Part shown: in pieces, positions 1 through 42,995 of the stretch
Layout of the letters: the number at the start of each line of letters is the position of its first letter
Position numbering within the stretch: position 1 is the first letter of the stretch
NCBI GenBank assembly: GCA_964390475.1
Contig: CAYMIB010000002.1
Span: 1 to 42,995, forward strand
Origin: an uncultured Candidatus Saccharibacteria bacterium
Lineage (GTDB): Bacteria > Patescibacteriota > Minisyncoccia > Phycocordibacterales > DATGWK01
Length of the DNA stretch: 42,995 bases
Direction of reading: 5' to 3'
Position numbers and translations under genes: made by a program
The notes under the pieces: generated by a model
The model's database searches: none
Seen by the model: only the letters and a program-made list of their open reading frames with translations
Told to the model about the DNA's origin: nothing

Positions 1-67
1 ATATAAAAGACGCTAAGACAAGTAATGTCTTACAAAATTTAATAACTATTTAATATGGCTTAAAACA

Positions 68-856
68 TCACTTATTTAGAAGTGCTCTGGTCGCCGGACC
101 AACAAAACCAGTGATAAAACCGACCTCAGACTCATGAGTGGTTTGATACATCAAAACAGCGTTATAGGTGATCGGGCCAAAATAGCCGGTGTTCTCTGGG
201 TAATTCAAGTGTCCCTCTTTTTGAAGTCTTTTTTGAAGCTCAACAACGTCGTTATTTTGCATTCCCCGCTCGAGATTAAAATTAAACAAAAATCTTGGAA
301 CCACACAGAGAGGTAAGTTTTCTAATTCCGAATCAAGTGAAACCGGAGTAGTGGTTGAAACAGGGGTTGTTGTTGCCAAAAGTGTATTCGAGAGATTACT
401 TTCGTCTAAATCATCCCCATCGTCGGAAATTTGGATATTCATCGAACCTCCGCCACCCTCGTCCCCCTCTCCACCATCCTCGTCTGGCAAACCAACCACT
501 TCAACCGATCTAGTTTTTGAGTCACTCAAACCACCAGAATCAGTGACGGAGTACTCGACTGAATAATCACCTGCCACATCAGTATCAACGTCATCTGAAA
601 CTTGGATTGAGGAAGTAAGGTTTCCGTCTTCTGGATCGCTAGCGGTTGCACCCGGATCATTAAAATTATCTCCAACATCAATCGTCATAGAACTTGAACC
701 AATTAAAGTGATTGATGGCGGGTTGTTTTCTTCCTCTTCCTCAATAACGTTAGTAACTTGTGCCCTAGAATAGACAAACAAACCACCGAAAACGATAACT
801 GACACCACCAAAAAAATCTGGACATCCAAACCTCTTTTTTTAATATAAGTCAGCAT
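68..856 (-). CDS. Membrane-anchored exported protein with Ig-like (DUF5011-type) module and C-terminal peptidoglycan-binding domain
   Basis: 262-aa ORF with an N-terminal hydrophobic helix (IFLVVSVIVFGGLFVY). IDVGDNFNDPGATASDPEDGNLTSSI...GDYSVEYSVTDSGG fits the DUF5011/bacterial Ig-like pattern. An acidic and Thr-rich linker follows. C-terminal VVELQKRLQKEGHL..TGYFGPITYNAVLMYQ resembles PG_binding_1. Motifs recognised from memory. Confidence 0.65.
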   Translation of the reverse strand: MLTYIKKRGLDVQIFLVVSVIVFGGLFVYSRAQVTNVIEEEEENNPPSITLIGSSSMTIDVGDNFNDPGATASDPEDGNLTSSIQVSDDVDTDVAGDYSVEYSVTDSGGLSDSKTRSVEVVGLPDEDGGEGDEGGGGSMNIQISDDGDDLDESNLSNTLLATTTPVSTTTPVSLDSELENLPLCVVPRFLFNFNLERGMQNNDVVELQKRLQKEGHLNYPENTGYFGPITYNAVLMYQTTHESEVGFITGFVGPATRALLNK

Positions 857-901
857 AACTTTCGAGCTATTTCACTAACTATTATATTTCACTTTAATTT
901 T

Positions 902-1768
902 TTACGCTTGGTCGTATGAGGATAGGTCAGAATTCCTTCTGGTTTTTAAATATTCGAGTGAACCATACAGACCGCACGAATCACCAAGCTCAGAAATCTT
1001 TATTTCTGGCAGTTCTGGATAAATTTTATTTACTTTACTCAAATATTCCTTAGTTTTTTCAACCGATATCGCTGGGTCACCCGTAATCATCGAACCTCCA
1101 AGAACAATCACGTCAGGCGACCAAAAAACACAAACGTTGTTCAAACCGTAAGCGAGGATTTTAGCCATTTTGTTCCAAAAAGCCGGTTCAACAATGTCCT
1201 TCGGCTCCTTTCCCATTCTTTTCAAAATTCCATGTCCAGAAATATAGTCTTCAAGGAAAGTCCCTTCGGCATCAGTGACGATTGTTCGATCAGCATCAAC
1301 TATCTGATGACCCGGCTCAAAACCAACGGACTTTGAGTCTACCTTTCCACCGACTATTCTTGAACCACCAACACCGGTACTAACCGTAATATATGCAACG
1401 ATTTCAAAACCACGACCAGCGCCATGGACCGCTTCACCCAAACCACCCATCGCCGCGTCATTTTCTATATAGACCGGCGCATTGAAAAAAGTTTCGAGTT
1501 CCGAACAAATCGGCTTACCAATCCAATCTTTCAGATTTGGTCCGTTTACAAGAAGCAGTTTTTTCTGGTTAAAGGTACCAGCAATGCCGCCAGAAACCGC
1601 ATCAATTCCTTCACCGCCAGCCAATGCCATAGCAGTTTTTTTAAACTCGACCAGCCCTTCCGTATAAGTTTCCGGAGTCGAGATTACGACAGTTTTGTCT
1701 AACGTTTCGCCGTCTCGAGACGAACCAAGCCGCATTTTTGTCCCACCTATATCAAAAACGATGTACAT
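902..1768 (-). CDS. ROK-family sugar kinase (probable glucokinase)
   Basis: 288-aa ORF. N-terminal FDIGGTKMRLG ATPase motif; ENDAAMGGLGE and TVSTGVGGS motifs are typical of ROK/ASKHA kinases. Confidence 0.8.
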   Translation of the reverse strand: MYIVFDIGGTKMRLGSSRDGETLDKTVVISTPETYTEGLVEFKKTAMALAGGEGIDAVSGGIAGTFNQKKLLLVNGPNLKDWIGKPICSELETFFNAPVYIENDAAMGGLGEAVHGAGRGFEIVAYITVSTGVGGSRIVGGKVDSKSVGFEPGHQIVDADRTIVTDAEGTFLEDYISGHGILKRMGKEPKDIVEPAFWNKMAKILAYGLNNVCVFWSPDVIVLGGSMITGDPAISVEKTKEYLSKVNKIYPELPEIKISELGDSCGLYGSLEYLKTRRNSDLSSYDQA

Positions 1769-1794
1769 TATTCAATAATTAAATTTGAAAAAGA

Positions 1795-2760
1795 CTAAGC
1801 GATTAATTTTTTAAACTCCTCAACCATCGGAACCTTCTCTGGTTCAGTGCCATACATCTTCGACAAAGCTAGAGCGGTCCAGTCAGCCAAAATCAAAGAA
1901 TTAAATATTTTTTCAAAGCTAGAGTTGCCAGAAAGTGAAATGATTTCTACTTCAAAACCTCTACTTCGCAAAAGGTTGGCCAGAGTTTCCATTCTATGCA
2001 TAATTTTTGGTGAATCGTTTTGATCTTCGATGAAAATGAAGTGGAAATTTGAAGAAAGGCCCCTGGTGCCATCAACAACATCAAAACCAGTCATTTCATT
2101 ATGATTGAGCTCTGGAAAGGTGTTATAAAAAGCTGGAATCTTGGCTGTTTCGTTGAATTTAATTTTCCAGTTGTAAGAAATCGCCAGATTTGCCCGCGAA
2201 GAATACACCACCGGAACTTTTCCATTGAGTTTTTCAGCCAACATTTTTCCTGACTCAACAAAATCTTCAGGTTTCAACTTCGAACCAAAATTAACAAGTT
2301 CACCAAGAGTTTCTTCGTCTCCGATCAATTTAACTAAAGAAATCAAAGAAAGACCCAAGGCGCTACGTGGCTGAACACCGGTTTGAGGTAAGACAATGTG
2401 TGGCAAATCATTCTTTTTGGCAAATTCAACGAGCGCTCCACCAGTGGCAATTACTGCAAGGTTATACCCACCAGCCAAAGCCTTATCTGCAAAATCGAGA
2501 ACTTCCTCAGTGTTTCCAGAGTATGAGCTAGCGATGAAAAGGCTATTTTTGAAGCGTTTTTCAGAAAGAGCTGGTAAACCGTAGTCGCGGTGAACATACA
2601 TATCAATCTGAGGATTAATAATCTTTAAAATACCTGACGCTAAATGCGAACCACCCATTCCACAGAGTACGAAGCTGTTGGTCGCTTTTAGTTTCGACTC
2701 GTTTTCAATTGTTGGGCTAAAGCTAAATTGTGAGGCCAGATTTTTAATTGCATCTTCCAT
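1795..2760 (-). CDS. Bifunctional phosphoglucose/phosphomannose isomerase (SIS-domain PGI/PMI)
   Basis: 321-aa ORF. GMGGSHLASGILK and SSYSGNTEE SIS motifs. Size and layout match the archaeal/CPR-type PGI/PMI family, and it lies next to a sugar kinase. Confidence 0.75.
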   Translation of the reverse strand: MEDAIKNLASQFSFSPTIENESKLKATNSFVLCGMGGSHLASGILKIINPQIDMYVHRDYGLPALSEKRFKNSLFIASSYSGNTEEVLDFADKALAGGYNLAVIATGGALVEFAKKNDLPHIVLPQTGVQPRSALGLSLISLVKLIGDEETLGELVNFGSKLKPEDFVESGKMLAEKLNGKVPVVYSSRANLAISYNWKIKFNETAKIPAFYNTFPELNHNEMTGFDVVDGTRGLSSNFHFIFIEDQNDSPKIMHRMETLANLLRSRGFEVEIISLSGNSSFEKIFNSLILADWTALALSKMYGTEPEKVPMVEEFKKLIA

Positions 2761-2809
2761 AGTTTGATAATTATACCCTATCTATTTTGACTGCTTAACC
2801 CTATCTTAA

Positions 2810-3943
2810 CTACTTAATCGCCTTAGCAATCGCCCTTACTACTTGTTTATCAAAAACATCCGGCAGGATTTTATCAACAGATCGGTTCTTAGTTATTCGA
2901 GCCAAATTCTCCGCCGCCCGCACGAACATTTCATTTTTAAATTGAGTAATTTTATTATCAAGTGCTCCTCGAAAAATTCCCGGGTAGGCCAAAACATTAT
3001 TCACTTGGTTTGGAAAATCAGAACGGCCAGTGGCGACGATAAATGCACCAGCAGATTTGGCAACGTCGGGCATAATTTCTGGAACCGGGTTGGCCATGGC
3101 AAAAATAATCGGTGATTTTTCCATTGACTGCACCATTTCTTTTGTCACTAAATTAGCGACACTCACCCCAATAAAAACGTGGGCACCATGTAAAACATCT
3201 GACAGACTCCCCTTCAAACCTTTTTTGTTCGTTACTTTCGCTAGTCTAACTTTTTCTGGATTCAGGCCTTCCCTCCCAGCATAAATAGCACCCTTTGTAT
3301 CACAAACTACAACATCGTTGATTCCATACGAAAGAAGGATGTTGGTGATGGCTGTGCCTGCCGCCCCACCACCGTTTATCACCACTCGAGCCTCTTCGGG
3401 CTTAAGTTTTCGAAGCTTCAAGGAGTTGATCAACCCAGCCAAAACCACTGTAGCCGTACCGTGCTGATCGTCGTGCATTACTGGAATATCGAGTTCAGCT
3501 CGCAATCTTTCTTCAATTTCAAAGCATCTTGGCGCCGAAATATCCTCGAGGTTAATCGCCCCAAAAACCGGCGTAATGTTTTTGATAATCATTATTATCT
3601 CTTCAACATCCTGAGTTTTAAGACAAATCGGAAATGCATCGATGCCAGCAAATTCATTAAACAATGCCGCCTTGCCTTCCATAACCGGAATCGCCGCCTC
3701 TGGCCCAATATTTCCTAAACCAAGCACCGAAGAACCGTCACTGATCACAGCCACGGAATTATTTTTGATTGTAAATTCTTTTGCCAGCTTTTTATTGCCG
3801 GCGATTGCCCGACTAACCGCACCAACTCCAGGAGTGTAGGCCAAAGAAAGAGTTCGACGATTTTTTATCGGCATTCGACTTTTAACCGAAATTTTTCCAC
3901 GATGTTTTTTATGAAAACTTATCGAATCTTTAAAAAGGTCCAT
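2810..3943 (-). CDS. NAD(P)-dependent malic enzyme (short form)
   Basis: 377-aa [20 protein letters not shown] and NGGGAAGTA (dinucleotide fold) are hallmark malic-enzyme motifs. Confidence 0.85.
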
Positions 3944-4010
3944 AAGTGCTGATTATAGGTAATGTGAGAATTTTATCCAGCGCAGCACCCTAAAGCATAA
4001 AACATAAAGA

Positions 4011-4032
4011 GCGGGACTGTTAGTCGTCCCGC
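4011..4032 (-). terminator. Intrinsic terminator of the 4041-4385 cassette
   Basis: Minus strand reads GCGGGAC-gactaaca-GTCCCGC followed by tctttatgtttta, 9 nt after the stop codon. Confidence 0.7.
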
Positions 4033-4040
4033 CCCACTTA

Positions 4041-4385
4041 TTACTTCTTTGTTCCCACGACGACCGGTTTCACGCCCTTCATCTGGTCCACCCAAGTGTT
4101 GTAGCGATCAATCCCGCCCTTGATCTTTTTATAGTCCGAGTCCCTCATGAGCTCACCGATAAGGTTGTTACTGATGCGCTCAGGGTTTTTGGGATCAACA
4201 ATTTGCTTGATCCGCCTCTTGAGATCGACGCTGGAAGGAGTGATGTGCTCGATGATCCTGGTCCGCAGACCAATAATCTCGTGATGACTGAAGTCGTTTT
4301 TCGTGACTTCATCTCCCTTCGACTCCCTTGGGTCAAGCTTCCTATGGACCATCGACTGTTGTACCAACATTGTAGTTCCGAGCAT
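4041..4385 (-). CDS. Hypothetical protein (GC-rich orphan cassette 1)
   Basis: The track ORF begins at a TTG (4388). The ATG at 4385 is preceded by AGGAG with 7-nt spacing (gaAGGAGttcgttgATG). 114 aa with no motif I recognise. GC is visibly higher than the neighbours. Confidence 0.7.
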   Translation of the reverse strand: MLGTTMLVQQSMVHRKLDPRESKGDEVTKNDFSHHEIIGLRTRIIEHITPSSVDLKRRIKQIVDPKNPERISNNLIGELMRDSDYKKIKGGIDRYNTWVDQMKGVKPVVVGTKK

Positions 4386-4466
4386 CAACGAACTCCTTCT
4401 CGCTGCACAAATATTGTGAGTGAAACGACCAGCGACACAGTGTCGCGAGTTACAGTTCCAAATAGT

Positions 4467-4496
4467 AGCTTAACTGGACAAGCGAAGACTTGTCAA
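4467..4496 (-). promoter_or_regulatory. Putative sigma70 promoter with near-palindromic -35 region
   Basis: Minus strand: TTGACAagtcttcgcttgtccagtTAAGCT. The -35 is a perfect TTGACA, the spacer is 18 nt and the -10 is TAAGCT. TTGACAAG-n6-CTTGTCca is a near inverted repeat. Confidence 0.4.
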
Positions 4497-4525
4497 ACCA
4501 TTATGTGAACAGGCTTGTAAACAAT

Positions 4526-5740
4526 TTAGTTTCTGGGCTTAACTGTTTTTGTAGGTAAATCAATACTTCTGACTTCGGCTTTTTGATTATCTGTTGGATT
4601 TTTTACTGACGCTTCCTTTTCTTTGTTTTCTTTTTCAGCTAGTTCTGACTGACTAGTAGATTCCGATTCTGACTTTAAATTAATTTTTACTTCATCGGGT
4701 ATATTTTGGTCCTGAACAAGTCCGTAGGCCTCCTTAAACAAAGCAAAAGCTTCGGTATATTGCTGATTTTTCAGTTTCTCTTCGCCAAGTCTGATCAACT
4801 CCCGAGCATGAATCAATGGATCAACAACCGTAACGACTTCGATTTCACCTGCAACTGTAGAAGTTTTGGCACTTTTGGTATCAACCGGTTGGATTGAGTC
4901 AGCGGTAGGCGCGGTAACAGAAGCCGGAGCAGAAACAGTCATCAAGGAGATTTCTCCAGTAACAATTTTACCCTCCACAGACTGCAGGGCTCTTTTTGCG
5001 GATTCAAGTTTAGCTTCAGCAATAACCTTTACGTCGTCATCAGTTTTTACAGCCAAAATCTGGTTTTCTGCATTTTCCTTCGATATAACCGAGGCCTTAT
5101 GTGGCTCGCTAAGAATATCTTTAATCACACCATCAGTTTCCAAAGAAGTTTCGAGATCGTTACTGATCACAAAAGCCGTCTTGAGATCACCGCTCTTGCC
5201 GCTTTTAGCTAAGTTTTCGACTTCTTTCTGAACCTTAAAAACATGAGAACTTAGTCTGACTGATATCTGATCTTTGATTTCTGGTGACAAACGATCTTCA
5301 ACAACTAGTTTTTTGGCTTCCTCAACGCGGTTTTTCGCTCGCTTTACTTCATATTCGATCTGAGCAGTGCCAGAAAGAAGAGCTGACTTAACACCCTCGT
5401 TTATGTTGACCATTATTGGGTAAAGAATGTCTCCAGGCAAAGAGTTTTGAGCGGCAAAAGAAGTTCCACCGGCACCGACAACCACAAAAAACATTATGAC
5501 GACGGCCGCAGCGCGGAGACTGTGGATATGAAATAAGGAAATAACTGATTGGAAATTTCCAGCCATGAATGGAGATTTTATCGGCGAGGCTGGCACAGTG
5601 TCCGTGGTCGCAACAAAAATTGGATTTTTCTTTACAAAAGAATCAACGGCAGAAAAGAGAGTGGTTTTTTCCCGCTCTGAAAGTGAGGTGGTTTTTGCCT
5701 TTTCCACCAGTTTTGAAAATATGTCTTTTTCGTTATTCAT
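4526..5740 (-). CDS. Putative anti-sigma factor / membrane protein coupled to the ECF sigma factor
   Basis: 404-aa ORF whose start overlaps the stop of the upstream sigma gene by 8 nt. One TM helix (AAAVVIMFFVVVGAGGTSFAA) and a long coiled, charged extracytoplasmic part. Function is inferred from position only. Confidence 0.5.
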   Translation of the reverse strand: MNNEKDIFSKLVEKAKTTSLSEREKTTLFSAVDSFVKKNPIFVATTDTVPASPIKSPFMAGNFQSVISLFHIHSLRAAAVVIMFFVVVGAGGTSFAAQNSLPGDILYPIMVNINEGVKSALLSGTAQIEYEVKRAKNRVEEAKKLVVEDRLSPEIKDQISVRLSSHVFKVQKEVENLAKSGKSGDLKTAFVISNDLETSLETDGVIKDILSEPHKASVISKENAENQILAVKTDDDVKVIAEAKLESAKRALQSVEGKIVTGEISLMTVSAPASVTAPTADSIQPVDTKSAKTSTVAGEIEVVTVVDPLIHARELIRLGEEKLKNQQYTEAFALFKEAYGLVQDQNIPDEVKINLKSESESTSQSELAEKENKEKEASVKNPTDNQKAEVRSIDLPTKTVKPRN

Positions 5741-6296
5741 GTTGGTTTACTAAAATCTGTTCAGCTGCTTGTGGTTCCGACAATGGAGACGAGGCTTGCT
5801 GGTCTCTCAGGATACTGCGTAACTTCTGCAATCCTCGGTGGATTCTGACCGATATATTGTTCTCGGTTTCGCCAGTAATCTCAGCAATTTCTTTGACGGA
5901 TAAGCCCTCAACATATTGCATATATATGGCATCCCGGTACTTTTCTGGTATAGAAGCTAGGAAAGCCATAGCCCGCTCACCGTCAAATTTGTCAATGATT
6001 GCCTCACTTATTTCGACTCCGACGTCAAAACCCTCTTCCATCAGACTGTCGAGCGAGCTTGCCTTTTTCTTGCGATATTGGTCGATTATGAGGTTTTTGG
6101 CAGTAGTAAAGAAAAGAGCCCTTAAGTTAACTATTTCCTTGCCATTTTTGGCATATTGCCAGACCTTCATGAAGGTTTCCTGGGTTATATCCTTAGCCAT
6201 TTCCCGGTCCGAAACACGCATAAGACAGAAGCGGAAAATAGCATCCGTATTTGCCTTGTAGGTCTCGAGAAATTGATTTTCGAAGTTTTTATTCAT
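5733..6296 (-). CDS. ECF-type RNA polymerase sigma factor (sigma-70 family)
   Basis: 187 aa. Region 2 reads IFRFCLMRVSDREMAKDITQETFMKVWQ. Region 4 HTH reads YVEGLSVKEIAEITGETENNISVRIHRGLQKLR. Confidence 0.85.
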   Translation of the reverse strand: MNKNFENQFLETYKANTDAIFRFCLMRVSDREMAKDITQETFMKVWQYAKNGKEIVNLRALFFTTAKNLIIDQYRKKKASSLDSLMEEGFDVGVEISEAIIDKFDGERAMAFLASIPEKYRDAIYMQYVEGLSVKEIAEITGETENNISVRIHRGLQKLRSILRDQQASSPLSEPQAAEQILVNQHE

Positions 6297-6410
6297 TCGC
6301 TAAGTTTATAAGTAATGGAATTCTACAACATTTACCAAAATTGTATAGCTTAAGTAAGGGTTCCTATTTGGGGCTGTTTGACAGCAATTTTGATGCTAAA
6401 ATGAATAGAT

Positions 6411-6701
6411 ATGGAAAAAGAAAATATTTTTAAAATTTTGATTGCGGTTTGTGCTGTTTTGGCAGTTGCGGTCATCATTACAACCACCGGTTGGGTTAAA
6501 TCAAACCAGGAGCTTCGCGGTTTTAGAAGTGGTGACGGCGAACTTATCGGGCTTGAAGAATCATTCGCGGTTTGTGAGGACACCAGCGAAATTAATAAGC
6601 AGAATCAATGCGTTGAAAGGCTGAGCGAATTATCAAAACTCTTGGCAAAATACGCCGAAAAATTGAAAGAGATTGAAATCCCCGTTCAGCCTGCCCAATA
6701 G
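6411..6701 (+). CDS. Small single-pass membrane protein, hypothetical
   Basis: 96 aa with one N-terminal TM (ILIAVCAVLAVAVIITTTGWV) and a helical charged tail with two Cys. Confidence 0.5.
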   Translation: MEKENIFKILIAVCAVLAVAVIITTTGWVKSNQELRGFRSGDGELIGLEESFAVCEDTSEINKQNQCVERLSELSKLLAKYAEKLKEIEIPVQPAQ

Positions 6702-6729
6702 ATTAAGCGATTAAGCCCAGGCTTCTAGC

Positions 6730-7005
6730 CTAAATTTGCTCCTGACTTTCTTCAAATATACTCTCGCAATTTTCAAGAATTGACATCAATTCATTGCGGG
6801 CTTGTTCGGTTGTAGTAGCCTGACCACCATTAGCTGCCCTCCAAGCATCAAGCTGAGTCCGACATTCTCCAACGTTCGCAGAAATTTCATCAAACGTTTC
6901 GGAAACCGGCTCACTTGGTTTCGTAAAATAAAGCACTGCAAAAATAATAGCGATAATCGCGAGCACAATTGATAAATACTTGTATGTGTTGTTGTTTTGT
7001 TCCAT
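6730..7005 (-). CDS. Small single-pass membrane protein, hypothetical
   Basis: 91 aa with an N-terminal TM (YLSIVLAIIAIIFAVLYF) and a tail with two Cys. Convergent with 6411-6701 and of similar architecture. Confidence 0.5.
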   Translation of the reverse strand: MEQNNNTYKYLSIVLAIIAIIFAVLYFTKPSEPVSETFDEISANVGECRTQLDAWRAANGGQATTTEQARNELMSILENCESIFEESQEQI

Positions 7006-7122
7006 GGTTTTATTTTCCTAAAATTAAGCTTCGAAAATAAATAATAATTTAGTAAACACCAAAAGCCACAAGAACTAAAAAAACCACCCTTTTTTATACT
7101 ACTCCCATTAAAATAAATGAAA

Positions 7123-7144
7123 AGACCCAACATGTGCTGGGTCT
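7123..7144 (-). terminator. Intrinsic terminator of the 7167-7460 cassette
   Basis: Minus strand: AGACCCA-gcacatgt-TGGGTCT followed by tttcatttatttta. Confidence 0.7.
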
Positions 7145-7166
7145 TGTTTGCGCTTTTGCGCTTGGT

Positions 7167-7460
7167 TTAGGCGGCGTTGGCGCTCGCGCTCGCGACTGGC
7201 TCCGAGCTCCACAAAATGAAGTTGTTGTTGGGAGTCCATTCGATCACGGTTTTGGGACCGTGATACTGAGCAACGATTGTGAAGAAGATGACTCTTGCTT
7301 CCGCCACCCCCTTGTTGTACCTCTCTCGGGTGAGGTAGTCCCCGACATTGCTCACGTTCTGATTGCCAACGTTGTACATACCGCTAAAGCGCTGGACAAG
7401 CTCATTGAGCTCCTGCCAAGCGGCCGTAACGGATGGGTCGGGTACGATCGGCTTTCGCAT
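7167..7460 (-). CDS. Hypothetical protein (GC-rich orphan cassette 2)
   Basis: The track ORF starts at a GTG (7496). The internal ATG at 7460 has a strong SD (aAAGGAGAccgacATG). 97 aa with no recognised motif. Confidence 0.7.
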   Translation of the reverse strand: MRKPIVPDPSVTAAWQELNELVQRFSGMYNVGNQNVSNVGDYLTRERYNKGVAEARVIFFTIVAQYHGPKTVIEWTPNNNFILWSSEPVASASANAA

Positions 7461-7517
7461 GTCGGTCTCCTTTTTTTGTTTTGCGCTGTTCACCACAAGG
7501 TTTACAGCTCTATGTAC

Positions 7518-7546
7518 ATCCTAACACAGTTGACAAGATTTGTCAA
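7518..7546 (-). promoter_or_regulatory. Sigma70 extended -10 promoter with perfect palindrome over the -35
   Basis: Minus strand: TTGACAaatcttgtcaactgTGtTAGGAT with a 17-nt spacer. TTGACAA-n3-TTGTCAA is a perfect inverted repeat (7530-7546). It sits 7 nt downstream of the tRNA-Ala 3' end. Confidence 0.55.
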
Positions 7547-7552
7547 AAATTG

Positions 7553-7625
7553 TGGACCATAGGGGAATCGAACCCCTTGCCTCTTCCATGCCATGGAAGC
7601 GCTCTACCAAGTGAGCTAATGGCCC
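7553..7625 (-). tRNA. tRNA-Ala (anticodon GGC)
   Basis: Minus strand: GGGCCATTAGCTCACTTGGTAGAGCGCTTCCATGGCATGGAAGAGGCAAGGGGTTCGATTCCCCTATGGTCCA. It folds as a cloverleaf. Anticodon loop is AT-GGC-AT. G3:U70 alanine identity pair and GTTCGAT T-loop are present. CCA is not encoded. Confidence 0.9.
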
Positions 7626-7632
7626 TATACAG

Positions 7633-8199
7633 CTACGTTTTACGTCGAAAACATCCTACCATGTGGTCATCGACCATTCCAACAGCTTGCATATGAGCAT
7701 ACGCAACCGTCGGTCCGAAAAAGCCAAAGCCGCGTTTCTTTAAATCTTTCGCAAACGCTTCAGCTTCTGGGATAAATTTTGGGTATTGCTTTAGGTCCGA
7801 TATTTTGTGTTTAATTGTCTTCCCCTTAACAAAGTTCCACATGTAAGCGTCGAAGGAACCGAATTCTTTTTGGATTTCCAAGAAAACTTGAGCGTTTTTG
7901 ATGGCCGCGTTTATTTTCTGTCGATTACGGATGATTTCAGGATTTTTTAAAAATCGCGTGACATCTTTTGCCCCAAATTTTGCCACTTTCTTTGGATCAA
8001 AGTTCGCGAAGGCTTTTCTGTAACCATCACGTTTTTTTAGGACAATTGCCCAAGAAAGGCCGGCCTGAGCACTCTCAAGTACGATGAATTCAAAAAGTTT
8101 TCGATCGTCATGAACCGGTACGCCCCATTCTTTGTCGTGGTATTTTTCGTATATTTCGTTTCCGGACGGAACCCAAGCGCAGCGGTTTACAGATTTCAT
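7633..8199 (-). CDS. tag: DNA-3-methyladenine glycosylase I
   Basis: RCAWVP...YEKYHDKEWGVPVHDDRKLFEFIVLESAQAGLSW is the Tag signature. I start at the ATG at 8199 (MKSVNRCAW) because the longer track ORF (to 8265) overlaps the upstream ORF. Confidence 0.85.
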   Translation of the reverse strand: MKSVNRCAWVPSGNEIYEKYHDKEWGVPVHDDRKLFEFIVLESAQAGLSWAIVLKKRDGYRKAFANFDPKKVAKFGAKDVTRFLKNPEIIRNRQKINAAIKNAQVFLEIQKEFGSFDAYMWNFVKGKTIKHKISDLKQYPKFIPEAEAFAKDLKKRGFGFFGPTVAYAHMQAVGMVDDHMVGCFRRKT

Positions 8200-8203
8200 T
8201 AAA

Positions 8204-8482
8204 TTATTCCCTGCTGTGATTTTGCAAAGATTTATACAGAGTTCCAGTAAGAAAAAGAGCGACAATGCCGATAAAAATTAGCACAAGCGGATGCTCGTTG
8301 AATAGATTTATTTGATCAGCAAAAAGTTCGAAGCCGTGCAAAATGGCGGCGACACTGAAGACGATTAGAAAAGAAAAAAGAAGTGGGTAGCGACGCAAAA
8401 CTGGTTGAGTGTACTTACCAAGATTTTCATGAACTTCTTTCGTTATCTCCTCTGCGTGTTGAATTGGATCTTTTTTAAACAT
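8204..8482 (-). CDS. Small two-TM membrane protein, hypothetical
   Basis: 92 aa with two hydrophobic helices (LLFSFLIVFSVAAILHGF; LVLIFIGIVALFLTGTLY), tightly packed between trhO and tag. Confidence 0.5.
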   Translation of the reverse strand: MFKKDPIQHAEEITKEVHENLGKYTQPVLRRYPLLFSFLIVFSVAAILHGFELFADQINLFNEHPLVLIFIGIVALFLTGTLYKSLQNHSRE

Positions 8483-8507
8483 CAGAAAAAATTAAAGGGG
8501 TAAAAAG

Positions 8508-9425
8508 TTAGAAGGGGTTATGGGCTAAACTTCGCCCTTTTAGTATAGCTGATTCTCGGCATTCATTGGAGCAGAAAATTCCACCTTCACTGCAGTTTTC
8601 ACAACAAATAAAATGACCGTGACAGTCTAGGTTTTCGCAGTTCATGCAACGTTCAGAACTCGTTCCGCAGAGTTTGCATTTGCCGACAACCGTGTGCTGT
8701 TCTGGCGAATCGTAGTTTACGACCACCCGACCATCAAAAACATAAAGCGAACCTTTAAATTTTTTGCCTGGATGTTTTTCGAGATAGCGGACAATGCCGC
8801 CGTGGAGCTGGTAGACATCCTTGAACCCTTTTTCAATAAGATATGCGCTGGCTTTTTCGCAACGCACGCCGCCAGTGCAGACCGGCACGACGGTTTCATC
8901 TTTTAGCTCTGGATGCTCAGCTAAAATTTTCTCAACCGCTTTCGGAATGTCGCGGAAGTTTTCAGCAGGCATGAGAAGTGAATTTTCAAAATGGCCAACA
9001 GAATATTCGTAGTCATTTCGCATGTCGATAACCACAAAATCTTTGTCATCTTCATACCATTTCTGAAGTTCGTCTGGTGAAAGATATGTCCCCTTTTTAA
9101 AATCACCTGATTCCTTAAATTTGGCCGAACCAGTACCGAGAGTTACAATTTCTGGCCGAACCCTTACAGAAAGCCGTGGAAAGGCCTTACCGGTGCCGAT
9201 GCTTTCTTTGAAATCAACGTCCATAAAACGTTCGTCGGCCCGCATATGCGCTATATACTTTTGAACATTTTCTTTTTCGCCCTCAACGGTGCCGTTAATT
9301 CCCTCTTTTGAAACAATGATTCGACCCTTGAGGTCAAGTTTTTGGCACAATAAAAGCTGATCCTGACGGAGTTTTGCTGGATCCGAGATCGGAACGTATT
9401 TGTAATACAGGAGGATAACGTGCAC
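8508..9425 (-). CDS. trhO: Rhodanese-domain tRNA uridine(34) hydroxylase (UPF0176/YceA family)
   Basis: 305 aa. N-terminal ILLYYKY pattern, rhodanese active-site loop CTGGVRCEKAS and a C-terminal Cys-rich tail, as in TrhO/YceA. Confidence 0.75.
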   Translation of the reverse strand: MHVILLYYKYVPISDPAKLRQDQLLLCQKLDLKGRIIVSKEGINGTVEGEKENVQKYIAHMRADERFMDVDFKESIGTGKAFPRLSVRVRPEIVTLGTGSAKFKESGDFKKGTYLSPDELQKWYEDDKDFVVIDMRNDYEYSVGHFENSLLMPAENFRDIPKAVEKILAEHPELKDETVVPVCTGGVRCEKASAYLIEKGFKDVYQLHGGIVRYLEKHPGKKFKGSLYVFDGRVVVNYDSPEQHTVVGKCKLCGTSSERCMNCENLDCHGHFICCENCSEGGIFCSNECRESAILKGRSLAHNPF

Positions 9426-9439
9426 AGTTTTAGTTCAGT

Positions 9440-10186
9440 TTAGCCCTTTAATATACTGATGTTTATCGAGAATGAAGCCTCGCCAAGTGTTTTCTTAACA
9501 CTAGTGAATGGACTATTTTTGAACGACAAAAATTCTGATCGGACATTTGAAAGCTCGTTGGCAATCATGTTAAGGCTTTCAGAATCAAGGTTTCCTTTGT
9601 TTAGTTGATCGAGGTATATCGATTCTTTGATACTAAGAGACTGAACGTGGATTAAATTACTATTGCAAATATTTACACCACCTTCTGATGAAGTTGAGTT
9701 AATATTTTTTGAGCTGATAATAAAATCTGATTTAGCCAGTTTTTGGATGTCACTAATTATTGAATCAGCTACTGCACTAGGAACGGTACCGTTCATTGAA
9801 ATCGAAGAGTGATTGTTTTGAGGTAGTTGAGAAGTATATTCGTAATTTGAGTTTGAAATTCCTTCGGATGCGCCAGGGTATTTTTTCAAGATGGCAACAA
9901 TTGCTTTTTCAGCAGAAGCAATGTCGGTGGAAAGAATACTGAAATGAACATTTTTATACTCAAGCGATCTCATTTCTGGAGGCAAAGTACAATCAAACAT
10001 ATCACTTGATACGGTTGGAGCGGTTCGGCTCAATCTTTCATGATCTAATTCAGCAACCTTAAGAGCTTCAGCTGCTCTCCTTTCTTCAGTTTTATAATAT
10101 TTAGACGCAAAAACAGCGGTTGTTGCAACAGCGATAACAAAAATGATCGAGACAACAAGCAGCCAATTCTTTTGAAAAGTGTTCAT
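9440..10186 (-). CDS. N-terminally anchored hypothetical protein
   Basis: 248 aa with a single N-terminal TM (WLLVVSIIFVIAVATTAVFA) and a Ser/Asn-rich body. No motif recognised. Confidence 0.55.
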   Translation of the reverse strand: MNTFQKNWLLVVSIIFVIAVATTAVFASKYYKTEERRAAEALKVAELDHERLSRTAPTVSSDMFDCTLPPEMRSLEYKNVHFSILSTDIASAEKAIVAILKKYPGASEGISNSNYEYTSQLPQNNHSSISMNGTVPSAVADSIISDIQKLAKSDFIISSKNINSTSSEGGVNICNSNLIHVQSLSIKESIYLDQLNKGNLDSESLNMIANELSNVRSEFLSFKNSPFTSVKKTLGEASFSINISILKG

Positions 10187-10355
10187 TATTTATGGTTAAT
10201 TATTTATTCCAATCTATTCTAGCATTGGAACGAGGGTTTTATCTATACCGAATAAGCGAAAACGATCAAATGATGATCGTACCCAGTAGCTTCTCCGGAG
10301 TTTCATAGTATTAAAAACACCCCAAGCTTTCGCTGTGAGGTGAAATTGTCTACTG

Positions 10356-11558
10356 TCATATGGACACACGTTTTTTTGTTTTTCGCTTTTTCCTTTTATA
10401 CGCTCCGAATATCTGACCGCGGCACGACATACTGCAACACGGCTTATATTTTGGATTTTTCCAGAGGCTGATCTTGTGCGTACGAAGGTCACGAAGAAAG
10501 CTCCTGTTCGGTAACGGGCACTTCGGGTTTGAACAGGTTAGTTTCACTCTGGCCGGCTTCATCTTCACGTATTTTTTAAAGTCAATTCCATGAAGTTTCA
10601 GCACCGTATTGAATATCCCATTTGAGACTTTAAGTAGAGAGGCGACCGAACCAAGCGCCTTATATTTTTCAAGAAGTCCTTCGATCTTCTCCCTTTTTGC
10701 AATCTTGGGACTTTTGTACTTTTTGGCCAGATAGTTTAGATGCCAGACGGGAGTCCTTGTAGTTAAATCAATGTTGTTGTCAGCACAAAGATATAACAAA
10801 CCCTGTCTTGTAATTTTCAAACCATTGGCTCTAATGAAGCCTGTGAGGGTTTCACCGTCTTCAATTACGGCCTTTCGAAGAGTTGGGATGTCAACCTTAG
10901 CCCGCTCTGTGTTTTCAGACCGTCTTCTCAAACCAAGTTCAGATCTAGCCAAACCCACGTAATGCGCACTTATGCCAACGTGGTTTGAAATCTCAAAATC
11001 CTTCATTCTCTGCCAGTTTTCAAGAATGAAAGCCTTTGCAAGCTTCATACGAACAGTCTTAACGTTGCGAACCATGACAGAAAGTTGCTGTGCAATTTCA
11101 GCGTTGGTTTTTGTGCTCATGAGTTCAGCGACAACTTGCGACTGTTCATCAGTCAGTGGCTCTCGAGAAATTTTTGCCAGTCTGTTGTCTGTGGTTTCTG
11201 TGACGTCTACTGTGTGACCACGAGTACCAATACACCCCGCGTAGCGAAAGAGCTTGAGCTTACGCCTGGTATTACCGACAACATAAGAGGGAGTCCCTAG
11301 GCTCTGAGCCATTTCATCATCGCTCATCTTTTTCCAGTTTTCCTGAATAAAGACAGAGTCGGGAGTAGATACCAACTTGATCTCTGACTGGTTTACTGGC
11401 GGATCTACGAAATTAATAGGAGTGGAATCTGTCGCTTCAAGAGATGACAAACCCTTCTCAAATGCAAGGGTAACGACCCTATCCGCCTTCAGACCAGACT
11501 TAGTAGCAATTTTTGCTACTCTATCCAAAACCTGACCAGCAATCCTTAGAGTGAACAT
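10356..11558 (-). CDS. Hypothetical DNA-binding protein with repeated HTH-like modules and C-terminal Cys cluster
   Basis: 400 aa. Internal repeats IQENWKKMSDDEMAQSLGTPSYVVGNTRRKLKL and ILENWQRMKDFEISNHVGISAHYVGLARSELGL, plus TNAEIAQQLSVMVRNVKTVRMKL. C-terminal CSNPKCP...CCSMSC and a basic tail. Confidence 0.6.
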   Translation of the reverse strand: MFTLRIAGQVLDRVAKIATKSGLKADRVVTLAFEKGLSSLEATDSTPINFVDPPVNQSEIKLVSTPDSVFIQENWKKMSDDEMAQSLGTPSYVVGNTRRKLKLFRYAGCIGTRGHTVDVTETTDNRLAKISREPLTDEQSQVVAELMSTKTNAEIAQQLSVMVRNVKTVRMKLAKAFILENWQRMKDFEISNHVGISAHYVGLARSELGLRRRSENTERAKVDIPTLRKAVIEDGETLTGFIRANGLKITRQGLLYLCADNNIDLTTRTPVWHLNYLAKKYKSPKIAKREKIEGLLEKYKALGSVASLLKVSNGIFNTVLKLHGIDFKKYVKMKPARVKLTCSNPKCPLPNRSFLRDLRTHKISLWKNPKYKPCCSMSCRGQIFGAYKRKKRKTKKRVSI

Positions 11559-11649
11559 GCTGTTCTCCTTACGAATAGAACTTTCAAAAAACTAAGCTCT
11601 ATCAGACATTATGCAAGAAAATAGTGGTTTGTCAAAATTGCTAATTTTG

Positions 11650-11722
11650 TGGACCCTACCGGATTCGAACCGGTGACCTCCTCATTGCAAATGAGGCGCT
11701 CTACCAACTAAGCTAAGGGCCC
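11650..11722 (-). tRNA. tRNA-Ala (anticodon UGC)
   Basis: Minus strand: GGGCCCTTAGCTTAGTTGGTAGAGCGCCTCATTTGCAATGAGGAGGTCACCGGTTCGAATCCGGTAGGGTCCA. Anticodon loop is TT-TGC-AA. G3:U70 is present. CCA is not encoded. Confidence 0.9.
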
Positions 11723-11848
11723 GTAAGGACACAGTATATTGGAAAATGGCGGGTGTCGCAACAGTATTTAGGCCGCAAATTAGGCCACGGGGCTTGGGTC
11801 GTCGTCGCCTATTTTCCGCGCCGCCAAAGAGTGATAAAATTGCCCGAT

Positions 11849-12526
11849 ATGAATACAAACAATGAACTTATGAAACAGATCGGTTTCTGGGCGGCAATTG
11901 TGGTTGGAATCGGCGCTGTGGTGGCTGGCATGATTTGGTTGGTTTCCATTCAGGCGAAGGCTCCACAAAATGTCGAGGAGTTGGTAATTGAAAATGTCAT
12001 TGCGCCGGATGATTGGGTAAAAGGCAGTCGAACAGCCAAAGTTACTCTCATTGAATACGGGGATTTTGAATGTCCGGGTTGCGCACAGTATGCTTCCGTT
12101 GTAAGTGCTCTCTCCGCAGAGTTTGGCGACAAAATCGCGGTCGTTTATCGACATTTCCCTCTCCCTCAACACACCAACGCTATACCAATGATTTACGTCG
12201 CTGAAGCCGCTGGTTTGCAAGGAAAATTCTGGGAGATGAACGATATGATTTTCGCCAACCAAGCAAAGTGGGTTGGTAAAAGCGATGTCAAAAGTATTGT
12301 GACTGAATACGCTAAAACTCTCGGTCTTGATGTTACAAAGTTCGTTTCAGATTTTGAATCAACAGATCTTCGCAAAAAAGTTGAAACGATTGTTGAGAAA
12401 AATTCCAAAGTCGGCATTACATATACCCCAACTTTCTTCTTAAATGGTAAAAGGATTGCCAACCCGAGAACTTACGCCGATTTCAAAGCAGTGATTGAAA
12501 CTGCGCTCAACGAGCAAGGCGGATAA
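11849..12526 (+). CDS. DsbA-family thiol:disulfide oxidoreductase (membrane anchored)
   Basis: CPGC active site in YGDFECPGCAQY, with an N-terminal TM (FWAAIVVGIGAVVAGMIWLV). I start at the ATG at 11849 rather than the GTG at 11753. Confidence 0.8.
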   Translation: MNTNNELMKQIGFWAAIVVGIGAVVAGMIWLVSIQAKAPQNVEELVIENVIAPDDWVKGSRTAKVTLIEYGDFECPGCAQYASVVSALSAEFGDKIAVVYRHFPLPQHTNAIPMIYVAEAAGLQGKFWEMNDMIFANQAKWVGKSDVKSIVTEYAKTLGLDVTKFVSDFESTDLRKKVETIVEKNSKVGITYTPTFFLNGKRIANPRTYADFKAVIETALNEQGG

Positions 12527-12547
12527 AGCGAGTAAAATTAAAAGAAA

Positions 12548-13051
12548 ATGAAAATTTCGAAACCTTTAGTTATTATTTTTCTGGTTTTGGCGGCTGTTGG
12601 TTTTCTTGATGCTACATATCTCACCGTCGAACATTACCTTGGTGTGATTCCTCCATGCGTCATTGCTGGCGGCTGTTCAGTGGTTTTAACCAGCGAATGG
12701 AGTGTGGTTTATGGCATACCAATCGCCTTGTTGGGCTCAGTCTACTATTTATCTCTGTTAATTCTGGCGGTTATTTATCTAAAAACTCGTTCGACTAGCG
12801 AAAATAACGGCTCTGAAACCCTAATAGTTACGGCTTCTTTCACGACCATTATCGGCTTTTTGACTTCAATTTTTCTTGTCGGTCTACAACTCTTTGTCAT
12901 CAAAGACATCTGCTTCTATTGCATAATTTCTGCAATATCTTCTATTGCTTTGTTTGTTGTCGGAACACTTATCTTGTTGAATTACAGACGAAAAATACAG
13001 ACGGAAAATCATGAACGGCTTGGTCGGTCAACAGCGAGCGAAATAATGTGA
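12548..13051 (+). CDS. Vitamin K epoxide reductase (VKOR) family membrane protein
   Basis: 167 aa and multi-TM. Loop cysteines CVIAGGC and a CFYC (CxxC) in the last TM region. Sits directly downstream of DsbA. Confidence 0.75.
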   Translation: MKISKPLVIIFLVLAAVGFLDATYLTVEHYLGVIPPCVIAGGCSVVLTSEWSVVYGIPIALLGSVYYLSLLILAVIYLKTRSTSENNGSETLIVTASFTTIIGFLTSIFLVGLQLFVIKDICFYCIISAISSIALFVVGTLILLNYRRKIQTENHERLGRSTASEIM

Positions 13052-14037
13052 TCTAAAAATTCGCCCATAGAAATTCCGGCGACAGAAAGAGCTCTAGGAA
13101 AAAGCGAGGCAGAGGTCATGCCAGGCAAAGTGTTTACTTCCAATATATAAATTCCCATTCGGTTTAGGATGAAGTCGGAGCGAGAATAATGACGCAGACC
13201 TAGAGCTTTGTGGGCGTCCACGGCGGCTTTTTGAATCAGGCTGGTTTCTGTTTCGCTAAAATTTCCCGGGCAAACTAGTTCGTGTAAATCGTCGCTGTAT
13301 TTTGATTCGTATGACCAAATGTCGTTTTGGCTTTTATCTGCTCGATTTTTAGAGAGGTCGCGAATTTCAACTGGATGAAGGGCAAAAACTTCCCCACCAT
13401 CAGAACCTTCAACGACACCGCAAGTTGCTTCCCGGCCTTTTATAAATTCCTCGATTAAAACAGAGTCGGAGTGTTCAAAAGCGTTGATAATGGCCTGGTC
13501 TAGTTCTGCTGAAGTACTGACAACGCTAACCCCAAGCGACGAACCAGATGCGGCTGGTTTAACCAAACGCAAATGCGGGTAACTAGTAGCGATTCTTTGC
13601 AAAACTGTTGGAGAATATTCACTTCTTTTTACCACCACGTGTTCCGGCGTCATTAGGCCGTGATTTCTAAAAAACTTTTTGGCCAATGGTTTGTTCATAC
13701 CTATGGCCGAACCAAGCGAGCCAGAACCAGTAAATGGAATGTTATGCGACTCGAGGATTTGCTGAACCCGACCGTCCTCACCATATGTACCATGCAAAGC
13801 ATTCACCGCCACATCGATATGCGGCAAAATTCTTTCGGCTGGTCGAGCAATACCAGCAGAGTGCCAGTTGCCATTTCGATCAATAAAAATATCCTGGACT
13901 TCGTAATTTTCCCTGGATCGAAGGGTGTCGATGATATTTTTGCCGGTTTTTAGCGAAACTTCGTATTCACCAGAAGGACCACCACGCAAAACACCAACCT
14001 TAAGTTTTCTTGATTTTTTTTGAGCCTGAGCAGACAT
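13009..14037 (-). CDS. ddl: D-alanine--D-alanine ligase
   Basis: 342 aa. N-terminal KVGVLRGGPSGEYEVSLKTG, an ATP-grasp body and C-terminal LEVNTLPGMTSASLFP. Confidence 0.9.
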   Translation of the reverse strand: MSAQAQKKSRKLKVGVLRGGPSGEYEVSLKTGKNIIDTLRSRENYEVQDIFIDRNGNWHSAGIARPAERILPHIDVAVNALHGTYGEDGRVQQILESHNIPFTGSGSLGSAIGMNKPLAKKFFRNHGLMTPEHVVVKRSEYSPTVLQRIATSYPHLRLVKPAASGSSLGVSVVSTSAELDQAIINAFEHSDSVLIEEFIKGREATCGVVEGSDGGEVFALHPVEIRDLSKNRADKSQNDIWSYESKYSDDLHELVCPGNFSETETSLIQKAAVDAHKALGLRHYSRSDFILNRMGIYILEVNTLPGMTSASLFPRALSVAGISMGEFLDHIISLAVDRPSRS

Positions 14038-14042
14038 TATGC

Positions 14043-15293
14043 CTACAATTGTACACGATTCCGAACCTTCTTGTGGTATTTAATGGCAAATCTGTGGGCT
14101 TCGCTATTAGCTAACAAAATCGCGGCTTCTCTTTTTGTGATTTGGCTTTCCTCACCCAAAATTTCTCGGGGTTTATGTTTTTCATCCTTAACCACCGACA
14201 CAACAGGAACGCTGATGCCTATTTTTTTCAAAACTTCCGACGCATGATTTATATGAGTTTTGCCACCGTCAACAACAACCAGCGATGGCATAGACCATTC
14301 GGGGTGAGAAAACCTCCGGGTCAAAACTTCAGTCAAAGCTTTCAGGTCGTCACTTTTTTCTTGCTGACGAATCTTAAACATTCGATACTCGGCCGGATCA
14401 GCCTCCCCATCACGCACAACAACCATTACTCCAACCATCGACGAACCCGAGAAATGAGAAATATCGTAGGCCTCTATTCTGTCCGAATTTCCCTGGCCGG
14501 AATCCTTTTCACGATGAATGAGAGCCACGTCCTGAATGTGTCGCAAAGCAAAAACTGTTTTCTTAACCTGACCAGCTTTTTCAAATTGCTTTTGTTTGGC
14601 TAAGTCCTTCATTTCTCGCTCAAGCGAAGCTAAAAGAACTTTTTTCTTGCCCTCAAAAAATAGCGTTAAATGCTTGATCGTTTTCTCGTACTCTTTTTTG
14701 GTAATTTCTCCTGAACAAACTCCCGGACAAAGACCGATTTGGCGGTTGAAACATGGACGAGGGTGTTGACCCACTGACTCTTTTACTTCTGTTGCGGGTA
14801 AACATTTGTCCCGATATGGAAAGATTCGGCGAATGATTTTCATAGCCACTCTAAGAGAACTGCCATTTGGAAATGGTCCGAAAATAGCTCGGTAGGATTC
14901 TGGATTTGAATATTTTTTTTCGATTTCTCGACCCCGAATCACTAGCACTCGTGGAAAATCCTCGTTGGTAATCAAAACAAAGTTATAGCTTCGGTCATCC
15001 TTTTCTTTTGTGTTGTGAAATGGCTGGTGTTTTTTTATAAGTGCCACTTCGAGAATAAGTGCTTCCAAAACCGAATCCGTGGTCTGGAAATCAACCTTGG
15101 TCGCCGCCTCGATCATTTTCAAAACAAGTGGCCCGCGAGTTTCAATTAAATCCTTAGCAAAATAACTTTTCACTCGGTCACGGAGTGAAGTGGCCTTTCC
15201 AACATAAAGAATCTTCCTCTTTTTATCCTTGAAAAAATAAACCCCTGGAAGATCCGGCAGTTTTTTTGCTTTTTTAAGAAGCGAAATGTTCAT
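14043..15293 (-). CDS. uvrC: Excinuclease ABC subunit C, short form lacking the C-terminal HhH region
   Basis: GIY-YIG N-terminus (GVYFFKDKKRKILYVGKATSLRDRVKSY), a UVR-like helix (QKQFEKAGQVKKTVFALRHI) and an endonuclease region ending HRFAIKYHKK. It is 416 aa, versus about 600 aa that I recall for E. coli UvrC. Confidence 0.85.
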   Translation of the reverse strand: MNISLLKKAKKLPDLPGVYFFKDKKRKILYVGKATSLRDRVKSYFAKDLIETRGPLVLKMIEAATKVDFQTTDSVLEALILEVALIKKHQPFHNTKEKDDRSYNFVLITNEDFPRVLVIRGREIEKKYSNPESYRAIFGPFPNGSSLRVAMKIIRRIFPYRDKCLPATEVKESVGQHPRPCFNRQIGLCPGVCSGEITKKEYEKTIKHLTLFFEGKKKVLLASLEREMKDLAKQKQFEKAGQVKKTVFALRHIQDVALIHREKDSGQGNSDRIEAYDISHFSGSSMVGVMVVVRDGEADPAEYRMFKIRQQEKSDDLKALTEVLTRRFSHPEWSMPSLVVVDGGKTHINHASEVLKKIGISVPVVSVVKDEKHKPREILGEESQITKREAAILLANSEAHRFAIKYHKKVRNRVQL

Positions 15294-15334
15294 TAGATAT
15301 TAGACAAGTGACACAAAGATATCGGATACCGCGT

Positions 15335-18034
15335 CTAACCCTTTTTGAGCGCCCTTTTTAAGTAATAACCCGTGTAGGATTTTTCTGAATTCGCTATGTC
15401 TTCTGGCGTACCTTTGGCCACAATCTGTCCGCCGCCGGCACCGCCCTCTGGCCCAATATCGATCACGTAGTCAGCACATTTTATGACATCAATGTTGTGC
15501 TCAATAACAATCACCGTATTGCCGCGATCAACGAGCTTGTCGAGAATTTCAATCAGCTTTTTTACATCTTCGTAATGCAAACCGATTGTTGGTTCATCGA
15601 GTAGGTAAATAGTTTTCTGAACATGCTGACGATAGAGCTCGGAAGAAATTTTTACACGCTGAGCCTCGCCACCAGAAAGAGTGGTCGCCGACTGACCGAG
15701 CTCAAGGTATCCAAGCCCAACTTCATCCATGGTTTTGAGGCGATCGTGAACAGCTGGAATATCTTTAAAAAACTCAAGCGCCTCTTCGACGGTCATTTTC
15801 AGCACATCGTGAATGTTTTTCTTTTTATATTTAACTTCAAGCGTATCTTTCATGAAGCGTTTGCCGTTACAGACGTCGCATGGCACATAGACCGTCGGCA
15901 AGAAATGCATTTCAACTTCAATCATTCCGTTTCCCTGACAGGTTTCGCATCGGCCGCCACGAACGTTAAATGAAAAACGATTGGCTTTCCAACCACGAAC
16001 TCTGGACTCGCTGGTTTCGGCAAAAAGCTCACGGATGAAGGTCCAAGCGCCAGTGTAAGTCGCTGGATTTGAGCGCGGAGTTCGACCAATCGGTGACTGG
16101 TCTATTAAAATCGTCCGACCAACGTATTCGGTGCCAGTGAAACTACTGCAGTTAAAAGTTTCTGCCGAACGATATCGTCTTTCAAGTCGGGACTGAAGAT
16201 TTTTGTGAACAATTTCGTACATAAAGGACGACTTGCCGGATCCAGAAACGCCAGTTATCGCCACCATTTTACCAAGCGGAATGTCGGCATTAAGATTTTT
16301 GATATTAAAAACATTACCGCTTCGAATAGACAAAGCACCAGCGTTTTTGTCTCGACGTTTTTCTGGCACCTCAACTTTTTTGTCTCCGCGCAGATAGTCG
16401 AGTGTCAGCGAGCCAGAATCATTTTTCTTAGCCGTCAAAAGTTTTTCCAAATCATCAGCCACCACAACTTCCCCACCATGAATTCCCGCCCCCGGGCCAA
16501 TGTCGACAAGATAATCTGAAGAGAAAATCGTGTCTTCGTCGTGCTCAACGACTAAAATCGTGTTGCCTAGATCCCGCAGGTTGTGCAGGGTTTTCAAAAG
16601 CCGATCGTTGTCTCTTGAGTGAAGACCGATTGTCGGCTCATCGAGCACATACAGAGCACCAACGAGGCCCGACCCAAGCTGAGACGCCAAACGGATACGC
16701 TGAGCCTCACCGCCAGACAAAGTATGGGCTCGCCGATCCAACGATAAATATTCAATACCGACGTTAACCATGAAATCGAGTCGGGATTCGATTTCGCGCA
16801 AAATAACTTTCGAAATACTTTTTTCTCTAGCCGTGATTTTTATTTTCTTGAGGAAATCGTTGCAGTCATGAATAGACATCGACACAAAATCGACGATATT
16901 TTTGCCACCAACTAAAACATGCAAGGCCTCTTCACGCAGACGCGCTCCTTTACATTTTGGACAAGAATCCTTTCCAAAAAAATGCAGGGTACCAAGGCCA
17001 TGACATTCAGGACAAGCACCATACGGTGAGTTAAAAGAAAAAAGTCGTGGCTCAATTTCCGGATATGAGTAACCGTCACGAGGACAAGAAAATTTCGAAG
17101 ACATGGTGAACGTTTCCTCTTTCTCATCCGCGTCGCCCCCTTCTTCCTTATTGGTTTTTTTGACCGATTTCTTTGGATTAAGAACGTTAAACGAAATTCT
17201 GACCAAGCCATCCGATTCATTCAGGGTTCGCTCCAAAGATTCACTTAGGCGTTCAAAAGCGCCACTTTTTGGATTTTTGAAGTCGTAAATATTGATTTGA
17301 TCAACCAGAACGTCAATGCTATGAGTTTTATTGCGGGAAAGAATGATTTGCTCGCGAAGTTTCTTGCGTTCGCCGTCAACAACGACATCAGAAAAACCCT
17401 TACCGAGCAGGTCGTAAAGAAGTTGGTAGTACTCACCCTTTCTACCTCGAACAAGCGGGGCAAAAAGCTCGACATAGATCGGGAAATTCATCGGTCGGTC
17501 ACTTTCTTTTGGTGCCGTTTTCAGCCGGGCATTTATTTTTTCAATTATAAAATTCTTGATCTCATCATTCGACAAACGCTCGATTTCATTTCCACAAACC
17601 AAACAGTGTGGCCGACCAATGCGAGCATATAGAATTCGCAAATAGTCGTAGATTTCTGTTATGGTCGCTACCGTTGAACGAGGGTTGTTTGACCGAGATT
17701 TTTGGTCGATTGAAATAGCCGGTGAAAGACCGACAATTTCATCTACGTCAGGCTTTTGCATTTGGCGCAAAAACTGTCTGGCATATGACGACAAAGATTC
17801 AACATACCGTCGCTGACCTTCGGCAAAAATCGTATCAAAAGCTAATGAAGACTTACCGGAGCCAGAAAGTCCAGTAAAAGCAATCATTTTATTGCGCGGC
17901 ATCTCAACCGTAATGTTTTTAAGGTTGTGGGTCCGAGCGCCTCGAACGATGATTTTCTCGTCCTGCCGACCAGATCGGCCGGAATCCCGGTTTGCGGCGC
18001 CGTTGTTTGTTTCTTTTGAGTTTTTATCCATCAA
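15335..18034 (-). CDS. uvrA: Excinuclease ABC subunit A
   Basis: 899 aa. Two ABC modules (GLSGSGKSS / GVSGSGKSS, LSGGEAQR twice) and zinc-finger Cys clusters (CPECHGLG, CETCQGNG). Confidence 0.95.
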   Translation of the reverse strand: MMDKNSKETNNGAANRDSGRSGRQDEKIIVRGARTHNLKNITVEMPRNKMIAFTGLSGSGKSSLAFDTIFAEGQRRYVESLSSYARQFLRQMQKPDVDEIVGLSPAISIDQKSRSNNPRSTVATITEIYDYLRILYARIGRPHCLVCGNEIERLSNDEIKNFIIEKINARLKTAPKESDRPMNFPIYVELFAPLVRGRKGEYYQLLYDLLGKGFSDVVVDGERKKLREQIILSRNKTHSIDVLVDQINIYDFKNPKSGAFERLSESLERTLNESDGLVRISFNVLNPKKSVKKTNKEEGGDADEKEETFTMSSKFSCPRDGYSYPEIEPRLFSFNSPYGACPECHGLGTLHFFGKDSCPKCKGARLREEALHVLVGGKNIVDFVSMSIHDCNDFLKKIKITAREKSISKVILREIESRLDFMVNVGIEYLSLDRRAHTLSGGEAQRIRLASQLGSGLVGALYVLDEPTIGLHSRDNDRLLKTLHNLRDLGNTILVVEHDEDTIFSSDYLVDIGPGAGIHGGEVVVADDLEKLLTAKKNDSGSLTLDYLRGDKKVEVPEKRRDKNAGALSIRSGNVFNIKNLNADIPLGKMVAITGVSGSGKSSFMYEIVHKNLQSRLERRYRSAETFNCSSFTGTEYVGRTILIDQSPIGRTPRSNPATYTGAWTFIRELFAETSESRVRGWKANRFSFNVRGGRCETCQGNGMIEVEMHFLPTVYVPCDVCNGKRFMKDTLEVKYKKKNIHDVLKMTVEEALEFFKDIPAVHDRLKTMDEVGLGYLELGQSATTLSGGEAQRVKISSELYRQHVQKTIYLLDEPTIGLHYEDVKKLIEILDKLVDRGNTVIVIEHNIDVIKCADYVIDIGPEGGAGGGQIVAKGTPEDIANSEKSYTGYYLKRALKKG

Positions 18035-18146
18035 TAAATTAATATAGATATATTCTGTATAAGCTATGAAAGCGGCACCATACGCACAAAACCCCTTGGC
18101 TTTCGTCTAAGGGTATAACTATCGTACCAGGATTTGGGGCCACTAG

Positions 18147-18926
18147 CTACTTCTTACCTTCAGCTAGAACATTTTGAAGTTCGCGAACCAAGTCGTCCAA
18201 AACGATACTTGCCTTAACGAGAAACCGGGCGGCGCCGAGCTTTTTAGCTCTTTCAATTTCATTATTTTGAGAAAAGTTGGAGAGGAAAATAACCGGAATG
18301 CTTTTGATTCGATCGTCAGATTTAATTTTTTCCAAAACATCGAAACCACTAATACCTGGCAATAGAATGTCGAGAATAATTATGTCTGGAGTTTCTTTTT
18401 CCAAAACCTGCAATGCCTCTTCACCGGTTCGGGCGTAAAGCAGTCGGCATCCTTGACCACCTAATTTTCTAGAGATTAGATCGCTTAGGAATTGATCGTC
18501 CTCGACCCACATAACCTTTTTTCCGGCCAAGGCGTTGGTCGCATCGTCGTTTTTCTTTGGCTTGCTGAGCTGAGTGTTGACCTTAACGACAAACTCATCG
18601 AGATTAAGCTGAGATTTTACCAAATAGTCTTTGACTCCGAGGTTCAGAGCGTTTTTGATTTCAGAAAGATCACCGGAACGAGAAATAATGATGGTTGGAA
18701 TTTCGGCCAAACCTTTGTCGTTTTGTTTGTCTTTAAGAAGAGAAAGTGGATCGGTGCTAGTTAGCTCCATGTCGAGTACAACCAAATCCGGCTTCGCTAG
18801 GTGAATTTGCTCAAGAGCGACAACGCCGCTGTGAACAATTAAAACCTCATGACCAGCGTCTTTTAGCTTTTGCTCGATGATATTCCCTAGGAAATTATCT
18901 TGCTCGACAAGTAGAATTTTTTTCAT
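18147..18926 (-). CDS. Response regulator with two tandem receiver (REC) domains and no output domain
   Basis: 259 aa. REC1 runs KKILLVEQD...DLVVLDMEL. REC2 runs KKVMWVEDD...DIIILDILLPGISGFDVL...K. Adjacent to a histidine kinase. Confidence 0.8.
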   Translation of the reverse strand: MKKILLVEQDNFLGNIIEQKLKDAGHEVLIVHSGVVALEQIHLAKPDLVVLDMELTSTDPLSLLKDKQNDKGLAEIPTIIISRSGDLSEIKNALNLGVKDYLVKSQLNLDEFVVKVNTQLSKPKKNDDATNALAGKKVMWVEDDQFLSDLISRKLGGQGCRLLYARTGEEALQVLEKETPDIIILDILLPGISGFDVLEKIKSDDRIKSIPVIFLSNFSQNNEIERAKKLGAARFLVKASIVLDDLVRELQNVLAEGKK

Positions 18927-18971
18927 TGTTTTGAGTTTTGTGAGTTTATTACTTTAAAATTATACCACCAT

Positions 18972-20408
18972 TCAATGTTTCAATGGCAAGGTGATGTGGA
19001 AGGTTGTACCTTTCCCCTCTTCGCTTTCAAAAGTCATGTCGCCACCGTGACGAGTGATGATGGTTTTAACGATAAAAAGACCGAGGCCAGAGCCCTCTGG
19101 GTCAAGCGCCTTGGCGTTGTCGGCCCGAAAGAAACGATTAAAGATATTTGACTGCTGATCCTTTGGAATTCCAATGCCGTTGTCGGAGACCGTAACATTC
19201 ATGGTGTTTGGATCCTTTAGTTTGAAATCGATAGTGATAGTACCACCAGATTTTGTATATTTTAGAGAATTTTCAATAAGGTTTTGAAAAACCGCTCGCA
19301 TTTTCTGTGGATCAATAGAAACCTTTGGTAGATTTTCTTCTTTTGTTATGACCAAACCAACATTTCGACGCTTCGATTCATTTCCAACTTCATCAATGAT
19401 GTTGTTAACGAGGTCAACGATGTCGATATCAAGAAAAGAAAAACCCATGGCGCCGGATTCAATTCGGTCAACACCAAGCATGTCGCGTATCAAATTAATA
19501 ATTCGCTCGTTGTATTCATAAGCCTTCATAAGAAGCGCTCTCTGTTCGGTGGTCAAAGGACCAACGTCGTTGGTTTTCAGCAAGGTGTCCAGTGTCCATT
19601 TAATAGCCGAAAGCGGCGTACGCAACTGATGCGAAACGGTCGAAACGAATTCTGATTTATCTTTATTTAGCTGTTCGAAACGCTCGTTTTGCTTTGTTAA
19701 GTCCAGATCCTTGCGAACTAACTGACGAGCATAGCTGTTGTAAGCCTCGTTTAGAAGTCGAAGGCGTTCGGCCTGGAGCTGAGCTCGACGACGACCCTCC
19801 GAGAGTTGTTCCTCGCGATTTTTAATAACCGAAGTCAGGTAACCCGCCAAGGCGCCAACAATAAAATAAATGGCGGTGGTGGTGATCGTCGAAGTCAGAG
19901 TAACCAAAAACTGATCCCAAGACATCACTCCATCGCCAGGGTAACCAGGAATGTTCTCGAGAAGGTGGTAATACTCGAGCACAACCATACTGTTTATAAA
20001 AAAACCGGAAACAAAAGCAATAATGAGAGAACCAACAACATCGAAGAGAATAATCGACGAAACGATAGGAATAAAGAAGAAAATCGGCGCGACACTTTCG
20101 GCACCGCCTGACAAATGAAGAATTATAGTGAAAAACAGTAGCTCGGAGCAGATCTGACTGATCGCCACGATGTTCAGATACTGACTTTTGTTATGCGATT
20201 CAATGTAGCTGACGAGTTTATAAAAAACCACGTTCATTAAGATGAACGAGAAAAAAAGGAAAAGCATCGTCGGCACCGGGAAAAAGTTTTTTCCCAATGG
20301 ATCGAGCTTTGAAAGCAGGCCCATAGCAAAAAGCGTCGGCGCATAAAACCAACGGGCCTTAATCATCCACCGATTGGCTTCAAATTTGTTTTGATGAACT
20401 AATTTCAC
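18972..20408 (-). CDS. Sensor histidine kinase (multi-TM N-terminus, HisKA + HATPase_c)
   Basis: 478 aa. H-box FVSTVSHQLRTPLSAI; N/G boxes DNGIGIP and GSGLGLFIVK. Confidence 0.85.
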   Translation of the reverse strand: MKLVHQNKFEANRWMIKARWFYAPTLFAMGLLSKLDPLGKNFFPVPTMLFLFFSFILMNVVFYKLVSYIESHNKSQYLNIVAISQICSELLFFTIILHLSGGAESVAPIFFFIPIVSSIILFDVVGSLIIAFVSGFFINSMVVLEYYHLLENIPGYPGDGVMSWDQFLVTLTSTITTTAIYFIVGALAGYLTSVIKNREEQLSEGRRRAQLQAERLRLLNEAYNSYARQLVRKDLDLTKQNERFEQLNKDKSEFVSTVSHQLRTPLSAIKWTLDTLLKTNDVGPLTTEQRALLMKAYEYNERIINLIRDMLGVDRIESGAMGFSFLDIDIVDLVNNIIDEVGNESKRRNVGLVITKEENLPKVSIDPQKMRAVFQNLIENSLKYTKSGGTITIDFKLKDPNTMNVTVSDNGIGIPKDQQSNIFNRFFRADNAKALDPEGSGLGLFIVKTIITRHGGDMTFESEEGKGTTFHITLPLKH

Positions 20409-20557
20409 GACGTTTCTTTTGTGAAATTATAACATGTGGTTTTTAGGATTTACCCACCACACTATCCCCGATTTCGTCTATTCTTCTGTTTTCTTTAATT
20501 AATCTTAATAAAAACTTGATTACGTACTCACTATGATCTATAGCACGAATAAAATCG

Positions 20558-21202
20558 ATGGTCTATATTTTTCTGGATGAATCTGGCGATTTGGGCTTTA
20601 ATTTTAAAAAGAAGAAAACTTCGAGGTATTTTATTATTACTGCCCTATTAACAAAAAATAAGACTCAGCTGGAGAAAATAGTTAAGAAAATATTTAGGGA
20701 CCTTGCTCCGAATGAAATTAAAACCCGCGGTGGAACATTGCACGCTCACAAAGAAAGTCCGAAAACAAGGCAAAAATTACTCGGATTATTTCACAATCAA
20801 ACGGGTACAAATATTGCTGTTATTTATATAAAGAAACAGATAGCTCACACAAACTTATTCAAGAAAAAACATCATTTATATTCTCAAATTATAAATGAAT
20901 TGCTCAGTAGAATATGTGAGAAAGAACTAATACCAAAAAATGAGATACTTCACATTTACGCTTCAAGAAGAGAGACCAACCGATCTCTGAATACTCACTT
21001 TTCCTCCTATCTTAAAAAGGAGTTAGAAACCCATTATAAAATAAGTGCTGAGATTTGTGTTCTTTCACCGTCGGCTGAAAAGGGTCTGCAGGTTGCTGAT
21101 ATGATCTCCTGGTCAATTTTCAGAAAATATGAACACGGTGACATAACTTACTACGAGACCATAGCAAAGGAAATTATTGAGGAAAATCAATTACACCCGT
21201 AG
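20558..21202 (+). CDS. DUF3800-family protein
   Basis: 214 aa. The N-terminal VYIFLDESGDLGF motif is typical of DUF3800. It is the only + strand gene in this stretch. Confidence 0.6.
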   Translation: MVYIFLDESGDLGFNFKKKKTSRYFIITALLTKNKTQLEKIVKKIFRDLAPNEIKTRGGTLHAHKESPKTRQKLLGLFHNQTGTNIAVIYIKKQIAHTNLFKKKHHLYSQIINELLSRICEKELIPKNEILHIYASRRETNRSLNTHFSSYLKKELETHYKISAEICVLSPSAEKGLQVADMISWSIFRKYEHGDITYYETIAKEIIEENQLHP

Positions 21203-21318
21203 GAAAAGCAAAACCTCGAACGCTATTTTAGAGGAACCATACGGAGCCCCACGTTCGAGGAATTACTTGCTTATTGGAGAGTGTACACGAAACTGCAATA
21301 AAATCAAGTCGACAAAGC

Positions 21319-23376
21319 TTATTTCTTATTTTGATATAAGCGTTCCAACTCCGCGATCTCATCGCGTAAAATCGCCGCGGTTTCGAAGTCGAGGATTTTT
21401 ACGGCATTAGACATTTGAAGCTTTTTTTCTTTGAGCAAACCTTTTGGTTTCTTTTTGAAAATTTGAGCGTCGATGGCGAGCAGATTCTGGACAGCCTTTG
21501 AATGTTCGCTTCGCATACTTTCTGAAATATCTCGAATCGCCTTGCTAATCGTTTTCGGAGTAATGCCGTGTTTTTTATTGTATTCGAGTTGAAGGGTTCG
21601 GCGGCGGTTGGTTTCGCCTATCGCTCGTTCCATCGAGCCAGTTACACGGTCGGCGTAAAGCACGACTTCACCCTCGATATTTCGAGCGGCGCGGCCGATA
21701 ATCTGTATTAGCGACGTTTCTGAACGCAAAAAACCTTCCTTATCAGCGTCGAGGATGCCGATGAAAGCCAATTCGGGCAAATCGAGACCTTCTCGAAGCA
21801 GGTTGACGCCAACAAGCACGTCGAACTCGCCACGGCGGAAACGAGTCAAAATTTCTATGCGCTCGATGGTCAAAATGTCACTATGTAAATATTCCGCTTT
21901 GATTTTTCGCTCTTTCAAAAACTCGCTCAGATCTTCCGCCATTTTTTTGGTCAGAGTGGTTGCAACCGCTCGATGCCCGCGTTTTATAAAATCTTCGGCT
22001 TTTTCTATGAAGTCCTGAACTTGGCCTTTGTAGGCGTTTTTCCCACCAGAGGCGCCGACCGAGCTCGCCATCACCGGCAACACGGTAATTTTCGGATCAA
22101 TCAAACCAGTCGGGCGAATCACCTGCTCGACAACATTTTCGCTATGCTCTGCTTCATATTTTCCCGGCGTCGCAGAAGTGTAAATCACCTGCCCGACTCG
22201 TTCCTCAAATTCATTGAACTTCAAGGGGCGGTTGTCTCGGGCTGACGGCAAACGAAAACCGTGATCAATGAGGGTTTTCTTTCGAGCCGCATCGCCGTTA
22301 TACATACCACCAATTTGCGGCACGGTGACATGCGATTCATCAATGATTGTCAGGAAATCCGGCGAACCGTCGGCTTTATGCGGAAAATATGAGAGTAAAG
22401 AATCTGGCGCATCACCAGCGATCCGTCCAGAAAAATGACGCGAATAATTTTCGATTCCACTGCAATAGCCAATTTCGCGGATCAGAGCTAGATCATACCG
22501 AGTGCGACGCTTGAGACGTTCGTGTTCGAGCACCTTGCCTTCTTTTTTAAAAAGTTTGAGCTGTTCTTCGAGTTCAGACTCGATCGTTTTAAGCGCATGT
22601 TCCACTTGCTCAGGGTTGGTAATGAAATGCTTTGCTGGAAAAAGAAAGAAAACTTTTACATCTTCCAAAATAGTGCCCGAAACACCCTCAATTTTTTTAA
22701 TGCTCACAATCTCATCGCCGTTTTTTCCAGTCCCGAGCTCGAGTCGATACACCACTTTTTCGTTGACAGGCATGATTTCGATCGAATTGCCCACCGCTCG
22801 GAATAAACCAGGGGTCAAGTCGGCATTGGTTCGTTCAAAATGAAGACCAATGAGAGCACGCATAAAATCGCCGCGATAGATTCCCTGCCCGCGCTCGATT
22901 CGCATATTTACTTTTTCGTACTCCACTGGACTACCAAGGCCATAAATACACGACACCGAAGCAACAATGATCACATCCTTCCTAGTGAGCAAAGCTTGAG
23001 TCGACGCGTGCCGAAGGCGGTCGATTTCTTCATTTATCTGTGCTTCCTTCTCTATATATGTATCCGTCACCGGCATATAGGCTTCCGGCTGATAATAGTC
23101 GTAGTAGGAAACAAAATAATGCACGGCGTTGTTAGGGAAAAATTCGCGATATTCCTGGGCAAGCTGAGCGGCCAGAGTTTTGTTGTGGGCAATAACCAGC
23201 GTCGGTTTGCCGGCGTTTGCAATGACATTGGCCACCGTAAACGTTTTTCCCGAGCCAGTTACGCCAAAAAGCGTCTGATGCTGCAGACCTTTTTTGAGTC
23301 CGTCAGTTAGACCTTGGATCGCCTTAGGCTGATCACCGGCCGGGGCGAATTCGGATTTGAGGTTAAAGAGGGACAT
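21319..23376 (-). CDS. uvrB: Excinuclease ABC subunit B
   Basis: 685 aa. GVTGSGKT, IIDESHVT and the C-terminal UVR motif FETAAILRDEIAELE. Confidence 0.95.
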   Translation of the reverse strand: MSLFNLKSEFAPAGDQPKAIQGLTDGLKKGLQHQTLFGVTGSGKTFTVANVIANAGKPTLVIAHNKTLAAQLAQEYREFFPNNAVHYFVSYYDYYQPEAYMPVTDTYIEKEAQINEEIDRLRHASTQALLTRKDVIIVASVSCIYGLGSPVEYEKVNMRIERGQGIYRGDFMRALIGLHFERTNADLTPGLFRAVGNSIEIMPVNEKVVYRLELGTGKNGDEIVSIKKIEGVSGTILEDVKVFFLFPAKHFITNPEQVEHALKTIESELEEQLKLFKKEGKVLEHERLKRRTRYDLALIREIGYCSGIENYSRHFSGRIAGDAPDSLLSYFPHKADGSPDFLTIIDESHVTVPQIGGMYNGDAARKKTLIDHGFRLPSARDNRPLKFNEFEERVGQVIYTSATPGKYEAEHSENVVEQVIRPTGLIDPKITVLPVMASSVGASGGKNAYKGQVQDFIEKAEDFIKRGHRAVATTLTKKMAEDLSEFLKERKIKAEYLHSDILTIERIEILTRFRRGEFDVLVGVNLLREGLDLPELAFIGILDADKEGFLRSETSLIQIIGRAARNIEGEVVLYADRVTGSMERAIGETNRRRTLQLEYNKKHGITPKTISKAIRDISESMRSEHSKAVQNLLAIDAQIFKKKPKGLLKEKKLQMSNAVKILDFETAAILRDEIAELERLYQNKK

Positions 23377-23426
23377 TACGGTAGTTATAGCATAATCACG
23401 ATAAAAATTTTAGAGAAATTAAAAAA

Positions 23427-23453
23427 ACGCGGAGTGTCCGAAGACCCCCGCGT
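23427..23453 (-). terminator. Strong intrinsic terminator ending the helicase/hairpin-tail transcript
   Basis: Minus strand: ACGCGGgggtc-TTCG-gacactCCGCGT followed by TTTTTTT. The loop is a cUUCGg tetraloop. This is the first terminator-like structure downstream of the helicase stop. Confidence 0.75.
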
Positions 23454-23456
23454 CTG

Positions 23457-24101
23457 TAGAAGAGAAAAGAACAACTAACTAGACAGAACCCTACGAAACT
23501 GAACACCAGAAACGCCCACAAAGCCTTTCAGCAATGTGAGCCTGTACTCGACCCGAGATCACTGAACAGTACTGCACGATACCACGCATCACATGGCGAT
23601 AATCGAATAGTGCGAGACGTTTTTCAACGCCCTGCACTCTGAACTACAACGAACAAAAGAGGACTTGGCGACACAGTACAATGCGCCAGTAAATCGAACT
23701 CAAATGTACACGAAAGGCCTTTCGGCTTCTCGTGTCGGCACAGAAGATCACAGGAGGCCACCGAACTACAGGTCACGACGCTACAGAGAACCTAACTGGA
23801 CTCAATCAGAAACGCACCAAGGACCTTCCGGCCTCCGGTGCCTGTACCAATCAATACTGTACCTAACAGTACACGACACCAGGTCACTAGAATTACAAGT
23901 GCACAGAAGCCCTTTCGGATTTCTGTGCCGATAGAGAACCGGACCTTAGGGTGCTCTAGAATACAGAACTCCACGGGACAGCACTTAACCTAAAATTGCA
24001 CAGAGTGATCGAAAGATTACTCTGTGCCTAAAGTACACCATACTGTACTCAGCGACACAGAGCGGCAGAGTACAAAAGTGAACCATGTGTCCGGCTACAA
24101 A
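23457..24101 (-). ncRNA. Hairpin-unit tail downstream of the helicase ORF (six hairpin units, no intervening terminator)
   Basis: Family hairpins at 23514-23541, 23610-23637, 23708-23735, 23814-23841, 23901-23928 and 23998-24027. Five are 28 nt (12 bp + GAAA/GGAA on the minus strand) and one is 30 nt. Spacing is 87-106 nt. No credible ORF, and no promoter or terminator between the helicase stop (24102) and 23453. Confidence 0.55.
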
Positions 24102-25940
24102 TTAGAGAAGCAGCTTCTCTGCATCCTTCACCGCGGCGTCAAACGTCAGGTCGCCCATGTAGACTTGCTGAAGATGTTTGGGCAGTGAAGCGAAGACGTG
24201 GCGACGGAACTGTTGGGAAATGAAGAACGTGACGCCAACATCGGAGCGGCTCCGAATGTTGCGTCCACGAACCTGAAGCGCTTGTTGCATTGCCCGCTGA
24301 CCCCAGATCGCCCAGCGCTGACCTCCCCACCGATCCTCCTCGAACTGAGTTCCAGGATCACGAGGGTTTGGATAACTTGGACGAAGAAAAAAGATGACGG
24401 GCGCCATCTGCCTTGGAAGATCAATTCCCTCGGCGTAGTTGGCGGCGGTACCAACCAAAGTACTTCCTTCACCCTGCTTGAAGATGTTGGCAGCTTCCTT
24501 GGCTGTTACACCGTTGCCGTAGCTGATTACCTCGAGACCCTCTTCTGCGGCCATCCGCAAAAAACGATCTCGTTCATCATTTGAAACGACAACCACCAAC
24601 GAACGTAGCCCCTTGTCGGCAAACTGCTTGCATGAACGTGCAATCTGACGCAACGTTTTTGGCAGATCCCGATCGCTCCGCGTATTTCTTGCGAGGTTTG
24701 GCGTGTCGGTTGGCATGTAGACCCTTGTATTGCTGGCTGGGAAATTCGAATCGAGAGACAGGAACGGATCCTTGATCCCCGTTTCGAACCCAAAGATCTC
24801 AGGGTTGCCAATCGTTGCCGACAGCGACACCCGGTTCTTAGGCAAAATCATTTTGATGAGCGGCACTACGTAGTAGCACCGCACCACCAACTTGGTTTGG
24901 AACCGACCTTCTGAGACACGTTCCCTTCTCTGGAATGCGCAGGTGTAGTTGAGTGCCTTCCTTTCTTCGGTTGGCACTGAATACTCAAGCGTTGAGATGT
25001 ACCGCCTGAGATCTCTCACGAGAGTCTCGAGCTTTTTCAATGTGACACGATCCTCACGTGGATCGATCTTGCCCTTTTTCACAGCATCTCTGATAGCAAC
25101 AGCAAGCTCTTTCACATCGATTTCCCGGAGGATTTCGATGAGTTGAAGAACTTGTGCTGGCTTGAGAAGCGCTGCTTCACCAACTGCCATGCGACCAGCG
25201 ATTGAAATCATCTTTCGCCTGAATGTCCTCAGGACTCTTGCGACCTTTGGGGCAACTGACGTCAGAATTTCTTCTGATCGCTTGAGGTGTAGATCAGTAA
25301 TGTCGTAGGAAAGAGAGTTGCGGACGACGTTTGCCAACTGATGCGCCTCGTCGATCACCACACCTTGAGTATTGAACTCCTTTGAAAACAAGTGGGTGAA
25401 GAGAAAGAAGGACATCGTTGAGAGCACAAGCCGTGCTTTCTTTGCCTTATACTTTTGCTGAAGATACGGGCAAGCCGTTGCTCCCTTCACATGAGTCTCG
25501 CCCGTTTCTTGGTCTACCCGATGCGGGCAGTCCTGAAGAAATGAACACGGAATCTGATCGGCACGAGGATTTTCTGGATCATCGACAAGTGTTTCAAGCG
25601 TTTCCGATGAAACTCTCGGCTCGTTCCGGTAATACAAGCACGGATGCTCATTTCGTCCCAAAGCAACTGGCAGATCCGGAAACTCTATCCGAATCTGATC
25701 CAAAATCGTCTTGGTCGGCGTAATGATGAACACCGTACCGTCTGTCTGCGTTCGCATGTAGTTTGCGATCGCAAATTCCACAGCCGTTTTTCCTGTCCCT
25801 GTCGGCGCCTCGATGATTGCAGAGCCATGCTCCGCGTAAAACTCGAGCATGTCGTTTTGCACAACTCGTGGCTCACGATACACCGCCGTGCTTGGAAAGT
25901 GCGTTTTAAGCACTGGCAAGCTGATGGTCTTTTGGCCCAT
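24102..25940 (-). CDS. DinG/XPD (Rad3)-family SF2 helicase with four-Cys Fe-S cluster insertion
   Basis: 612 aa. Strong SD (gaAAGGAGGtccataATG). Walker A APTGTGKT. Cys cluster HPCLYY..IPCSFLQDCPH..ACPYLQ. DEAH box VVIDEAHQL. Motif VI QALQVRGRNIRSRSDVGVTFF. Confidence 0.8.
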   Translation of the reverse strand: MGQKTISLPVLKTHFPSTAVYREPRVVQNDMLEFYAEHGSAIIEAPTGTGKTAVEFAIANYMRTQTDGTVFIITPTKTILDQIRIEFPDLPVALGRNEHPCLYYRNEPRVSSETLETLVDDPENPRADQIPCSFLQDCPHRVDQETGETHVKGATACPYLQQKYKAKKARLVLSTMSFFLFTHLFSKEFNTQGVVIDEAHQLANVVRNSLSYDITDLHLKRSEEILTSVAPKVARVLRTFRRKMISIAGRMAVGEAALLKPAQVLQLIEILREIDVKELAVAIRDAVKKGKIDPREDRVTLKKLETLVRDLRRYISTLEYSVPTEERKALNYTCAFQRRERVSEGRFQTKLVVRCYYVVPLIKMILPKNRVSLSATIGNPEIFGFETGIKDPFLSLDSNFPASNTRVYMPTDTPNLARNTRSDRDLPKTLRQIARSCKQFADKGLRSLVVVVSNDERDRFLRMAAEEGLEVISYGNGVTAKEAANIFKQGEGSTLVGTAANYAEGIDLPRQMAPVIFFLRPSYPNPRDPGTQFEEDRWGGQRWAIWGQRAMQQALQVRGRNIRSRSDVGVTFFISQQFRRHVFASLPKHLQQVYMGDLTFDAAVKDAEKLLL

Positions 25941-26007
25941 TATGGACCTCCTTTCGATGTTACGATGTTACTTTAACGCTCAAACATTAAACAAAAAAAC
26001 AGAACTG

Positions 26008-26026
26008 AAACGCACACGATGCGTTT
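26008..26026 (-). promoter_or_regulatory. Hairpin in the helicase 5' leader (possible attenuator or bidirectional terminator)
   Basis: AAACGCA-n5-TGCGTTT. On the + strand it is followed directly by TTTTTTT. On the minus strand it is preceded by an A-run and followed by cagttctgttttttt. Confidence 0.35.
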
Positions 26027-26060
26027 TTTTGTCAAAAAGCTTAAATTACCTCCGGGCGCG

Positions 26061-26089
26061 AGAATATCACATTTATTTTAATTTGTAAA
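26061..26089 (-). promoter_or_regulatory. Extended -10 sigma70 promoter for the helicase transcript
   Basis: Minus strand: TTTACAaattaaaataaatgTGaTATTCT with a 17-nt spacer. Same design as the array promoters. Confidence 0.6.
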
Positions 26090-26114
26090 GCATTGGTCGC
26101 ACGTCTCGCTAGCA

Positions 26115-26383
26115 TAAAAAATGCCAGCAAATCTTTCGAAATGCTGGCCTGCACTATAGGAAACTGCACAATACGTAACATTACCTCACTCTACTTCGAT
26201 CAAATTGTCGGTTGCAGATTTCTCAGCAACCGACCAGTAGACCAGAAAAACTTACGGGACATTACCATGGTGTACGATACCCCACAGTATGAAGTGTCGA
26301 TCGAGTTTTTCAACCCGACCGACCCGCGCAGAACAATACCCTGCCGGACCGTAGACTTGTTAACTGAACCACGGGGCTTGTTC
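26115..26383 (-). ncRNA. Hairpin-RNA unit U7 (2 hairpins)
   Basis: Runs from the promoter in module A to the terminator GCCAGCAtttc-GAAA-gatttGCTGGC + AUUUUUU (26123-26148). Family hairpins at 26207-26234 and 26295-26322. Confidence 0.55.
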
Positions 26384-26389
26384 GATATT

Positions 26390-26446
26390 AGAATAACACG
26401 CCAGATTTGGCTTGTAAAGTAAAAGCCGAGGGTTGGGTACCTCGGC
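26390..26446 (-). promoter_or_regulatory. Fused terminator-promoter module A
   Basis: Minus strand: GCCGAGG-tacccaac-CCTCGGC cttttacTTTACA -17 nt- TGtTATTCT. The hairpin is at 26425-26446, the -35 at 26413-26418 and the -10 at 26390-26395. Confidence 0.6.
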
Positions 26447-26809
26447 GAGTAGAACACGGAGCTGAAGGCAAGGGCACGTTAGAAAGGTTGACCCTACGAC
26501 ACTGAACCGGAAGTGTTGGCTTTGTGTTCCCACAAAACTAACCTATAGAGAACTGAACATAACTCGAGTGTAGGATACCTAGCTGGACTCTAATGAAATT
26601 GTCAGTTCGACCTTTCGACCAAACTGACCTATAGGAAAGGAAACGCGAGATCACAACGCTGGACAGTACTCCACCTGACGCTACTCAACATTACTCAACT
26701 AAAATTGTCATCCGGATTTTTCAACCCAGATGACCCATAGAATGCAGTACACCACCGCACGGCACCTCACACCACTTGAGGCTACTCAACATTACTGAAC
26801 CCAAGTTCC
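26417..26809 (-). ncRNA. Hairpin-RNA unit U6 (3 hairpins)
   Basis: Lies between the module B promoter and the module A terminator. Hairpins at 26515-26542, 26601-26628 and 26707-26734. Confidence 0.55.
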
Positions 26810-26815
26810 AAAAGG

Positions 26816-26872
26816 ATAATAACACGGAATATAATTTTTGTAAAATAAAAGCCGAGGGTTGATTACCTCGGC
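26816..26872 (-). promoter_or_regulatory. Fused terminator-promoter module B
   Basis: Minus strand: GCCGAGG-taatcaac-CCTCGGC ttttatTTTACA -17 nt- TGtTATTAT. Hairpin at 26851-26872, -35 at 26839-26844, -10 at 26816-26821. Confidence 0.65.
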
Positions 26873-27663
26873 GTACACTGTGGTCGACTTCGCATGACGA
26901 TACGAAACTAGACACGAACAAACTTGAAGTGTTGGCTGACCTTTTCAAGTCCGCCAACGAGCAGTGCGACAAACATTACTATAGTGCACAACACAATACA
27001 GTGCGCTATTTACCAGGTGGTCAAAAGTGTCAGTCGAGCCTTTCGGTCCAACTGACCCAAACATCACGTTAGGAGAGAGTGCCTTACTGCACAATACCTA
27101 GCCTGACAAGACCAGACAAATCGTCAGCGAGATCTTTGAACCTCGCTGACCCATACAGCAGTTTACTATTCCTTACTAGACTGAGCTATGCTCTAGAACA
27201 GTGAACCGCGTTTATCTATTACAATATCTCAACCGATTTTTTCAAACCGGTCGAGCCTTAGAATACCGTGATGTAGAAGACAGGAGACTACGTCGCCATA
27301 CTCGACCTGAGTCTACCCGACGGTGAAAATTTGTCAGTCCAGTTTTCACCAAACTGACCGAAAGTGGAGAACACTTAGGTATACGGCACAATACCGTACG
27401 ATACCCTGGCGAACTAAAACGTCAGTTCAACCTTCCGGCTAGACTGACCTACAGATAACTGAACCTGACTCGAACGCAGGTTACCTAGCTGGACTCTAAT
27501 GAAATTGTCAGTTCGACCTTTCGACCAAACTGACCGATAGAAAACTCAACTTGGCGGAACAAAACTGGACGCAACTAGAATTGTCATCCGGATTTTTCAA
27601 CCCAGATGACCAGTACTGCTCAGTAGCCAACTGCGCGGGACTCAACCTTGCAATACTCTATCC
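26843..27663 (-). ncRNA. Hairpin-RNA unit U5 (8 hairpins, longest unit)
   Basis: Hairpins at 26931-26958, 27029-27056, 27123-27150, 27228-27255, 27333-27358, 27421-27448, 27507-27534 and 27583-27610. Bounded by the module C promoter and the module B terminator. Confidence 0.55.
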
Positions 27664-27669
27664 GAATGC

Positions 27670-27724
27670 ATAATAACATGAATTATTTTTTTGTAAAATA
27701 AAAACCGAGGGTTGGTTACCTCGG
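27670..27724 (-). promoter_or_regulatory. Fused terminator-promoter module C
   Basis: Minus strand: CCGAGG-taaccaac-CCTCGG tttttatTTTACA -16 nt- TGtTATTAT. Hairpin at 27705-27724, -35 at 27692-27697, -10 at 27670-27675. Confidence 0.6.
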
Positions 27725-28099
27725 CGAAAAGCTAAGTGCCAATCACTTCTTTCGAAGAGAATGGCCCATACACAGCGGTACCGCACGCCAGGCCACCTGA
27801 CCTTACAGTGGTACACGAAGCTGAAATTGCTAGTCGAACTTTTCAGTTCGACTAGCCGGTACAAGACTCATGAGTACACGACCGAAGTCAACAGAACACT
27901 ACCGGAAATGTCAGCGTCACCTCTCGGCGAAACTGACCTACAGAGGAGTCAACACTGGGTTGCTGCACAAAACTCTACCTAACACTGCTACACGAAAGGA
28001 CAAAATGTCGAACTTGTGTTTCCACAAGATCGACCCTCAGAACACAAAGCCAGACTGGACAGAGCAACACACCACTAAACCATGTTATAAAAGCTGTCT
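27697..28099 (-). ncRNA. Hairpin-RNA unit U4 (4 hairpins)
   Basis: Hairpins at 27738-27765, 27829-27856 (perfect 12 bp + GAAA), 27910-27937 (GAGA loop) and 28007-28034. Confidence 0.55.
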
Positions 28100-28105
28100 A
28101 GCAAG

Positions 28106-28159
28106 ACAATAACACAAATTATTTTTTTGTAAAGAAAAACCGGCCACTTGGACCGGTTT
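28106..28159 (-). promoter_or_regulatory. Fused terminator-promoter module D (terminates the 86-aa ORF, promotes U4)
   Basis: Minus strand: AAACCGGtccaagtggCCGGTTT ttcTTTACA -16 nt- TGtTATTGT. The hairpin sequence differs from the other modules, but the promoter half is conserved. Confidence 0.6.
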
Positions 28160-28177
28160 GTGCTGTGACTCAGAGAT

Positions 28178-28438
28178 TCACTCGAACAAATAGAAGAGCT
28201 CTCCCTTCACGAGATCCTTCTCCTCAACCTCAATTTTCCCCTCAATCTCCTTAAGGATTTCTTTCCAATTCTCGGTGTTCTCACCAGTCCGGTATGTGAA
28301 TCTCTCAGCAATAGACTCACACCGTCCACCACCCTCTTGCCTTTGGCAGAGAATTCTGTCGGCCTCTTCCCGATTTTCAGCCAGAATCACGTAGCTGGTC
28401 AAGCCTGGTCCTGTGTAAATGTACGCCTTCAATTCCAT
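28178..28438 (-). CDS. Orphan 86-aa protein occupying one slot of the RNA-unit array
   Basis: The internal ATG at 28438 has the SD aAGGGGAaagtcATG. The track start at 28513 abuts the upstream terminator with no room for a promoter or RBS. Product MELKAYIYTGPGLTSYVILAENREEADRILCQ... has no motif I recognise. Confidence 0.6.
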   Translation of the reverse strand: MELKAYIYTGPGLTSYVILAENREEADRILCQRQEGGGRCESIAERFTYRTGENTENWKEILKEIEGKIEVEEKDLVKGELFYLFE

Positions 28439-28475
28439 GACTTTCCCCTTCGTTTGTGTGTTTGGATCTTTTCTC

Positions 28476-28504
28476 AGAGTATCATAAATATAAATACTTG
28501 TCAA
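28476..28504 (-). promoter_or_regulatory. Extended -10 promoter of the 86-aa ORF
   Basis: Minus strand: TTGACAagtatttatatttaTGaTACTCT with a 17-nt spacer. Confidence 0.55.
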
Positions 28505-28518
28505 ATGGACCATTCATA

Positions 28519-28800
28519 ATAAAAAAGTCGAGGATTGGTTACCTCGACGCGCACCAGGGTAAAGACTAGGCTACGAAACAAAACGGAACACTACTTTGCG
28601 AAATTGAAATTATTAGCTGAGCCTTTCGACCCAGCTAATCTACAGAGGAACAGACTGAGGTTAACGGTGCGATACGTTACCGTACGCCGCCTTAGACCAA
28701 ATTGTCAATCTCGCCTTTCAGCCAGACTGACCCGGAGAGTACTACAGTCAACAGCGGTAGACGGTAGATCACTGCACGTGAGTGAAGAACATCACGATCC
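28519..28800 (-). ncRNA. Hairpin-RNA unit U3 (2 hairpins)
   Basis: Hairpins at 28612-28639 (AUUAG.../...CUAAU base) and 28704-28731. Confidence 0.55.
28521..28548 (-). terminator. Terminator E (ends unit U3)
   Basis: Minus strand: GTCGAGG-taaccaat-CCTCGAC followed by TTTTTTATTAT. Same hairpin family as modules A-C, F and G, with a compensatory stem change. Confidence 0.65.
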
Positions 28801-28806
28801 GCACTC

Positions 28807-28862
28807 ACTATAACACGAATATCGTTTTTGTAAAATAAAAGCCAAGGGTTGGGTACCTCGGC
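28807..28862 (-). promoter_or_regulatory. Fused terminator-promoter module F
   Basis: Minus strand: GCCGAGG-tacccaac-CCTTGGC ttttatTTTACA -16 nt- TGtTATAGT. The stem has a G.U pair on the minus strand, which would be an A.C mismatch on the + strand. Confidence 0.6.
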
Positions 28863-29043
28863 GAGTAGGAAGGTGGACACCAGAAGACGATGCGAAACAC
28901 AACAGTAAAACACTGAACTTTATTTTTTTGAATTGTCAGCCCAGTTTTTCAACCGGACTGACCCGCAGACAACTACACAGCAGTAGAGTACACGTCACAT
29001 CACGCAACTCGACCGTGCAAAACGTAACCTCAATTACTTTTCT
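28833..29043 (-). ncRNA. Hairpin-RNA unit U2 (1 hairpin)
   Basis: Single hairpin at 28935-28962, identical in sequence to the inverted copy at 30833-30860. Confidence 0.55.
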
Positions 29044-29049
29044 TCAAAG

Positions 29050-29105
29050 ACAATAACATGGATTTATATTTTGTAAAATAAAAGCCAAGGATTGGTTACC
29101 TTGGC
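29050..29105 (-). promoter_or_regulatory. Fused terminator-promoter module G
   Basis: Minus strand: GCCAAGG-taaccaat-CCTTGGC ttttatTTTACA -16 nt- TGtTATTGT. The stem carries a compensatory G-C to A-U change relative to modules A-C. Confidence 0.6.
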
Positions 29106-29744
29106 GTAGAGTGGAGTACACAGAACGACACTGAAGAGTGCAAGAGGATACCGCACACCACGTCACCTCAGACCACGCTAAAGCGTCAGCTCGATTTTTC
29201 AATCAAGCTGACCCGTACCTGGGAATACAACAGCTTGCTGGACGAGAGACTAGCGTACACTACTGGACCAAAGCGTCAGCTTAGTTTTTCAACCAGGCTG
29301 ACCAGCACGGAAGTCCGGCCCACGAGACATGGCTAGACACCACTTCAAATTGTCGGCATCACCTTTCGGTGTAACCGACCGGCACAGAACTCTGCCGTAG
29401 CTTACAGGGCTATACGTAACAGAGCCACAGACAAAATTAAATTGTCGACCGTGTGTTTCCACAAGATCGACCCTTAGCACAGCACAGTTAACGGCAGAAC
29501 ACGGCAGTTCACGGCACTTGAGTGTAGATCAAAGTGTTAGCCCAGCATTTCTACCGGGTTAACCAGCAGTGTACATCACCGCACATTACCAAAGACGACG
29601 TCACGCTACGAAACCTCACTTCAAAATTGTTGGCACCGCGTCTCCGCGATGCCAACCCATAGAGCACCGGACGCGACCTGGCGATACCTAACAATACCTT
29701 GGGTGACAATACCCTGGGTGACTGTACCCAACTTAGATCGATCC
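29076..29744 (-). ncRNA. Hairpin-RNA unit U1 (6 hairpins)
   Basis: Hairpins at 29185-29212, 29275-29302, 29352-29379, 29444-29471, 29536-29563 and 29629-29656. The 5' end is inferred from the putative promoter at 29751-29779. Confidence 0.5.
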
Positions 29745-29750
29745 TCACAA

Positions 29751-29793
29751 AATCTACTATCATGTTGACACGAAGTCAACCGTATGTTAAGTT
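29751..29793. promoter_or_regulatory. Back-to-back divergent promoters sharing a palindromic -35 region
   Basis: + strand: TTGACAcgaagtcaaccgtaTGtTAAGTT (29765-29793, 17-nt spacer) for the 242-aa gene. Minus strand: TTGACT -17 nt- TAGATT (29779 down to 29751) for U1. gTTGAC-acgaa-GTCAAc is a perfect inverted repeat. Confidence 0.5.
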
Positions 29794-29880
29794 TCGCCCG
29801 GACTCAAGAGTGAGGGCGTTGTGCCGCTCGCCTGAGATTTCTTTCAAGGGCTTGAAAAAGCCACAGTACGGAGAAAGACC

Positions 29881-30609
29881 ATGAAGCGTTTGCTGATCAC
29901 GTGTGTTGGTGCGTATCCCATCATGATGGACCCGATGACTGATGAAGTGCTCGACAGCCTCGCAACAGGCGTCCGTGTTCAGATCCAGAAGGATCTGTCT
30001 CATGCCGATGTCGCTCGCAAGAAGATCTACCGCGAGAATGGCGACAAGGATGGTCGGATCGGCCTGCCGACCGAAATGCTTTTCGCGGCATTGGTTGCGG
30101 CAGGTCGCAAGGTTTCCTACCGAGGCAAAACCAATATCTCGACCGCTGAAACCTCCATGTTGCCCGGCCTGCTCACGATCAACGAGGACTTCCTGCCGTT
30201 CCCAATTCCGGACGGCGCGACCGAGCCGAAGTGGACGGTCGACAAGCGGCGTGGACGTCTGGAGAACGGTACGGCTGTGTGCTTGCGTCGTCCCAAGTTC
30301 GCCGACTGGGGTTTCGAGGTCACCATTGACTTCGATGACAAGGAGATCAGCGAGGGCAAGGTTCGAGAACTCTTCAACATCGCCGGCCGGTTCTGCGGAC
30401 TCGGATCTTTCCGACCGAGCTGCAAGGGTCCGTTTGGTCGGTTCGCGGTCCAGAAACTCGCCGACATCACGCCCACCGAATGGGCGAATGAGCCGGCTGA
30501 GGAAATCGAAGAGGGCGACGACACTGACCAGACTGGCGGCGAAGAGCGCCGGACTGGCAACAGTCATGGCAGGACCGGGACCAGGAACGGCGCGCTCGCG
30601 GGAGCTTGA
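29881..30609 (+). CDS. GC-rich 242-aa hypothetical protein with RAMP-like glycine-rich motif (possible RNA-binding/processing protein)
   Basis: SD acGGAGaaagaccATG. Of three overlapping long frames this is the only one with an RBS and a balanced composition. GLGSFRPSCKGPFGRF, near the end of the folded part, resembles the RAMP/Cas6-type G-rich loop (weak). Acidic disordered tail. The functional call is low confidence. Confidence 0.75.
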   Translation: MKRLLITCVGAYPIMMDPMTDEVLDSLATGVRVQIQKDLSHADVARKKIYRENGDKDGRIGLPTEMLFAALVAAGRKVSYRGKTNISTAETSMLPGLLTINEDFLPFPIPDGATEPKWTVDKRRGRLENGTAVCLRRPKFADWGFEVTIDFDDKEISEGKVRELFNIAGRFCGLGSFRPSCKGPFGRFAVQKLADITPTEWANEPAEEIEEGDDTDQTGGEERRTGNSHGRTGTRNGALAGA

Positions 30610-30698
30610 ACCGGCAACTGACGTTCTTCAGAAGGCAATGTTGTTTTGTAGTGCATAGTAAACAGCAGTTGCGTCATGCGCGTTTCTGTTCACTATCG

Positions 30699-30756
30699 CG
30701 GGCGTCCTGAAAAGGGCGCCCGTTTTTCTTTACTAAATCGAAATTTGTGTTATCTT
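30699..30756 (+). promoter_or_regulatory. Fused terminator-promoter module on the + strand
   Basis: CGGGCGTCCT-GAAA-AGGGCGCCCG (10 bp + GAAA) followed by TTTTTcTTTACT -16 nt- TGtTATCTT. Same layout as the minus-strand modules. Confidence 0.6.
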
Positions 30757-30762
30757 GGCGTT

Positions 30763-30964
30763 TGGACTCAAGTAGACTAGTGTTCCGTTGAGTACAGCAG
30801 GCTTGAGTATGGATCAGTTCTCTTTTCCGCGGGTCAGTCCGGTTGAAAAACTGGGCTGACGATTAGACCTCAGTTTTGTGTTCCACAGTTCGCTCGTGTG
30901 ACGTGATGTCCATTTAAGTTCCGTTTTCTGTCCGCCAGGGTATCCAATCCCTGGCTTTTATTTT
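30763..30964 (+). ncRNA. Inverted (plus-strand) hairpin-RNA unit, paralogue of U2
   Basis: Hairpin at 30833-30860 (GTCAGTCCGGTT-GAAA-AACTGGGCTGAC). Terminator GCCAGGG-tatccaat-CCCTGGC + TTTTATTTT at 30934-30964, abutting the tgt stop codon. Confidence 0.55.
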
Positions 30965-30965
30965 C

Positions 30966-32255
30966 TTACACTAGATACTTTCCCAAAAACCCCCCCTTAA
31001 ACTCCGCGAACTTCCCTTCTAAAATCGCTTGGCGCATGTTTTCTACCAAATGCACGATGAAATAAAGGTTATGAATGGTCGCCAGCGTCGCGGCCAACAT
31101 TTCATCGGCCCGAAACAAGTGTGATAGATAAGCTCTGGTGTAATTTTTGCAGGTATAGCATTCGCAGTCGGCGTCAGGCCGAGAAAAATCACGGACATAC
31201 TTTGCATTGGTGAGATTAATTTTTCCGCTCGCGGTGTACAGTCCACCGTTTCGAGCGACTCTGGTCGGCGCGACGCAGTCAAAAAGATCAACACCGTTTT
31301 CGACACCCATAAAAAGATCTTCTGGCTCGCCTATGCCGAGCAAATGTCGTGGTTTTTCTTTTGGTAAAATTTCGTTCACCCACTGTACGGCCGTGATCAT
31401 GTCTTCTTTGGCAAAAGAACCACCGATGCCGAAGCCATCGAAACTCTGACCAGAAGCTGGGCCGCGCATGTCGGCAATCGCCTGGGCGCTTTCTTTACGC
31501 AAAATCTCCGAACGGCCGCCCTGAACAATTCCAAAAAGAGCAATTGGCGGTTTGTCTGCGGCCGCCCGCTCGGCCGAAAGTTTTTGGTGATGTTCAAGCG
31601 ACCGCTTCGCCCAGCGATGAGTGCGATCGAGAGCTTCGCGTTGATAATGATTCGATTCGTGTGGCGAAGTACATTCATCAAAAGCAAAAATTATGTCGGC
31701 GCCGAGATTGTGCTGAATTTCCATCGACTTTTCCGGCGTGAAGTAATGCGCACTGCCGTCGAGATGCGACCGAAATGTCACACCGTTTGGATCAATCGAA
31801 GCGATTTTTGGTTTCTCCTCACTGTCGCGACCATTTCCACCACCAACACTTCCTTCAGTTCGTTCGGCAAGCTGTAGTTCTTCGTCGCCCTCCACTGCAT
31901 GACCTTTTACAATTTTGCTAATCCCCTTTCCATACGCCGCACCAAGAGAGAAAACCTGAAAACCGCCAGAGTCGGTCATGGTCGGCCCTGGCCAATTCAT
32001 AAATTTCTGCAAACCTCCAGCGTCACGAACGAGTTCATCGCCCGGCTGAAGAAAAAGGTGGTATGTGTTGGCCAAAACAACCTGCGCACCGGTCTCGCGA
32101 ATTTGCTCAGGGGTAAGCGACTTGATAGTGGCCTTAGTAGCCACGGGGACAAAAGCCGGGGTCAAAATAGTGCCGTGGGGAGTTATAAGTTCGCCCGCAC
32201 GAGCTCTCGTGCCAGGCAACTCGGCTTTTATATTGAAAACAAAAGGTTTTTTCAC
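30966..32255 (-). CDS. tgt: tRNA-guanine transglycosylase (queuine tRNA-ribosyltransferase) with internal insertion
   Basis: 429 aa. TPAFVPVATKATIKS, TDSGGFQVFSL, FDECT and the zinc site CECYTCKNYTRAYLSHL. Carries an extra acidic/Gly-rich segment after FSLG. Confidence 0.9.
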   Translation of the reverse strand: MKKPFVFNIKAELPGTRARAGELITPHGTILTPAFVPVATKATIKSLTPEQIRETGAQVVLANTYHLFLQPGDELVRDAGGLQKFMNWPGPTMTDSGGFQVFSLGAAYGKGISKIVKGHAVEGDEELQLAERTEGSVGGGNGRDSEEKPKIASIDPNGVTFRSHLDGSAHYFTPEKSMEIQHNLGADIIFAFDECTSPHESNHYQREALDRTHRWAKRSLEHHQKLSAERAAADKPPIALFGIVQGGRSEILRKESAQAIADMRGPASGQSFDGFGIGGSFAKEDMITAVQWVNEILPKEKPRHLLGIGEPEDLFMGVENGVDLFDCVAPTRVARNGGLYTASGKINLTNAKYVRDFSRPDADCECYTCKNYTRAYLSHLFRADEMLAATLATIHNLYFIVHLVENMRQAILEGKFAEFKGGFLGKYLV

Positions 32256-32542
32256 CTACCCATAATGATGTAAAAGAGGAACCTTGTCAAAATTACAAAT
32301 GTATGGTAAATATTGGGTAGATTGATCTTTAATAGGGATATTAAAAGCACCCTTGCTGATCAGTCTTTGTTTAGGTTCTTTTTTTGAAAATAAATCAAAA
32401 TTCAAAGAACCTTGTTTGTAAAAAATAAAGACGGAAAACCTGACATCCAAATAGCTCGTGTTCGATCGATGGATGCGCGCGTGCGTGTCCGAGCCAGACA
32501 AACCCCTAACCGAGCCCCGACCGCTGGGGCGAGGAGGCCCCC

Positions 32543-33076
32543 ATGTTCCCCAAGATCAGTGAACGTACCGCAGACTTCGTGTATGCGGAATCGTCCCGAG
32601 GTGACGCAGAAGCAAGAAAAACCCGCGTCCTGGACGAGCTTCTACGGATCGCTACACTGAATCCAGTGCTAGCCAATTTTCTGGTAGATGTCGGTTTGAT
32701 CCCGACCTACAGAAGACACCCTTCAGTAGTTCTTCACATCAATGGCTACGCTGTCGACATCTACAGGCTTGTCGAGGAAGAATGCAGGCAACAAGGATTG
32801 CGAATGCCCATTGTCGGTGGAGAAATCGGAGCGCCGATTCAGGCGGAATTCCGCAGAGGTCATCGCAAGTTCATAAGCGACGGCATTCTGACGCTTCTCC
32901 AAGAAAATCCGATCATCGTTGGCATTTCCAAAGATTGGATCATGCCATACGACGCAAAAGGTAACCATGACGCGATCCGAAAGGTCATGGACACCGGCTA
33001 TCTCTTCTTTTGCTTCTTGAAACGTCAATGGGATGTCAACGAGCTGAACACTCAGCTTGTTGGTAAGCTCAAGTAA
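32543..33076 (+). CDS. Hypothetical protein (GC-rich orphan cassette 3)
   Basis: 177 aa. Strong SD (gcGAGGAGGcccccATG), a GC-rich 5' leader and its own terminator. No motif recognised. Confidence 0.65.
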   Translation: MFPKISERTADFVYAESSRGDAEARKTRVLDELLRIATLNPVLANFLVDVGLIPTYRRHPSVVLHINGYAVDIYRLVEEECRQQGLRMPIVGGEIGAPIQAEFRRGHRKFISDGILTLLQENPIIVGISKDWIMPYDAKGNHDAIRKVMDTGYLFFCFLKRQWDVNELNTQLVGKLK

Positions 33077-33090
33077 TATCCAAACCTCAA

Positions 33091-33123
33091 ACGCCACGCC
33101 TTAACCGGCCTGGCGTTTTTTCT
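33091..33123 (+). terminator. Intrinsic terminator of the 32543-33076 cassette
   Basis: ACGCCAcGCCttaaccGGCcTGGCGT followed by TTTTTTTC. Confidence 0.7.
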
Positions 33124-33151
33124 TTCATATTGTGAGTGGCTCGTGGCGTCA

Positions 33152-33712
33152 CTACTTCACCCCCAAAAGTTCAACTTCAAACACAAGAGTAGCGTTTGGT
33201 GGAATCACGTCGCCGGCGCCAGATGCACCGTAACCAAATGCTGGAGGAACAACCAATCGTCGCTTGCCACCAACTTTCATACCATCAAAACCTTTGTCCC
33301 AGCCAGGAATGACCATGCCAGCACCAAGAACAAATTCGAAAGGTACACCGCGAGCGATTGAACTATCGAAAACTTTTCCGTCTGTGAAAGCACCAGAGTA
33401 ATGCACAGTGAGAGTTTTTCCGGCAACTGCCTCGGCGCCAGTTCCAACCACGACGTCCTGAATTTCAAAGCCAGAAACTGATGATGAAAAAGAATTTTGA
33501 GGTGCTGTGTCCATAGAATTTATTGTTGTGTCGTTAGTTGAATCATTAATTGCATCAATCGTTTGAGCGGTTTGCATACTTTGAGTGCTACCACGGTCTT
33601 CATTCCCCGCTCCAAAGAAAGAAACAACATTTCGGCCTGTGGTGAAGAAAATAATGATGACGATCAGAGAAAGTGTTACCGCTATCCATTGGTTTCTAGA
33701 TAATTTTTTCAT
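33152..33712 (-). CDS. Membrane-anchored FKBP-type peptidyl-prolyl cis-trans isomerase
   Basis: 186 aa with an N-terminal TM. The C-terminal FKBP domain reads LTVHYSGAFTDGKVFDSS...PFEFVLGAGMVIPGWDKG...GGKRRLVVPPAFGYG. Confidence 0.85.
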   Translation of the reverse strand: MKKLSRNQWIAVTLSLIVIIIFFTTGRNVVSFFGAGNEDRGSTQSMQTAQTIDAINDSTNDTTINSMDTAPQNSFSSSVSGFEIQDVVVGTGAEAVAGKTLTVHYSGAFTDGKVFDSSIARGVPFEFVLGAGMVIPGWDKGFDGMKVGGKRRLVVPPAFGYGASGAGDVIPPNATLVFEVELLGVK

Positions 33713-33853
33713 ATTTTGCCTAATTATTTTTAATCTCCCAGAATATTTAACAATTTCTTATAAAGTATTTGTATAGTATACCGCCTGGAAATTTGCCCGC
33801 AACGAACACCAAACGAACTTGCGATTCGCTTGGCAAGCCCGTAGAATTAGCCC

Positions 33854-34588
33854 ATGACAACACCGAAAAGAGACACCCCGGGCACCGAGGAAAATGATAA
33901 AAAGATTTTAGTGGCTGGATCATTGAGCCAAGAACAAGTTCATGACTCTGCAACAAGGAGAGTCGAGCTTATCACCAAAGAATTCAGTGAAGGTTTCGAA
34001 TTTTTGGAGGATTATCCGAAAACCGTTACAGTTTTTGGCTCGTCAATGATTACCGAAAACAGCCCATTTTATGAAATGGCTCGATCTTTGTGTAAAAAAA
34101 TTGCCGGAATTGACTACTCGGTCATCACTGGAGGTGGACCAGGAATCATGGAGGCCGCCAACCGCGGGGCTTTTGAAGCCCACGGTAGATCACTTGGCAT
34201 AACCATCAAACTTCCCCACGAGCAAACGACCAACAGCTATGTTACCGACAAAATAGCCCTGACCTACTTTTTTGCTCGAAAGGTTTGCCTGTCTTTTTCG
34301 GCTGAAGCCTACATTTTCTTCCCGGGTGGTTTCGGCACCCTCGATGAGTTTTTTGAAATTTTGACCTTGGTTCAAACAAAAAAAGTTGAGTCTGTACCGA
34401 TTATTTTAGTCGGATCAGAATATTGGCGACCACTTGAAAAATTTATTCTAAATGAAGTCCTTTCGCGTGGCATGATCGACTCCGAGGACATGAACCTGTT
34501 TTTCATCGAAGACAACGAACAAAAGATTCTCGATATTATTCAAAAATCACCGATCAGAAATGGCGTTAAGTACGATCATTCCGAGTAA
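33854..34588 (+). CDS. LOG / TIGR00730-family Rossmann-fold nucleotide-binding protein
   Basis: 244 aa. VTVFGSS, GGGPGIMEAANRGA and PGGFGTLDEFFE motifs. Confidence 0.8.
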   Translation: MTTPKRDTPGTEENDKKILVAGSLSQEQVHDSATRRVELITKEFSEGFEFLEDYPKTVTVFGSSMITENSPFYEMARSLCKKIAGIDYSVITGGGPGIMEAANRGAFEAHGRSLGITIKLPHEQTTNSYVTDKIALTYFFARKVCLSFSAEAYIFFPGGFGTLDEFFEILTLVQTKKVESVPIILVGSEYWRPLEKFILNEVLSRGMIDSEDMNLFFIEDNEQKILDIIQKSPIRNGVKYDHSE

Positions 34589-34618
34589 AATACCAAGGTC
34601 TCAAAGACGTAGGTCCTA

Positions 34619-35986
34619 TTAATCCAACTGCTCTTTAATATACTTCTGAAGTTCTTGGATTCGATTTCGAATCTGGGCGGCACGTTCAAATTCTTCGCTA
34701 GCGGCCATTGTTTTCTTTTCTTCTTCGAGTTTTGAAATCATTTTTTCAACTTCCGCTCGTGGCAGTTTTGGAATATGAGCATCGGTTCTTTGGCGAATGT
34801 CTTCGTCTTCAACTTTTGACATCGCATCAACCCTTCCTGATCTCTGCCAGTCAAAAGCCATGAAAACAATGTCATGGTAAAGGTTCTTAGCCTTTTCTAA
34901 TTTTTCTGGAGAAATGTTTGGCACGAGGCGAACTGAATCAAAAAGTTCCTTCGCTCCTCGTTCTACCATTTCAATACTCCACCATGGCCTAGCCGAAGCC
35001 CACCAATATTGGTCAGAATGAAGTGCTCGGTCTAGGGAATGTCTAGCTTCCGCATAACCAGCCATTTTTTGGTCAGCGTTGGCTACGGTTTCGATTGCAA
35101 AATTTGTCAGTTCCCATTGTAGTTTTTGAATTTCATTGTCGTCATCTAGCCACCGCGCAAAAGGAATGCGCTTTTCTTTGTCTTTTTCCATAAGCGCCCA
35201 AGTCGACGGAATAGGATCAATTTCTTTTTCTTCTTTAAAATACTGAGGCAACTCCGAAACCAAAACGGATTTTAGCCCACTTGCTTCATGCATTTCAAAA
35301 AGAAGTTCTTCGAGACCCGGCCGATGATGTCCGAACGACTCTCCGTCCATGGCGGTCAGCAAGTATTCATTTTTATTAATTCTGTCACCAAGGTTTTGAA
35401 CTAAAAGATTGGCCGTTCCAACCTGGCCAGAAAGAATAATCCAACTCATCCGACGCTCGCGAAAATAAATATTGAAATCTGGAATACCCGGAATGTTGTA
35501 AATTTTTCCATAATCAACCGGCCGTTTGTCCATTGGAAATGAAAGTTCATCAACAATCACCCATTTATATCCGAGTTTGTGAACGATTTTTCCAACTTCA
35601 ACATCAAAACCCATTTCTGGCGGGAAAAAACCAACCGGCTTCCACAAATCACCGAAATATTTTCTCAGCACTTCTTCGTTTAACTTAATCTGGCGAATGA
35701 CTTCATTTTCCGGCAAAAAAGGCAAAAGCGGATGATATTTAGCGCTGCCGGTGATTTCAATCTGTCCCCTTTTAAGAAGCTCACGAATCATATCGATGAC
35801 ATCAATGTGACCGTTTTCCTCAAGCAGTTCGAGCAATATTCCGTTGATATTAAAAGTAACCTTGTTTCCAGGCTGTTTTAAAAGACCTTTTATAATTGGC
35901 CGATATGACTCGGCTGTAATTTTATTTACCCATACCGGCTTTTGTGTCGGTGGTTGGTAAAAGTGAAGAAAATTTGCCCAGTACAT
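34619..35986 (-). CDS. Glycoside hydrolase family 57 protein with C-terminal UVR-like helix
   Basis: 455 aa. GH57 conserved regions are recognisable (LHFYQPP, GQIEITGSAKYHPLLP, MDGESFGHH, HSDQYWWA). The C-terminus EEFERAAQIRNRIQELQ resembles a UVR motif. Confidence 0.75.
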   Translation of the reverse strand: MYWANFLHFYQPPTQKPVWVNKITAESYRPIIKGLLKQPGNKVTFNINGILLELLEENGHIDVIDMIRELLKRGQIEITGSAKYHPLLPFLPENEVIRQIKLNEEVLRKYFGDLWKPVGFFPPEMGFDVEVGKIVHKLGYKWVIVDELSFPMDKRPVDYGKIYNIPGIPDFNIYFRERRMSWIILSGQVGTANLLVQNLGDRINKNEYLLTAMDGESFGHHRPGLEELLFEMHEASGLKSVLVSELPQYFKEEKEIDPIPSTWALMEKDKEKRIPFARWLDDDNEIQKLQWELTNFAIETVANADQKMAGYAEARHSLDRALHSDQYWWASARPWWSIEMVERGAKELFDSVRLVPNISPEKLEKAKNLYHDIVFMAFDWQRSGRVDAMSKVEDEDIRQRTDAHIPKLPRAEVEKMISKLEEEKKTMAASEEFERAAQIRNRIQELQKYIKEQLD

Positions 35987-36007
35987 TATGTAATTTTTAC
36001 GAAACTA

Positions 36008-37573
36008 TTATTTATTTTTATTGCGATCTTTGGATCGAAGTTCGATTGCTAATTCATAGAGTCGAGAATATTCTTCAGCCGATTTTTCCCAAGAGAAATT
36101 GCGAGCCATGGCCTGCTTTTGGATCTCACGCCAAGCCACAGGGTTTCTGTAGTGTTCCACAGCTCGAGTAACAGCAATAGCCATTGAAAGCGCGTTGAAA
36201 TCGGAAAAAGTAAAACCGTTTCCTAGCCCGGTTTTGGCGCTAAAATCGGTAACCGAATCATTCAAACCACCGGTTTTTCTAACAATCGGCACCAAACCGT
36301 AACGCATGGCCTCCATTTGGACTAGTCCGCACGGTTCGAAACGAGACGGAATCAAAATCATGTCAGCACCACCGAAAACTAAACGCGGAAGGATCGTGTC
36401 AAATGTCAGATGAGCCGAAACCTGTTTTGGAAATTGGTCGGCTAGGTCTTTAAAATAACCCATATATTTTCCATCACCAGAGCCAACGACAACCAGTTGG
36501 AAGTCGAGCTCTTTAACCAACGACTCGGTCATTCCAAAAAGTAAATCAAAACCCTTTTGTTCGACCAATCTGGAAACAATAGCCACAACCGGTACCTTTT
36601 TATCCTTCGGTAAACCAAAACGAACCTGTAGTTCTTCTTTGTTTTTCGCCCTCTTTGAAAGAGAACCAGATTTGTAATTCGAGACCAGCCGCTTGTCGGT
36701 CTCTGGATTAAATTCATCGTAATCAATACCGTTAAGCACACCGTGAACACGAGCTCGACGCTCTTTCAAAAGCTCATCGAGTCCTTCACCAAACTCTTTA
36801 GTCATTATTTCCTGAGAATATGTCGGCGAAACCGTCGCAATCAAGTCACTATAAATAATGCCGCGGCGCATACCGTTCATTTTGAGCAGTCGAGGGTCGA
36901 AAAAGGATGGCATGGCGGACTGTCCGTCGTCAAAATCCATTTCAGAAACGAAATGATGGTCAAACATACCTTGGTAGTAAAGGTTATGGATCATGAAAAC
37001 TGTGGCCAAGTTCGCAAACTTTGGTAGGTCTCGGTATGAAGTGTGAAGATAACTTGAAAGAAAACCAGTCTGCCAGTCTGAAGCGACGATAACGTCCGGC
37101 ATCCAATCATTTGAAACTTTTAAAAATTCCAAAACCCCACGACAAAAAAGCGTCCAGCGTATAGCGTCATCGCTGTATCCGTAAACATTTGAACGTTTCT
37201 CATAGTACTCTTCATTTTCCAAAAAATAGGTCGTGACGGGAATTTTTTCACCAGAACCACCTTTTGAGCCGGTTTTTTTAGGGGTGTATTTTCGAACATT
37301 ACAAACCAAATGAGTTGGCTCGCTATCTTGGTCACCCTTGCTATCTGTGGGCACTTCAAGGCCTTCGTATTCCATCTTTAGATGGTATTTATCCGGGTCG
37401 ATGTCCGCATAGCGCGGAATCATCACTCTGACGTCGTATCCAAGCTTATCCAATGCTCTGGGTAGAGAAAAAATCACTTCACCCAAACCGCCAGCCTTCG
37501 CAAAAGGCTTAGCTTCCGGGGCAATAAATAGAATTCGCCTCGAGTCTTTAGACGAATTAAACAAAAAAGACAT
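36008..37573 (-). CDS. glgA: Glycogen/starch synthase (GT5)
   Basis: 521 aa. N-terminal ILFIAPEAKPFAKAGGLGEV (KxGGL motif) and C-terminal SRFEPCGLVQMEAMRYG. Confidence 0.85.
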   Translation of the reverse strand: MSFLFNSSKDSRRILFIAPEAKPFAKAGGLGEVIFSLPRALDKLGYDVRVMIPRYADIDPDKYHLKMEYEGLEVPTDSKGDQDSEPTHLVCNVRKYTPKKTGSKGGSGEKIPVTTYFLENEEYYEKRSNVYGYSDDAIRWTLFCRGVLEFLKVSNDWMPDVIVASDWQTGFLSSYLHTSYRDLPKFANLATVFMIHNLYYQGMFDHHFVSEMDFDDGQSAMPSFFDPRLLKMNGMRRGIIYSDLIATVSPTYSQEIMTKEFGEGLDELLKERRARVHGVLNGIDYDEFNPETDKRLVSNYKSGSLSKRAKNKEELQVRFGLPKDKKVPVVAIVSRLVEQKGFDLLFGMTESLVKELDFQLVVVGSGDGKYMGYFKDLADQFPKQVSAHLTFDTILPRLVFGGADMILIPSRFEPCGLVQMEAMRYGLVPIVRKTGGLNDSVTDFSAKTGLGNGFTFSDFNALSMAIAVTRAVEHYRNPVAWREIQKQAMARNFSWEKSAEEYSRLYELAIELRSKDRNKNK

Positions 37574-37650
37574 TCAGATATTATACTACAAATTAAGGCA
37601 GGTAAAAAGAGGTCTAAGGTGGTCTGGTATAATTCTTTATAATTCAAAAA

Positions 37651-39312
37651 ATGACGAACGAACCAAAAAAAACTCAAACTGAAAGCGGGACCGAGACCAA
37701 AACCGGAGAACAGCACTGGTCACGAAGCGCTATCACCTATCAGATTTACCCGATGAGCTTCAAAGATTCAAACGGTGACGGCAAGGGTGACCTTGGCGGT
37801 ATTTTAGAAAAAATTGACTACTTAAACGGTGCCCAAAATTCACTAGGAATAAACGCTGTCTGGCTTTGTCCTTTTTATCCATCGCCAATGCTCGATTTCG
37901 GTTACGACGTTTCAGATTTTACTGGAGTCAATTCGATCTTTGGTGACATGGAAACGTTCGAACGACTGTCAGCCGAACTCCACAAGCGCGGAATAAAAAT
38001 TATTGTTGATTTTGTCGGCAACCACACTTCAATTCTTCATAAATGGTTTGAGGAGTCCCGAAGTTCAAAGACCAACCCGAAGCGCGATTGGTATGTTTGG
38101 CGAGATGGCGATGGTCGAGGTGGACCACCCAACAACTGGGTAAGCGTTTTCAGCGGCTCAGCCTGGGAACTCGACCCAAAGACTGGTCAGTATTATTTTC
38201 ACAGCTTTCTAAAGGGTCAGCCGGATTTAAACTGGCGCAATCCAGAAGTTCGCAAGGCAATGATGGAGGTAATAGATTTTTGGGTTGAAAAAGGAATCGA
38301 TGGTTTCCGAGTTGATGCCTTTGTTCATTTCATTGAGGACGATCAGTTTAGAGATGATCCCATAAATCCCCTATACAAAAAAGCCAATGATGATCCGTTT
38401 GGTGCCTTGACCCATATTCACAGCATTGGTGAGCTAGATCGAGCGAGTATTGTCGGCGATTTTTTTAATGAAGCCTTGGCAAAACATTCGGAGATTTTAA
38501 TCGTTAGCGAAGCATATGTCGGCCCAAAAGATATCCGACGAATTCAAGAAATTTGCCAGAGCGAACGATTCACGGTTTTTAACTTTAATTTCATCAATAA
38601 AAAATGGGATGCCCTGGAGTACAAACGGATAATTGATGAATACCTGCTCGACTCACCACCGTATTTTTTACCAAATTTCGTTTTTGGAAATCATGATGTC
38701 AAACGGTTGATGACCCGGGTTGGCGAAGCGGAGGCCAGACTGACAGCTTTTCTGCAGTTTACTCTGCCCGGTATGCTTTTTGTTTACTACGGTGAGGAAA
38801 TCGGCATGACAGACGGCAAAATTCCTCATAGTGCACTCCGAGATGCAATCTCGAAAGTTTTTATTGGCTTTCACGGAGGACGGGACCCGGAAAGAACACC
38901 CATGCAGTGGGATGATTCACCATATGCCGGGTTTAGCACGGACAAGCCATGGTTACCAGTCAACGACAACTACAAAACCATAAACGTGGCTCATGCCGAG
39001 CGAGATCCGCAATCTATGCTTTCTTTGTACAAAAATCTGATTAAACTCAGAAATCAGATCCCCGCCCTTAAGCTCGGCCAATATGTTCCTCTCAACTCAA
39101 GTTCAACTGAAGTCTTTTCATTTGAAGTCCATCATGAAAACGAGCGGTATTTCATAACTATGAATTTCAGTGCCAACGTGCAAAGAGAACTTTTGCCAAC
39201 CGATTCAAAAGATCCCGCGATAATTTTCAGCACCGCAAACCAAGTTTCCACCTCCAGACTCCCTCGATCGATCGAACTTATGCCGTTTGAGGGCTATGTA
39301 GTAAAAATTTAG
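37651..39312 (+). CDS. GH13 alpha-glucosidase / oligo-1,6-glucosidase-like enzyme
   Basis: 553 aa. YQIYPMSFKDSNGDGKGDLGG. GH13 regions DFVGNHTS, GIDGFRVDA, IVSEAY and FGNHD. Confidence 0.85.
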   Translation: MTNEPKKTQTESGTETKTGEQHWSRSAITYQIYPMSFKDSNGDGKGDLGGILEKIDYLNGAQNSLGINAVWLCPFYPSPMLDFGYDVSDFTGVNSIFGDMETFERLSAELHKRGIKIIVDFVGNHTSILHKWFEESRSSKTNPKRDWYVWRDGDGRGGPPNNWVSVFSGSAWELDPKTGQYYFHSFLKGQPDLNWRNPEVRKAMMEVIDFWVEKGIDGFRVDAFVHFIEDDQFRDDPINPLYKKANDDPFGALTHIHSIGELDRASIVGDFFNEALAKHSEILIVSEAYVGPKDIRRIQEICQSERFTVFNFNFINKKWDALEYKRIIDEYLLDSPPYFLPNFVFGNHDVKRLMTRVGEAEARLTAFLQFTLPGMLFVYYGEEIGMTDGKIPHSALRDAISKVFIGFHGGRDPERTPMQWDDSPYAGFSTDKPWLPVNDNYKTINVAHAERDPQSMLSLYKNLIKLRNQIPALKLGQYVPLNSSSTEVFSFEVHHENERYFITMNFSANVQRELLPTDSKDPAIIFSTANQVSTSRLPRSIELMPFEGYVVKI

Positions 39313-39405
39313 GTAAATTTAAGCTAAGACCTTATACATCAAAACAAAAACCACCCGTTTGGGCGATTTTTGTAAACTATATTTCAGAACTAAAACAAAG
39401 TGAAT

Positions 39406-39813
39406 CTACATCTTTGACCTTAAAACCCTCATCGCCACGTGTTTACCTGGACCGATAAAGACCAAAGCCAAAAGTGAAGCGAGTAATGCGAGATCGAGCT
39501 CATATCCACCCAAAAGTCCGATCTTGAAGGTAATCATCTTTACATATACCAAAGCCACAACCATAACTATGGCGAGCAAAAGAGCTGCCAAGTCTGTATA
39601 TAGACCAATAATCAAAGCGAGACCACCCAAAAGCTCAATAGTGGCGACAACATACGCCATAACTGCTGGCATGCCGAGCTGACCAAAGAAAGCAATCGTA
39701 CTGGCCATGTCTCCAAATTTGTCCCAACCATGAGCAACAAAAATGATACCGACAGCCAATCTTAATAAAAGCATGCCGAGGTCCTGATTCTTTTTTATAT
39801 TTACCATGAACAA
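39406..39813 (-). CDS. DoxX-family membrane protein
   Basis: 135 aa with four hydrophobic helices. LLLRLAVGIIFVAHGWDKF is the typical DoxX N-terminal pattern. Confidence 0.75.
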   Translation of the reverse strand: MFMVNIKKNQDLGMLLLRLAVGIIFVAHGWDKFGDMASTIAFFGQLGMPAVMAYVVATIELLGGLALIIGLYTDLAALLLAIVMVVALVYVKMITFKIGLLGGYELDLALLASLLALVFIGPGKHVAMRVLRSKM

Positions 39814-39882
39814 AATTTAACTTATAAATAAACTAAAATATAAACCTTACACAAACCAGTGGATCACACCTAAATTGTACAA

Positions 39883-41166
39883 TTAGGCCTTAGTGATGTC
39901 ACGGGGATAAAAAATGTCTATTGCCCAATCTACTGCAATTTTTATTCGCTTTGGCCAAGACGCGAATTTGGTGATATAAACGACTCGCCAAATGAACCAA
40001 GCTAGTGGACCCTCCCAAAGAATATTAAAAATATGTCCAACGGCCTGCCATTGTCCGAGTGAAAGGAGGTCGCCTTTTGATTTAAAGCGAAAAGCTTTTA
40101 GCTTGCCAGGTTGAAGGGCCCTTCCACGACAAATCGCCAAAGCTTCAGAAACAACGTTGGCCGCCGCTATTTCCGCGGCCTGAACCGCCGCCTGGGCAAG
40201 CATGGGTATCGATTCATTTTCAATGGTAGCAACGTCACCCAAAGCGAAAACATTATCGTGACCCACAGCTTTCAAATTCTTATCAACAATAATTCTTCCA
40301 GCACGAGGATCTTTCATAAACGGCTTGTCTGAAGCAGGAACGTTTGGACCAACACCAGCCATCCAAAAAACATGTTCGGAATCAATCCGTGAATCATCGC
40401 TCAGAGTGACGCCATCGCCGTCCACGGCCTTCACGCGCAAACCAATCACAACCTTCACCCCTATTCTCGTCAAAATTTTCATTGCCCGAGCTCGGACTTT
40501 TGGATGAAAAACTTTGAGTAGTTCTGTGTCGCCAGCAACTAGATAAATACTTATCTCATCCCCAGAAACCTGACCGCAGAAAAATTTTCTTAGGGTATCA
40601 AAGAAAAGATCAGCCATTTCAGCGGCCAACTCAACGCCGGTCGCACCACCTCCTGCCAACACAAACGTCAAAAGTCTTTTGCGCTCGGCAAGATCTTTGG
40701 TCTCCACCGCTTTTTCAAAGGCCGTGATTAGACGGTTGCGGATCTTTATCGCATCATGAAGATTCTTTAAAACGAAAGTATTTTCGACCGCACCAGGAAT
40801 GTTGTAAAAAGCCGTACTCGCCCCAGTCGCAACAACCAAAATGTCATAAGGAATCGTCGCAACCGAAGTTTCAACAGTTTTGTTTGCGGTATTTATATTT
40901 TTAACCTCCGCAACATGTAAGGTCGCACCTGGTTTCCAGATAATAGAACGTAGGGACTCAACGACCTGATGATGGGCCAGTCCGCCGGTCGCTACTTCAT
41001 GCAAAAGCGGGGTGAAAAGAAAATAGTTTGTATGGTTGATTATTGTTATATCAACCTTTCTAGCCGAAAGCCGCTTACGAATATTTAAAAAAGTGTAAAT
41101 TCCTCCAAAACCGGCACCCAAAATAACAATTCGAGGTTTAATTTTATTTTTGCTTTCTGGCAACAT
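39883..41166 (-). CDS. ndh: Type II NADH dehydrogenase-like FAD/NAD(P) oxidoreductase
   Basis: 427 aa with two dinucleotide folds (IVILGAGFGGIY; VLAGGGATGVELAAE). Size and layout match NDH-2. Confidence 0.75.
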   Translation of the reverse strand: MLPESKNKIKPRIVILGAGFGGIYTFLNIRKRLSARKVDITIINHTNYFLFTPLLHEVATGGLAHHQVVESLRSIIWKPGATLHVAEVKNINTANKTVETSVATIPYDILVVATGASTAFYNIPGAVENTFVLKNLHDAIKIRNRLITAFEKAVETKDLAERKRLLTFVLAGGGATGVELAAEMADLFFDTLRKFFCGQVSGDEISIYLVAGDTELLKVFHPKVRARAMKILTRIGVKVVIGLRVKAVDGDGVTLSDDSRIDSEHVFWMAGVGPNVPASDKPFMKDPRAGRIIVDKNLKAVGHDNVFALGDVATIENESIPMLAQAAVQAAEIAAANVVSEALAICRGRALQPGKLKAFRFKSKGDLLSLGQWQAVGHIFNILWEGPLAWFIWRVVYITKFASWPKRIKIAVDWAIDIFYPRDITKA

Positions 41167-41275
41167 TTTAGCTTTTTCGTCTGTCGATTAGCGGGTCGTT
41201 AAGTTGATCACTATCTGTTCTTTTGTTTGAATTATTTTAACATAAATTTTAGCCACAAAAAACGGGCATGAATAA

Positions 41276-41302
41276 AGCCCGGCACGTGTGAGGTGTCGGG
41301 CT
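41276..41302 (-). terminator. Hairpin terminator after the lipoprotein gene (possibly bidirectional)
   Basis: AGCCCGGCAC-n7-GTGTCGGGCT, flanked by aataa on one side and tttgttg on the other. Pairing is slightly better on the + strand (G.U there, A.C on the minus strand), so the strand assignment is uncertain. Confidence 0.5.
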
Positions 41303-41326
41303 TTTGTTGCGGTTTGCGATCAGGGT

Positions 41327-41695
41327 TTAGTACGGCCGATGACTTGATCTGCTTGGCGACCACCAGTCGAGCTGGGTGCCACTGCCGTGGTCACGCTCCC
41401 GATATGTAGAGATGCTGTTCCGATCGAAGTGCGTTGGGCCAAAGCGTCCTCCGATGCTGGCATGGAAGTTGTGGCTTTGGTTGACGATGACGACGTCCGA
41501 GCGCGGACCGAGGTCATTCAGACCCAACAACGTGCCAATGTTCGGACCGGTCGTGCCGTAGTTGGCGCCGCCGTATCCGCCGTTGCAGTAGTCGTCGGTG
41601 TCGGTCCAAACAAAACCAGCACAACCAGGCAGCGTGCAGAGCACAACCAATGCCAACATGGCAAAGACAATGAACCTGGAAACTGCAGTCTTCAT
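41327..41695 (-). CDS. Small lipoprotein, hypothetical (GC-rich orphan cassette 4)
   Basis: 122 aa. Signal peptide with lipobox (VVLCTLPGC), SD AGGAG 6 nt from the ATG, and a Gly/Asn-rich mature part. Confidence 0.7.
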   Translation of the reverse strand: MKTAVSRFIVFAMLALVVLCTLPGCAGFVWTDTDDYCNGGYGGANYGTTGPNIGTLLGLNDLGPRSDVVIVNQSHNFHASIGGRFGPTHFDRNSISTYRERDHGSGTQLDWWSPSRSSHRPY

Positions 41696-41773
41696 GGGAA
41701 ACTCCTAACAGGTGGTAATTCGGCAATCGGACAAAACAGACAATCTGTTCGCTCGATGTTCTAGTCTTGGGTA

Positions 41774-41802
41774 ATTATACACCCAAATAGTGGGTTTGTC
41801 AA
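41774..41802 (-). promoter_or_regulatory. Consensus sigma70 promoter of the lipoprotein cassette
   Basis: Minus strand: TTGACAaacccactatttgggtgTATAAT. Both hexamers are perfect and the spacer is 17 nt. Confidence 0.65.
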
Positions 41803-41850
41803 CCTGCATGTACCTACGCCAAGCCTACCCAGCCGTACTGCCTTGTCGCC

Positions 41851-42372
41851 CTACCTCGTCGCCGAAATCGTTTTATTTAGCTCGCTTGGGTTCAGGGCCT
41901 CCGGGGCGGCAACGGTGATGCGGCCAGTAGTGCTGTCTTTAACTATCGTGTAGCCAGTGTCGTAGTCTGTGCCACTAGTGAAATGAGCGCCTTGCATGCT
42001 TGGGTCAAAAGACATAGCGGGAAGATAAGTCGGCACCAAACAATTCGCAACATCGTATCCCCCGCTCGATTTTATAACGGTCGCAGTTGTTGGAATCGCC
42101 CCAGCAGCCGGACAACTAAAGACTCCTTGATTGTCTGTCATGTTTTGACTAACTGCATTTAAGATTGAAAAAACATTACTCGTGCGCTGAGAATTCCTCG
42201 CCTGTGCAAACTGCCGGGCCGGATTGATGGCCACAATAACCACCGCCGCCAAAATCGCAATGATGCCCATTACTAATAAGATTTCTATTAAAGTGAAGCC
42301 GCCTTTGCTAATTCCCTTGCCGGCGCCCTTACCGCTTTTGCCGCCGCCTATTATTTTTTTATTGTTTTTCAT
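41851..42372 (-). CDS. Type IV pilin-like / pseudopilin protein (prepilin-type N-terminal methylation motif)
   Basis: 173 aa. A Gly/Lys-rich leader is followed by G|FTLIEILLVMGIIAILAAVVIVAI, the class III signal peptide pattern. Confidence 0.85.
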   Translation of the reverse strand: MKNNKKIIGGGKSGKGAGKGISKGGFTLIEILLVMGIIAILAAVVIVAINPARQFAQARNSQRTSNVFSILNAVSQNMTDNQGVFSCPAAGAIPTTATVIKSSGGYDVANCLVPTYLPAMSFDPSMQGAHFTSGTDYDTGYTIVKDSTTGRITVAAPEALNPSELNKTISATR

Positions 42373-42422
42373 TGCCCCAGCCTAGCGTACAGGGGTTAAA
42401 GTTTTTCTTAAGAAAGAATAAA

Positions 42423-42995
42423 TTATGAGGAGATAAAGCCTCCCATCTGCAAATCCCAAAGTTTTTTGTAAAGACTGCCTTCTTTTTCAATAAGTCCGGA
42501 GTGAGTTCCTTCCTCCAGAATACTGCCATTTTCCATAACAATAATCCGATCCATTTTTCGAATCGTTGAAAGACGATGTGCAATGACAATCGAAGTCTTA
42601 CCTTTCATGAGAGTATCCAATGCCTCCTGAATCAAAGATTCGGAATGAGAATCGAGGCTTGAAGTCGCTTCATCTAAAATAAGAATTGGCGCATTTTTGA
42701 GGATGGCTCGGGCAATGGCGATACGCTGACGTTCCCCACCAGAAAGCTTCACACCGCGCTCCCCGACCAAGGTTTCGTATTTTTTGGGCAGAACATCGAT
42801 GAATTCGTCACAATGGGCAAGCTTAGCGGCCGCAATTACTTCTTCGTTCGTCGCATCACGCCGTCCGTATCGAATATTTTCCATAAGTGAACGATGGAAA
42901 AGAATCGGGTCTTGCGGAACCAAGCTGATATTTTCACGAAGACTTTCTTGGGTGACTTGGCTGATGTCTTGGTTATCGATAAGAATTTCTCCACT
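42423..42995 (-). CDS. ABC exporter ATP-binding domain (partial; 5' end outside the window)
   Basis: [16 protein letters not shown] signature and [12 protein letters not shown] Walker B. The frame stays open upstream of the track Met to the window edge (..[33 protein letters not shown]). Confidence 0.85.

Follow-up and report, generated by a model that had tools for sequence, protein, structure and literature searches.

A probable chromosomal VIPR system linked to a helicase gene in a genome of Saccharibacteria type

Introduction

Systems of the VIPR (Viral Interference Programmable Repeat) kind were first described in April 2026 (bioRxiv 10.64898/2026.04.26.720920 and 10.64898/2026.04.26.720927) and carry out CRISPR-like RNA-guided DNA binding (bioRxiv 10.64898/2026.04.26.720920). 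The characterised examples are type II systems, one carried by Escherichia phage SUSP1 and the other by a prophage of Pseudomonas fulva (bioRxiv 10.64898/2026.04.26.720920 and 10.64898/2026.04.26.720927). As these papers present them, vrRNAs are ~100 nt long with 9–16 repeats, YNNNG is named as a natural variant of the repeat, and some of the seven VIPR types carry predicted helicases. In SUSP1 Vipr, residues R138, W178 and R179 are described as touching the repeat bases G2 and Y3.

The DNA analysed here is a stretch of 42,995 nucleotides (the 43-kb window), in which an earlier note made from the letters alone had singled out a distinct island of ~7.5 kb between uvrB and tgt. We conclude, with a probability of roughly 0.88, that the island is a chromosomal VIPR system belonging to a helicase-accessory clade in a Saccharibacteria-like (Patescibacteria) genome. 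As far as the papers set out the published types, our guess, reached by elimination, is type IV. The view of the earlier note that the locus resembles nothing known has been overtaken by the description of VIPR.

Results

The island is real and its boundaries hold: uvrB (21319–23376, minus strand) and tgt (30966–32255, minus strand) bracket 7,539 nt, of which three ORFs occupy 2,826 nt and non-coding DNA the remaining 4,713 nt, in line with the ~2.8 and ~4.7 kb first estimated. Its GC content is 49.1% against 43.4% in the rest of the window, a modest contrast except in the 242-aa gene (59.7%). The rough counts of the earlier note were ~50% for the array, ~60% for that gene and ~33% for a housekeeping gene; the last needs correcting, since the flanking genes have 47.3% and 50.2%.

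The 242-aa gene (vipr, 29881–30609, plus strand) encodes a minimal single-RRM RAMP whose G-loop reads GLGSFRPSCKGPFGRF and whose C-terminal tail is disordered. A profile of its family (29 homologues) has a sole match in the PDB, entry 36pp, 'SUSP1 Vipr protein' (E 9.8e-12), with an alignment spanning residues 2–192, and by this comparison the protein is homologous to SUSP1 Vipr; it also matches phrog_4652 (E 4e-17). Structure prediction and comparison, which the earlier note had proposed, gave an AF2 model with pLDDT 88 whose best PDB matches in Foldseek are type VII Cas7 and Csm3 at 9–16% identity, and whose viral structural matches are uncharacterised or 'RAMP superfamily' proteins. The description of the protein as RAMP-like is therefore borne out by both fold and profile. 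The counterparts of SUSP1 R138, W178 and R179 are R137, F177 and R178, which are invariant across 140 loci, while Asp and Ser align in this clade with the SUSP1 G1-contact residues H17 and D177.

The non-coding DNA is organised around pentamers. Each hairpin is preceded by 9–14 in-phase Y-N-N-N-G pentamers, and of the 451 pentamers 99% begin with T/C (position 0) and 96% end with G/C (position 4), the three bases between them (positions 1–3) being near uniform. Within the window such phased tracts occur in the island only (38 tract groups vs 0.3 in shuffles), at a median spacing of 92 nt. By analogy with published vrRNAs, tract and tail together would constitute a guide, in which the hairpin is merely the 3′ cap and the tract holds the information. 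The earlier note took the hairpin as the functional unit and overlooked the phased pentamers between hairpins; it counted 33 copies, where we count ~42 guide-like units on ten predicted transcription units, since an in-phase tract also lies before each terminator hairpin.

That one hairpin design recurs is well founded. Its stem of 12 bp is capped by a GAAA-type tetraloop, and each guide unit ends either in such a hairpin of 28 nt or in a terminator hairpin. The covariance model suggested earlier finds 35 copies within the island and a single marginal match elsewhere in the window (E=0.66); compensatory changes occur at 12/12 stem pairs, and 94.4% of cells are paired vs 65% in shuffles. Within the window the hairpins are thus confined to the island, and in other genomes tracts and model matches lie solely in intergenic DNA around vipr and the helicase gene. 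Transcription units are delimited by a repeated junction in which a GCCGAGG...CCTCGGC stem and T-run are followed directly by TTTACA-16/17-TGnTATTAT. These junctions uphold the proposal of units with their own promoter and terminator; the count of eight becomes seven stand-alone minus-strand units, one linked to the helicase and two on the plus strand.

Reading the minus strand away from vipr, predicted vrRNA unit U1 (29084–29779, 7 guides), divergent from vipr, has a promoter-like site at 29779–29751, tails at 29656, 29563, 29471, 29379, 29302 and 29212, and a terminator-tail at 29105–29084. U2 (28841–29077, 2 guides; promoter 29077–29050) has a tail at 28962 and a terminator-tail at 28862–28841, and U3 (28527–28834, 3 guides; promoter 28834–28807) has tails at 28731 and 28639 and a terminator-tail at 28548–28527. 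An 86-aa ORFan (28178–28438, minus strand), which has an RBS of its own and is followed by a terminator (28159–28137), lies inside the array; its start is likely the true start of a listed 111-aa ORF. It has no family matches among Pfam, PADLOC, NCBIfam and PHROG profiles, no homologue except itself among 5.8 billion proteins, and no counterpart in related loci, and it is doubtful as a part of the system. Predicted unit U4 (27704–28133, 4 guides; promoter 28133–28106) has tails at 28034, 27937, 27856 and 27765 and a terminator at 27725–27704. The largest, U5 (26851–27697, 9 guides; promoter 27697–27670), has tails at 27610, 27534, 27448, 27358, 27255, 27150, 27056 and 26958 and a terminator-tail at 26872–26851. 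U6 (26425–26844, 4 guides; promoter 26844–26816) has tails at 26734, 26628 and 26542 and a terminator-tail at 26446–26425; U7 (26117–26418, 3 guides; promoter 26418–26390) has tails at 26323, 26234 and 26148–26123, the last followed by a T-run.

The helicase gene (24102–25940, minus strand) is of the vap accessory type. Its 612-aa product is an SF2 helicase of the XPD/Rad3/DinG family and has the four cysteines of an Fe-S cluster. Its Pfam domains are Helicase_C_2, DEAD and DEAD_2, its sequence matches in the PDB are XPD, Rad3 and FANCJ, and 15 homologues share its Walker A, DEAH and motif VI signatures as well as C101/C132/C138/C157. It matches phrog_2488 (E 1.4e-40), and PADLOC typeIV_DinG PDLC01439 covers its full length (E 5.6e-41); against NCBIfam cas_csf4 it scores 29 bits, with a cut-off of 400. 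A sequence scan places a promoter-like site (TTTACA-17-TATTCT) at 26061–26089, minus strand, followed by a leader of ~120 nt that contains a hairpin at 26026–26008. The ORF continues into hairpin units, with no terminator-like site between its stop and 23448. This read-through had been noticed earlier with six hairpin units before the first terminator; predicted unit U8 (23431–24101, minus strand) holds 7 guides, with tails starting at 24027, 23928, 23841, 23735, 23638 and 23541 and a terminator-tail at 23448–23431.

The 242-aa gene is likewise trailed by RNA in its own orientation, as first described, and two plus-strand units are now predicted. A single guide (30610–30727) is read through from vipr, and its tail, which is also the vipr terminator (30699–30722 and T-run), scores 18.3 bits (E 0.021) with the covariance model. 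The second unit (30728–30965, 2 guides) has a tail at 30833–30860, a terminator-tail at 30934–30955 and, by eye, a TTTACT...TGTTATCTT promoter-like site at its start.

The linkage that the earlier note had proposed to examine is found in related genomes, where genes for homologues of Vipr and of the helicase are 1–3 kb apart at 25 of the 30 Patescibacteria-type loci, the other five being cut by contig ends. Relative to loci L007 and L008, vipr and the helicase gene are ~70% identical in DNA; the arrays have no alignment at all.

Discussion

The Vipr-only PDB match, the Cas7/Csm3 fold and the vrRNA-like anatomy of the RNA back the reading of the locus as an RNA-guided RNP, which the earlier note had offered, for example in defence and apart from canonical CRISPR; its other proposals, a toxin/antitoxin-like RNA-protein pair and a multimeric structured-RNA assembly, are without support. 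Like described VIPR systems, the island combines a homologue of SUSP1 Vipr, a minimal RAMP of ~20 kDa, with guides whose 9–16 pentanucleotide repeats lead into a structured 3′ tail, with a single accessory gene and with long non-coding stretches flanking vipr, and lacks cas genes and a CRISPR array; both the YNNNG repeat and helicase accessory genes are mentioned in the VIPR papers. It differs from phage-borne SUSP1 in its chromosomal setting in a Patescibacteria genome, in its ~42 guides on ten transcription units rather than four guides, and in a repeat, Y-N-N-N-G/C, with one conserved G instead of two and three variable bases. Its tails are simple 12-bp GAAA hairpins that differ and covary from copy to copy, and terminator hairpins serve as tails too, whereas the SUSP1 tail is an invariant pseudoknot; its accessory is an XPD/DinG helicase, not a DNA-binding protein. 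With Cas7 backbones such as Csm3 and type VII Cas7, Vipr shares the RRM core, glycine-rich loop and thumb and, as the VIPR papers describe, guide-wise polymerisation with periodic base flipping. By analogy it would differ as a single small protein acting alone, with a period of 5 nt where theirs is 6 nt.

An improbable alternative, though the least improbable of those considered, is that the VIPR system serves a mobile element or prophage remnant as a weapon against its competitors, in the manner of the type II phage systems, and does not defend the host. Most VIPRs are viral or proviral according to the VIPR paper, the system in the closest relative (L007), which is not at uvrB-tgt, adjoins a DNA methylase, an IS256-type transposase and a serine recombinase, and the island has an elevated GC content, above all in vipr. 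However, the window and loci L001, L003 and L008 have housekeeping neighbours without phage or integrase genes, the uvrB-tgt site is common to the window and L008, and no Vipr above 36% identity was found on IMG/VR viral contigs.

We consider it quite unlikely that the guides repress chromosomal promoters or genes of the host itself. VIPR is reported to work through transcriptional repression, and scanning viral and metagenome collections for exact guide patterns yielded nothing beyond seed-only chance matches and no viral target. Against self-regulation, guide searches over 1.07 Mb of local sequence (the window and related genomes) found nothing above shuffled guides, and arrays are wholly replaced between relatives with 70% identical genes. 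Such complete turnover is arms-race-like and unlike regulators of conserved genes. Genomes of this kind are expected to be very small, and 42 guides with separate promoters form a large array for one, a feature that self-regulation would accommodate.

The typeIV_DinG match and the Cas7-like fold could suggest a type IV CRISPR-Cas system, degenerate or unusual, whose repeat array has decayed, and type IV-A (Csf proteins with the DinG helicase Csf4) likewise joins an RNA-guided RAMP filament, which in the island is predicted, to a helicase of the XPD/DinG family in the absence of a nuclease. Membership is refuted by the 29 bits scored with cas_csf4 against a cut-off of 400, by the absence from the island of Csf1, Csf3, Cas5, Cas6, Cas8-like, Cas1 and Cas2 genes, and by non-identical repeats with covarying stems; the 'spacers' are pentamer-coded guides rather than contiguous spacers, and we know of no CRISPR spacer with phased pentamers. 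Just as improbable is the view that the repeats are selfish intergenic elements, REP/BIME-like or otherwise, or a structured RNA scaffold, functionally unconnected to the two proteins: hairpins are numerous in the non-coding DNA, but their confinement with the tracts to DNA around vipr and the helicase gene, the promoters, terminators and single orientation per unit, and the lack of a RAYT transposase contradict this.

Returning to the VIPR reading, homology with the SUSP1 and P. fulva systems suggests that Vipr would polymerise along the tract, one protomer per pentamer, holding the conserved G and Y in its pockets and presenting the variable bases, and that the RNP would bind dsDNA matching these bases in gapped register and so block transcription. 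From context, single guides may be freed from the multi-guide transcripts by cleavage of the A/U-rich linker that follows each hairpin (consensus AAUUU), and targets may be mobile elements of the host, phages among them. Type IV-A CRISPR systems depend on DinG to interfere with plasmids and phages at the level of transcription, and from their DinG we borrow a working model in which the helicase would be recruited to the bound target, there to unwind DNA, clear it or extend silencing. A test of the variable bases for codon coherence gave a null result. Since the searches found no targets, antiviral defence and the helicase role are what we infer from this setting.

The island thus adds an example to a kind of system already published in 2026 and does not establish another. 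Its clade may nevertheless read a variant code: the first-G readers of SUSP1 are replaced in it, which fits the single conserved G of the repeat. With one conserved G, and Asp and Ser at the G1-contact positions, the published one-nucleotide-skip rule may not hold unchanged.

Gene content and composition of the island

The island (23427-30965) lies between uvrB (21319-23376, minus strand) and tgt (30966-32255, minus strand), and its only genes are the helicase ORF of 612 aa (24102-25940, minus strand), the vipr ORF of 242 aa (29881-30609, plus strand) and a small ORF within the array. Together they occupy 2,826 of its 7,539 nt, in agreement with the three ORFs and roughly 2.8 kb of coding sequence reported in the earlier note. 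The small ORF, listed as 111 aa (28178-28513), is likelier to encode 86 aa on the minus strand (28438-28181, stop codon 28180-28178), and has its own ribosome-binding site and terminator. It has no family match, finds only itself among 5.8 billion proteins and has no counterpart in related loci; it is an ORFan of doubtful relevance to the system. The GC content of the island is 49.1% versus 43.4% for the remaining window, and that of the 242-aa gene reaches 59.7%. The elevation described earlier from hand counts holds for both, but the figure of about 33% for housekeeping genes does not, the flanking genes being at 47.3% and 50.2%, and the compositional contrast is modest.

At the gathering threshold, Rfam matches in the whole window are limited to two tRNA-Ala genes with anticodons GGC and TGC (7552-7625 and 11649-11722, both minus strand). 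Within the island at E<=1 there is a single weak match to suhB/mmgR (E 0.067) and no ribozyme, which rules out an array of the hammerhead-interspersed kind. No cas genes or CRISPR array were found in the island, and TRF and repeat searches detected no identical repeats of CRISPR type.

Phased pentamer tracts and their 3' tails

When the transcribed strand is read upstream from the 5' end of each hairpin, the pattern T/C-N-N-N-G recurs in about 10-12 consecutive phased pentamers. Across 451 pentamers, position 0 is T in 84% and C in 15% (pyrimidine in 99%) and position 4 is G in 71% and C in 25% (96% together), while base use at positions 1-3 is near uniform. Calling a tract at 14 or more of 18 T...G matches across nine pentamers gives 36 groups on the minus strand (23454-29731) and two on the plus strand (30753-30938), compared with 0.3 in shuffles and none in the rest of the window. 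Guide units contain 9-14 or more repeats. TRF is blind to the 5-nt period because just two of the five positions are conserved, and reports only periods of 10 and 15 at two spots. The earlier note, which took the hairpin as the functional unit, had overlooked this tract.

The hairpin that closes each guide has a 12-bp stem, a GAAA-type tetraloop (GAAA in 24/30) and a 3' flank near AATTT, and is recovered in minimum free energy folds. Among 30 copies, compensatory changes occur at all 12 stem pairs, and 94.4% of stem cells are paired versus 65% in shuffles and 29-43% with slid partners. A covariance model finds 35 copies in the island and one marginal match (E=0.66) elsewhere in the 43-kb window; no spread of the motif away from the two protein genes is seen in the window. 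The recurrent hairpin design proposed previously is thus upheld by covariation, and its count of 33 is replaced by 35 copies under the covariance model and about 42 guide units.

Expression signals for the guide RNAs (vrRNAs) are promoter-like and terminator-like sites predicted from sequence. On the minus strand, predicted terminators of the form GCCGAGG-8 nt-CCTCGGC plus a T-run are followed immediately downstream by TTTACA-16/17-TGnTATTAT promoter-like sites. Since the terminator hairpins too are preceded by an in-phase tract, they would double as the tail of the last unit in each transcript. Tracts with a tail amount to about 42 units in the island, with a median tail-to-tail spacing of 92 nt. 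Seven stand-alone minus-strand transcription units would carry 7, 2, 3, 4, 9, 4 and 3 guide units, and read-through from the helicase a further 7; on the plus strand, read-through from vipr adds one unit, followed by two behind their own promoter. Both protein genes are accordingly tied to hairpin RNA, as had been claimed, whereas the eight transcription units of that account keep their predicted promoters and terminators but not their number, with seven stand-alone and one helicase-linked on the minus strand and more on the plus strand.

Several further features of the array were observed. An 8-nt loop (GCCRAGG-TAMCCAAY-CCTYGGC) is conserved among the terminator-type tails at 29084-29105, 28841-28862, 28527-28548, 27704-27725, 26851-26872, 26425-26446 and 30934-30955, and in loci L007, L011, L029 and L032 of other genomes; GGTAACCAATCC of these tails is found again in VIPR (Viral Interference Programmable Repeat) loci of other Patescibacteria. 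Judged from these sequences, the conservation of the loop exceeds what a plain intrinsic terminator would need. Variability is lower in the two pentamers nearest the tail (approximately T-N-Y-T-C in the penultimate, T-R-Y-N-G in the last), and these may be part of a handle rather than of the guide. Two stretches of transcription units U6 and U5 are duplicates of 74-80% identity that include whole guides and tails (26527-26664 versus 27433-27570; 26668-26765 versus 27544-27641), which suggests array growth by block duplication; there are just two paralogous guide pairs, too few to show which pentamer position drifts. An 8-bp hairpin at 26008-26026 (minus strand), with a T-run a few bases on, sits between the promoter-like site and the start codon of the helicase and could be an attenuator.

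A Vipr homologue and an XPD/DinG-family helicase

The 242-aa protein has no match in Pfam, NCBIfam or PADLOC, and a full-length one to phrog_4652. Homologues number 40, most of them from Patescibacteria, and have a glycine-rich loop (GLGSFRPxCKGPFGRF) in common. A profile built from 29 homologues has a sole match in the PDB, 36pp, 'SUSP1 Vipr protein', from an Escherichia phage (E 9.8e-12, residues 2-192, nearly full length). The AlphaFold (AF2) model has a pLDDT of 88, and its best structural matches are Cas7-type RAMPs (type VII Cas7, Csm3; E about 1e-5), which supports the RAMP-like character suggested earlier; its matches among viral models are an uncharacterised protein of 208 aa (E 2e-11) and one labelled 'Cas system-associated RAMP superfamily protein'. 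By profile and by predicted fold, the 242-aa protein is a minimal RAMP homologous to the characterised Vipr.

The 612-aa protein is, by its sequence motifs, an SF2 helicase of the XPD/Rad3/DinG family. It contains the Pfam domains DEAD_2 and Helicase_C_2, and its sequence matches in the PDB are XPD, Rad3 and FANCJ. Walker A (TGxGKT), the DEAH box (DExH) and motif VI (QxxGRxxR) are invariant in 15 homologues, as are C101, C138 and C157 of the Fe-S domain between motifs Ia and II, with C132 nearly so. The protein also matches phrog_2488 (E 1.4e-40) and belongs to a family of at least 352 members, largely from Patescibacteria, that are annotated only as Rad3-related helicases.

The island as a probable VIPR system

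VIPR was described in 2026 in two preprints from one group (10.64898/2026.04.26.720920, 10.64898/2026.04.26.720927). Vipr is a minimal RAMP with an RRM core, a G-loop and a thumb, and polymerises on vrRNAs with one protomer per repeat. The vrRNAs, about 100 nt long, carry 9-16 YNNGG pentamers with hypervariable inner bases ahead of a structured 3' tail, and co-purify with Vipr. Through these variable bases the RNP binds double-stranded DNA, skipping each third target base, and represses transcription. Seven types are distinguished, with NNNGG, YNNNG and NNNNG as repeat variants; among the accessory genes (vap) are predicted helicases and nucleases, with a role that is called unclear, and types III and V are the only nuclease types. 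The experimental work concerns phage-borne type II systems only (10.64898/2026.04.26.720920, 10.64898/2026.04.26.720927), and the survey covers 667 representatives (10.64898/2026.04.26.720920).

We consider the island to be a VIPR system, with a probability of about 0.9. The features of VIPR that can be examined in sequence are present: a Vipr homologue, pentamer tracts typical of vrRNAs, a structured 3' tail, and a minimal locus of vipr and an accessory gene free of cas genes and CRISPR. The tails differ in kind, that of SUSP1 being a pseudoknot and those of the window 12-bp hairpins of varying sequence. The RNA-guided RNP with a RAMP-like protein and a linked helicase that the earlier note envisaged is thereby retained, while its statement that the locus matches nothing known gives way to the 2026 description.

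Among the alternatives is type IV-A CRISPR-Cas, in which DinG is the partner helicase. The 612-aa protein does match one PADLOC profile, 'typeIV_DinG, associated', at E 5.6e-41, with four other typeIV_DinG profiles matching its N-terminal ~100 residues only, but it scores 29 bits against NCBIfam TIGR03117 (cas_csf4), for which the cut-off is 400. No genes for Csf1, Csf2, Csf3 or Cas6 are found in the island, and where a type IV-A array is made of near-identical repeats, the hairpins here vary in sequence, with pentamer tracts between them. We therefore reject this assignment in favor of VIPR. REP/BIME repeats, type III toxin-antitoxin arrays and retrons were also considered and do not fit.

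As far as the preprints are accessible, helicase-linked VIPRs and YNNNG repeats are already mentioned there, uncharacterised. Since nuclease types are described as limited to III and V, our guess by elimination is that the window clade corresponds to the published type IV. What sets this locus apart, from its sequence, is how large its array is and how it is punctuated, together with covarying tails specific to each copy, terminators that appear to double as tails and an altered pocket for the first G.

Occurrence in other genomes

With one genome scanned per species, 62 loci were found, the closest of which are in Candidatus Saccharibacteria MAGs at 53-55% identity. The earlier note had proposed linkage of the hairpin to both proteins as a check, and the linkage recurs: in the Patescibacteria-type clade the helicase lies 1-3 kb from vipr in 25 of 30 loci, the other five ending at contig edges, and three homologue contexts show vipr and the helicase together, along with about 2 kb of non-coding DNA, amid unrelated housekeeping genes. 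Pentamer tracts in other genomes are confined to the DNA around these two genes, as are the copies found by the tail covariance model (31 in L007 and 15 in L008, both close relatives, 7 in locus L025 and 1 in locus L009). In distant loci such as L001 the tail has another stem (GGCAG...CTGCC) and the layout is unchanged. The helicase is absent from Vipr clades that lie further away (Magnetococcales, Victivallales, Planctomycetes and others).

At the DNA level the window genes share about 70% identity with their counterparts in L007 and L008, and the arrays are unalignable except at terminator-promoter junctions, as is expected of hypervariable guides. Since no Vipr above 36% identity is present on IMG/VR viral contigs, the helicase-linked clade looks cellular. 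In the closest relative, L007 (244-3485, 10914-16934), the Vipr-helicase pair is flanked not by uvrB and tgt but by an N6/N4 DNA methylase, an unassigned 621-aa protein, an IS256-type transposase and a large serine recombinase, which suggests a variable, defence-island-like or mobile setting. Two MAGs labelled Gammaproteobacteria (L024, L062) carry Vipr, helicase and tracts of Patescibacteria type, which could reflect mis-binning or horizontal transfer.

The first-G pocket and the recognition code

According to the preprints, SUSP1 Vipr reads the first G of GGY with H17 and D177, the second G with R138 and W178, and the Y with R179 (10.64898/2026.04.26.720920, 10.64898/2026.04.26.720927). In a profile-PDB alignment, H17, D177, R138, W178 and R179 correspond to D17, S176, R137, F177 and R178 of the window protein. 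Across 140 loci R137, F177 and R178 are invariant, and the residue at the H17 position tracks repeat type with few exceptions. Where it is His, pentamer position 3 is G in about 70-90% of repeats (YNNGG); with Asn the proportion is about 25-50%; and with Asp, accompanied by Ser176 in the window clade, it is about 20%, equal to background (YNNNG). The repeats of this clade would thus conserve a single G because the pocket for the first G is altered (D17/S176). This relation appears to go beyond the published account of VIPR, as far as its text is accessible, and offers a structure-sequence rule for one G rather than two in the repeats.

In the window-clade repeats one G is retained and three bases of each pentamer are free. 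Should the third of these pair too, the target would be read in a register of 3 or 3+1 nt per protomer, not 2+1. We rate it as rather improbable, and put it forward tentatively, that the helicase-linked Patescibacteria clade uses a recognition code unlike the published one.

Searches for targets

Targets were sought in the window and fetched loci (1.07 Mb) under four pairing rules (ab-x, abc, x-bc, abc-x), and the best matches equalled those of order-shuffled guides. Eight exact-pattern scans (ab-N and abc-N) of public viral contigs and metagenomes gave no extendable match. The matches that did arise were confined to the seed: one on a viral contig (L149) and two in metagenome sequences that each occur on two contigs, with flanks agreeing at 6/21 positions, as by chance. 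For the metagenome contigs (L150-L153) it is the abc-N seed of the guide ending at 26734 that matches, and one of the two sequences is tRNA-like (GGATAGCTCAACGGTAGAGCG); we judge these matches to be chance. Codon-coherence and stop-codon tests on the variable triplets showed no signal. The target searches are not counted as negative because the public scans covered exact matches only, the YNNNG pairing rule was assumed, and phage sampling for these bacteria is poor.

Proposed working and implications

By analogy with the characterised systems, each Vipr protomer would hold one pentamer, with the protein gripping the conserved G and Y, the variable bases shown to DNA and the hairpin capping the 3' end of the guide. 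Judging from context, multi-guide transcripts would be cut in the A/U-rich linker, and the targets would be phages or other mobile elements. The helicase may work on the bound target, a model borrowed from the role of DinG in type IV-A CRISPR. We give antiviral defence with helicase-assisted interference about an even chance of being correct. On the rather improbable reading of a variant recognition code, a filament of that kind together with an XPD/DinG helicase would constitute nuclease-free, CRISPR-independent immunity that works like type IV-A CRISPR, in bacteria most of which lack CRISPR, and such a helicase-coupled system could be related to the origin of type IV-A CRISPR.

The locus is a compact, well-delimited chromosomal case of a helicase-linked VIPR, with about 42 guides, which is unusually many, in a cleanly punctuated arrangement, and its close relatives L007 and L008 allow comparison. 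Given the pairing rule, the 42 guides could tie uncultured phages to these hosts. Patescibacteria are known for very small genomes in which CRISPR systems are few, and the island suggests that they devote several kilobases to RNA-guided DNA recognition.

What the first reader, a model, noticed from the sequence alone, without database searches (positions are those of the whole stretch)
23457..24101. The helicase ORF is followed by six hairpin units before the first terminator
There is no terminator or promoter between the helicase stop (24102) and the strong cUUCGg/U7 terminator at 23427-23453.

That ~640-nt stretch has no plausible ORF. It contains six family hairpins with bases such as GCACAG/CUGUGC, spaced 87-106 nt apart and carrying the same flanks.

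The helicase mRNA therefore probably carries hairpin units in cis. This is the strongest positional evidence that the DinG/XPD-like helicase and the hairpin RNA work together.
Basis: partly seen in the sequence, partly recalled or inferred. Interest (0 to 1): 0.75.

Follow-up and report, generated by a model that had tools for sequence, protein, structure and literature searches.

The report
VIPR guide RNAs behind a helicase gene
The six hairpins after the helicase gene are the 3' handles of six guide RNAs of a VIPR system, a recently described CRISPR-like RNA-guided DNA-recognition system, found here in a Patescibacteria chromosome with a helicase partner and 34 guides.

Summary
On the minus strand, 23457-24101 holds six 28-30 nt hairpins (11-13 bp stem, GNRA-type loop) spaced 87-106 nt apart. 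There is no ORF, promoter or terminator before the terminator at 23453-23421.

The hairpins are only half of each unit. Each is preceded by 11-14 in-phase pentanucleotide slots of the form N-G-Y-N-N, and the tract is phase-locked to the hairpin.

Twenty-seven more such units lie upstream of the helicase (26103-29779) in seven promoter/terminator units. One lies on the plus strand.

The divergent 242-aa gene (29881-30609) is a homologue of the solved SUSP1 Vipr protein (PDB 36pp, E 1.6e-11) and has a Cas7-like fold.

The locus therefore matches the VIPR systems described in 2026 preprints: a Vipr protein, vrRNAs made of pentamer repeats plus a structured 3' tail, and an accessory gene. Here the accessory gene is an Fe-S XPD/DinG-type helicase.

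The Vipr/array/helicase module recurs in about 30 Patescibacteria loci. Co-transcription of the tail with the helicase is plausible here and in close relatives, but distant relatives place a terminator right after the helicase.

Verdict: a new member of a known, very recent kind. Departures are a relaxed NGY motif, a hairpin tail and unusually large arrays. No targets were found.

The parts
23457..24101 (-). The finding: six vrRNA-like units in the 3' UTR of the helicase gene. Each is a tract of 11-14 NGYNN pentamer slots followed by a 28-30 nt hairpin. Unit spans are about 24098-23998, 23997-23901, 23900-23814, 23813-23708, 23707-23610 and 23609-23514.
   Evidence: Sequence and hairpin scan. 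In-phase pentamers: 8-10 G-Y of 11-14 slots per unit, with the tract ending 2 or 7 nt before the hairpin. MFE fold z = -7.3. No ORF.
23421..23453 (-). Intrinsic terminator (stem, UUCG loop, U7) that ends the helicase-plus-tail transcription unit.
24102..25940 (-). XPD/DinG-family SF2 helicase of 612 aa, the likely accessory (vap-type) gene. It has Walker A GTGKT (48), DEAH (197) and four conserved Cys (101, 132, 138, 157) where the 4Fe-4S domain sits.
   Evidence: Pfam DEAD, ResIII, DEAD_2 and Helicase_C_2. PADLOC typeIV_DinG model PDLC01439, E 5.6e-41 over the full length. NCBIfam: all hits below cut-offs. PDB best hit is XPD. Cys conservation is 93-100% in 81 sequences.
26008..26089 (-). Helicase promoter-like site (TTTACA-17-TATTCT with extended TG, 26089-26061) and a 5' UTR containing a small hairpin (26026-26008).
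   Evidence: L001 has a similar 5' UTR.
26103..29779 (-). Upstream array of 27 vrRNA-like units in seven transcription units.
- Promoter-like sites: 29779, 29077, 28834, 28133, 27697, 26844, 26418.
- Terminators: 29105-29084, 28862-28841, 28548-28527, 27725-27704, 26872-26851, 26446-26425.
- The last hairpin (26148-26123) is followed by a U-run.
- Units per transcription unit: 6, 1, 2, 4, 8, 3, 3.
   Evidence: Repeat families. Covariance-model hits confined to this locus. Promoter/terminator scan: 16 promoter-like sites against 6.5 expected, and 26 terminator-like sites against 8.5 expected. Linkers and pentamers.
28178..28438 (-). Small 86-aa ORF embedded in the array, with its own promoter-like site, RBS and terminator (28159-28137). 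Membership of the system is doubtful.
   Evidence: No Pfam, NCBIfam, PHROG or PADLOC hit. No homologue in any fetched locus.
29881..30609 (+). vipr gene: a 242-aa RAMP/Cas7-like protein homologous to SUSP1 Vipr.
   Evidence: Profile against PDB 36pp_D 'SUSP1 Vipr protein', E 1.6e-11, full length. hhalign probability 97.1%. phrog_4652, E 4e-17. AF2 model pLDDT 88.6. Foldseek top hits are Csm3 and type VII Cas7.
30698..30723 (+). Terminator of the vipr gene.
30729..30962 (+). Single vrRNA-like unit on the plus strand with its own promoter-like site (30729-30757), a hairpin at 30833-30860 and a family-type terminator (30934-30955 plus a T-run).
   Evidence: Covariance-model hit of 41.2 bits; this unit was not in the training set. 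Sequence. Terminator scan.

Best explanation
The window carries a chromosomal VIPR (Viral Interference Programmable Repeat) locus of a Patescibacteria bacterium. The 645-nt stretch encodes six of its 34 guide RNAs (vrRNAs).

**Anatomy of a unit (shown).** Each unit is a tract of about 8-14 pentanucleotide repeats, N-G-Y-N-N, followed directly and in fixed register by a 12-bp hairpin with a GNRA loop. The hairpin corresponds to the structured 3' 'tail' of a vrRNA.

**Mechanism (inferred by homology with phage SUSP1).**
- One protomer of the Vipr RAMP protein (29881-30609) binds each pentamer.
- The G-Y bases are flipped into protein pockets.
- The two following variable bases (N4, N5) are presented for gapped base pairing with double-stranded DNA, skipping every third target base.

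**Role of the helicase (inferred from synteny and family).** The Fe-S XPD/DinG-type helicase is the system's accessory effector. It most likely acts on the R-loop/triplex that the Vipr-vrRNA filament makes on foreign DNA, comparable to DinG in type IV-A CRISPR.

**The tail itself (inferred from sequence signals only).** In this window and its close relatives, six vrRNAs ride on the helicase mRNA as its 3' UTR and would be released by processing near the hairpins. This couples helicase and guide expression.
For: **Protein.**
- The family profile hits PDB 36pp 'SUSP1 Vipr protein' at E 1.6e-11 over the full length. hhalign gives 97.1% probability.
- The AF2 model (pLDDT 88.6) matches Cas7-family subunits (Csm3, type VII Cas7) at E about 1e-5 and TM 0.45-0.55.
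- The residues that contact G2 and Y3 in SUSP1 (R138, W178, R179, E71, M72, C173; paper 10.64898/2026.04.26.720927) align to R137, F177, R178, E65, M66 and C172.

**RNA.**
- The GT dinucleotide shows 5-nt periodicity in the array and tail (autocorrelation 0.23-0.33 at lags 5 and 10). The value is 0.39-0.45 in the SUSP1 vrRNA regions and about 0 in the helicase CDS.
- The pentamer logo has G2 at 100% (fixed by how the runs were selected), Y3 as U 82% / C 18% (Y3 was restricted to pyrimidines by the same selection), and the other positions uniform.
- The same script recovers four SUSP1 tracts of 11-14 repeats, matching the published four vrRNAs.
- The tract is phase-locked to the hairpin in 32/33 window units, 33/33 L001 units and 5/6 L005 units; random CDS controls are spread over all phases.
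- The hairpin covaries at all 12 pairs.

**Locus.**
- Covariance-model hits lie only within 23415-30872 of the 43-kb window, on the strand of the adjacent gene.
- The Vipr/array/helicase module recurs in L001-L006 and in the Patescibacteria loci among L008-L064, with different neighbouring genes.

**Literature.** VIPR is defined as Vipr plus vrRNAs of 9-16 YNNGG repeats with a structured 3' tail. Types III-V carry nucleases or helicases (PMC13142463). The helicase-bearing types are uncharacterised.

**Tail in cis.** There is no promoter or terminator in 24101-23454, and the first tract starts 4 nt after the stop codon.
Against: - No RNA data exist for this organism, so transcription, processing and RNP formation are all inferred.
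- The first motif position (G1 of GGY) is fully degenerate here (A .25, C .23, G .24, U .28). The two SUSP1 residues that read it are replaced (H17 to D17, D177 to S176). The recognition code may therefore differ from the published one.
- No target was found under the 1-nt skip rule, locally or in viral or metagenome collections.
- The tail hairpins fit the upstream hairpin consensus poorly.
- I could not see Fig. 5A or data S4 of the paper, so assignment to a particular VIPR type is not verified.
- Helicase involvement rests on synteny alone. This helicase family is widespread in Patescibacteria (352 proteins at E <= 1e-10).
Confidence: 0.85

Rival explanations
1. The six tail units are decaying or non-functional copies (vrRNA pseudogenes), or simply stabilising 3'-UTR hairpins for the helicase mRNA, and have no guide function of their own.
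For: - A model trained on the upstream units alone scores them weakly, at 14.9-19.5 bits.
- Unit 1 has a UUUC loop rather than a GNRA loop.
- Distant relatives place a terminator directly after the helicase, so a 3'-UTR array is dispensable.
Against: - Stems keep 11-13 pairs through compensatory changes.
- Every tail unit keeps an in-phase tract with 8-10 G-Y of 11-14 slots, as good as the upstream units. The tract ends 2 or 7 nt before the hairpin, the same register as upstream.
- L001/L008 and L009 keep tails of about 9 and 3 units with unrelated sequences.
Confidence: 0.08
2. It is a degenerate type IV CRISPR-Cas system. The hairpins are CRISPR repeats, the linkers are spacers, DinG is Csf4 and the 242-aa protein is Csf2/Cas7.
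For: - The helicase hits a PADLOC typeIV_DinG model at E 5.6e-41.
- The 242-aa protein has a Cas7-like fold.
- Units alternate a hairpin with a variable segment.
Against: - The 'repeats' are not near-identical; only the structure and the stem base are kept.
- The 'spacers' have a strict 5-nt periodic G-Y motif and are A-poor, unlike acquired spacers.
- No Cas1/2, Cas5, Cas6 or Cas8-like genes were seen, and the 242-aa protein matches no Pfam, NCBIfam or PADLOC Cas model.
- The NCBIfam Csf4 score is 29 bits against a cut-off of 400.
- The helicase keeps four Fe-S cysteines.
- The protein is closer to SUSP1 Vipr by sequence than to any Cas protein.
Confidence: 0.03
3. The hairpins are selfish repetitive extragenic palindromes (REP/BIME or MITE-like) that accumulated near the helicase by chance.
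For: Short imperfect palindromes occur in many copies in intergenic DNA.
Against: - All 34 copies lie in one 7.5-kb locus of the 43-kb window and follow the strand of the local transcription unit.
- They are phase-locked to pentamer tracts.
- They are bracketed by promoter/terminator modules.
- The arrangement recurs next to orthologous genes in about 30 genomes.
Confidence: 0.01
4. The RNA array is a protein-sequestering or antitoxin-like RNA, as in type III toxin-antitoxin (ToxI-like) systems or an RNA sponge, that regulates the helicase rather than guiding DNA recognition.
For: A repeat array lies upstream of a protein gene with a terminator-like hairpin between them (26026-26008), which resembles the ToxIN layout (from my own knowledge).
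Against: - The units are about 95 nt and divergent, not identical 36-nt repeats.
- There is no endoribonuclease toxin.
- A dedicated RNA-binding RAMP homologue with conserved G-Y pockets is encoded alongside.
- Homologous phage RNPs bind DNA.
Confidence: 0.03

Closest known systems
VIPR systems (Vipr protein plus vrRNA), type II of Escherichia phage SUSP1 and the P. fulva prophage; bioRxiv 10.64898/2026.04.26.720920 and 10.64898/2026.04.26.720927; PDB 36pp
   Same: - Homologous RAMP protein over its full length.
- RNA built of tandem pentanucleotide repeats with a conserved G-Y and two hypervariable bases.
- Tract capped by a structured 3' element.
- vipr gene flanked by long non-coding regions holding arrays of roughly 100-nt units.
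- G2 and Y3 contact residues conserved.
   Different: - The first G of GGY is not conserved, and its two contact residues are replaced.
- The 3' tail is a simple 12-bp GNRA hairpin, not a pseudoknot.
- There are 34 units in nine transcription units, against four vrRNAs in SUSP1.
- The context is chromosomal (uvrB, tgt, tRNAs), not a phage.
- The accessory gene is a 612-aa Fe-S helicase instead of the small DNA-binding vap1. No helicase lies within 6 kb either side of SUSP1 vipr.
- Six units lie in the accessory gene's 3' UTR.
Helicase-associated VIPR types (types III-V are said to encode nucleases or helicases; helicase types uncharacterised)
   Same: A Vipr homologue and vrRNA-like arrays sit next to a predicted helicase. 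This is the most likely home of the locus.
   Different: I could not read Fig. 5A, fig. S17 or data S4, so I do not know whether the published helicase type has an XPD/DinG helicase, occurs in Patescibacteria, or uses the NGY consensus.
Type IV-A CRISPR-Cas (Csf complex plus CasDinG)
   Same: A Cas7-like RNA-binding filament protein is paired with a DinG-family helicase. The likely logic is RNA-guided DNA binding followed by helicase action rather than an intrinsic nuclease.
   Different: - No CRISPR repeats, and no Cas5, Cas6, Cas8 or adaptation genes.
- 5-nt rather than 6-nt periodicity.
- The helicase fails the Csf4 equivalog model and retains Fe-S cysteines.
XPD/Rad3/DinG Fe-S helicases
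   Same: Walker A, DEAH and Helicase_C_2 motifs, plus four conserved cysteines between motifs Ia and II.
   Different: Below every curated NCBIfam cut-off (rad3, DinG, YoaA). It forms a Patescibacteria-specific clade that is always next to vipr in the loci examined.

Membership tests
VIPR system | Encodes a Vipr protein (minimal RAMP homologue) | tested here: met
   PDB 36pp_D at E 1.6e-11, full length. hhalign 97.1%. Cas7-like predicted fold.
VIPR system | RNA made of tandem pentanucleotide repeats (9-16, up to 30) next to vipr | tested here: met
   5-nt periodicity. 7-15 in-phase slots per unit; 11-14 in the six tail units. The method recovers the four SUSP1 vrRNAs.
VIPR system | Conserved GGY motif alternating with hypervariable NN | tested here: not met
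   G2 is fixed at 100% by how the runs were selected. Y3 is U .82 / C .18 (restricted to pyrimidines by the same selection). N4 and N5 are uniform. G1 is uniform too (A .25, C .23, G .24, U .28), so the motif is NGY. The paper allows 'a related consensus' for other types, so this is a departure from the type II motif, not necessarily from VIPR.
VIPR system | Repeat tract capped by a conserved structured 3' tail | tested here: met
   A 12-bp hairpin with a GNRA loop, all 12 pairs covarying, in fixed register with the tract. It is a hairpin rather than the SUSP1 pseudoknot.
VIPR system | Protein residues that hold G2 and Y3 are conserved | tested here: met
   SUSP1 R138, W178, R179, E71, M72 and C173 align to window R137, F177, R178, E65, M66 and C172. 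R137 and R178 are invariant and F177 is nearly invariant (at least 90%) in the family.
VIPR system | Protein residues that read G1 (H17, D177) are conserved | tested here: not met
   They align to D17 and S176. However, Patescibacteria relatives with Asp at this site also have a degenerate G1, so this residue alone does not explain the motif.
VIPR system | Accessory (vap) gene with a DNA-related function in the locus | tested here: met
   An XPD/DinG-type helicase is syntenic with vipr in every Patescibacteria locus with enough flank.
VIPR system | vrRNAs are expressed as roughly 100-nt RNAs and co-purify with Vipr | not testable with these tools
   No transcriptome or biochemistry is available. 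Only promoter and terminator signals were seen.
VIPR system | NN dinucleotides match DNA targets with a 1-nt skip | tested here: inconclusive
   The best local matches (19/24) equal the shuffled controls. Four exact-match collection scans found nothing. Mismatch-tolerant searches of large collections were not possible.
Type IV CRISPR-Cas | Array of near-identical direct repeats with unique spacers | tested here: not met
   Units are 60-91% identical to the reference copy, except for two identical pairs produced by segmental duplication. Stems vary by compensatory change, and TRF finds no array.
Type IV CRISPR-Cas | Csf1/Csf2/Csf3 (and Cas6) genes; Csf4 DinG | tested here: not met
   The 242-aa protein matches no Cas model. 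Csf4 equivalog TIGR03117 scores 29 bits against a cut-off of 400. Only one PADLOC typeIV_DinG model matches, at E 5.6e-41.
XPD/DinG Fe-S helicases | SF2 motifs plus four Cys ligands of a 4Fe-4S cluster between motifs Ia and II | tested here: met
   GTGKT at 48, DEAH at 197, and Cys 101, 132, 138 and 157 conserved in 93-100% of 81 sequences. Pfam DEAD_2 and Helicase_C_2. Cluster binding itself was not tested.
REP/BIME or MITE repeats | Copies dispersed through the genome in both orientations | tested here: not met
   All hits at E < 0.01 lie within 23415-30872 and follow the local transcription direction.

The most novel reading that the evidence does not exclude
The Patescibacteria helicase-linked clade could be a VIPR variant with its own recognition code.
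- With G1 free to vary and its reading residues replaced, three of five bases per repeat (N1, N4, N5) could carry information. The skip rule could then differ from the published 1-nt rule.
- An Fe-S XPD/DinG helicase would act as the effector.
- Chromosomal arrays of 30-40 hard-wired guides, which grow by duplication and drift rather than by acquisition, could serve as a main heritable anti-phage system of these bacteria.
- Some guides are delivered on the helicase mRNA itself.
Probability: 0.3. Interest if true: 0.7.

Novelty: new member of a known kind. Interest (0 to 1): 0.55.

Why it matters
VIPR was reported only in 2026, and only the minimal phage types and two nuclease types have been tested. 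The helicase-bearing types are explicitly uncharacterised.

This locus and its roughly 30 relatives give a concrete, well-delimited example:
- exact guide boundaries: pentamer tract plus hairpin, in fixed register;
- a relaxed NGY motif, with matching changes at the protein's G1-reading positions;
- a conserved Fe-S helicase partner;
- promoter/terminator modules;
- guides embedded in the helicase 3' UTR.

That makes several questions directly testable by heterologous expression:
- how an accessory helicase is coupled to a Vipr filament;
- how vrRNAs are processed from long transcripts;
- whether the recognition code changes when G1 is freed.

It also shows that small-genome Patescibacteria devote about 5 kb to such arrays.

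Tried and rejected
- **Rfam.** Gathering and E-value modes gave nothing in 23300-30000.
- **TRF.** It does not see the arrays because the units are too divergent.
- **Protein libraries for the 242-aa protein.** Pfam, NCBIfam and PADLOC gave no hit. Only PHROGs and the PDB profile search were informative.
- **My first idea about the linkers.** I guessed a 6-nt Cas7-type periodicity or TRAP/Hfq-like triplet sites. Autocorrelation showed 5 nt, so this was wrong.
- **Coherent period-5 power in 150-nt windows.** This mapped the arrays poorly. Lag-5 autocorrelation and phase relative to the hairpin worked.
- **D177-to-S as the explanation for the degenerate G1.** Rejected as sufficient. Patescibacteria relatives with Asp at this site also have G1 = G at only 0.11-0.36 (L006 is an exception at 0.65). 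Non-Patescibacteria relatives with Asp mostly have 0.6-0.9.
- **Target searches.** The local search with skip 0-3 against 1.86 Mb gave best scores equal to the shuffled controls, apart from the trivial self-match at skip 3. Three viral and one metagenome exact-pattern scans under the 1-nt skip rule gave zero hits.
- **Small 86-aa ORF in the array.** No homologue anywhere among the fetched loci.
- **Covariance model from upstream units only.** It recovers the tail units only marginally.
- **Paper searches.** Several timed out before one succeeded.
- **Rejected interpretations.** CRISPR, REP/MITE and type III toxin-antitoxin readings are dealt with under the rival explanations.
Full report
**1. 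The observation**

Reading the minus strand from the helicase stop (TAA, 24104-24102) to the terminator shows six hairpins. They sit at 24027-23998, 23928-23901, 23841-23814, 23735-23708, 23638-23610 and 23541-23514.
- Stems are 11-13 bp. Loops are four-base, mostly GAAA or GGAA, with UUUC in the first unit.
- Spacing is 99, 87, 106, 97 and 97 nt.
- All six, and the terminator at 23453-23427 followed by U7, appear in the minimum-free-energy fold (z = -7.3 against dinucleotide shuffles).
- The longest same-strand ORF is 60 aa with a GTG start.
- The consensus scan finds no terminator between 24101 and 23449. It finds one weak promoter-like match whose -35 is the loop of hairpin 5.

The description is accurate.

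**2. The hairpins are part of a much larger locus**

The same kind of hairpin (consensus GGUCAG-N6-GAAA-N6-CUGAC-AAUUU) occurs 27 more times on the same strand upstream of the helicase, in 26103-29779.
- This region is cut into seven transcription units by a repeated module. In it, a terminator (GCCGAGG...CCUCGGC, U-run) runs straight into a promoter (TTTACA-16/17-TGnTATTAT).
- In an alignment of 30 units, all 12 stem pairs change on both sides and 93% of cells pair, against 30-42% when the partners are slid.
- A covariance model from that alignment, run without filters over the whole 43-kb window, finds 35 hits at E < 0.01, all inside 23415-30872. Thirty-three are on the minus strand.
- Two hits are on the plus strand, downstream of the plus-strand gene 29881-30609. 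One is that gene's terminator. The other is a single unit with its own promoter and family terminator.

The family is therefore locus-specific, not a dispersed genomic repeat.

One caveat applies. A second model trained only on the upstream units scores the six tail units weakly (best 19.5 bits, E 0.013). They are still the top minus-strand hits in 26 kb. The tail units are a diverged subset: same geometry, different stem-base sequence.

**3. The linkers are not spacers of random sequence**

- The region is A-poor on the transcribed strand.
- The GT dinucleotide has a sharp 5-nt periodicity in the upstream array and the tail (autocorrelation 0.23-0.33 at lags 5 and 10). There is none in the helicase CDS.
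- Each hairpin is preceded by a tract of roughly 8-14 pentamer slots. The tract always ends 2 nt (modulo 5) before the hairpin: 32 of 33 units here, 33 of 33 in L001 and 5 of 6 in L005. Random coding positions show no preferred phase.
- For pentamers selected as in-phase G-Y runs, U outnumbers C at position 3 by 82% to 18%, and positions 1, 4 and 5 are uniform.
- The six tail units have 8-10 G-Y of 11-14 slots. The first tract begins 4 nt after the helicase stop codon.

**4. The proteins**

*Helicase (24102-25940, 612 aa).*
- It carries Pfam DEAD, ResIII, DEAD_2 and Helicase_C_2 domains.
- It has GTGKT, DEAH and four cysteines (101, 132, 138, 157) conserved in 93-100% of 81 homologues. They sit where XPD/DinG helicases bind a 4Fe-4S cluster.
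- It falls below every NCBIfam cut-off.
- It matches one PADLOC 'typeIV_DinG' model over its full length (E 5.6e-41) and a phage helicase PHROG.
- Its homologues are all from Patescibacteria.

*The divergent 242-aa gene (29881-30609).*
- It has no Pfam, NCBIfam or PADLOC match.
- A profile of its family hits one solved structure, PDB 36pp 'SUSP1 Vipr protein', over the full length (E 1.6e-11). hhalign gives 97.1% probability. It also matches phrog_4652.
- Its AlphaFold model (pLDDT 88.6) resembles Cas7-family subunits: Csm3 and type VII Cas7.

**5. Related loci**

- Contigs encoding helicase homologues at 76, 65, 58, 57 and 50% identity were fetched (L001-L006). All have non-coding stretches on both sides of the helicase and a homologue of the 242-aa protein within a few kb. 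The other neighbours differ.
- L001 has 33 model hits, all on the helicase strand: 28 upstream and 5 in a tail.
- L005 and the GC-rich L006 have recognisable hairpin-plus-tract units on both sides of the helicase.
- A scan of one genome per species with the Vipr-family alignment returned 63 loci.
- In every Patescibacteria locus with enough flank, a helicase homologue lies in the locus. The exceptions are cut by contig ends.
- In about 30 distant relatives (30-36% identity; Magnetococcales, Victivallales, Planctomycetes, Desulfovibrionaceae, Myxococcota and others) there is no helicase in the locus. Phage SUSP1 has none within 6 kb either side of vipr.
- Many of those distant relatives have canonical GGY tracts, with G1 = G at 0.6-0.9.

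**6. What is known**

Two 2026 preprints describe VIPR systems.
- The discovery paper (PMC13142463 = 10.64898/2026.04.26.720920) defines them as a Vipr protein (a minimal RAMP proposed to predate CRISPR RAMPs) plus vrRNAs. The vrRNAs are made of 9-16 YNNGG pentamers followed by a structured 3' tail.
- The NN bases read double-stranded DNA with one target base skipped per repeat, which gives programmable transcriptional repression and phage defence.
- Seven types are distinguished. In types III-V the accessory 'vap' genes encode nucleases or helicases, and III and V are the nuclease types.
- The structure paper (10.64898/2026.04.26.720927) shows one protomer per repeat. G1 is read by H17 and D177. 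G2 is read by R138 and W178. Y3 sits in a pocket of E71, M72, R179 and C173.
- That paper also states that the accessory helicases and nucleases are uncharacterised.
- My pentamer script recovers four SUSP1 tracts of 11-14 repeats next to the SUSP1 vipr gene, as published.

**7. Interpretation**

The window holds a VIPR locus. The finding's six 'hairpin units' are six vrRNAs, each a pentamer tract plus a hairpin tail.
- The G2 and Y3 contact residues are conserved in the window protein (R137, F177, R178, E65, M66, C172). The two G1 contacts are not (D17, S176). This fits the RNA logo, where G1 is free.
- The single Asp/Ser site does not predict G1 across relatives, so that link is only suggestive.

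What is shown and what is inferred:
- Shown: the helicase is the conserved third component in Patescibacteria.
- Inferred: its role is to act on the Vipr-vrRNA-DNA structure, as CasDinG does for type IV-A CRISPR.
- Inferred from signals only: the six vrRNAs are co-transcribed with the helicase.

The cis arrangement is shared by close relatives. L001/L008 have about nine units and L009 has three units before the first real terminator; the +757 site flagged in L001/L008 is itself a family hairpin. It is absent in L003, L005, L014, L015, L019, L021, L022 and L032. There a strong terminator follows the helicase stop within 56-74 nt, and arrays where present follow separately.

**8. Targets**

- Applying the published 1-nt skip rule, and 0, 2 and 3-nt skips, to all 33 minus-strand guides against 1.86 Mb of fetched sequence gave nothing above shuffled controls.
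- Four exact-match scans of viral and metagenome collections with the most regular guides gave no hit.
- These tests have low power. They allow no mismatches, and phages of this host may be absent from the collections.

**9. Verdict**

It is a new member of a recently described kind, most likely one of the helicase-bearing types. Its notable departures are:
- an NGY motif;
- a hairpin tail;
- 34 guides in nine transcription units;
- a chromosomal Patescibacteria context;
- guides in the helicase 3' UTR.

Whether these departures are already catalogued could not be checked, because the relevant figure and data files were not readable.

Noticed in passing
window 26415-26452, 26841-26878, 27694-27731, 28517-28554, 28831-28868, 29074-29111 (-); 30934-30962 (+): A repeated fused module in which the U-run of an intrinsic terminator (GCCGAGG-N8-CCTCGGC) overlaps the -35 (TTTACA) of the next promoter (extended -10, TGnTATTAT). 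It chops the array into short transcription units. The same module occurs in L001.
   Followed up: partly
window 28178-28438 (-): An 86-aa ORF sits inside the array with its own promoter-like site, RBS and terminator. It has no family match and no homologue in any related locus. Part of it (28368-28390) resembles a degraded hairpin unit.
   Followed up: partly
window 26527-26664 vs 27433-27570, and 26668-26765 vs 27544-27641 (-): Segmental duplications of one to two units at 74-80% identity. This suggests the arrays grow by duplication and divergence rather than by an acquisition machinery.
   Followed up: no
window 20558-21202 (+): A DUF3800 gene lies in a low-GC (0.36) patch between a histidine kinase and uvrB, just downstream of the VIPR locus. 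DUF3800 genes are known to be associated with structured RNA motifs (from my own knowledge). Nothing was found by Rfam here.
   Followed up: no
window 24001-25000 and 30001-31000: The helicase and vipr genes have a higher GC content (0.53-0.55) than the surrounding genome (0.40-0.45). This is compatible with horizontal acquisition of the module. In L001 the module sits next to transposase, resolvase and methyltransferase genes.
   Followed up: no
L057 (Deltaproteobacteria MAG, JAFDED010000144.1), L065, L067, L070: Distant Vipr homologues without a helicase have very regular canonical GGY tracts. L057 has 278 in-phase pentamers in 17 runs, which is a very large array.
   Followed up: no
window 23998-24037 and the other tail hairpins against the upstream hairpins: Tail hairpins use stem bases GCACAG/CUGUGC, GCACC/GGUGC, ACACG/CGUGU and similar, instead of the upstream GGUCAG/CUGAC. 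L001's tail shows a similar shift (GUGCAGA/UCUGCAC). This is possibly a distinct sub-class of vrRNA handle tied to the helicase transcript.
   Followed up: partly
window 26008-26026 (-) and L001 9905-9925: A conserved small hairpin (AAACGCA-N5-UGCGUUU) followed by a U-rich stretch lies in the helicase 5' UTR. It could be an attenuator that limits read-through from the array into the helicase.
   Followed up: no
L037 and L060 (Victivallales, CAXXKX010000003.1): Two Vipr homologues lie about 26 kb apart on one chromosome. Neither has a helicase nearby.
   Followed up: no

Follow-up and report, generated by a model that had tools for sequence, protein, structure and literature searches.

In the genome of an uncultured Candidatus Saccharibacteria (Patescibacteria) bacterium, a region of regularly spaced hairpins very probably represents the array of guide RNAs belonging to a chromosomal VIPR (Viral Interference Programmable Repeat) system, because G/U pentamer tracts lie in register with the hairpins and an adjoining gene encodes a RAMP protein that matches SUSP1 Vipr. 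The window, i.e. the whole stretch of DNA analyzed, is 42,995 nucleotides long. Judged from the sequence, the flagged hairpins are the structured 3′ tails of ~41 vrRNAs, which are predicted guide RNAs. The hairpin set is well explained by VIPR and is not a new type of element; the informative part is the pentamer tracts between the hairpins, not the hairpins themselves. According to the preprint descriptions, VIPR is a CRISPR-like form of RNA-guided DNA recognition, first described in 2026, in which ~100-nt vrRNAs co-purify with Vipr, Vipr polymerizes on the vrRNA with one protomer per pentamer, and the RNA carries an invariable structured tail as its 3′ cap, next to which target engagement starts (10.64898/2026.04.26.720920; 10.64898/2026.04.26.720927). 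Two type II systems are characterized there, one from Escherichia phage SUSP1 and the other from a Pseudomonas fulva prophage; seven types are distinguished, with types III–V encoding nucleases or helicases, and the canonical repeat is YNNGG (GGY/NN), the type II code being gapped with a 1-nt skip (10.64898/2026.04.26.720920; 10.64898/2026.04.26.720927). A range of 9–16 repeats per vrRNA, and YNNNG as an alternative repeat, are listed in one of the two (10.64898/2026.04.26.720920).

The original prediction of a fixed-geometry hairpin family was borne out by a scan of the whole 43-kb window for 12-bp stems with a 4-nt loop, G-U pairs allowed and at most one mismatch. The minus strand gave 41 matches and the plus strand 24; ~30 of the minus-strand matches fell within the arrays at 26207–29656 and 23610–24027, and the match density was ~7 per kb in the arrays versus ~0.3 per kb elsewhere in the window. 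Most copies carry a GAAA loop; GAGA and GGAA also occur, as does a single CAAA, and the copy at 23998–24027 combined a 13-bp stem with a UUUC loop. The single inverted copy expected at 30833 was recovered as a plus-strand hairpin, and the semi-conserved flanks were as claimed: the stem is preceded by G at −1 and by U at both −5 and −10, and is followed by A-(A/C)-U-U. When whole modules were folded, the MFE structures retained the hairpin, and no Rfam family matched.

Covariation, which had been proposed to be extensive, was assessed on 73 hairpin copies from the window and two Candidatus Saccharibacteria metagenome-assembled genomes (MAGs), in whose syntenic arrays the same hairpin family occurs with quite different inner stems. 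Pairing was found in 94.3% of cells versus 63.8% in shuffles, a value reached by 0 of 500 shuffles, although the percentage is inflated by the choice of the copies through the hairpin scan; the same family was also recovered by a repeat search on sequence similarity alone. Double changes occurred at all 12 stem pairs, pairing dropped to 31–44% when the 3′ partner was slid by 1–3 columns, and stem pair 8 was unpaired in 22 of the 73 copies. Approximately 100 G-U cells become A-C mismatches when read on the other strand, thereby assigning the structure to the minus-strand RNA. The strand-specific G-U pairs, the compensatory changes at 12 pairs and a geometry kept across species with unrelated inner stems support the view, already put forward in the original prediction, that it is the shape of the RNA, and not the DNA sequence, that is under selection. 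The hairpins might instead be transposase-spread DNA repeats of the REP/BIME or MITE type: each is an imperfect palindrome whose conserved 5′ head loosely recalls the GTAG head of REP elements. REP/BIME elements, however, number in the hundreds, are nearly identical, lie dispersed between genes, often as inverted pairs, and come with a RAYT transposase. Here, all copies lie in one locus with one orientation per array, the remaining 35 kb of the window holds none, the fold is strand-specific and the stems diverge through compensatory changes, which leaves such DNA-level repeats with a negligible probability. No RAYT or other transposase gene was noticed beside the arrays.

The sequence between the hairpins, which had been treated as spacer, holds a pentanucleotide repeat code and is the defining feature of the locus. 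Each linker is a run of 9–16 [G/C]-U-N-N-N repeats whose register relative to the hairpin is fixed, and linker lengths step by 5 nt (48, 53, 58, 63 and 68, with a mode of 58). U was found in 65–89% of copies at positions −5 to −55, i.e. every 5 nt across 11 repeats upstream of the hairpin, and G in 54–74% at positions −6 to −51, while the remaining three positions of the pentamer were unbiased. The semi-conserved CURYAG flank is the final pentamer of the tract and shares the hairpin's register. Same-base autocorrelation peaked at lags 5, 10, 15 and 20 in the arrays of all three species, peaks that were absent in coding sequence; in the second array of the window the 5-nt autocorrelation was 0.33–0.35. 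The canonical YNNGG (GGY/NN) consensus was not found: in the five Patescibacteria loci tested, GYNNN tracts were numerous and GGYNN tracts numbered 0, and the positional profile of the window itself showed only G-U as fixed, with no GGY. Since YNNNG counts as an accepted alternative in the preprint, the non-canonical repeat marks a variant rather than an exclusion from VIPR, and the repeat of this locus is the YNNNG (GY/NNN) variant. A protein oligomer likewise reads a motif every 5 nt in TRAP bound to the (G/U)AG repeats of the trp leader RNA; TRAP, however, has an unrelated fold, forms a closed 11-mer ring and has no guide function, and it serves as an analogy for periodic RNA reading only.

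The layout of the locus is given in Table 1. The promoter-like sites are of the sigma-70 type (TTTACA-N16/17-TG-n-TATTGT), and the promoter-terminator cassettes hold up to eight vrRNAs each. These putative promoters are predicted to drive short polycistronic non-coding transcripts, each a string of vrRNAs; the expression signals found here are promoter-like and terminator-like sites. No promoter-like site was detected for the second array between 24100 and 24000, so this array may be co-transcribed with the helicase gene. Seven intrinsic-terminator hairpins double as tails (five in the main array, one in the second array and one on the plus strand), and the pentamer tracts upstream of them keep the same register relative to the terminator stem; some units in the window terminate in a hairpin of 7 bp whose loop has 8 nt. 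The extra tail at the end of the main array doubles as the terminator of the last unit, and the tract upstream of it is in pentamer register when parsed by hand (gu GCA / cu AUA / gu UUC / gu GCA ...). This tail and the seven terminator-tails have to be added to the earlier copy list. The ORF inside the main array had no family match, homologs of it were absent from L005, L006 and every other locus compared, and it is probably an insertion that is not part of the VIPR system. Duplicated segments among the repeats indicate that the arrays grow by segmental duplication. Some guides are common to different species.

Table 1. Features of the locus, with positions counted from the first nucleotide of the window
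Feature	Position	Strand	Description
Second vrRNA array	23431-24090	minus	Downstream of helicase; six hairpin-tailed vrRNAs and one terminator-tailed vrRNA (stems GCACAG.. and similar)
Terminator-tail ending second array	23431-23448	minus	
DinG/XPD-like helicase, candidate vap gene	24102-25940	minus	612 aa, between the two arrays
Main vrRNA array	26123-29779	minus	~32 vrRNAs in seven non-coding promoter-to-terminator units; pentamer tract, then 3′ tail
Extra tail absent from the original list	26123-26148	minus	11-bp stem, GAAA loop, then U run
28-nt hairpins (12-bp stem + GNRA loop)	26207-29656	minus	Each the predicted 3′ tail of one vrRNA
Sister terminator-tails	28841-28862, 28527-28548, 26851-26872, 26425-26446	minus	Main array
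Terminator capping no guide	27704-27725	minus	Directly after a hairpin tail
86-aa ORF inside array	28178-28438	minus	Own promoter, ribosome-binding site and terminator
Terminator-tail GCCRAGG-N8-CCUYGGC + U run	29084-29105	minus	Caps last vrRNA of its unit
vipr gene	29881-30609	plus	242-aa single-RRM RAMP protein, divergent neighbor of main array
Region downstream of vipr	30698-30964	plus	vipr terminator, promoter, two vrRNAs
vipr terminator	30698-30723	plus	
Promoter downstream of vipr	~30727-30755	plus	
Hairpin-tailed vrRNA	~30760-30860	plus	Hairpin 30833-30860; fold computed
Terminator-tailed vrRNA	30861-30955	plus	Terminator 30934-30955

Many tandem, sRNA-like promoter-terminator units with repeated stem-loops, together with a loop class conserved within Saccharibacteria, could also describe CsrB/RsmZ-style regulatory or sponge sRNAs whose GNRA hairpins titrate a protein or dock in a tetraloop receptor. 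The loop class, however, differs in more distant relatives of the module (UUCG in L013, short hairpins with other loops in L009), the repeated GGA loop motifs of a Csr/Rsm sponge are replaced by GAAA, GAGA and GGAA loops without an Rfam match, and the pentamer code, its length quantization and the linked Vipr homolog are left unexplained, making sponge sRNAs extremely unlikely. What is conserved within the tails is a stable 3′ cap and five stem-base pairs (GUCAG/CUGAC), not the loop class. The original prediction had named a protein or a tetraloop-receptor ligand as the partner of the hairpins, and its first half agrees with the Vipr-family RAMP gene that adjoins the array, which supports a putative protein partner for the array RNAs. 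Docking in a tetraloop receptor was not supported, given the UUCG loops in L013, the 6–9-bp hairpins with other loops in L009 and the 8-nt loops in the window.

The protein encoded by the putative vipr gene had no match in Pfam, NCBIfam or PADLOC. Its family profile (A1) matched the PDB entry 36pp_D, “SUSP1 Vipr protein”, with E = 1.1e-11 over residues 2–193, and the match took in the thumb Arg (R137) and the G-loop; the C-terminal glycine-rich loop reads GLGSFRPSCKGPFGRF. An AF2 model (pLDDT 87.8) gave Csm3/Cas7 subunits as its best Foldseek matches, with a probability of 1.0. Class 1 Cas7 backbone filaments on crRNA likewise place one protomer per fixed number of guide nucleotides and carry a base-flipping thumb, whereas VIPR has a 5-nt period with sequence-specific reading of the flipped bases instead of a sequence-independent 6-nt period. 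The protein was 57% identical to a syntenic ORF in L006. A search based on A1 returned 147 viral relatives, and 80 loci were kept, most of which carry canonical GGYNN tracts on the vipr strand. Among the ORFs scanned adjoining the arrays, there were no other RAMP genes, and the other scanned neighbors were uvrB, tgt and one ORF without a family match.

The helicase matched the Pfam families Helicase_C_2, DEAD, ResIII and DEAD_2 and the PADLOC profile typeIV_DinG (PDLC01439, E = 5.6e-41, residues 23–585 of 612), and scored only 29 bits against a cut-off of 400 with the NCBIfam equivalog cas_csf4. It adjoins vipr and the array in six of six Patescibacteria loci (46–76% identity), where these elements stay together, with an array of ~2.2–3.7 kb, and the flanking genes are unrelated, and it was absent from the 80 viral Vipr loci. 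We consider the DinG-like helicase a likely accessory protein of a Patescibacteria VIPR clade; its association with the locus is a direct observation, and its putative function is drawn by analogy. A DinG match, a neighboring RAMP protein with a G-rich loop and hairpin repeats alternating with intervals of 48–78 nt resemble CRISPR geometry, and could be read as a degenerate or derived type IV-like CRISPR array, in which 41-nt hairpin repeats are cut by a Cas6-like RAMP, the intervals are spacers and DinG is Csf4. Type IV-A CRISPR-Cas (Csf1-3, Cas6/Csf5 and the DinG helicase Csf4) indeed combines RAMP-based RNA-guided DNA binding, which is predicted here, with a DinG-family helicase, and its guide RNAs also end in a 3′ hairpin. 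However, the repeats of the present locus are only 60–90% identical and covary rather than being copies of one sequence, the intervals are G/U-periodic pentamer tracts quantized by 5 nt rather than arbitrary spacers, giving pentamer-coded instead of contiguous guides, and the arrays grow by segmental duplication. In addition, the ORFs scanned adjoining the arrays include a single RAMP gene instead of the multi-subunit effector set of csf1, csf2/cas7, csf3/cas5 and cas6; no Csf1/Cas8-like or Cas5 gene was seen among them, nor csf1, csf2, csf3 or cas1, and the closest solved relative by sequence is Vipr, which is no Cas protein. As a whole, a type IV-like CRISPR array is very unlikely.

The VIPR assignment rests on a homolog of SUSP1 Vipr that is a small RAMP protein with a single RRM, guide RNAs of 9–16 pentamers in which a conserved G and pyrimidine alternate with hypervariable positions, a conserved structured 3′ tail after the tract (here a hairpin, or a terminator at the unit end), vrRNAs located upstream as well as downstream of the protein genes, and an accessory gene with a predicted DNA-related function. 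The locus differs from the characterized systems in its [G/C]-U-NNN repeat (two fixed and three variable positions versus GGY-NN), in a 12-bp tetraloop hairpin or terminator as tail instead of a pseudoknot, in ~41 vrRNAs compared with 4 in SUSP1, in the arrangement of the vrRNAs in promoter-terminator cassettes of up to eight, and in a DinG-like helicase as accessory gene. It is also chromosomal and syntenic across Saccharibacteria rather than viral. The locus lies in a uvrB-to-tgt housekeeping neighborhood that is conserved in three Saccharibacteria genomes, whereas the contexts reported for VIPR are mostly viral or proviral.

By homology to type II VIPR systems solved by cryo-EM, the Vipr protein would polymerize into a helical filament with one protomer per pentamer, sequester the conserved G-Y bases and present the variable bases, which would then form gapped base pairing with double-stranded DNA. 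The hairpin would cap the 3′ end of the vrRNA, where target engagement is expected to start, and probably serves both to set the pentamer register and to delimit each vrRNA from its neighbor; such a role would account for the fixed geometry, the five conserved stem-base pairs, the conserved flanks and the free inner stem. The DinG-like helicase would act on the bound DNA, by analogy with DinG of type IV-A CRISPR.

In target searches against local sequence, the guides did not outscore shuffled ones at skip 0, 1 or 3, and at skip 2 the search returned only each guide's own locus. No match was obtained in exact-match scans of IMG/VR with three guides at skip 0 and skip 1, or by blastn of 19 concatenated skip-0 guides against phage genomes, the databases probably lacking the relevant phages. 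With no targets found, the decoding rule, the guide function and the biological role are predicted from homology, and the published 1-nt skip rule may not transfer, because the motif here is G-Y and not G-G-Y. We tentatively propose, as an unlikely but conceivable extension, that in the Patescibacteria clade with Vipr and DinG each pentamer may contribute three read bases (NNN variable, G-Y fixed), so that the target geometry would be unlike the published 5:3 code. On the same view, no living system might stand closer to the transition between VIPR and type IV CRISPR-Cas than this clade, given its hairpin-capped guides and Csf4-like helicase. Considering that the locus is large (~41 guides), syntenic and core-chromosomal in Saccharibacteria, and that some guides are common between species, it may also, within this unlikely extension, act on non-phage targets, such as the bacterium's own genes or those of its host.

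Two procedures recovered the predicted hairpin family. A mechanical stem-loop scan of both strands (12-bp stem, G-U pairs accepted, at most one mismatch, 4-nt loop) gave 41 minus-strand and 24 plus-strand matches, approximately 30 of the former falling in two blocks. The loops were GAAA in the majority of copies, GAGA or GGAA in a few, and CAAA once. The same family emerged from a repeat search based on similarity only, without folding, with copies 60–90% identical to one another, and the flanks were conserved as originally described. Since the minus-strand excess is due to G-U pairs, the structure belongs to the minus-strand RNA. For a covariation test, 73 hairpins were aligned (alignment A2) from three genomes: the window and two syntenic Candidatus Saccharibacteria MAG loci, L005 and L006. 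Standard pairs filled 94.3% of cells compared with 63.8% in shuffles, none of the 500 equalling the real alignment. The 94.3% is inflated because the copies were chosen by the hairpin scan, an effect that bears less on double changes and on how many pair types occur. Two-sided changes were observed at all 12 stem pairs, and sliding the 3′ partner by 1–3 columns lowered pairing to 31–44%. The five basal pairs of the stem were mostly fixed (GUCAG/CUGAC), and the seven inner pairs varied freely. The eighth pair from the base (columns 16 and 29) was unpaired in 22 of the 73 copies, far more often than elsewhere in the stem; this site may tolerate, or favour, an internal mismatch. This covariation and the strand specificity bear out the selection on RNA structure that the original prediction had inferred. 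At gathering thresholds, Rfam matched only two tRNA-Ala genes in the window, both outside the array; at E ≤ 1 it added one weak suhB/mmgR match on the vipr terminator (25 bits, where the gathering score is 41), taken as chance. A megablast search of phage genomes with the array and a scan of IMG/VR with the hairpin pattern itself gave no matches.

The informative part of the array, which the original prediction had missed, is the linkers between the hairpins. Same-base autocorrelation peaked at lags 5, 10, 15 and 20 (0.31–0.36 vs about 0.24), a pattern present in all arrays of the three genomes and absent from the helicase and uvrB coding sequences. Linkers measured 48, 53, 58, 63, 68 or 78 nt, most often 58. 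Relative to the first hairpin base, U occupied positions −5, −10 and so on to −55 in 65–89% of copies, and G, otherwise C, occupied −6, −11 and so on to −51 in 54–74%; the three positions between these fixed bases were unbiased. The autocorrelation, the 5-nt length steps and the positional G and U thus indicate that every linker is built of 9–16 [G/C]-U-N-N-N repeats whose register relative to the hairpin is fixed. The CURYAG flank noted earlier is the last repeat of such a tract, and the AAUUU flank contains the first repeat of the next, with UU replacing GU. In minimum-free-energy folds of whole modules the hairpin was retained and the tract adopted no consistent structure. The variable sequence is therefore carried by the linkers rather than the hairpins, and the annotation of such hairpin arrays should take in their linkers.

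The suggestion of a protein partner for the hairpins is supported by a gene beside the array whose product is a Vipr homolog. The ORF divergent from it had no match in Pfam, NCBIfam or PADLOC, and only 40 relatives were found among 5.8 billion proteins, the only one of them with an organism name being labelled Patescibacteria. The family shares the motifs W-x-VDKRRG, RPKF and GLGSFRPxCKGPFGRF, and its profile matched one solved structure, PDB 36pp, “SUSP1 Vipr protein” (E = 1.1e-11, residues 2–193). The AlphaFold model of the ORF product (pLDDT 87.8) most resembled Csm3/Cas7, the backbone subunits of CRISPR complexes of types III and VII (probability 1.0). In IMG/VR the same profile detected 147 viral relatives with 24–36% identity, from which 80 loci were kept. 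Canonical GGYNN tracts were present on the vipr strand in most of these 80 loci and in none of the Patescibacteria loci. We considered whether the loss of the first G was caused by a Ser at the position of SUSP1 D177, which reads that G; this idea is not supported, because several family members with Asp (GLGDFRP) also lack GGY tracts.

VIPR (Viral Interference Programmable Repeat) was described only in 2026, in two bioRxiv preprints, with characterisation in two phage-borne type II systems (10.64898/2026.04.26.720920, 10.64898/2026.04.26.720927). The first describes Vipr as an ancestral RAMP protein of ~20 kDa and the guide RNA (vrRNA) as 9–16 YNNGG repeats with a structured 3′ tail that does not vary, in SUSP1 a pseudoknot; DNA pairs with the variable NN, and one target base is skipped per repeat (10.64898/2026.04.26.720920). 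It also lists the alternative repeats NNNGG, YNNNG and NNNNG, varying array architectures, and seven VIPR types that differ in accessory (vap) genes, with nucleases or helicases in types III–V (10.64898/2026.04.26.720920). The second describes a right-handed filament with one protomer per repeat, in which the G-loop and thumb read the flipped-out GGY bases, the 3′ end is capped by the pseudoknot, and target engagement begins beside the cap and runs 3′ to 5′ (10.64898/2026.04.26.720927). The window fits this description point for point in its YNNNG variant. A CsrB-like sponge, REP elements and a CRISPR array were each weighed as identities for the array and dropped. The locus is a member of the VIPR family, in a GY/NNN, helicase-associated form, and the hairpins are the tails of its vrRNAs. 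Compared with the systems as described in these reports, the repeat has three variable bases rather than the two of canonical YNNGG, and the tail is a simple hairpin or an intrinsic terminator rather than the pseudoknot of type II SUSP1.

The array block is a chain of transcription units rather than a single array. Seven sigma-70-like promoters were identified (TTTACA, 16–17 nt, TG-extended TATTGT or TATTAT), each directly 3′ of an intrinsic terminator, GCCGAGG-N8-CCUCGGC-UUUU, and the units contained one to eight hairpins. The terminators make up a separate repeat family (GCCRAGG-N8-CCUYGGC), and within a few bases after each of five main-array copies and the plus-strand copy comes the −35 box of the following promoter. 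Tracts in the same pentamer register were found upstream of five main-array terminators and of those closing the second array and the plus-strand unit, and, since the register is exact, these terminators also serve as vrRNA 3′ tails. In total, the window encodes about 41 vrRNAs. In the first of these, a 15-nt tandem repeat (2.1 copies) corresponds to three pentamers (CACCC AGGGU AUUGU) duplicated in register. Two pairs of guide-plus-hairpin modules were duplicates with 74–80% identity, indicating that the array grows by segmental duplication and divergence and not by spacer acquisition at one end. One array cassette carries an 86-aa ORF (MELKAYIYTGPG...) without a match in Pfam, NCBIfam or PADLOC and without a homolog in the syntenic L005 and L006 arrays or any other fetched locus. 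Elsewhere in the window, uvrB and a histidine kinase gene flank a kilobase of low GC (36%) with a DUF3800 gene that may be a small insertion, and a GH57 glycoside hydrolase has a UVR (UvrB/UvrC) motif at its C-terminus, an unusual domain pairing.

Features of the locus and of the tails in more distant Patescibacteria loci (positions in the window unless a locus is named)
Feature	Position	Strand	Remark
Vipr ORF	29881–30609	+	
Helicase gene	24102–25940	−	
Hairpin blocks	26207–29656; 23610–24027	−	
Hairpin copy	30833–30860	+	found by scan
Main-array vrRNAs	26123–29745	−	27 hairpin-tailed, 5 terminator-tailed
Second-array vrRNAs	23431–24090	−	6 hairpin-tailed, 1 terminator-tailed
vrRNAs just after vipr	30760–30955	+	2
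Main-array intrinsic terminators	26851–26872; 26425–26446; 29084–29105; 28841–28862; 28527–28548	−	
Plus-strand intrinsic terminator	30934–30955	+	doubles as tail
Second-array end terminator	23431–23448	−	doubles as tail
Duplicated modules	26527–26664 vs 27433–27570; 26668–26765 vs 27544–27641		
Tandem repeat	29691–29722		
86-aa ORF	28178–28438	−	own promoter, ribosome-binding site, terminator
DUF3800 gene	20558–21202	+	
GH57 gene	34619–35986	−	
L011 cap			12-bp stem, GNRA loop
L013 cap	1700–4160 and 7003–8328 (L013)		UUCG tetraloop
L009 cap			6–9-bp stems, other loops

A scan of one genome per species with the pattern GGTCAG-N7-GAAA-N7-CTGACANTTT found multiple matches in two Candidatus Saccharibacteria MAGs, L005 (16 hairpins of this pattern) and L006 (31), in which geometry, loop and flanks were as in the window and the inner stems were unrelated. 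All three genomes share the gene order of a ~245-aa ORF, divergent main array, ~615-aa helicase, small second array and uvrB; the helicases share 76% identity and the small ORFs 57%. The window thus very probably comes from a Saccharibacteria genome. Three Vipr homologs at a greater distance (45–56% identity) were located on long Patescibacteria contigs, where the surrounding genes, among them tRNA synthetases and dnaX, are entirely different. In all three, vipr is followed by about 2.2–2.5 kb without genes and then a ~600-aa DinG-like helicase, and the gene-free stretch contains [G/C]-Y-NNN tracts and, after them, hairpins whose base is conserved (GGGCRG...CYGCC-A). Caps differ among these loci; the fixed 12-bp/GNRA geometry is therefore a trait of the lineage and not a requirement of the system, which counts against the tetraloop receptor that had been proposed as an alternative ligand. 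In L013 a large serine recombinase lies directly downstream of the second array, so this module is possibly carried by a mobile element.

The helicase, a member of the XPD/DinG family, was present in all six Patescibacteria loci (46–76% identity) and absent from all 80 viral Vipr loci. Its best match among defence systems was the type IV-A CRISPR DinG profile (PADLOC PDLC01439, E = 5.6e-41, full length); against the NCBIfam Csf4 equivalog it scored 29 bits, far under the cut-off of 400. The type IV-A match raises the possibility that type IV CRISPR-Cas and the helicase-associated VIPR clade are evolutionarily linked.

Targets were sought with different skips, the number of target bases passed over per pentamer. 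In a local sequence search, guides scored no better than shuffled ones at skip 0, 1 and 3, and at skip 2 re-found only their own loci. Six IMG/VR pattern scans (three guides, skip 0 and skip 1, 18–21 specified bases, exact) and a blastn search of phage genomes with 19 concatenated skip-0 guides gave no matches. These negative results carry little weight, because few guides and exact matching only were used and the collections probably lack the relevant phages. Some guides are clearly orthologous between L005 and L006 and in part shared with the window: those of L005 (5846–5909) and L006 (4013–4075) were identical at 9 of 12 NNN triplets, and the run CGA-TAT-TCA recurs in the window guide at 26543–26600. 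Such sharing hints at conserved targets.

From the type II structures, we infer that Vipr would polymerise with one protomer per pentamer, concealing the G-Y bases and exposing NNN to DNA, and that the hairpin would cap the 3′ end, fix the register and separate neighbouring vrRNAs. Polycistronic units would be cut or trimmed to single vrRNAs, and the helicase would work on the bound DNA. The locus is a chromosomal, well-resolved example of VIPR from an ultra-small episymbiont (Saccharibacteria); it unites a very large guide repertoire with the less-studied GY/NNN repeat code; the covariation of its simple hairpin cap pinpoints which parts of the tail matter; and, as a fourth feature, a DinG-like helicase accompanies Vipr in every Patescibacteria locus examined. 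It is thus a good system in which to study three-base-per-repeat pairing with DNA, the contribution of the helicase to the VIPR filament, and the relation between VIPR and type IV CRISPR-Cas.

What the first reader, a model, noticed from the sequence alone, without database searches (positions are those of the whole stretch)
26115..29744. Four independent signals place the functional RNA on the minus strand
1. The tetraloops read GNRA (GAAA, GGAA, GAGA) only on the minus strand. On the + strand they read UUUC, UUCC or UCUC.
2. Many stem positions are G.U wobbles on the minus strand and would be A.C mismatches on the + strand. Examples: 26295-26322 has two, 26601-26628 has three, and the stems of terminator modules F and hairpin 28704-28731 also show it.
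3. The unit-boundary hairpins are followed by U-runs only on the minus strand.
4. The conserved TTTACA-16/17-TGnTATnnT promoter motif reads correctly only on the minus strand.

One exception: the hairpin at 23998-24027 reads GAAA on the + strand and pairs slightly better there.
Basis: seen in the sequence. Interest (0 to 1): 0.6.

Follow-up and report, generated by a model that had tools for sequence, protein, structure and literature searches.

The report
Minus-strand guide-RNA array of VIPR system

Summary
All four strand signals check out, and two more agree. Of 25 strong hairpins in 26115-29744, 24 have GNRA loops on the minus strand and none on the plus strand. Stem wobbles run 44 G.U to 10 A.C in favour of minus. 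The terminator family is 6 of 6 on minus. The promoter motif has 7 sites on minus inside the array.

The linkers between hairpins carry G-U every 5 nt on the minus strand. The 242-aa ORF at 29881-30609 is a homologue of the SUSP1 Vipr protein (PDB 36pp, E 1.1e-11). The island at about 23430-30965 is therefore a VIPR locus as described in 2026 bioRxiv preprints. It holds a vipr gene, an XPD/DinG-like helicase as accessory, and about 40 vrRNAs. Each vrRNA is a (G-Y-N-N-N) tract of about 8-13 repeats followed by a 28-nt GNRA hairpin tail in fixed register. They sit in promoter/terminator units.

The GU strand equals the helicase strand in 15 of 15 related loci that show a signal. One extra unit downstream of vipr (30729-30965) lies on the plus strand. 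No RNA data exist.

This is a new member of a known, very recent kind.

The parts
23431..23452 (-). Intrinsic terminator (UUCG-type loop, then a U run) that probably ends the helicase-plus-left-array transcript.
23600..24100 (-). Left vrRNA array downstream of the helicase stop. It has 5 tracts of G-Y pentamers, each followed by a 28-30-nt hairpin tail (tails at 23609-23638, 23708-23735, 23814-23841, 23901-23928, 23998-24027). The tail stems begin GCACAG rather than GUCAG.
   Evidence: AC lag-5 enrichment 3.1x.
24102..25940 (-). Accessory (vap-like) helicase of 612 aa, in the XPD/Rad3/DinG family.
   Evidence: Pfam Helicase_C_2, DEAD, DEAD_2. PADLOC typeIV_DinG PDLC01439, E 5.6e-41, full length. 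phrog_2488, E 1.4e-40. PDB XPD, E 4e-10. A homologue lies next to a Vipr gene in 26 of 62 loci (61 genome loci plus the window).
26061..26089 (-). Promoter of the same TTTACA/TGnTAT family, upstream of the helicase gene.
26090..26418 (-). Unit U8: promoter 26390-26418, 2 hairpin-tailed vrRNAs (tails 26294-26325, 26207-26234) and 1 terminator-tailed tract (terminator about 26120-26150).
26425..26844 (-). Unit U7: promoter 26816-26844, 3 hairpin-tailed vrRNAs (tails 26707-26734, 26601-26628, 26515-26542), 1 tract, terminator 26425-26446.
26851..27697 (-). Unit U6: promoter 27670-27697, 8 hairpin-tailed vrRNAs, 1 tract, terminator 26851-26872.
27704..28133 (-). Unit U5: promoter 28106-28133, 3 hairpin-tailed vrRNAs (tails 28007-28034, 27910-27937, 27829-27856), a weakly periodic last tract, terminator 27704-27725.
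   Evidence: last tract has only 4 qualifying pentamers.
28137..28513 (-). Inserted cassette U4: own TTGACA-type promoter, an orphan ORF (probably 86 aa, 28181-28438) and terminator 28137-28159. It has no 5-nt periodicity and is not a conserved part of the system.
   Evidence: 4 of 73 pentamers in phase. (no homologue in 63 loci). (only itself in 5.8 billion proteins). No Pfam, PADLOC, NCBIfam or PHROG hit.
28527..28834 (-). Unit U3: promoter 28807-28834, 2 hairpin-tailed vrRNAs (tails 28704-28731, 28612-28639), 1 tract, terminator 28527-28548.
28841..29077 (-). Unit U2: promoter 29050-29077, 1 hairpin-tailed vrRNA (tail 28935-28962), 1 tract, terminator 28841-28862.
29084..29779 (-). Unit U1: candidate promoter 29751-29779 (TTGACT-17-TAGATT), 6 hairpin-tailed vrRNAs, 1 tract, terminator 29084-29105.
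29881..30609 (+). vipr gene (242 aa): a minimal RAMP-type RNA-binding protein with the G-loop motif GLGSFRP and a low-complexity C-terminal extension.
   Evidence: PDB 36pp_D 'SUSP1 Vipr protein', E 1.1e-11 over residues 2-192. phrog_4652, E 4e-17. 40 homologues. 61 loci.
30695..30727 (+). Terminator hairpin of vipr (folds at -22.7 kcal/mol on plus, then a U run).
30729..30965 (+). Unit U10 on the PLUS strand: promoter 30729-30753, tract, tail 30833-30860, second tract, terminator about 30934-30965. The tail is a 32-nt inverted copy of 28931-28962.

Best explanation
The region is the guide-RNA array of a VIPR (Viral Interference Programmable Repeat) locus in a small, probably patescibacterial, genome.

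How it is transcribed. Seven promoters of one family (TTTACA, 16-17 nt, TGnTATnnT) and one weaker promoter drive minus-strand transcripts, each ended by an intrinsic terminator. Each transcript carries 2-9 vrRNA modules. A module is a short AAUUY lead, about 8-13 pentamers with G (57%) and U (73%) fixed and three variable letters, a [C/G]U-R-Y-N-G junction, and a 12-bp hairpin capped by GNRA.

How it probably works. This follows from homology with the SUSP1 system and is not shown here. One Vipr protomer binds each pentamer and sequesters the G-Y letters. The variable letters are presented to read double-stranded DNA by gapped pairing. The hairpin tail marks the 3' end and sets the register of the filament.

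The accessory gene is an XPD/DinG-like helicase. I infer that it acts on the bound target DNA, as DinG does in type IV-A CRISPR.

Shown here: the sequence anatomy, the strand asymmetry, covariation of the tails, homology of the protein, and the co-occurrence of protein, helicase and periodic RNA across genomes.

Inferred: transcription, processing, filament assembly, DNA targeting and the helicase's role.
For: - Strand:.
- Periodicity: AC on plus is 3.0x enriched at lags 5, 10, 15 and 20 in 26100-29750 and in 23380-24100, but not in the helicase gene or in 1-20000. A logo of 527 in-phase pentamers gives G .57 / C .23, then U .73 / C .14, then three near-uniform positions.
- Tails: all 12 of 12 stem pairs show compensatory changes. 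93.9% of cells are paired against 63.2% in shuffles, and 0 of 500 shuffles reach this. 26 of 30 tails sit at one offset from the pentamer phase, against an expectation of 1 in 5.
- Protein: profile A1 hits PDB 36pp 'SUSP1 Vipr protein' at E 1.1e-11 over the full length, and phrog_4652. The SUSP1 residues that hold G2 and Y3 (R138, W178, R179; read) align with R137, F177 and R178 here.
- Association: in the period-5 scan of the 61 genome loci, CPR-type loci have AC or GT periodicity next to the gene and non-CPR loci have (NNGGC)n beside it, mostly just upstream on its strand. The phages LESphi2 and Brocalys show (NNGGC)n just upstream.
- Synteny: the GU strand equals the helicase strand in 15 of 15 helicase-linked loci with a signal. 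The other 11 of the 26 gave no signal at my threshold.
- Literature: bioRxiv 10.64898/2026.04.26.720920 (Results, Discussion, the type-classification section and legend passages read). It reports vrRNAs of 9-16 YNNGG repeats followed by a 3' tail, alternative YNNNG repeats, and helicase or nuclease accessory genes in types III-V.
Against: - No RNA evidence. All four runs that hold the stretch are DNA metagenomes from one study.
- The repeat core is only G-Y, not G-G-Y, and 43% of pentamers lack the G.
- The decoding rule for this variant is unknown. No target was found in the 828-kb assembly under four skip rules; observed best matches of 0.67-0.78 equal the shuffled controls.
- No processing enzyme or ribozyme was seen. 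Rfam gave nothing relevant.
- The tail at 23998-24027 pairs better on plus.
- The two SUSP1 residues that read the first G (H17, D177) are D17 and S176 here. That fits loss of the first G, but D is kept in 7 of 12 other G-Y loci, so the link is weak and is confounded by phylogeny.
Confidence: 0.85

Rival explanations
1. A Vipr-bound RNA array whose job is not DNA targeting. Examples would be RNA targeting, a protein sponge or scaffold, or decoy ('solo') vrRNAs that titrate the Vipr of an invading element.
For: The repeat core differs from the characterised GGY. No target was found. The October 2026 preprint 10.64898/2026.10.15.759431 (passages read) shows that vrRNAs can act as decoys. Forty guides is far more than the four in SUSP1.
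Against: vipr and a DNA helicase sit in the same island. The G2 and Y3 contact residues are conserved. The variable positions are near-uniform in composition, as expected for guides.
Confidence: 0.08
2. A degenerate CRISPR-like array (type IV-like), with the hairpins as repeats, the 46-103-nt linkers as spacers, and DinG as the effector.
For: The helicase's best defence profile is typeIV_DinG. The layout is hairpin repeats with variable sequence between them.
Against: - The repeats are not identical. Mean column identity is 48% with compensatory stem changes.
- The 'spacers' carry a fixed G-U every 5 nt.
- No Cas profile hits the other ORFs.
- NCBIfam cas_csf4 scores 29 bits against a cut-off of 400.
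- Each small group of repeats has its own promoter and terminator.
Confidence: 0.02
3. The signal is at DNA level or on the plus strand, for example iterons, REP-like elements or plus-strand A/C-rich transcripts.
For: One tail (23998-24027) is better on plus. vipr itself and unit U10 are on plus.
Against: The 44:10 G.U asymmetry, 28 of 30 GNRA loops, and terminators and promoters found only on minus inside the array. A DNA-level element would be strand-symmetric in its pairing.
Confidence: 0.02
4. A decayed, no longer functional VIPR remnant.
For: Many pentamers depart from G-U. An unrelated ORF cassette is inserted in the array. vipr is inverted relative to the usual order.
Against: vipr and the helicase are intact full-length ORFs. 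All promoter and terminator modules are intact. Tail stems are kept by compensatory change. L001, L002 and L003 share the helicase(-)/vipr(+) arrangement, and L001 and L002 hold long arrays.
Confidence: 0.03

Closest known systems
VIPR systems (Vipr protein plus vrRNA), as described for coliphage SUSP1 and a Pseudomonas fulva prophage. Sources: bioRxiv 10.64898/2026.04.26.720920 and 10.64898/2026.04.26.720927, and PDB 36pp.
   Same: A homologous small RAMP-like protein (E 1.1e-11). A pentanucleotide-periodic RNA with a fixed purine-pyrimidine core and variable letters. A repeat tract followed by a structured 3' tail. An accessory gene next to it. Several vrRNAs per locus.
   Different: - The core is G-U plus three variable letters, not GGY plus two. 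This is the preprint's 'YNNNG' alternative, which it names only in its methods.
- The tail is a simple 12-bp GNRA hairpin rather than a pseudoknot.
- There are about 40 vrRNAs in ten promoter/terminator units instead of four.
- The accessory gene is an XPD/DinG-like helicase.
- The locus is chromosomal, between uvrB and tgt in a small genome, not in a phage.

Supplementary figures that may show this type (S16, S17, S21, S22) could not be seen.
Non-canonical VIPR arrays found by a genomic language model. Source: bioRxiv 10.64898/2026.10.21.760802, passages read.
   Same: That preprint reports 21 clusters with period-5 motifs other than GGY, including WGT/NN, next to Vipr-like folds. WGT/NN fits the G-U core seen here.
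   Different: I could not check whether those clusters include this lineage, its hairpin tails or its helicase. The position before G is only 59% A or T here.
Type IV-A CRISPR-Cas (Csf complex plus the DinG helicase Csf4).
   Same: An RNA-guided RAMP filament paired with a DinG-family helicase. The helicase's best defence-database match is a typeIV_DinG profile. The description of type IV-A is from my own knowledge.
   Different: No CRISPR repeats, no Csf1, Csf3 or Cas6, no spacers in the CRISPR sense, and the curated Csf4 model is not met (29 of 400 bits).

Membership tests
VIPR system | A Vipr protein: a small RAMP homologue of about 20 kDa. | tested here: met
   Profile of 28 homologues against PDB gives 36pp_D 'SUSP1 Vipr protein', E 1.1e-11, residues 2-193 against 2-192. 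phrog_4652, E 4e-17. The core is about 195 aa plus a 47-aa tail.
VIPR system | RRM core, G-loop and thumb fold of Vipr. | not testable with these tools
Only alignment-level support exists: the G-loop motif and the R137, F177 and R178 equivalents of SUSP1 R138, W178 and R179.
VIPR system | vrRNA made of tandem pentanucleotide repeats with a conserved GGY (or related) core and variable letters. | tested here: met
   Period-5 enrichment of 3x. Logo G .57, U .73, then three near-uniform positions. This is the G-Y / NNN ('YNNNG') variant named in the preprint's methods, not canonical GGY/NN. The position before G is G in only 23% of pentamers.
VIPR system | A structured, conserved 3' tail directly after the repeat tract. 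| tested here: met
   30 hairpin tails, 12 of 12 pairs covarying, and 26 of 30 in one register with the tract. The tract precedes the tail only on the minus strand.
VIPR system | An accessory (vap) gene with a DNA-related function beside vipr. | tested here: met
   XPD/DinG-like helicase at 24102-25940. A homologue is linked to vipr in 26 of 62 loci. The preprint says types III-V carry nucleases or helicases.
VIPR system | vrRNAs are expressed and bound by Vipr. | not testable with these tools
   No RNA run holds the stretch.
VIPR system | Gapped (skip-rule) recognition of a DNA target. | tested here: inconclusive
   No match above shuffled controls in the 828-kb assembly under the rules NNx, xNN, NNN and NNNx. 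Public collections were not scanned, because that would need a joined sequence to be typed.
CRISPR-Cas type IV-A | An array of near-identical direct repeats separated by unique spacers. | tested here: not met
   The hairpin copies have 48% mean column identity. The linkers have a fixed dinucleotide every 5 nt.
CRISPR-Cas type IV-A | Csf1/Csf2/Csf3 (or Cas6) genes and the Csf4 DinG. | tested here: not met
   There are no PADLOC or NCBIfam Cas hits for the 242-aa and 111-aa ORFs. TIGR03117 cas_csf4 scores 29 bits against a cut-off of 400. One typeIV_DinG profile does match over the full length.

The most novel reading that the evidence does not exclude
This helicase-linked G-Y/NNN lineage may read DNA by a different code from the published one, for example three letters per protomer or another skip length. 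It may hand the bound site to an XPD/DinG helicase in the way type IV-A CRISPR does. That would make it a living intermediate, or an independent parallel, between phage VIPR and DinG-dependent CRISPR interference. The GNRA-capped tail in strict register would then serve as the filament's nucleation or stop signal, and the multi-guide operons would imply a still unknown processing step at the AAUUY junctions.
Probability: 0.2. Interest if true: 0.7.

Novelty: new member of a known kind. Interest (0 to 1): 0.42.

Why it matters
VIPR was described only in 2026 preprints as a minimal RNA-guided DNA-recognition system older than CRISPR. This window gives a clean, large natural example of its least characterised branch:

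- about 40 guides;
- a G-Y core with three free letters;
- simple GNRA hairpin tails;
- dedicated promoter/terminator modules;
- a DinG/XPD-type helicase;
- a host chromosome of a tiny genome, where conventional CRISPR is, from my own knowledge, uncommon.

The strand call matters in practice. It fixes which letters are the guide, so targets can be searched for and the decoding rule of this branch can be tested.

For the scan itself, a 5-nt dinucleotide autocorrelation next to a gene with the GLG[DS]FRP...GPFG motif is a quick and specific flag for such loci. In the period-5 scan of the 61 genome loci, 16 gave no signal and several more gave only a single window.

Tried and rejected
Rfam. Only two tRNAs elsewhere reach gathering score. 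In 23300-31000 at E<=1 there is one sub-threshold suhB-like match at 30664-30737 (25 bits against 41), which overlaps the vipr terminator and is taken as chance. No hammerhead or other ribozyme was found between the vrRNAs.

CRISPR reading. Rejected; see the rival explanations.

Coding reading. The ORFs listed inside the array (for example 26093-26422 on plus, 26200-26457 on minus) overlap hairpins and periodic tracts and were not pursued.

Expression. No RNA holder is listed. Four DNA metagenome runs from one study hold the stretch. Laying their contigs showed no letter differences.

Self-targets. There are none above shuffled controls under four skip rules. The fifth rule, which is colinear, only finds the array itself.

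D177-to-S hypothesis. I asked whether this change explains loss of the first G. Non-D residues occur only in G-Y loci (5 of 12 against 0 of 28), but 7 of 12 G-Y loci keep D. Positions 18 and 19 (P-M against R/K-F) separate the two classes better. The classes are also clades, so this is no more than a lead.

Literature. Searches (periodicity terms) found nothing relevant. One search found the VIPR preprint and one search found three more. In search 79 (vrRNA with Patescibacteria, Saccharibacteria, DinG or XPD) none of the 12 listed papers holds 'vrRNA'. In the main VIPR preprint the words Patescibacteria, Saccharibacteria, CPR, DinG and XPD do not occur.

Not done. I did not scan the viral or metagenome collections for targets of the guides. 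The query would be a sequence joined from separate letters of the window, which may not be typed.

Full report
**What is there.** The window is a 43-kb stretch of a small assembly (828 kb in 74 contigs) with about 40-45% G+C. Between uvrB (21319-23376, minus) and tgt (30966-32255, minus) lies an island of higher G+C, 0.45-0.55. It holds three ORFs and about 4.5 kb without credible ORFs. The finding covers the largest non-coding part.

**Check of the four signals.** I catalogued 30 strong hairpins with 4-nt loops.
- Loops: on the minus strand they read GAAA 23, GGAA 3, GAGA 2, CAAA 1 and UUUC 1. On the plus strand only one reads GNRA. Inside 26115-29744 the counts are 24 of 25 on minus and 0 of 25 on plus.
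- Wobbles: in 29 tails x 12 stem pairs there are 286 Watson-Crick pairs, and 44 G.U against 10 A.C on minus.
- Folding: minus folds are more stable in 48 of 50 candidates. That list was seeded on the minus strand. The same search finds 58 hairpins on minus and 20 on plus.
- Terminators: 18 of 20 terminator-like sites are on minus. One family (CCTYGRYTTTT) has 6 of 6 on minus against 0.55 expected.
- Promoters: TTTAC-N14/15-TGNTAT occurs 8 times in the window against 0.13 expected. Seven are on minus at 26064-29077 and one is on plus at 30729.

All four observations are therefore real and far beyond chance.

On the plus strand the dinucleotide AC recurs every 5 nt. It is 3.0-fold enriched at lags 5, 10, 15 and 20, both in 26100-29750 and in 23380-24100, but not in the helicase gene or in 1-20000. 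Read on the minus strand, 527 in-phase pentamers give G .57 / C .23, then U .73 / C .14, then three near-uniform positions. Each tract runs from just after one hairpin to the next. In 26 of 30 cases it keeps one fixed offset to the following hairpin. Three of the four exceptions are hairpins whose coordinates I had trimmed or extended by one base, which I take to explain their offsets. The flanks are conserved: [C/G]U-R-Y-N-G before the stem and A-A/C-U-U-Y after it. The stems covary. All 12 of 12 pairs show compensatory changes, 93.9% of cells are paired against 63.2% in shuffles, and 0 of 500 shuffles reach this. These are paralogues within one genome.

**The proteins.**
- The 612-aa ORF (24102-25940, minus) is an XPD/Rad3/DinG-type helicase. 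Evidence: Pfam Helicase_C_2, DEAD and DEAD_2; PADLOC typeIV_DinG PDLC01439, E 5.6e-41 over the full length; phrog_2488; XPD in PDB. It fails the curated Csf4 model, with 29 bits against a cut-off of 400.
- The 242-aa ORF (29881-30609, plus) has no Pfam, PADLOC or NCBIfam hit. It has 40 homologues, matches phrog_4652, and as a profile matches PDB 36pp 'SUSP1 Vipr protein' at E 1.1e-11 end to end.
- The third ORF (probably 86 aa, 28181-28438, minus) has its own promoter and terminator, no periodicity and no relatives.

**Relatives.** A scan of one genome per species found 61 loci encoding a relative of the 242-aa protein. A period-5 scan splits them into two groups.
- Loci labelled Patescibacteria or Saccharibacteria carry G-U (or G-C) pentamers, with no G preference at the preceding position (16-34% G).
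- Loci from Magnetococcales, Victivallales, Planctomycetes, Desulfovibrionaceae and others carry (NNGGC)n next to the gene, mostly just upstream on its strand.

The phages Pseudomonas LESphi2 and Mycobacterium Brocalys have the same (NNGGC)n just upstream of the gene.

Clustering of neighbours shows the helicase next to the gene in 26 of 62 loci. The usual order is vipr, then 1-3 kb of non-coding DNA, then the helicase, all on one strand. In the window and in L001-L003 the helicase and vipr lie on opposite strands. Where a periodic signal is detectable (15 of 26 loci), the GU strand is always the helicase strand. GNRA-capped hairpins lie mostly on that strand too, for example 16 to 0 in L001 and 7 to 0 in L002. 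L003 goes the other way, 0 to 3.

**Identification.** A literature search led to bioRxiv 10.64898/2026.04.26.720920. I read its outline, Results, Discussion, type-classification section and legend passages. It describes VIPR systems as follows:
- a minimal RAMP protein (Vipr), an accessory gene (vap), and vrRNAs of 9-16 YNNGG repeats followed by a structured 3' tail;
- vrRNAs that read double-stranded DNA through the variable letters with one target base skipped per repeat;
- seven types, of which types III-V carry nucleases or helicases;
- alternative repeats NNNGG, YNNNG and NNNNG.

The companion structure preprint 10.64898/2026.04.26.720927 (outline and one Results section read) shows one protomer per repeat. 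G1 is held by H17 and D177, G2 by R138 and W178, and Y3 by R179 and neighbouring residues. A third preprint (10.64898/2026.10.15.759431, passages) describes decoy 'solo' vrRNAs. A fourth (10.64898/2026.10.21.760802, passages) reports non-canonical period-5 motifs, including WGT/NN, next to Vipr-like folds.

The window's locus fits this family feature by feature (see Membership tests). It belongs to the G-Y/NNN, helicase-linked branch.

**Bearing on the strand question.** The conserved letters read G-Y only on the minus strand, and the tract precedes the tail only on the minus strand. The exception at 23998-24027 is a true outlier in loop and pairing (-21.1 kcal/mol on plus against -16.0 on minus). 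It nevertheless stands in the normal tail position behind a minus-strand tract that begins right after the helicase stop codon. I therefore read it as a variant tail, not a plus-strand RNA.

One unit does lie on the plus strand, downstream of vipr. It has a promoter at 30729-30753, two tracts, a tail at 30833-30860 and a terminator near 30934-30965. Its tail is a 32-nt inverted copy of the tail region at 28931-28962.

**Anatomy.** On the minus strand there are seven vrRNA units (U1-U3 and U5-U8) with 7, 2, 3, 4, 9, 4 and 3 modules, the inserted ORF cassette (U4), and the helicase transcript followed by at least 5 modules. With the two plus-strand modules this gives about 39-41 vrRNAs. I scored 37 tails on the minus strand, and 36 of them have at least 8 qualifying pentamers.

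**Mechanism.** By homology, Vipr protomers should polymerise on the G-Y repeats and present the variable letters to DNA. The residues that hold G2 and Y3 in SUSP1 are conserved here, as R137, F177 and R178. Those that hold G1 are replaced (D17, S176), which fits the loss of the first G. This last link is weak, because 7 of 12 G-Y loci keep the aspartate.

The helicase's role, the processing of multi-guide transcripts, the decoding rule and the targets are all open. No self-target exists in the assembly. No RNA data are available.

**Novelty.** The system is known, though only from 2026 preprints. This locus is a new and unusually large member of its least described branch. The main texts I could read do not mention GNRA hairpin tails, Patescibacteria or DinG/XPD. 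The supplements, which I could not open, may cover them.

Noticed in passing
window 28931-28962 (minus) and 30829-30860 (plus): A 32-nt perfect inverted repeat made of two copies of one vrRNA tail brackets vipr and units U1-U2. In run X4 one contig (depth 5.5, 208 letters on the shorter side) joins 28934 to 30860 on opposite strands. This is either a population variant in which the vipr segment is inverted or an assembly artefact at a repeat just over the word length.
   Followed up: partly
window 28122-28504: The orphan 86-aa ORF cassette inside the array has its own TTGACA-type promoter and terminator. Run X1 holds a contig with this stretch between different flanks, so the cassette may be mobile or shared with another genome.
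   Followed up: partly
window 29069-29116: Runs X2 and X3 each hold a contig that shares the terminator-promoter module but continues into unlike sequence on both sides. This suggests that strains in the same habitat carry other guide units behind the same module.
   Followed up: no
L048 340-2230: A deltaproteobacterial MAG contig has roughly 17-20 consecutive canonical (NNGGC)n units upstream of its vipr gene. Each ends in a fixed GGCAAGG-type motif plus a T run.
   Followed up: partly
L062 4580-4960 (Pseudomonas phage LESphi2) and L063 4580-4810 (Mycobacterium phage Brocalys, gp45): Two cultured, named phages carry unannotated (NNGGC)n tracts just upstream of 'hypothetical protein' genes that are Vipr homologues. 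In LESphi2 the tracts are followed by hairpins, one of them with a UUCG loop on the gene's strand.
   Followed up: partly
window 26527-26765 and 27433-27641: A segmental duplication of two to three vrRNA modules between units U7 and U6 (74-80% identity). In the one guide pair compared by eye, differences fall mostly at the variable pentamer positions (7 variable against 1 fixed).
   Followed up: partly
window 20558-21202: A DUF3800 protein (E 3e-16) lies just beyond uvrB. I did not examine whether it relates to the island.
   Followed up: no

What the first reader, a model, noticed from the sequence alone, without database searches (positions are those of the whole stretch)
26235..29628. Unique 48-78-nt linkers between hairpins give a spacer-like layout
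The linker lengths I measured are 60, 58, 78, 70, 66, 77, 77, 62, 58, 48, 63, 53, 69, 64, 62, 49, 64, 64 and 65 nt.
- Linkers are mostly unique in sequence.
- They look G-poor and A/C-rich on the + strand, so G/U-rich in the RNA. Examples: cacaacacaatacag and cacctcacaccac.
- They share only scattered short words, such as actgaac and gtacgatacc.

Structured handle plus variable segment is formally analogous to repeat/spacer or scaffold/guide RNAs. If a nuclease cut at the conserved AAUUU or CURYAG flanks, each product would be a roughly 60-nt variable segment carrying a 3' hairpin, like Cas6-processed crRNAs.

This is hypothesis only. The repeats are not identical and the spacing is much longer than in CRISPR arrays.
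Basis: inference. Interest (0 to 1): 0.7.

Follow-up and report, generated by a model that had tools for sequence, protein, structure and literature searches.

The report
VIPR guide-RNA array with helicase
The hairpins and "linkers" are an array of about 42 guide RNAs of a VIPR system, a CRISPR-like RNA-guided DNA-recognition system first described in 2026 preprints. This copy sits in the chromosome of a candidate-phyla-radiation bacterium next to its small RAMP protein and a DinG/XPD-type helicase.

Summary
The linkers are unique in sequence, and the hairpins show strong covariation.

On the minus (RNA) strand every linker is a run of 8-16 pentamers, G-Y-N-N-N, in exact register with the hairpin that follows it.

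The ORF at 29881-30609(+) is a Vipr-family RAMP protein:
- A profile of 36 homologues hits PDB 36pp, "SUSP1 Vipr protein", at E=1e-11.
- The AlphaFold2 model has a Cas7/Csm3-like fold.

The locus is therefore a VIPR system (Viral Interference Programmable Repeat; bioRxiv 10.64898/2026.04.26.720920). Each unit is a vrRNA made of a pentamer guide tract plus a 3' hairpin tail. The accessory gene is a DinG/XPD-type helicase with Fe-S cysteines.

The locus is larger than reported, spanning about 23434-30955. It holds about 42 vrRNAs in three arrays and about 10 promoter/terminator units.

Guides shared between different genomes keep only the two bases that follow G-Y (23 of 24 matches, against 1 of 12 at the third variable base). 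This supports a 2-of-5 code like the published GGY/NN code.

I found no targets. The scaffold/guide idea is right in spirit. CRISPR membership and Cas6 processing are not supported. This is a new member of a known kind.

The parts
29881..30609 (+). vipr gene: 242-aa Vipr-family RAMP protein. The RRM core, thumb and G-loop (GLGSFRPSCKGPFGRF) are present. The C-terminal ~45 residues are low-complexity.
   Evidence: A profile of 36 homologues hits PDB 36pp_D 'SUSP1 Vipr protein' at E=1.2e-11 over its full length. The AF2 model has pLDDT 89.4. Foldseek top hits are type VII Cas7 and Csm3 at E~5e-6, and viral RAMP-like proteins at E=2e-11. There are no Pfam, PADLOC or NCBIfam hits.
24102..25940 (-). 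Accessory (vap-like) gene: 612-aa DinG/XPD/Rad3-family SF2 helicase with GSGKT, DEAH and a 4-Cys Fe-S module.
   Evidence: Pfam Helicase_C_2, DEAD, ResIII and DEAD_2. PADLOC typeIV_DinG model PDLC01439 at E=5.6e-41 over its full length. NCBIfam cas_csf4 scores only 29 bits against a cut-off of 400. The best PDB sequence hits are XPD. C101, C138 and C157 are invariant and C132 nearly invariant in 22 homologues. It lies next to vipr in every genome locus with enough flank but one (L018).
26120..29737 (-). Main vrRNA array, containing the finding: 32 vrRNAs in seven promoter/terminator units, interrupted by one small gene. Each vrRNA is 8-16 G-Y-N-N-N pentamers followed by a 3' tail, which is either a 28-nt hairpin or the unit's terminator hairpin.
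   Evidence: Tails start at 29629, 29536, 29444, 29352, 29275, 29185, 29084(T), 28935, 28841(T), 28704, 28612, 28527(T), 28007, 27910, 27829, 27738, 27583, 27507, 27421, 27333, 27228, 27123, 27029, 26931, 26851(T), 26707, 26601, 26515, 26425(T), 26296, 26207 and 26120(T). T marks a terminator used as a tail.
23434..24083 (-). Second vrRNA array, downstream of the helicase gene: 7 vrRNAs. Tails are of the GCAC(A/C)G...type at 23998, 23901, 23814, 23708, 23609 and 23516, and the last one ends in terminator 23434-23455.
   Evidence: Period-5 G-Y tracts, sequence and pentamer parsing. The same placement is seen in L001, L003, L005, L007 and L020.
30643..30955 (+). Third array, on the plus strand downstream of vipr: 3 vrRNAs with tails at 30698-30723 (terminator), 30833-30860 (hairpin identical to the one at 28935-28962) and 30934-30955 (terminator). 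An internal promoter-like TTTACT-N16-TATCTT lies at about 30727-30755.
26601..26699 (-). Example vrRNA, with 14 of 14 pentamers in frame: GUuga GUaau GUuga GUagc GUcag GUgga GUacu GUcca GCguu GUgau CUcgc GUuuc CUuuc CUaua G + tail GUCAGUUUGGUCGAAAGGUCGAACUGAC + AAUUU.
29751..29779 (-). Promoter-like site of the first unit (TTGACT-N17-TAGATT). This unit carries 7 vrRNAs and ends at terminator 29084-29105.
29050..29105 (-). Terminator/promoter module: GCCAAGG-N8-CCTTGGC-UUUUAUUUUACA, in which the U-run overlaps the -35 TTTACA, followed by N16 and TATTGT. Similar modules lie at 28807-28862, 28106-28159, 27670-27725, 26816-26872 and 26390-26446. There is a terminator only at 28527-28548 and a promoter only at 26061-26089.
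   Evidence: 15 promoter-like sites against 4.6 expected, and 17 terminator-like sites against 5.7 expected. Repeat families D4, D6-D8.
28178..28438 (-). Orphan 86-aa gene inside the array, with its own promoter, RBS and terminator (28137-28159). It is probably not a core part of the system.
   Evidence: There are only 2 weak homologues in 1.8 billion representatives. It is absent from the related loci.

Best explanation
The region is the main guide-RNA array of a chromosomal VIPR (Viral Interference Programmable Repeat) system in a Patescibacteria (CPR) genome.

Proposed mechanism:
1. The minus strand is transcribed from about 8 sigma-70-type promoters into short polycistronic RNAs. Each ends at an intrinsic terminator.
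2. Each RNA is cut, by an unknown RNase, into vrRNAs of about 75-105 nt. A vrRNA consists of about 11 pentamers, 5'-G-Y-N-N-N-3', followed by a 12-bp GNRA hairpin or the terminator hairpin as a 3' tail.
3. By homology with the solved SUSP1 complex, one Vipr protomer binds each pentamer. It sequesters G-Y and the preceding degenerate base, and presents the two bases after Y.
4. The filament then reads double-stranded DNA through a gapped code: two paired bases, then one skipped base.
5. The adjacent DinG/XPD-type Fe-S helicase is the accessory effector. It presumably loads at the R-loop and unwinds or strips the target, probably a phage or other mobile element.

Shown here:
- anatomy, pentamer periodicity and hairpin structure;
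- Vipr homology;
- linkage of vipr and the helicase across genomes;
- selection on two of the five pentamer positions.

Inferred only:
- expression and processing;
- filament assembly;
- the 1-nt skip;
- the role of the helicase;
- the anti-phage function.
For: Vipr homology:
- Profile hit to PDB 36pp 'SUSP1 Vipr protein' at E=1.2e-11 over its full length.
- AF2 model with pLDDT 89.4 and a Cas7/Csm3-like RAMP fold.

vrRNA definition in the VIPR preprint:
- 9-16 pentamers plus a structured 3' tail, ~100 nt long, in arrays flanking vipr.
- Alternative repeats NNNGG, YNNNG and NNNNG.
- Accessory helicases or nucleases in types III-V.

Match in the window:
- Pentamer positions 1 and 2 carry 1.0 and 1.2 bits; positions 3-5 carry 0.03-0.04 bits.
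- The median is 11 pentamers per guide (range 8-16) over 42 guides.
- All tracts are in register with the tail.
- The periodicity count is 91, against a mean of 0.02 in shuffles.

Tail structure:
- 94.3% of cells paired and 12 of 12 pairs covarying.

Transcription signals:
- Promoter and terminator matches are on the minus strand and enriched over shuffles.

Conservation across genomes:
- vipr, the array, the helicase and a second array recur in Patescibacteria loci.
- The tail type changes between lineages. In L001 it is GGGCAG...CUGCC.

Code:
- Guides in genomes whose Vipr proteins are only 67% identical share the a,b positions at 23 of 24 sites, but the c position at 1 of 12 and S/Y states only in part (L001 against L040).
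- A second pair (L005 against L009) gives 17 of 18 at a,b and 5 of 9 at c.
- About 1.6e-4 windows with 16 of 16 a,b matches are expected by chance (my estimate from the number of windows compared); 2 were seen.

G-loop:
- SUSP1 D177, which contacts G1, aligns to Ser in the window protein. W178 and R179, which contact G2 and Y3, align to Phe and Arg.
- This fits an N-G-Y-N-N motif.

Self-targeting:
- None above shuffled controls in 586 kb of host DNA from the window and relatives. The preprint reports the same.
Against: - No target was found. Seven IMG/VR scans used exact seeds from six window guides, and an eighth used the guide shared by L001 and L040. They gave only chance-level hits whose extensions matched at 0-2 sites.
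- INPHARED gave nothing under a contiguous-triplet reading.
- There are no expression or processing data.
- The 1-nt skip rule was demonstrated only for type II (GGY/NN) systems and is assumed here.
- The VIPR type could not be checked against the authors' tables, which are not held.
- Sequence identity to SUSP1 Vipr is low. The link rests on a profile hit plus the fold.
Confidence: 0.88

Rival explanations
1. This is a degenerate or atypical CRISPR array, for example of a type IV-like system. In that reading the hairpins are repeats, the linkers are contiguous spacers and processing is by Cas6.
For: - The layout alternates hairpins with unique segments.
- The adjacent helicase hits a PADLOC 'typeIV_DinG' model at E=5.6e-41.
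- The adjacent RAMP protein has a Cas7-like fold.
Against: - The repeats are not identical. Their mean column identity is 64% and only the structure is kept.
- Tandem Repeats Finder reports no array in this region.
- There is no cas1, cas2, cas6, csf1 or csf3.
- The "spacers" carry a fixed G-Y every 5 nt. Acquired protospacers would not.
- Cross-genome conservation is limited to 2 of 5 positions.
- NCBIfam Csf4 scores 29 bits against a cut-off of 400.
Confidence: 0.03
2. This is an array of structured small RNAs or protein-binding decoys that do not guide anything. Examples would be sponge RNAs for the helicase or an RNA-binding protein, or terminator/REP-like filler. The pentamer periodicity would then reflect only protein packaging.
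For: - No target was found.
- Function has not been shown experimentally for this subtype.
Against: - The three non-G-Y positions are essentially random, yet two of them are conserved between distant genomes while the third is not. This indicates information content, not packaging alone.
- The protein is homologous to an experimentally proven guide-binding protein.
- 42 different sequences are maintained.
Confidence: 0.06
3. This is a VIPR-like system whose reading rule differs from the published one. It might read three bases per pentamer or use another skip length, and it might target RNA or host genes for regulation rather than phage DNA.
For: - The motif has three variable positions per pentamer rather than two.
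- The skip rule is untested for this type.
- The locus is chromosomal and syntenic across relatives.
- Some guides are conserved across genera, which would suit conserved cellular or long-lived targets.
Against: - The c position is not conserved when a,b are: 1 of 12 in the best pair, and 0.29 overall in a,b-selected pairs.
- No self-match above the null was found under seven alternative rules in local host DNA. However, only ~0.3 Mb was available.
Confidence: 0.15

Closest known systems
VIPR systems (Viral Interference Programmable Repeat): Vipr + vrRNA. Type II examples are Escherichia phage SUSP1 and a Pseudomonas fulva prophage (bioRxiv 10.64898/2026.04.26.720920 and 10.64898/2026.04.26.720927).
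   Same: - A small single-RRM RAMP protein homologous to SUSP1 Vipr.
- ~100-nt RNAs made of 9-16 tandem pentamers with fixed and variable positions, capped by a conserved 3' structure.
- Arrays that flank the vipr gene.
- One accessory gene.
- No CRISPR array and no adaptation genes.
- No self-targets.
   Different: - The pentamer is N-G-Y-N-N (the preprint's 'YNNNG' variant), not G-G-Y-N-N.
- The tail is a plain 12-bp GNRA hairpin or a terminator, not a pseudoknot.
- The accessory gene is a DinG/XPD Fe-S helicase, not a DNA-binding Vap1.
- The locus is chromosomal in Patescibacteria and shows no phage genes in the window.
- The array is very large, with ~42 guides in ~10 promoter/terminator units.

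By elimination from the preprint's text, this is probably its helicase-associated type IV: types III-V carry nucleases or helicases, and only types III and V carry nucleases. I could not verify this.
Type IV CRISPR-Cas (Csf complex + CasDinG/Csf4)
   Same: - A Cas7-like RAMP filament on a guide RNA, paired with a DinG-family helicase.
- No nuclease.
- Interference by binding and unwinding is plausible.
- The helicase matches one PADLOC typeIV_DinG model over its full length.
   Different: - There is no CRISPR repeat array.
- There is no Csf1, Csf3 or Cas6.
- The guide is gapped rather than contiguous.
- The helicase keeps the 4-Cys Fe-S module, fails the NCBIfam Csf4 threshold, and is closest to XPD among solved structures.
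- From my own knowledge, not tested here: CasDinG has a vestigial Fe-S domain without the cysteines.
Cas6-processed class 1 crRNAs
   Same: A variable segment followed by a 3' hairpin handle, with many units per transcript.
   Different: - The hairpins are conserved in structure only.
- No Cas6 is present.
- The variable segment is periodic and only partly informative.
TIGR-Tas arrays (PMC12045711)
   Same: Non-CRISPR tandem guide arrays found in phages and parasitic bacteria.
   Different: - The TIGR-Tas effector is a Nop-domain Tas protein, whereas this locus has a RAMP protein and no Nop-domain hit.
- The unit architecture here is different.

Membership tests
VIPR system | A Vipr protein: a minimal RAMP with a single RRM, thumb and G-loop, homologous to described Vipr proteins. 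| tested here: met
   Profile hit to PDB 36pp_D 'SUSP1 Vipr protein' at E=1.2e-11, covering residues 2-193 against 2-192. AF2 model with pLDDT 89.4 and Cas7/Csm3-like Foldseek hits. G-loop GLGSFRPSCKGPFGRF.
VIPR system | vrRNA genes: at least 4 tandem pentanucleotide repeats of YNNGG or a related consensus (NNNGG, YNNNG, NNNNG) in the intergenic DNA flanking vipr. | tested here: met
   42 tracts of 8-16 pentamers G-Y-N-N-N, which is YNNNG in the preprint's frame. Information content is 1.0, 1.2, 0.03, 0.03 and 0.04 bits. The periodicity count is 91 against 0.02 in shuffles. Definition taken.
VIPR system | A conserved structured 3' tail after the repeat tract. | tested here: met
   A 12-bp hairpin with 94.3% of cells paired, 12 of 12 pairs covarying and 0 of 500 shuffles reaching the observed values. 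The shape differs from the SUSP1 pseudoknot.
VIPR system | A minimal locus: vipr plus one accessory (vap) gene, with no CRISPR array and no other cas genes. | tested here: met
   The only genes in the island are vipr, the helicase and an orphan 86-aa ORF. vipr and the helicase are linked in every genome locus with enough flank but one (L018).
VIPR system | vrRNAs are expressed, ~100 nt long, and co-purify with Vipr. | not testable with these tools
   Only promoter and terminator consensus matches are available. Unit lengths of 69-109 nt follow from the anatomy.
VIPR system | Noncontiguous DNA recognition: NN of each repeat pairs and one target base is skipped. | tested here: inconclusive
   Selection on exactly the two bases after G-Y is supported (a,b 23 of 24 against c 1 of 12). 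No natural target was found, so the skip length is untested.
Type IV CRISPR-Cas | A CRISPR array of near-identical direct repeats with contiguous spacers. | tested here: not met
   TRF finds no array here. The hairpin copies are 60-91% identical to each other. The linkers carry a fixed G-Y frame.
Type IV CRISPR-Cas | Csf1 (Cas8-like), Csf2 (Cas7), Csf3 (Cas5) and usually Cas6/Csf5. | tested here: not met
   There are no PADLOC, NCBIfam or Pfam hits for the RAMP protein or the small ORF, and the island has no other ORFs.
Type IV CRISPR-Cas | CasDinG (Csf4) helicase. | tested here: inconclusive
   PADLOC PDLC01439 typeIV_DinG hits at E=5.6e-41 over its full length. NCBIfam TIGR03117 scores 29 bits against a cut-off of 400. 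PDB sequence hits are XPD/Rad3, not CasDinG.
Canonical CRISPR-Cas (any type) | Adaptation genes cas1 and cas2, and repeats homogenised by acquisition. | tested here: not met
   There are no such ORFs in the window island, and the repeats are heterogeneous.

The most novel reading that the evidence does not exclude
The helicase-linked, chromosomal VIPR of Patescibacteria may be a functional and evolutionary bridge between viral VIPR and type IV CRISPR-Cas. In this reading, a Vipr filament reads a gapped 2-of-5 code and recruits an Fe-S DinG/XPD helicase to the R-loop to clear or silence invaders. It would do so with a large, slowly evolving, non-adaptive guide library, some of whose guides are conserved across genera. 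That would make it an innate, germline-encoded RNA-guided immune repertoire in ultra-small symbionts that are usually thought to be poor in CRISPR.
Probability: 0.3. Interest if true: 0.7.

Novelty: new member of a known kind. Interest (0 to 1): 0.5.

Why it matters
VIPR systems were described only in 2026 preprints, and only phage-borne type II systems have been worked out. This locus is an unusually clear example of the helicase-associated form with the 'YNNNG' repeat.

- It has ~42 guides with clean boundaries, promoters and terminators.
- It lies in a CPR bacterium.
- It has syntenic relatives that allow evolutionary tests.

The cross-genome comparison made here gives sequence-only evidence for which pentamer positions carry specificity in this subtype. 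The locus also supplies a natural pairing of a Vipr filament with a DinG-type helicase. That pairing bears on how type IV CRISPR-Cas works and where it came from.

For genome annotation it shows two things. Such arrays are invisible to CRISPR and tandem-repeat finders. They can nevertheless be found with a simple scan for G-Y at period 5.

Tried and rejected
RNA family and gene checks:
- Rfam at gathering threshold over the window, and at E<=1 over 23300-31000, gave only two tRNAs elsewhere and a sub-threshold suhB hit at 30664-30737. There are no ribozymes between units.
- A CRISPR reading was rejected (see the membership test).
- The ORFs overlapping the array (for example 26093-26422+) are not credible. 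A 5-nt periodicity is incompatible with coding.

Target searches:
- Self-target search used 42 guides under 7 reading rules (ab-, -bc, abc, abc-, --abc, ab, ab--) against 586 kb, counting both strands, of the window and related loci. Observed scores equalled those of shuffled guides, apart from the trivial self-match.
- Eight IMG/VR scans used exact seeds. Five took 9 repeats under ab- and two took 7 repeats under abc-, drawn from six window guides. One used the guide shared by L001 and L040. Hits per scan were 0, 1, 0, 0, 2, 1, 0 and 1.
- The hits from the five scans that matched all failed extension, with 0-2 matches in 8-14 extension positions. That number of hits is about what chance would give for 18 specified bases.
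- blastn of the concatenated NNN triplets of all guides against INPHARED phages gave no match even at E<=10.
- The conserved cross-genome guides were searched at periods 2-5 in 1.0 Mb of local loci, counting both strands. Only the guides themselves matched.

Other dead ends:
- The authors' type tables and figures are not held, so the VIPR type could not be confirmed.
- The homologue search for the 86-aa ORF found essentially an orphan.
- A pseudoknot between the GAAA loop and the 3' UUU flank was considered and rejected on geometry. One or two linker nucleotides cannot span a 12-bp stem.

Full report
**Setting**

The window is a bacterial chromosome segment. It carries uvrA, uvrB, tgt, glycogen genes and two tRNA-Ala genes. 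GC is about 0.40-0.45 across most of it.

An island at roughly 23400-30960, between uvrB and tgt, has GC of 0.45-0.55. The closest relatives are metagenome-assembled Patescibacteria. Two genomes labelled Candidatus Saccharibacteria share the same uvrB-island-tgt synteny.

**Check of the observation**

On the minus strand between 26207 and 29656 there are 26 stem-loops of 28 nt. Each has a 12-bp stem and a four-base loop, usually GAAA.

- Only 1 of 171 linker pairs shares a 12-mer.
- Plus-strand linker composition is A 0.34, C 0.26, G 0.21, T 0.20. The linkers are A/C-rich as stated, but T-poor rather than G-poor.
- The hairpin is a real RNA structure. Over 70 copies from the window and two relatives, 94.3% of cells pair. 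All 12 pairs show changes on both sides, no shuffle reaches the observed values, and slid registers pair at 30-44%.

Read on the minus strand, every linker is periodic with period 5 and in exact register with the hairpin that follows it.

- Counting back from the hairpin, positions at distance 1 mod 5 are G (or C). Positions at distance 0 mod 5 are U (or C). The other three positions are random.
- Over 42 tracts and 473 pentamers the information content is 1.00, 1.20, 0.03, 0.03 and 0.04 bits. The median is 11 pentamers per tract, with a range of 8-16.
- A window-wide scan for G-T at period 5 finds 91 high-scoring positions in the region, against a mean of 0.02 in shuffles. It finds almost none elsewhere in the 43 kb, with two exceptions.
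- Those exceptions are 23460-23999 on the minus strand, downstream of the helicase gene, and 30863-30937 on the plus strand, downstream of the 242-aa ORF. Both hold further tract-plus-hairpin units.
- The intrinsic terminators that divide the region are themselves preceded by in-phase pentamer tracts. They therefore serve as the tail of the last unit of each transcript.

In all I count about 42 units: 7 at 23434-24083(-), 32 at 26120-29737(-) and 3 at 30643-30955(+).

**Transcription**

Promoter-like and terminator-like sites lie almost entirely on the minus strand and are enriched over shuffles: 15 against 4.6, and 17 against 5.7.

A recurrent module is GCCGAGG-N8-CCUCGGC-UUUUAUUUUACA-N16/17-TATTAT. 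It fuses a terminator to the next promoter, with the U-run overlapping the -35 element. This module splits the main array into units of 7, 2, 3, 4, 9, 4 and 3 guides, plus one unit that carries an orphan 86-aa gene.

**The neighbouring genes**

*The 242-aa ORF (29881-30609+).* It has no Pfam, NCBIfam or PADLOC hit. It has 40 homologues, all unnamed and from Patescibacteria or metagenomes.

- A profile of 36 of them hits one PDB entry, 36pp 'SUSP1 Vipr protein', at E=1.2e-11 over the full length.
- The AlphaFold2 model (pLDDT 89.4) matches Cas7 of type VII systems and Csm3 in the PDB, and viral RAMP-like proteins in BFVD.

*The 612-aa ORF (24102-25940-).* It is a DinG/XPD/Rad3-family helicase with GSGKT, DEAH and four conserved cysteines.

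- It hits one PADLOC typeIV_DinG model over its full length (E=5.6e-41).
- It falls far below the NCBIfam Csf4 cut-off and is closest to XPD among solved structures.

*Linkage.* In every related genome locus with enough flank but one (L018), vipr and this helicase are neighbours. Period-5 tracts lie between them and after the helicase.

**Identification**

Two 2026 preprints describe VIPR systems (10.64898/2026.04.26.720920 and 10.64898/2026.04.26.720927). Their main points, are:

- A minimal RAMP protein (Vipr) binds vrRNAs of ~100 nt.
- A vrRNA is 9-16 pentamers (YNNGG) with a structured 3' tail. Some clades use NNNGG, YNNNG or NNNNG instead.
- One protomer binds each repeat and sequesters GGY.
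- The NN bases pair with DNA, with one target base skipped per repeat.
- There are seven types. Types III-V carry nucleases or helicases.

The window matches every feature of this definition that sequence can test. Its pentamer G-Y-N-N-N is the 'YNNNG' form.

The preprint says only types III and V have nucleases. By elimination the helicase-associated type should be its type IV. I could not check this, because the figures and tables are not held.

**Which positions carry information**

Call the three variable positions a, b and c, in 5'-to-3' order after G-Y. I compared 202 guides from the window and related loci.

- When guide pairs from different loci are selected on a,b similarity, there are 13 pairs with at least 13 of 16 matches, against 3 in a shuffled control. 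Selection on b,c gives 3 against 4. Selection on a,c gives 4 against 2.
- In the a,b-selected pairs, c matches at the chance rate of 0.29.
- Two pairs are perfect at a,b over 8 pentamers. I estimate about 1.6e-4 such windows are expected by chance.
- The best pair is L001 against L040, whose Vipr proteins are 67% identical. It agrees at a,b in 23 of 24 positions over 12 pentamers, but at c in 1 of 12. Several G/C and U/C states also differ.
- This is the signature of selection on two of the five bases, as in the published GGY/NN code with the first G degenerate.
- The G-loop alignment fits. The Asp that reads G1 in SUSP1 Vipr aligns to Ser here. The Trp and Arg that hold G2 and Y3 align to Phe and Arg.

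**Targets**

None were found.

- No self-targets above shuffled controls appear under seven reading rules in 586 kb (counting both strands) of the window and related loci.
- Eight exact-seed scans of IMG/VR returned only chance-level hits that fail extension.
- A contiguous reading finds nothing in INPHARED.
- These searches were exact-match and covered six of the 42 window guides. The negative result is therefore weak.

**Verdict**

It is wrong in its particulars: this is not a repeat/spacer array, there is no Cas6, and the guides are not contiguous spacers.

The locus is a new member of the recently described VIPR class. The features worth recording are:

- the N-G-Y-N-N repeat;
- plain hairpin or terminator tails;
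- a DinG/XPD Fe-S helicase as partner;
- a chromosomal location in Patescibacteria;
- a very large guide set organised in many terminator-promoter modules.

Noticed in passing
window 28178-28438 (-), terminator 28137-28159: An orphan 86-aa gene sits inside the vrRNA array, with its own TTGACA-N17-TACTCT promoter, RBS and terminator. It has only two weak homologues among 1.8 billion representative proteins and is absent from the syntenic relatives.
   Followed up: partly
window 23434-24083 (-) versus 26120-29737 (-); L007 1534-2401 versus 4631-7461: There are two classes of tail hairpin. GUCAG...CUGAC occurs in the array between vipr and the helicase. GCAC(A/C)G...-type stems occur in the array downstream of the helicase. 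The same split is seen in L007.
   Followed up: partly
L001 10905-10963, L040 7595-7651, L005 ~8978, L009 ~12244-12282: Individual guides are conserved between genomes of different genera at the two specificity positions only. This implies long-lived, shared targets. In L040 the shared guide lies immediately after the vipr stop codon.
   Followed up: partly
window 29691-29722: The 15-nt tandem repeat reported by TRF is a duplication of three pentamers (GUcac CCagg GUauu) inside the first guide of the array. This is a possible trace of how guides grow.
   Followed up: no
window 26515-26664 versus 27421-27570: A segment of 138 nt, holding about one and a half vrRNA units, is duplicated at 80% identity. 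The differences are spread over the a, b and c positions. This suggests that guides arise by duplication and divergence.
   Followed up: partly
L001 10620-12600 (+): In a more distant relative, vipr, the array and the helicase all lie on the same strand. The tail is a different hairpin (GGGCAG...CUGCC) of variable loop length. The tail therefore changes with lineage while the G-Y frame is kept.
   Followed up: partly
L010, L014, L016 (vipr-helicase intergenic regions): These loci have vipr and the helicase but almost no G-Y period-5 tracts by my scan. They may use another pentamer consensus.
   Followed up: no
window 26008-26089 (-): A promoter-like site (TTTACA-N17-TATTCT) is followed by a short hairpin with a U-rich tail, just upstream of the helicase start codon. 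It could be a leader or attenuator for the helicase gene.
   Followed up: no
window 20558-21202 (+): A DUF3800 gene lies between the sensor kinase and uvrB, about 2 kb outside the island.
   Followed up: no
window 30664-30737 (+): A sub-threshold Rfam hit to suhB/mmgR (25 bits against a gathering score of 41, E=0.068) overlaps the terminator-tail after vipr. It is most likely chance.
   Followed up: no
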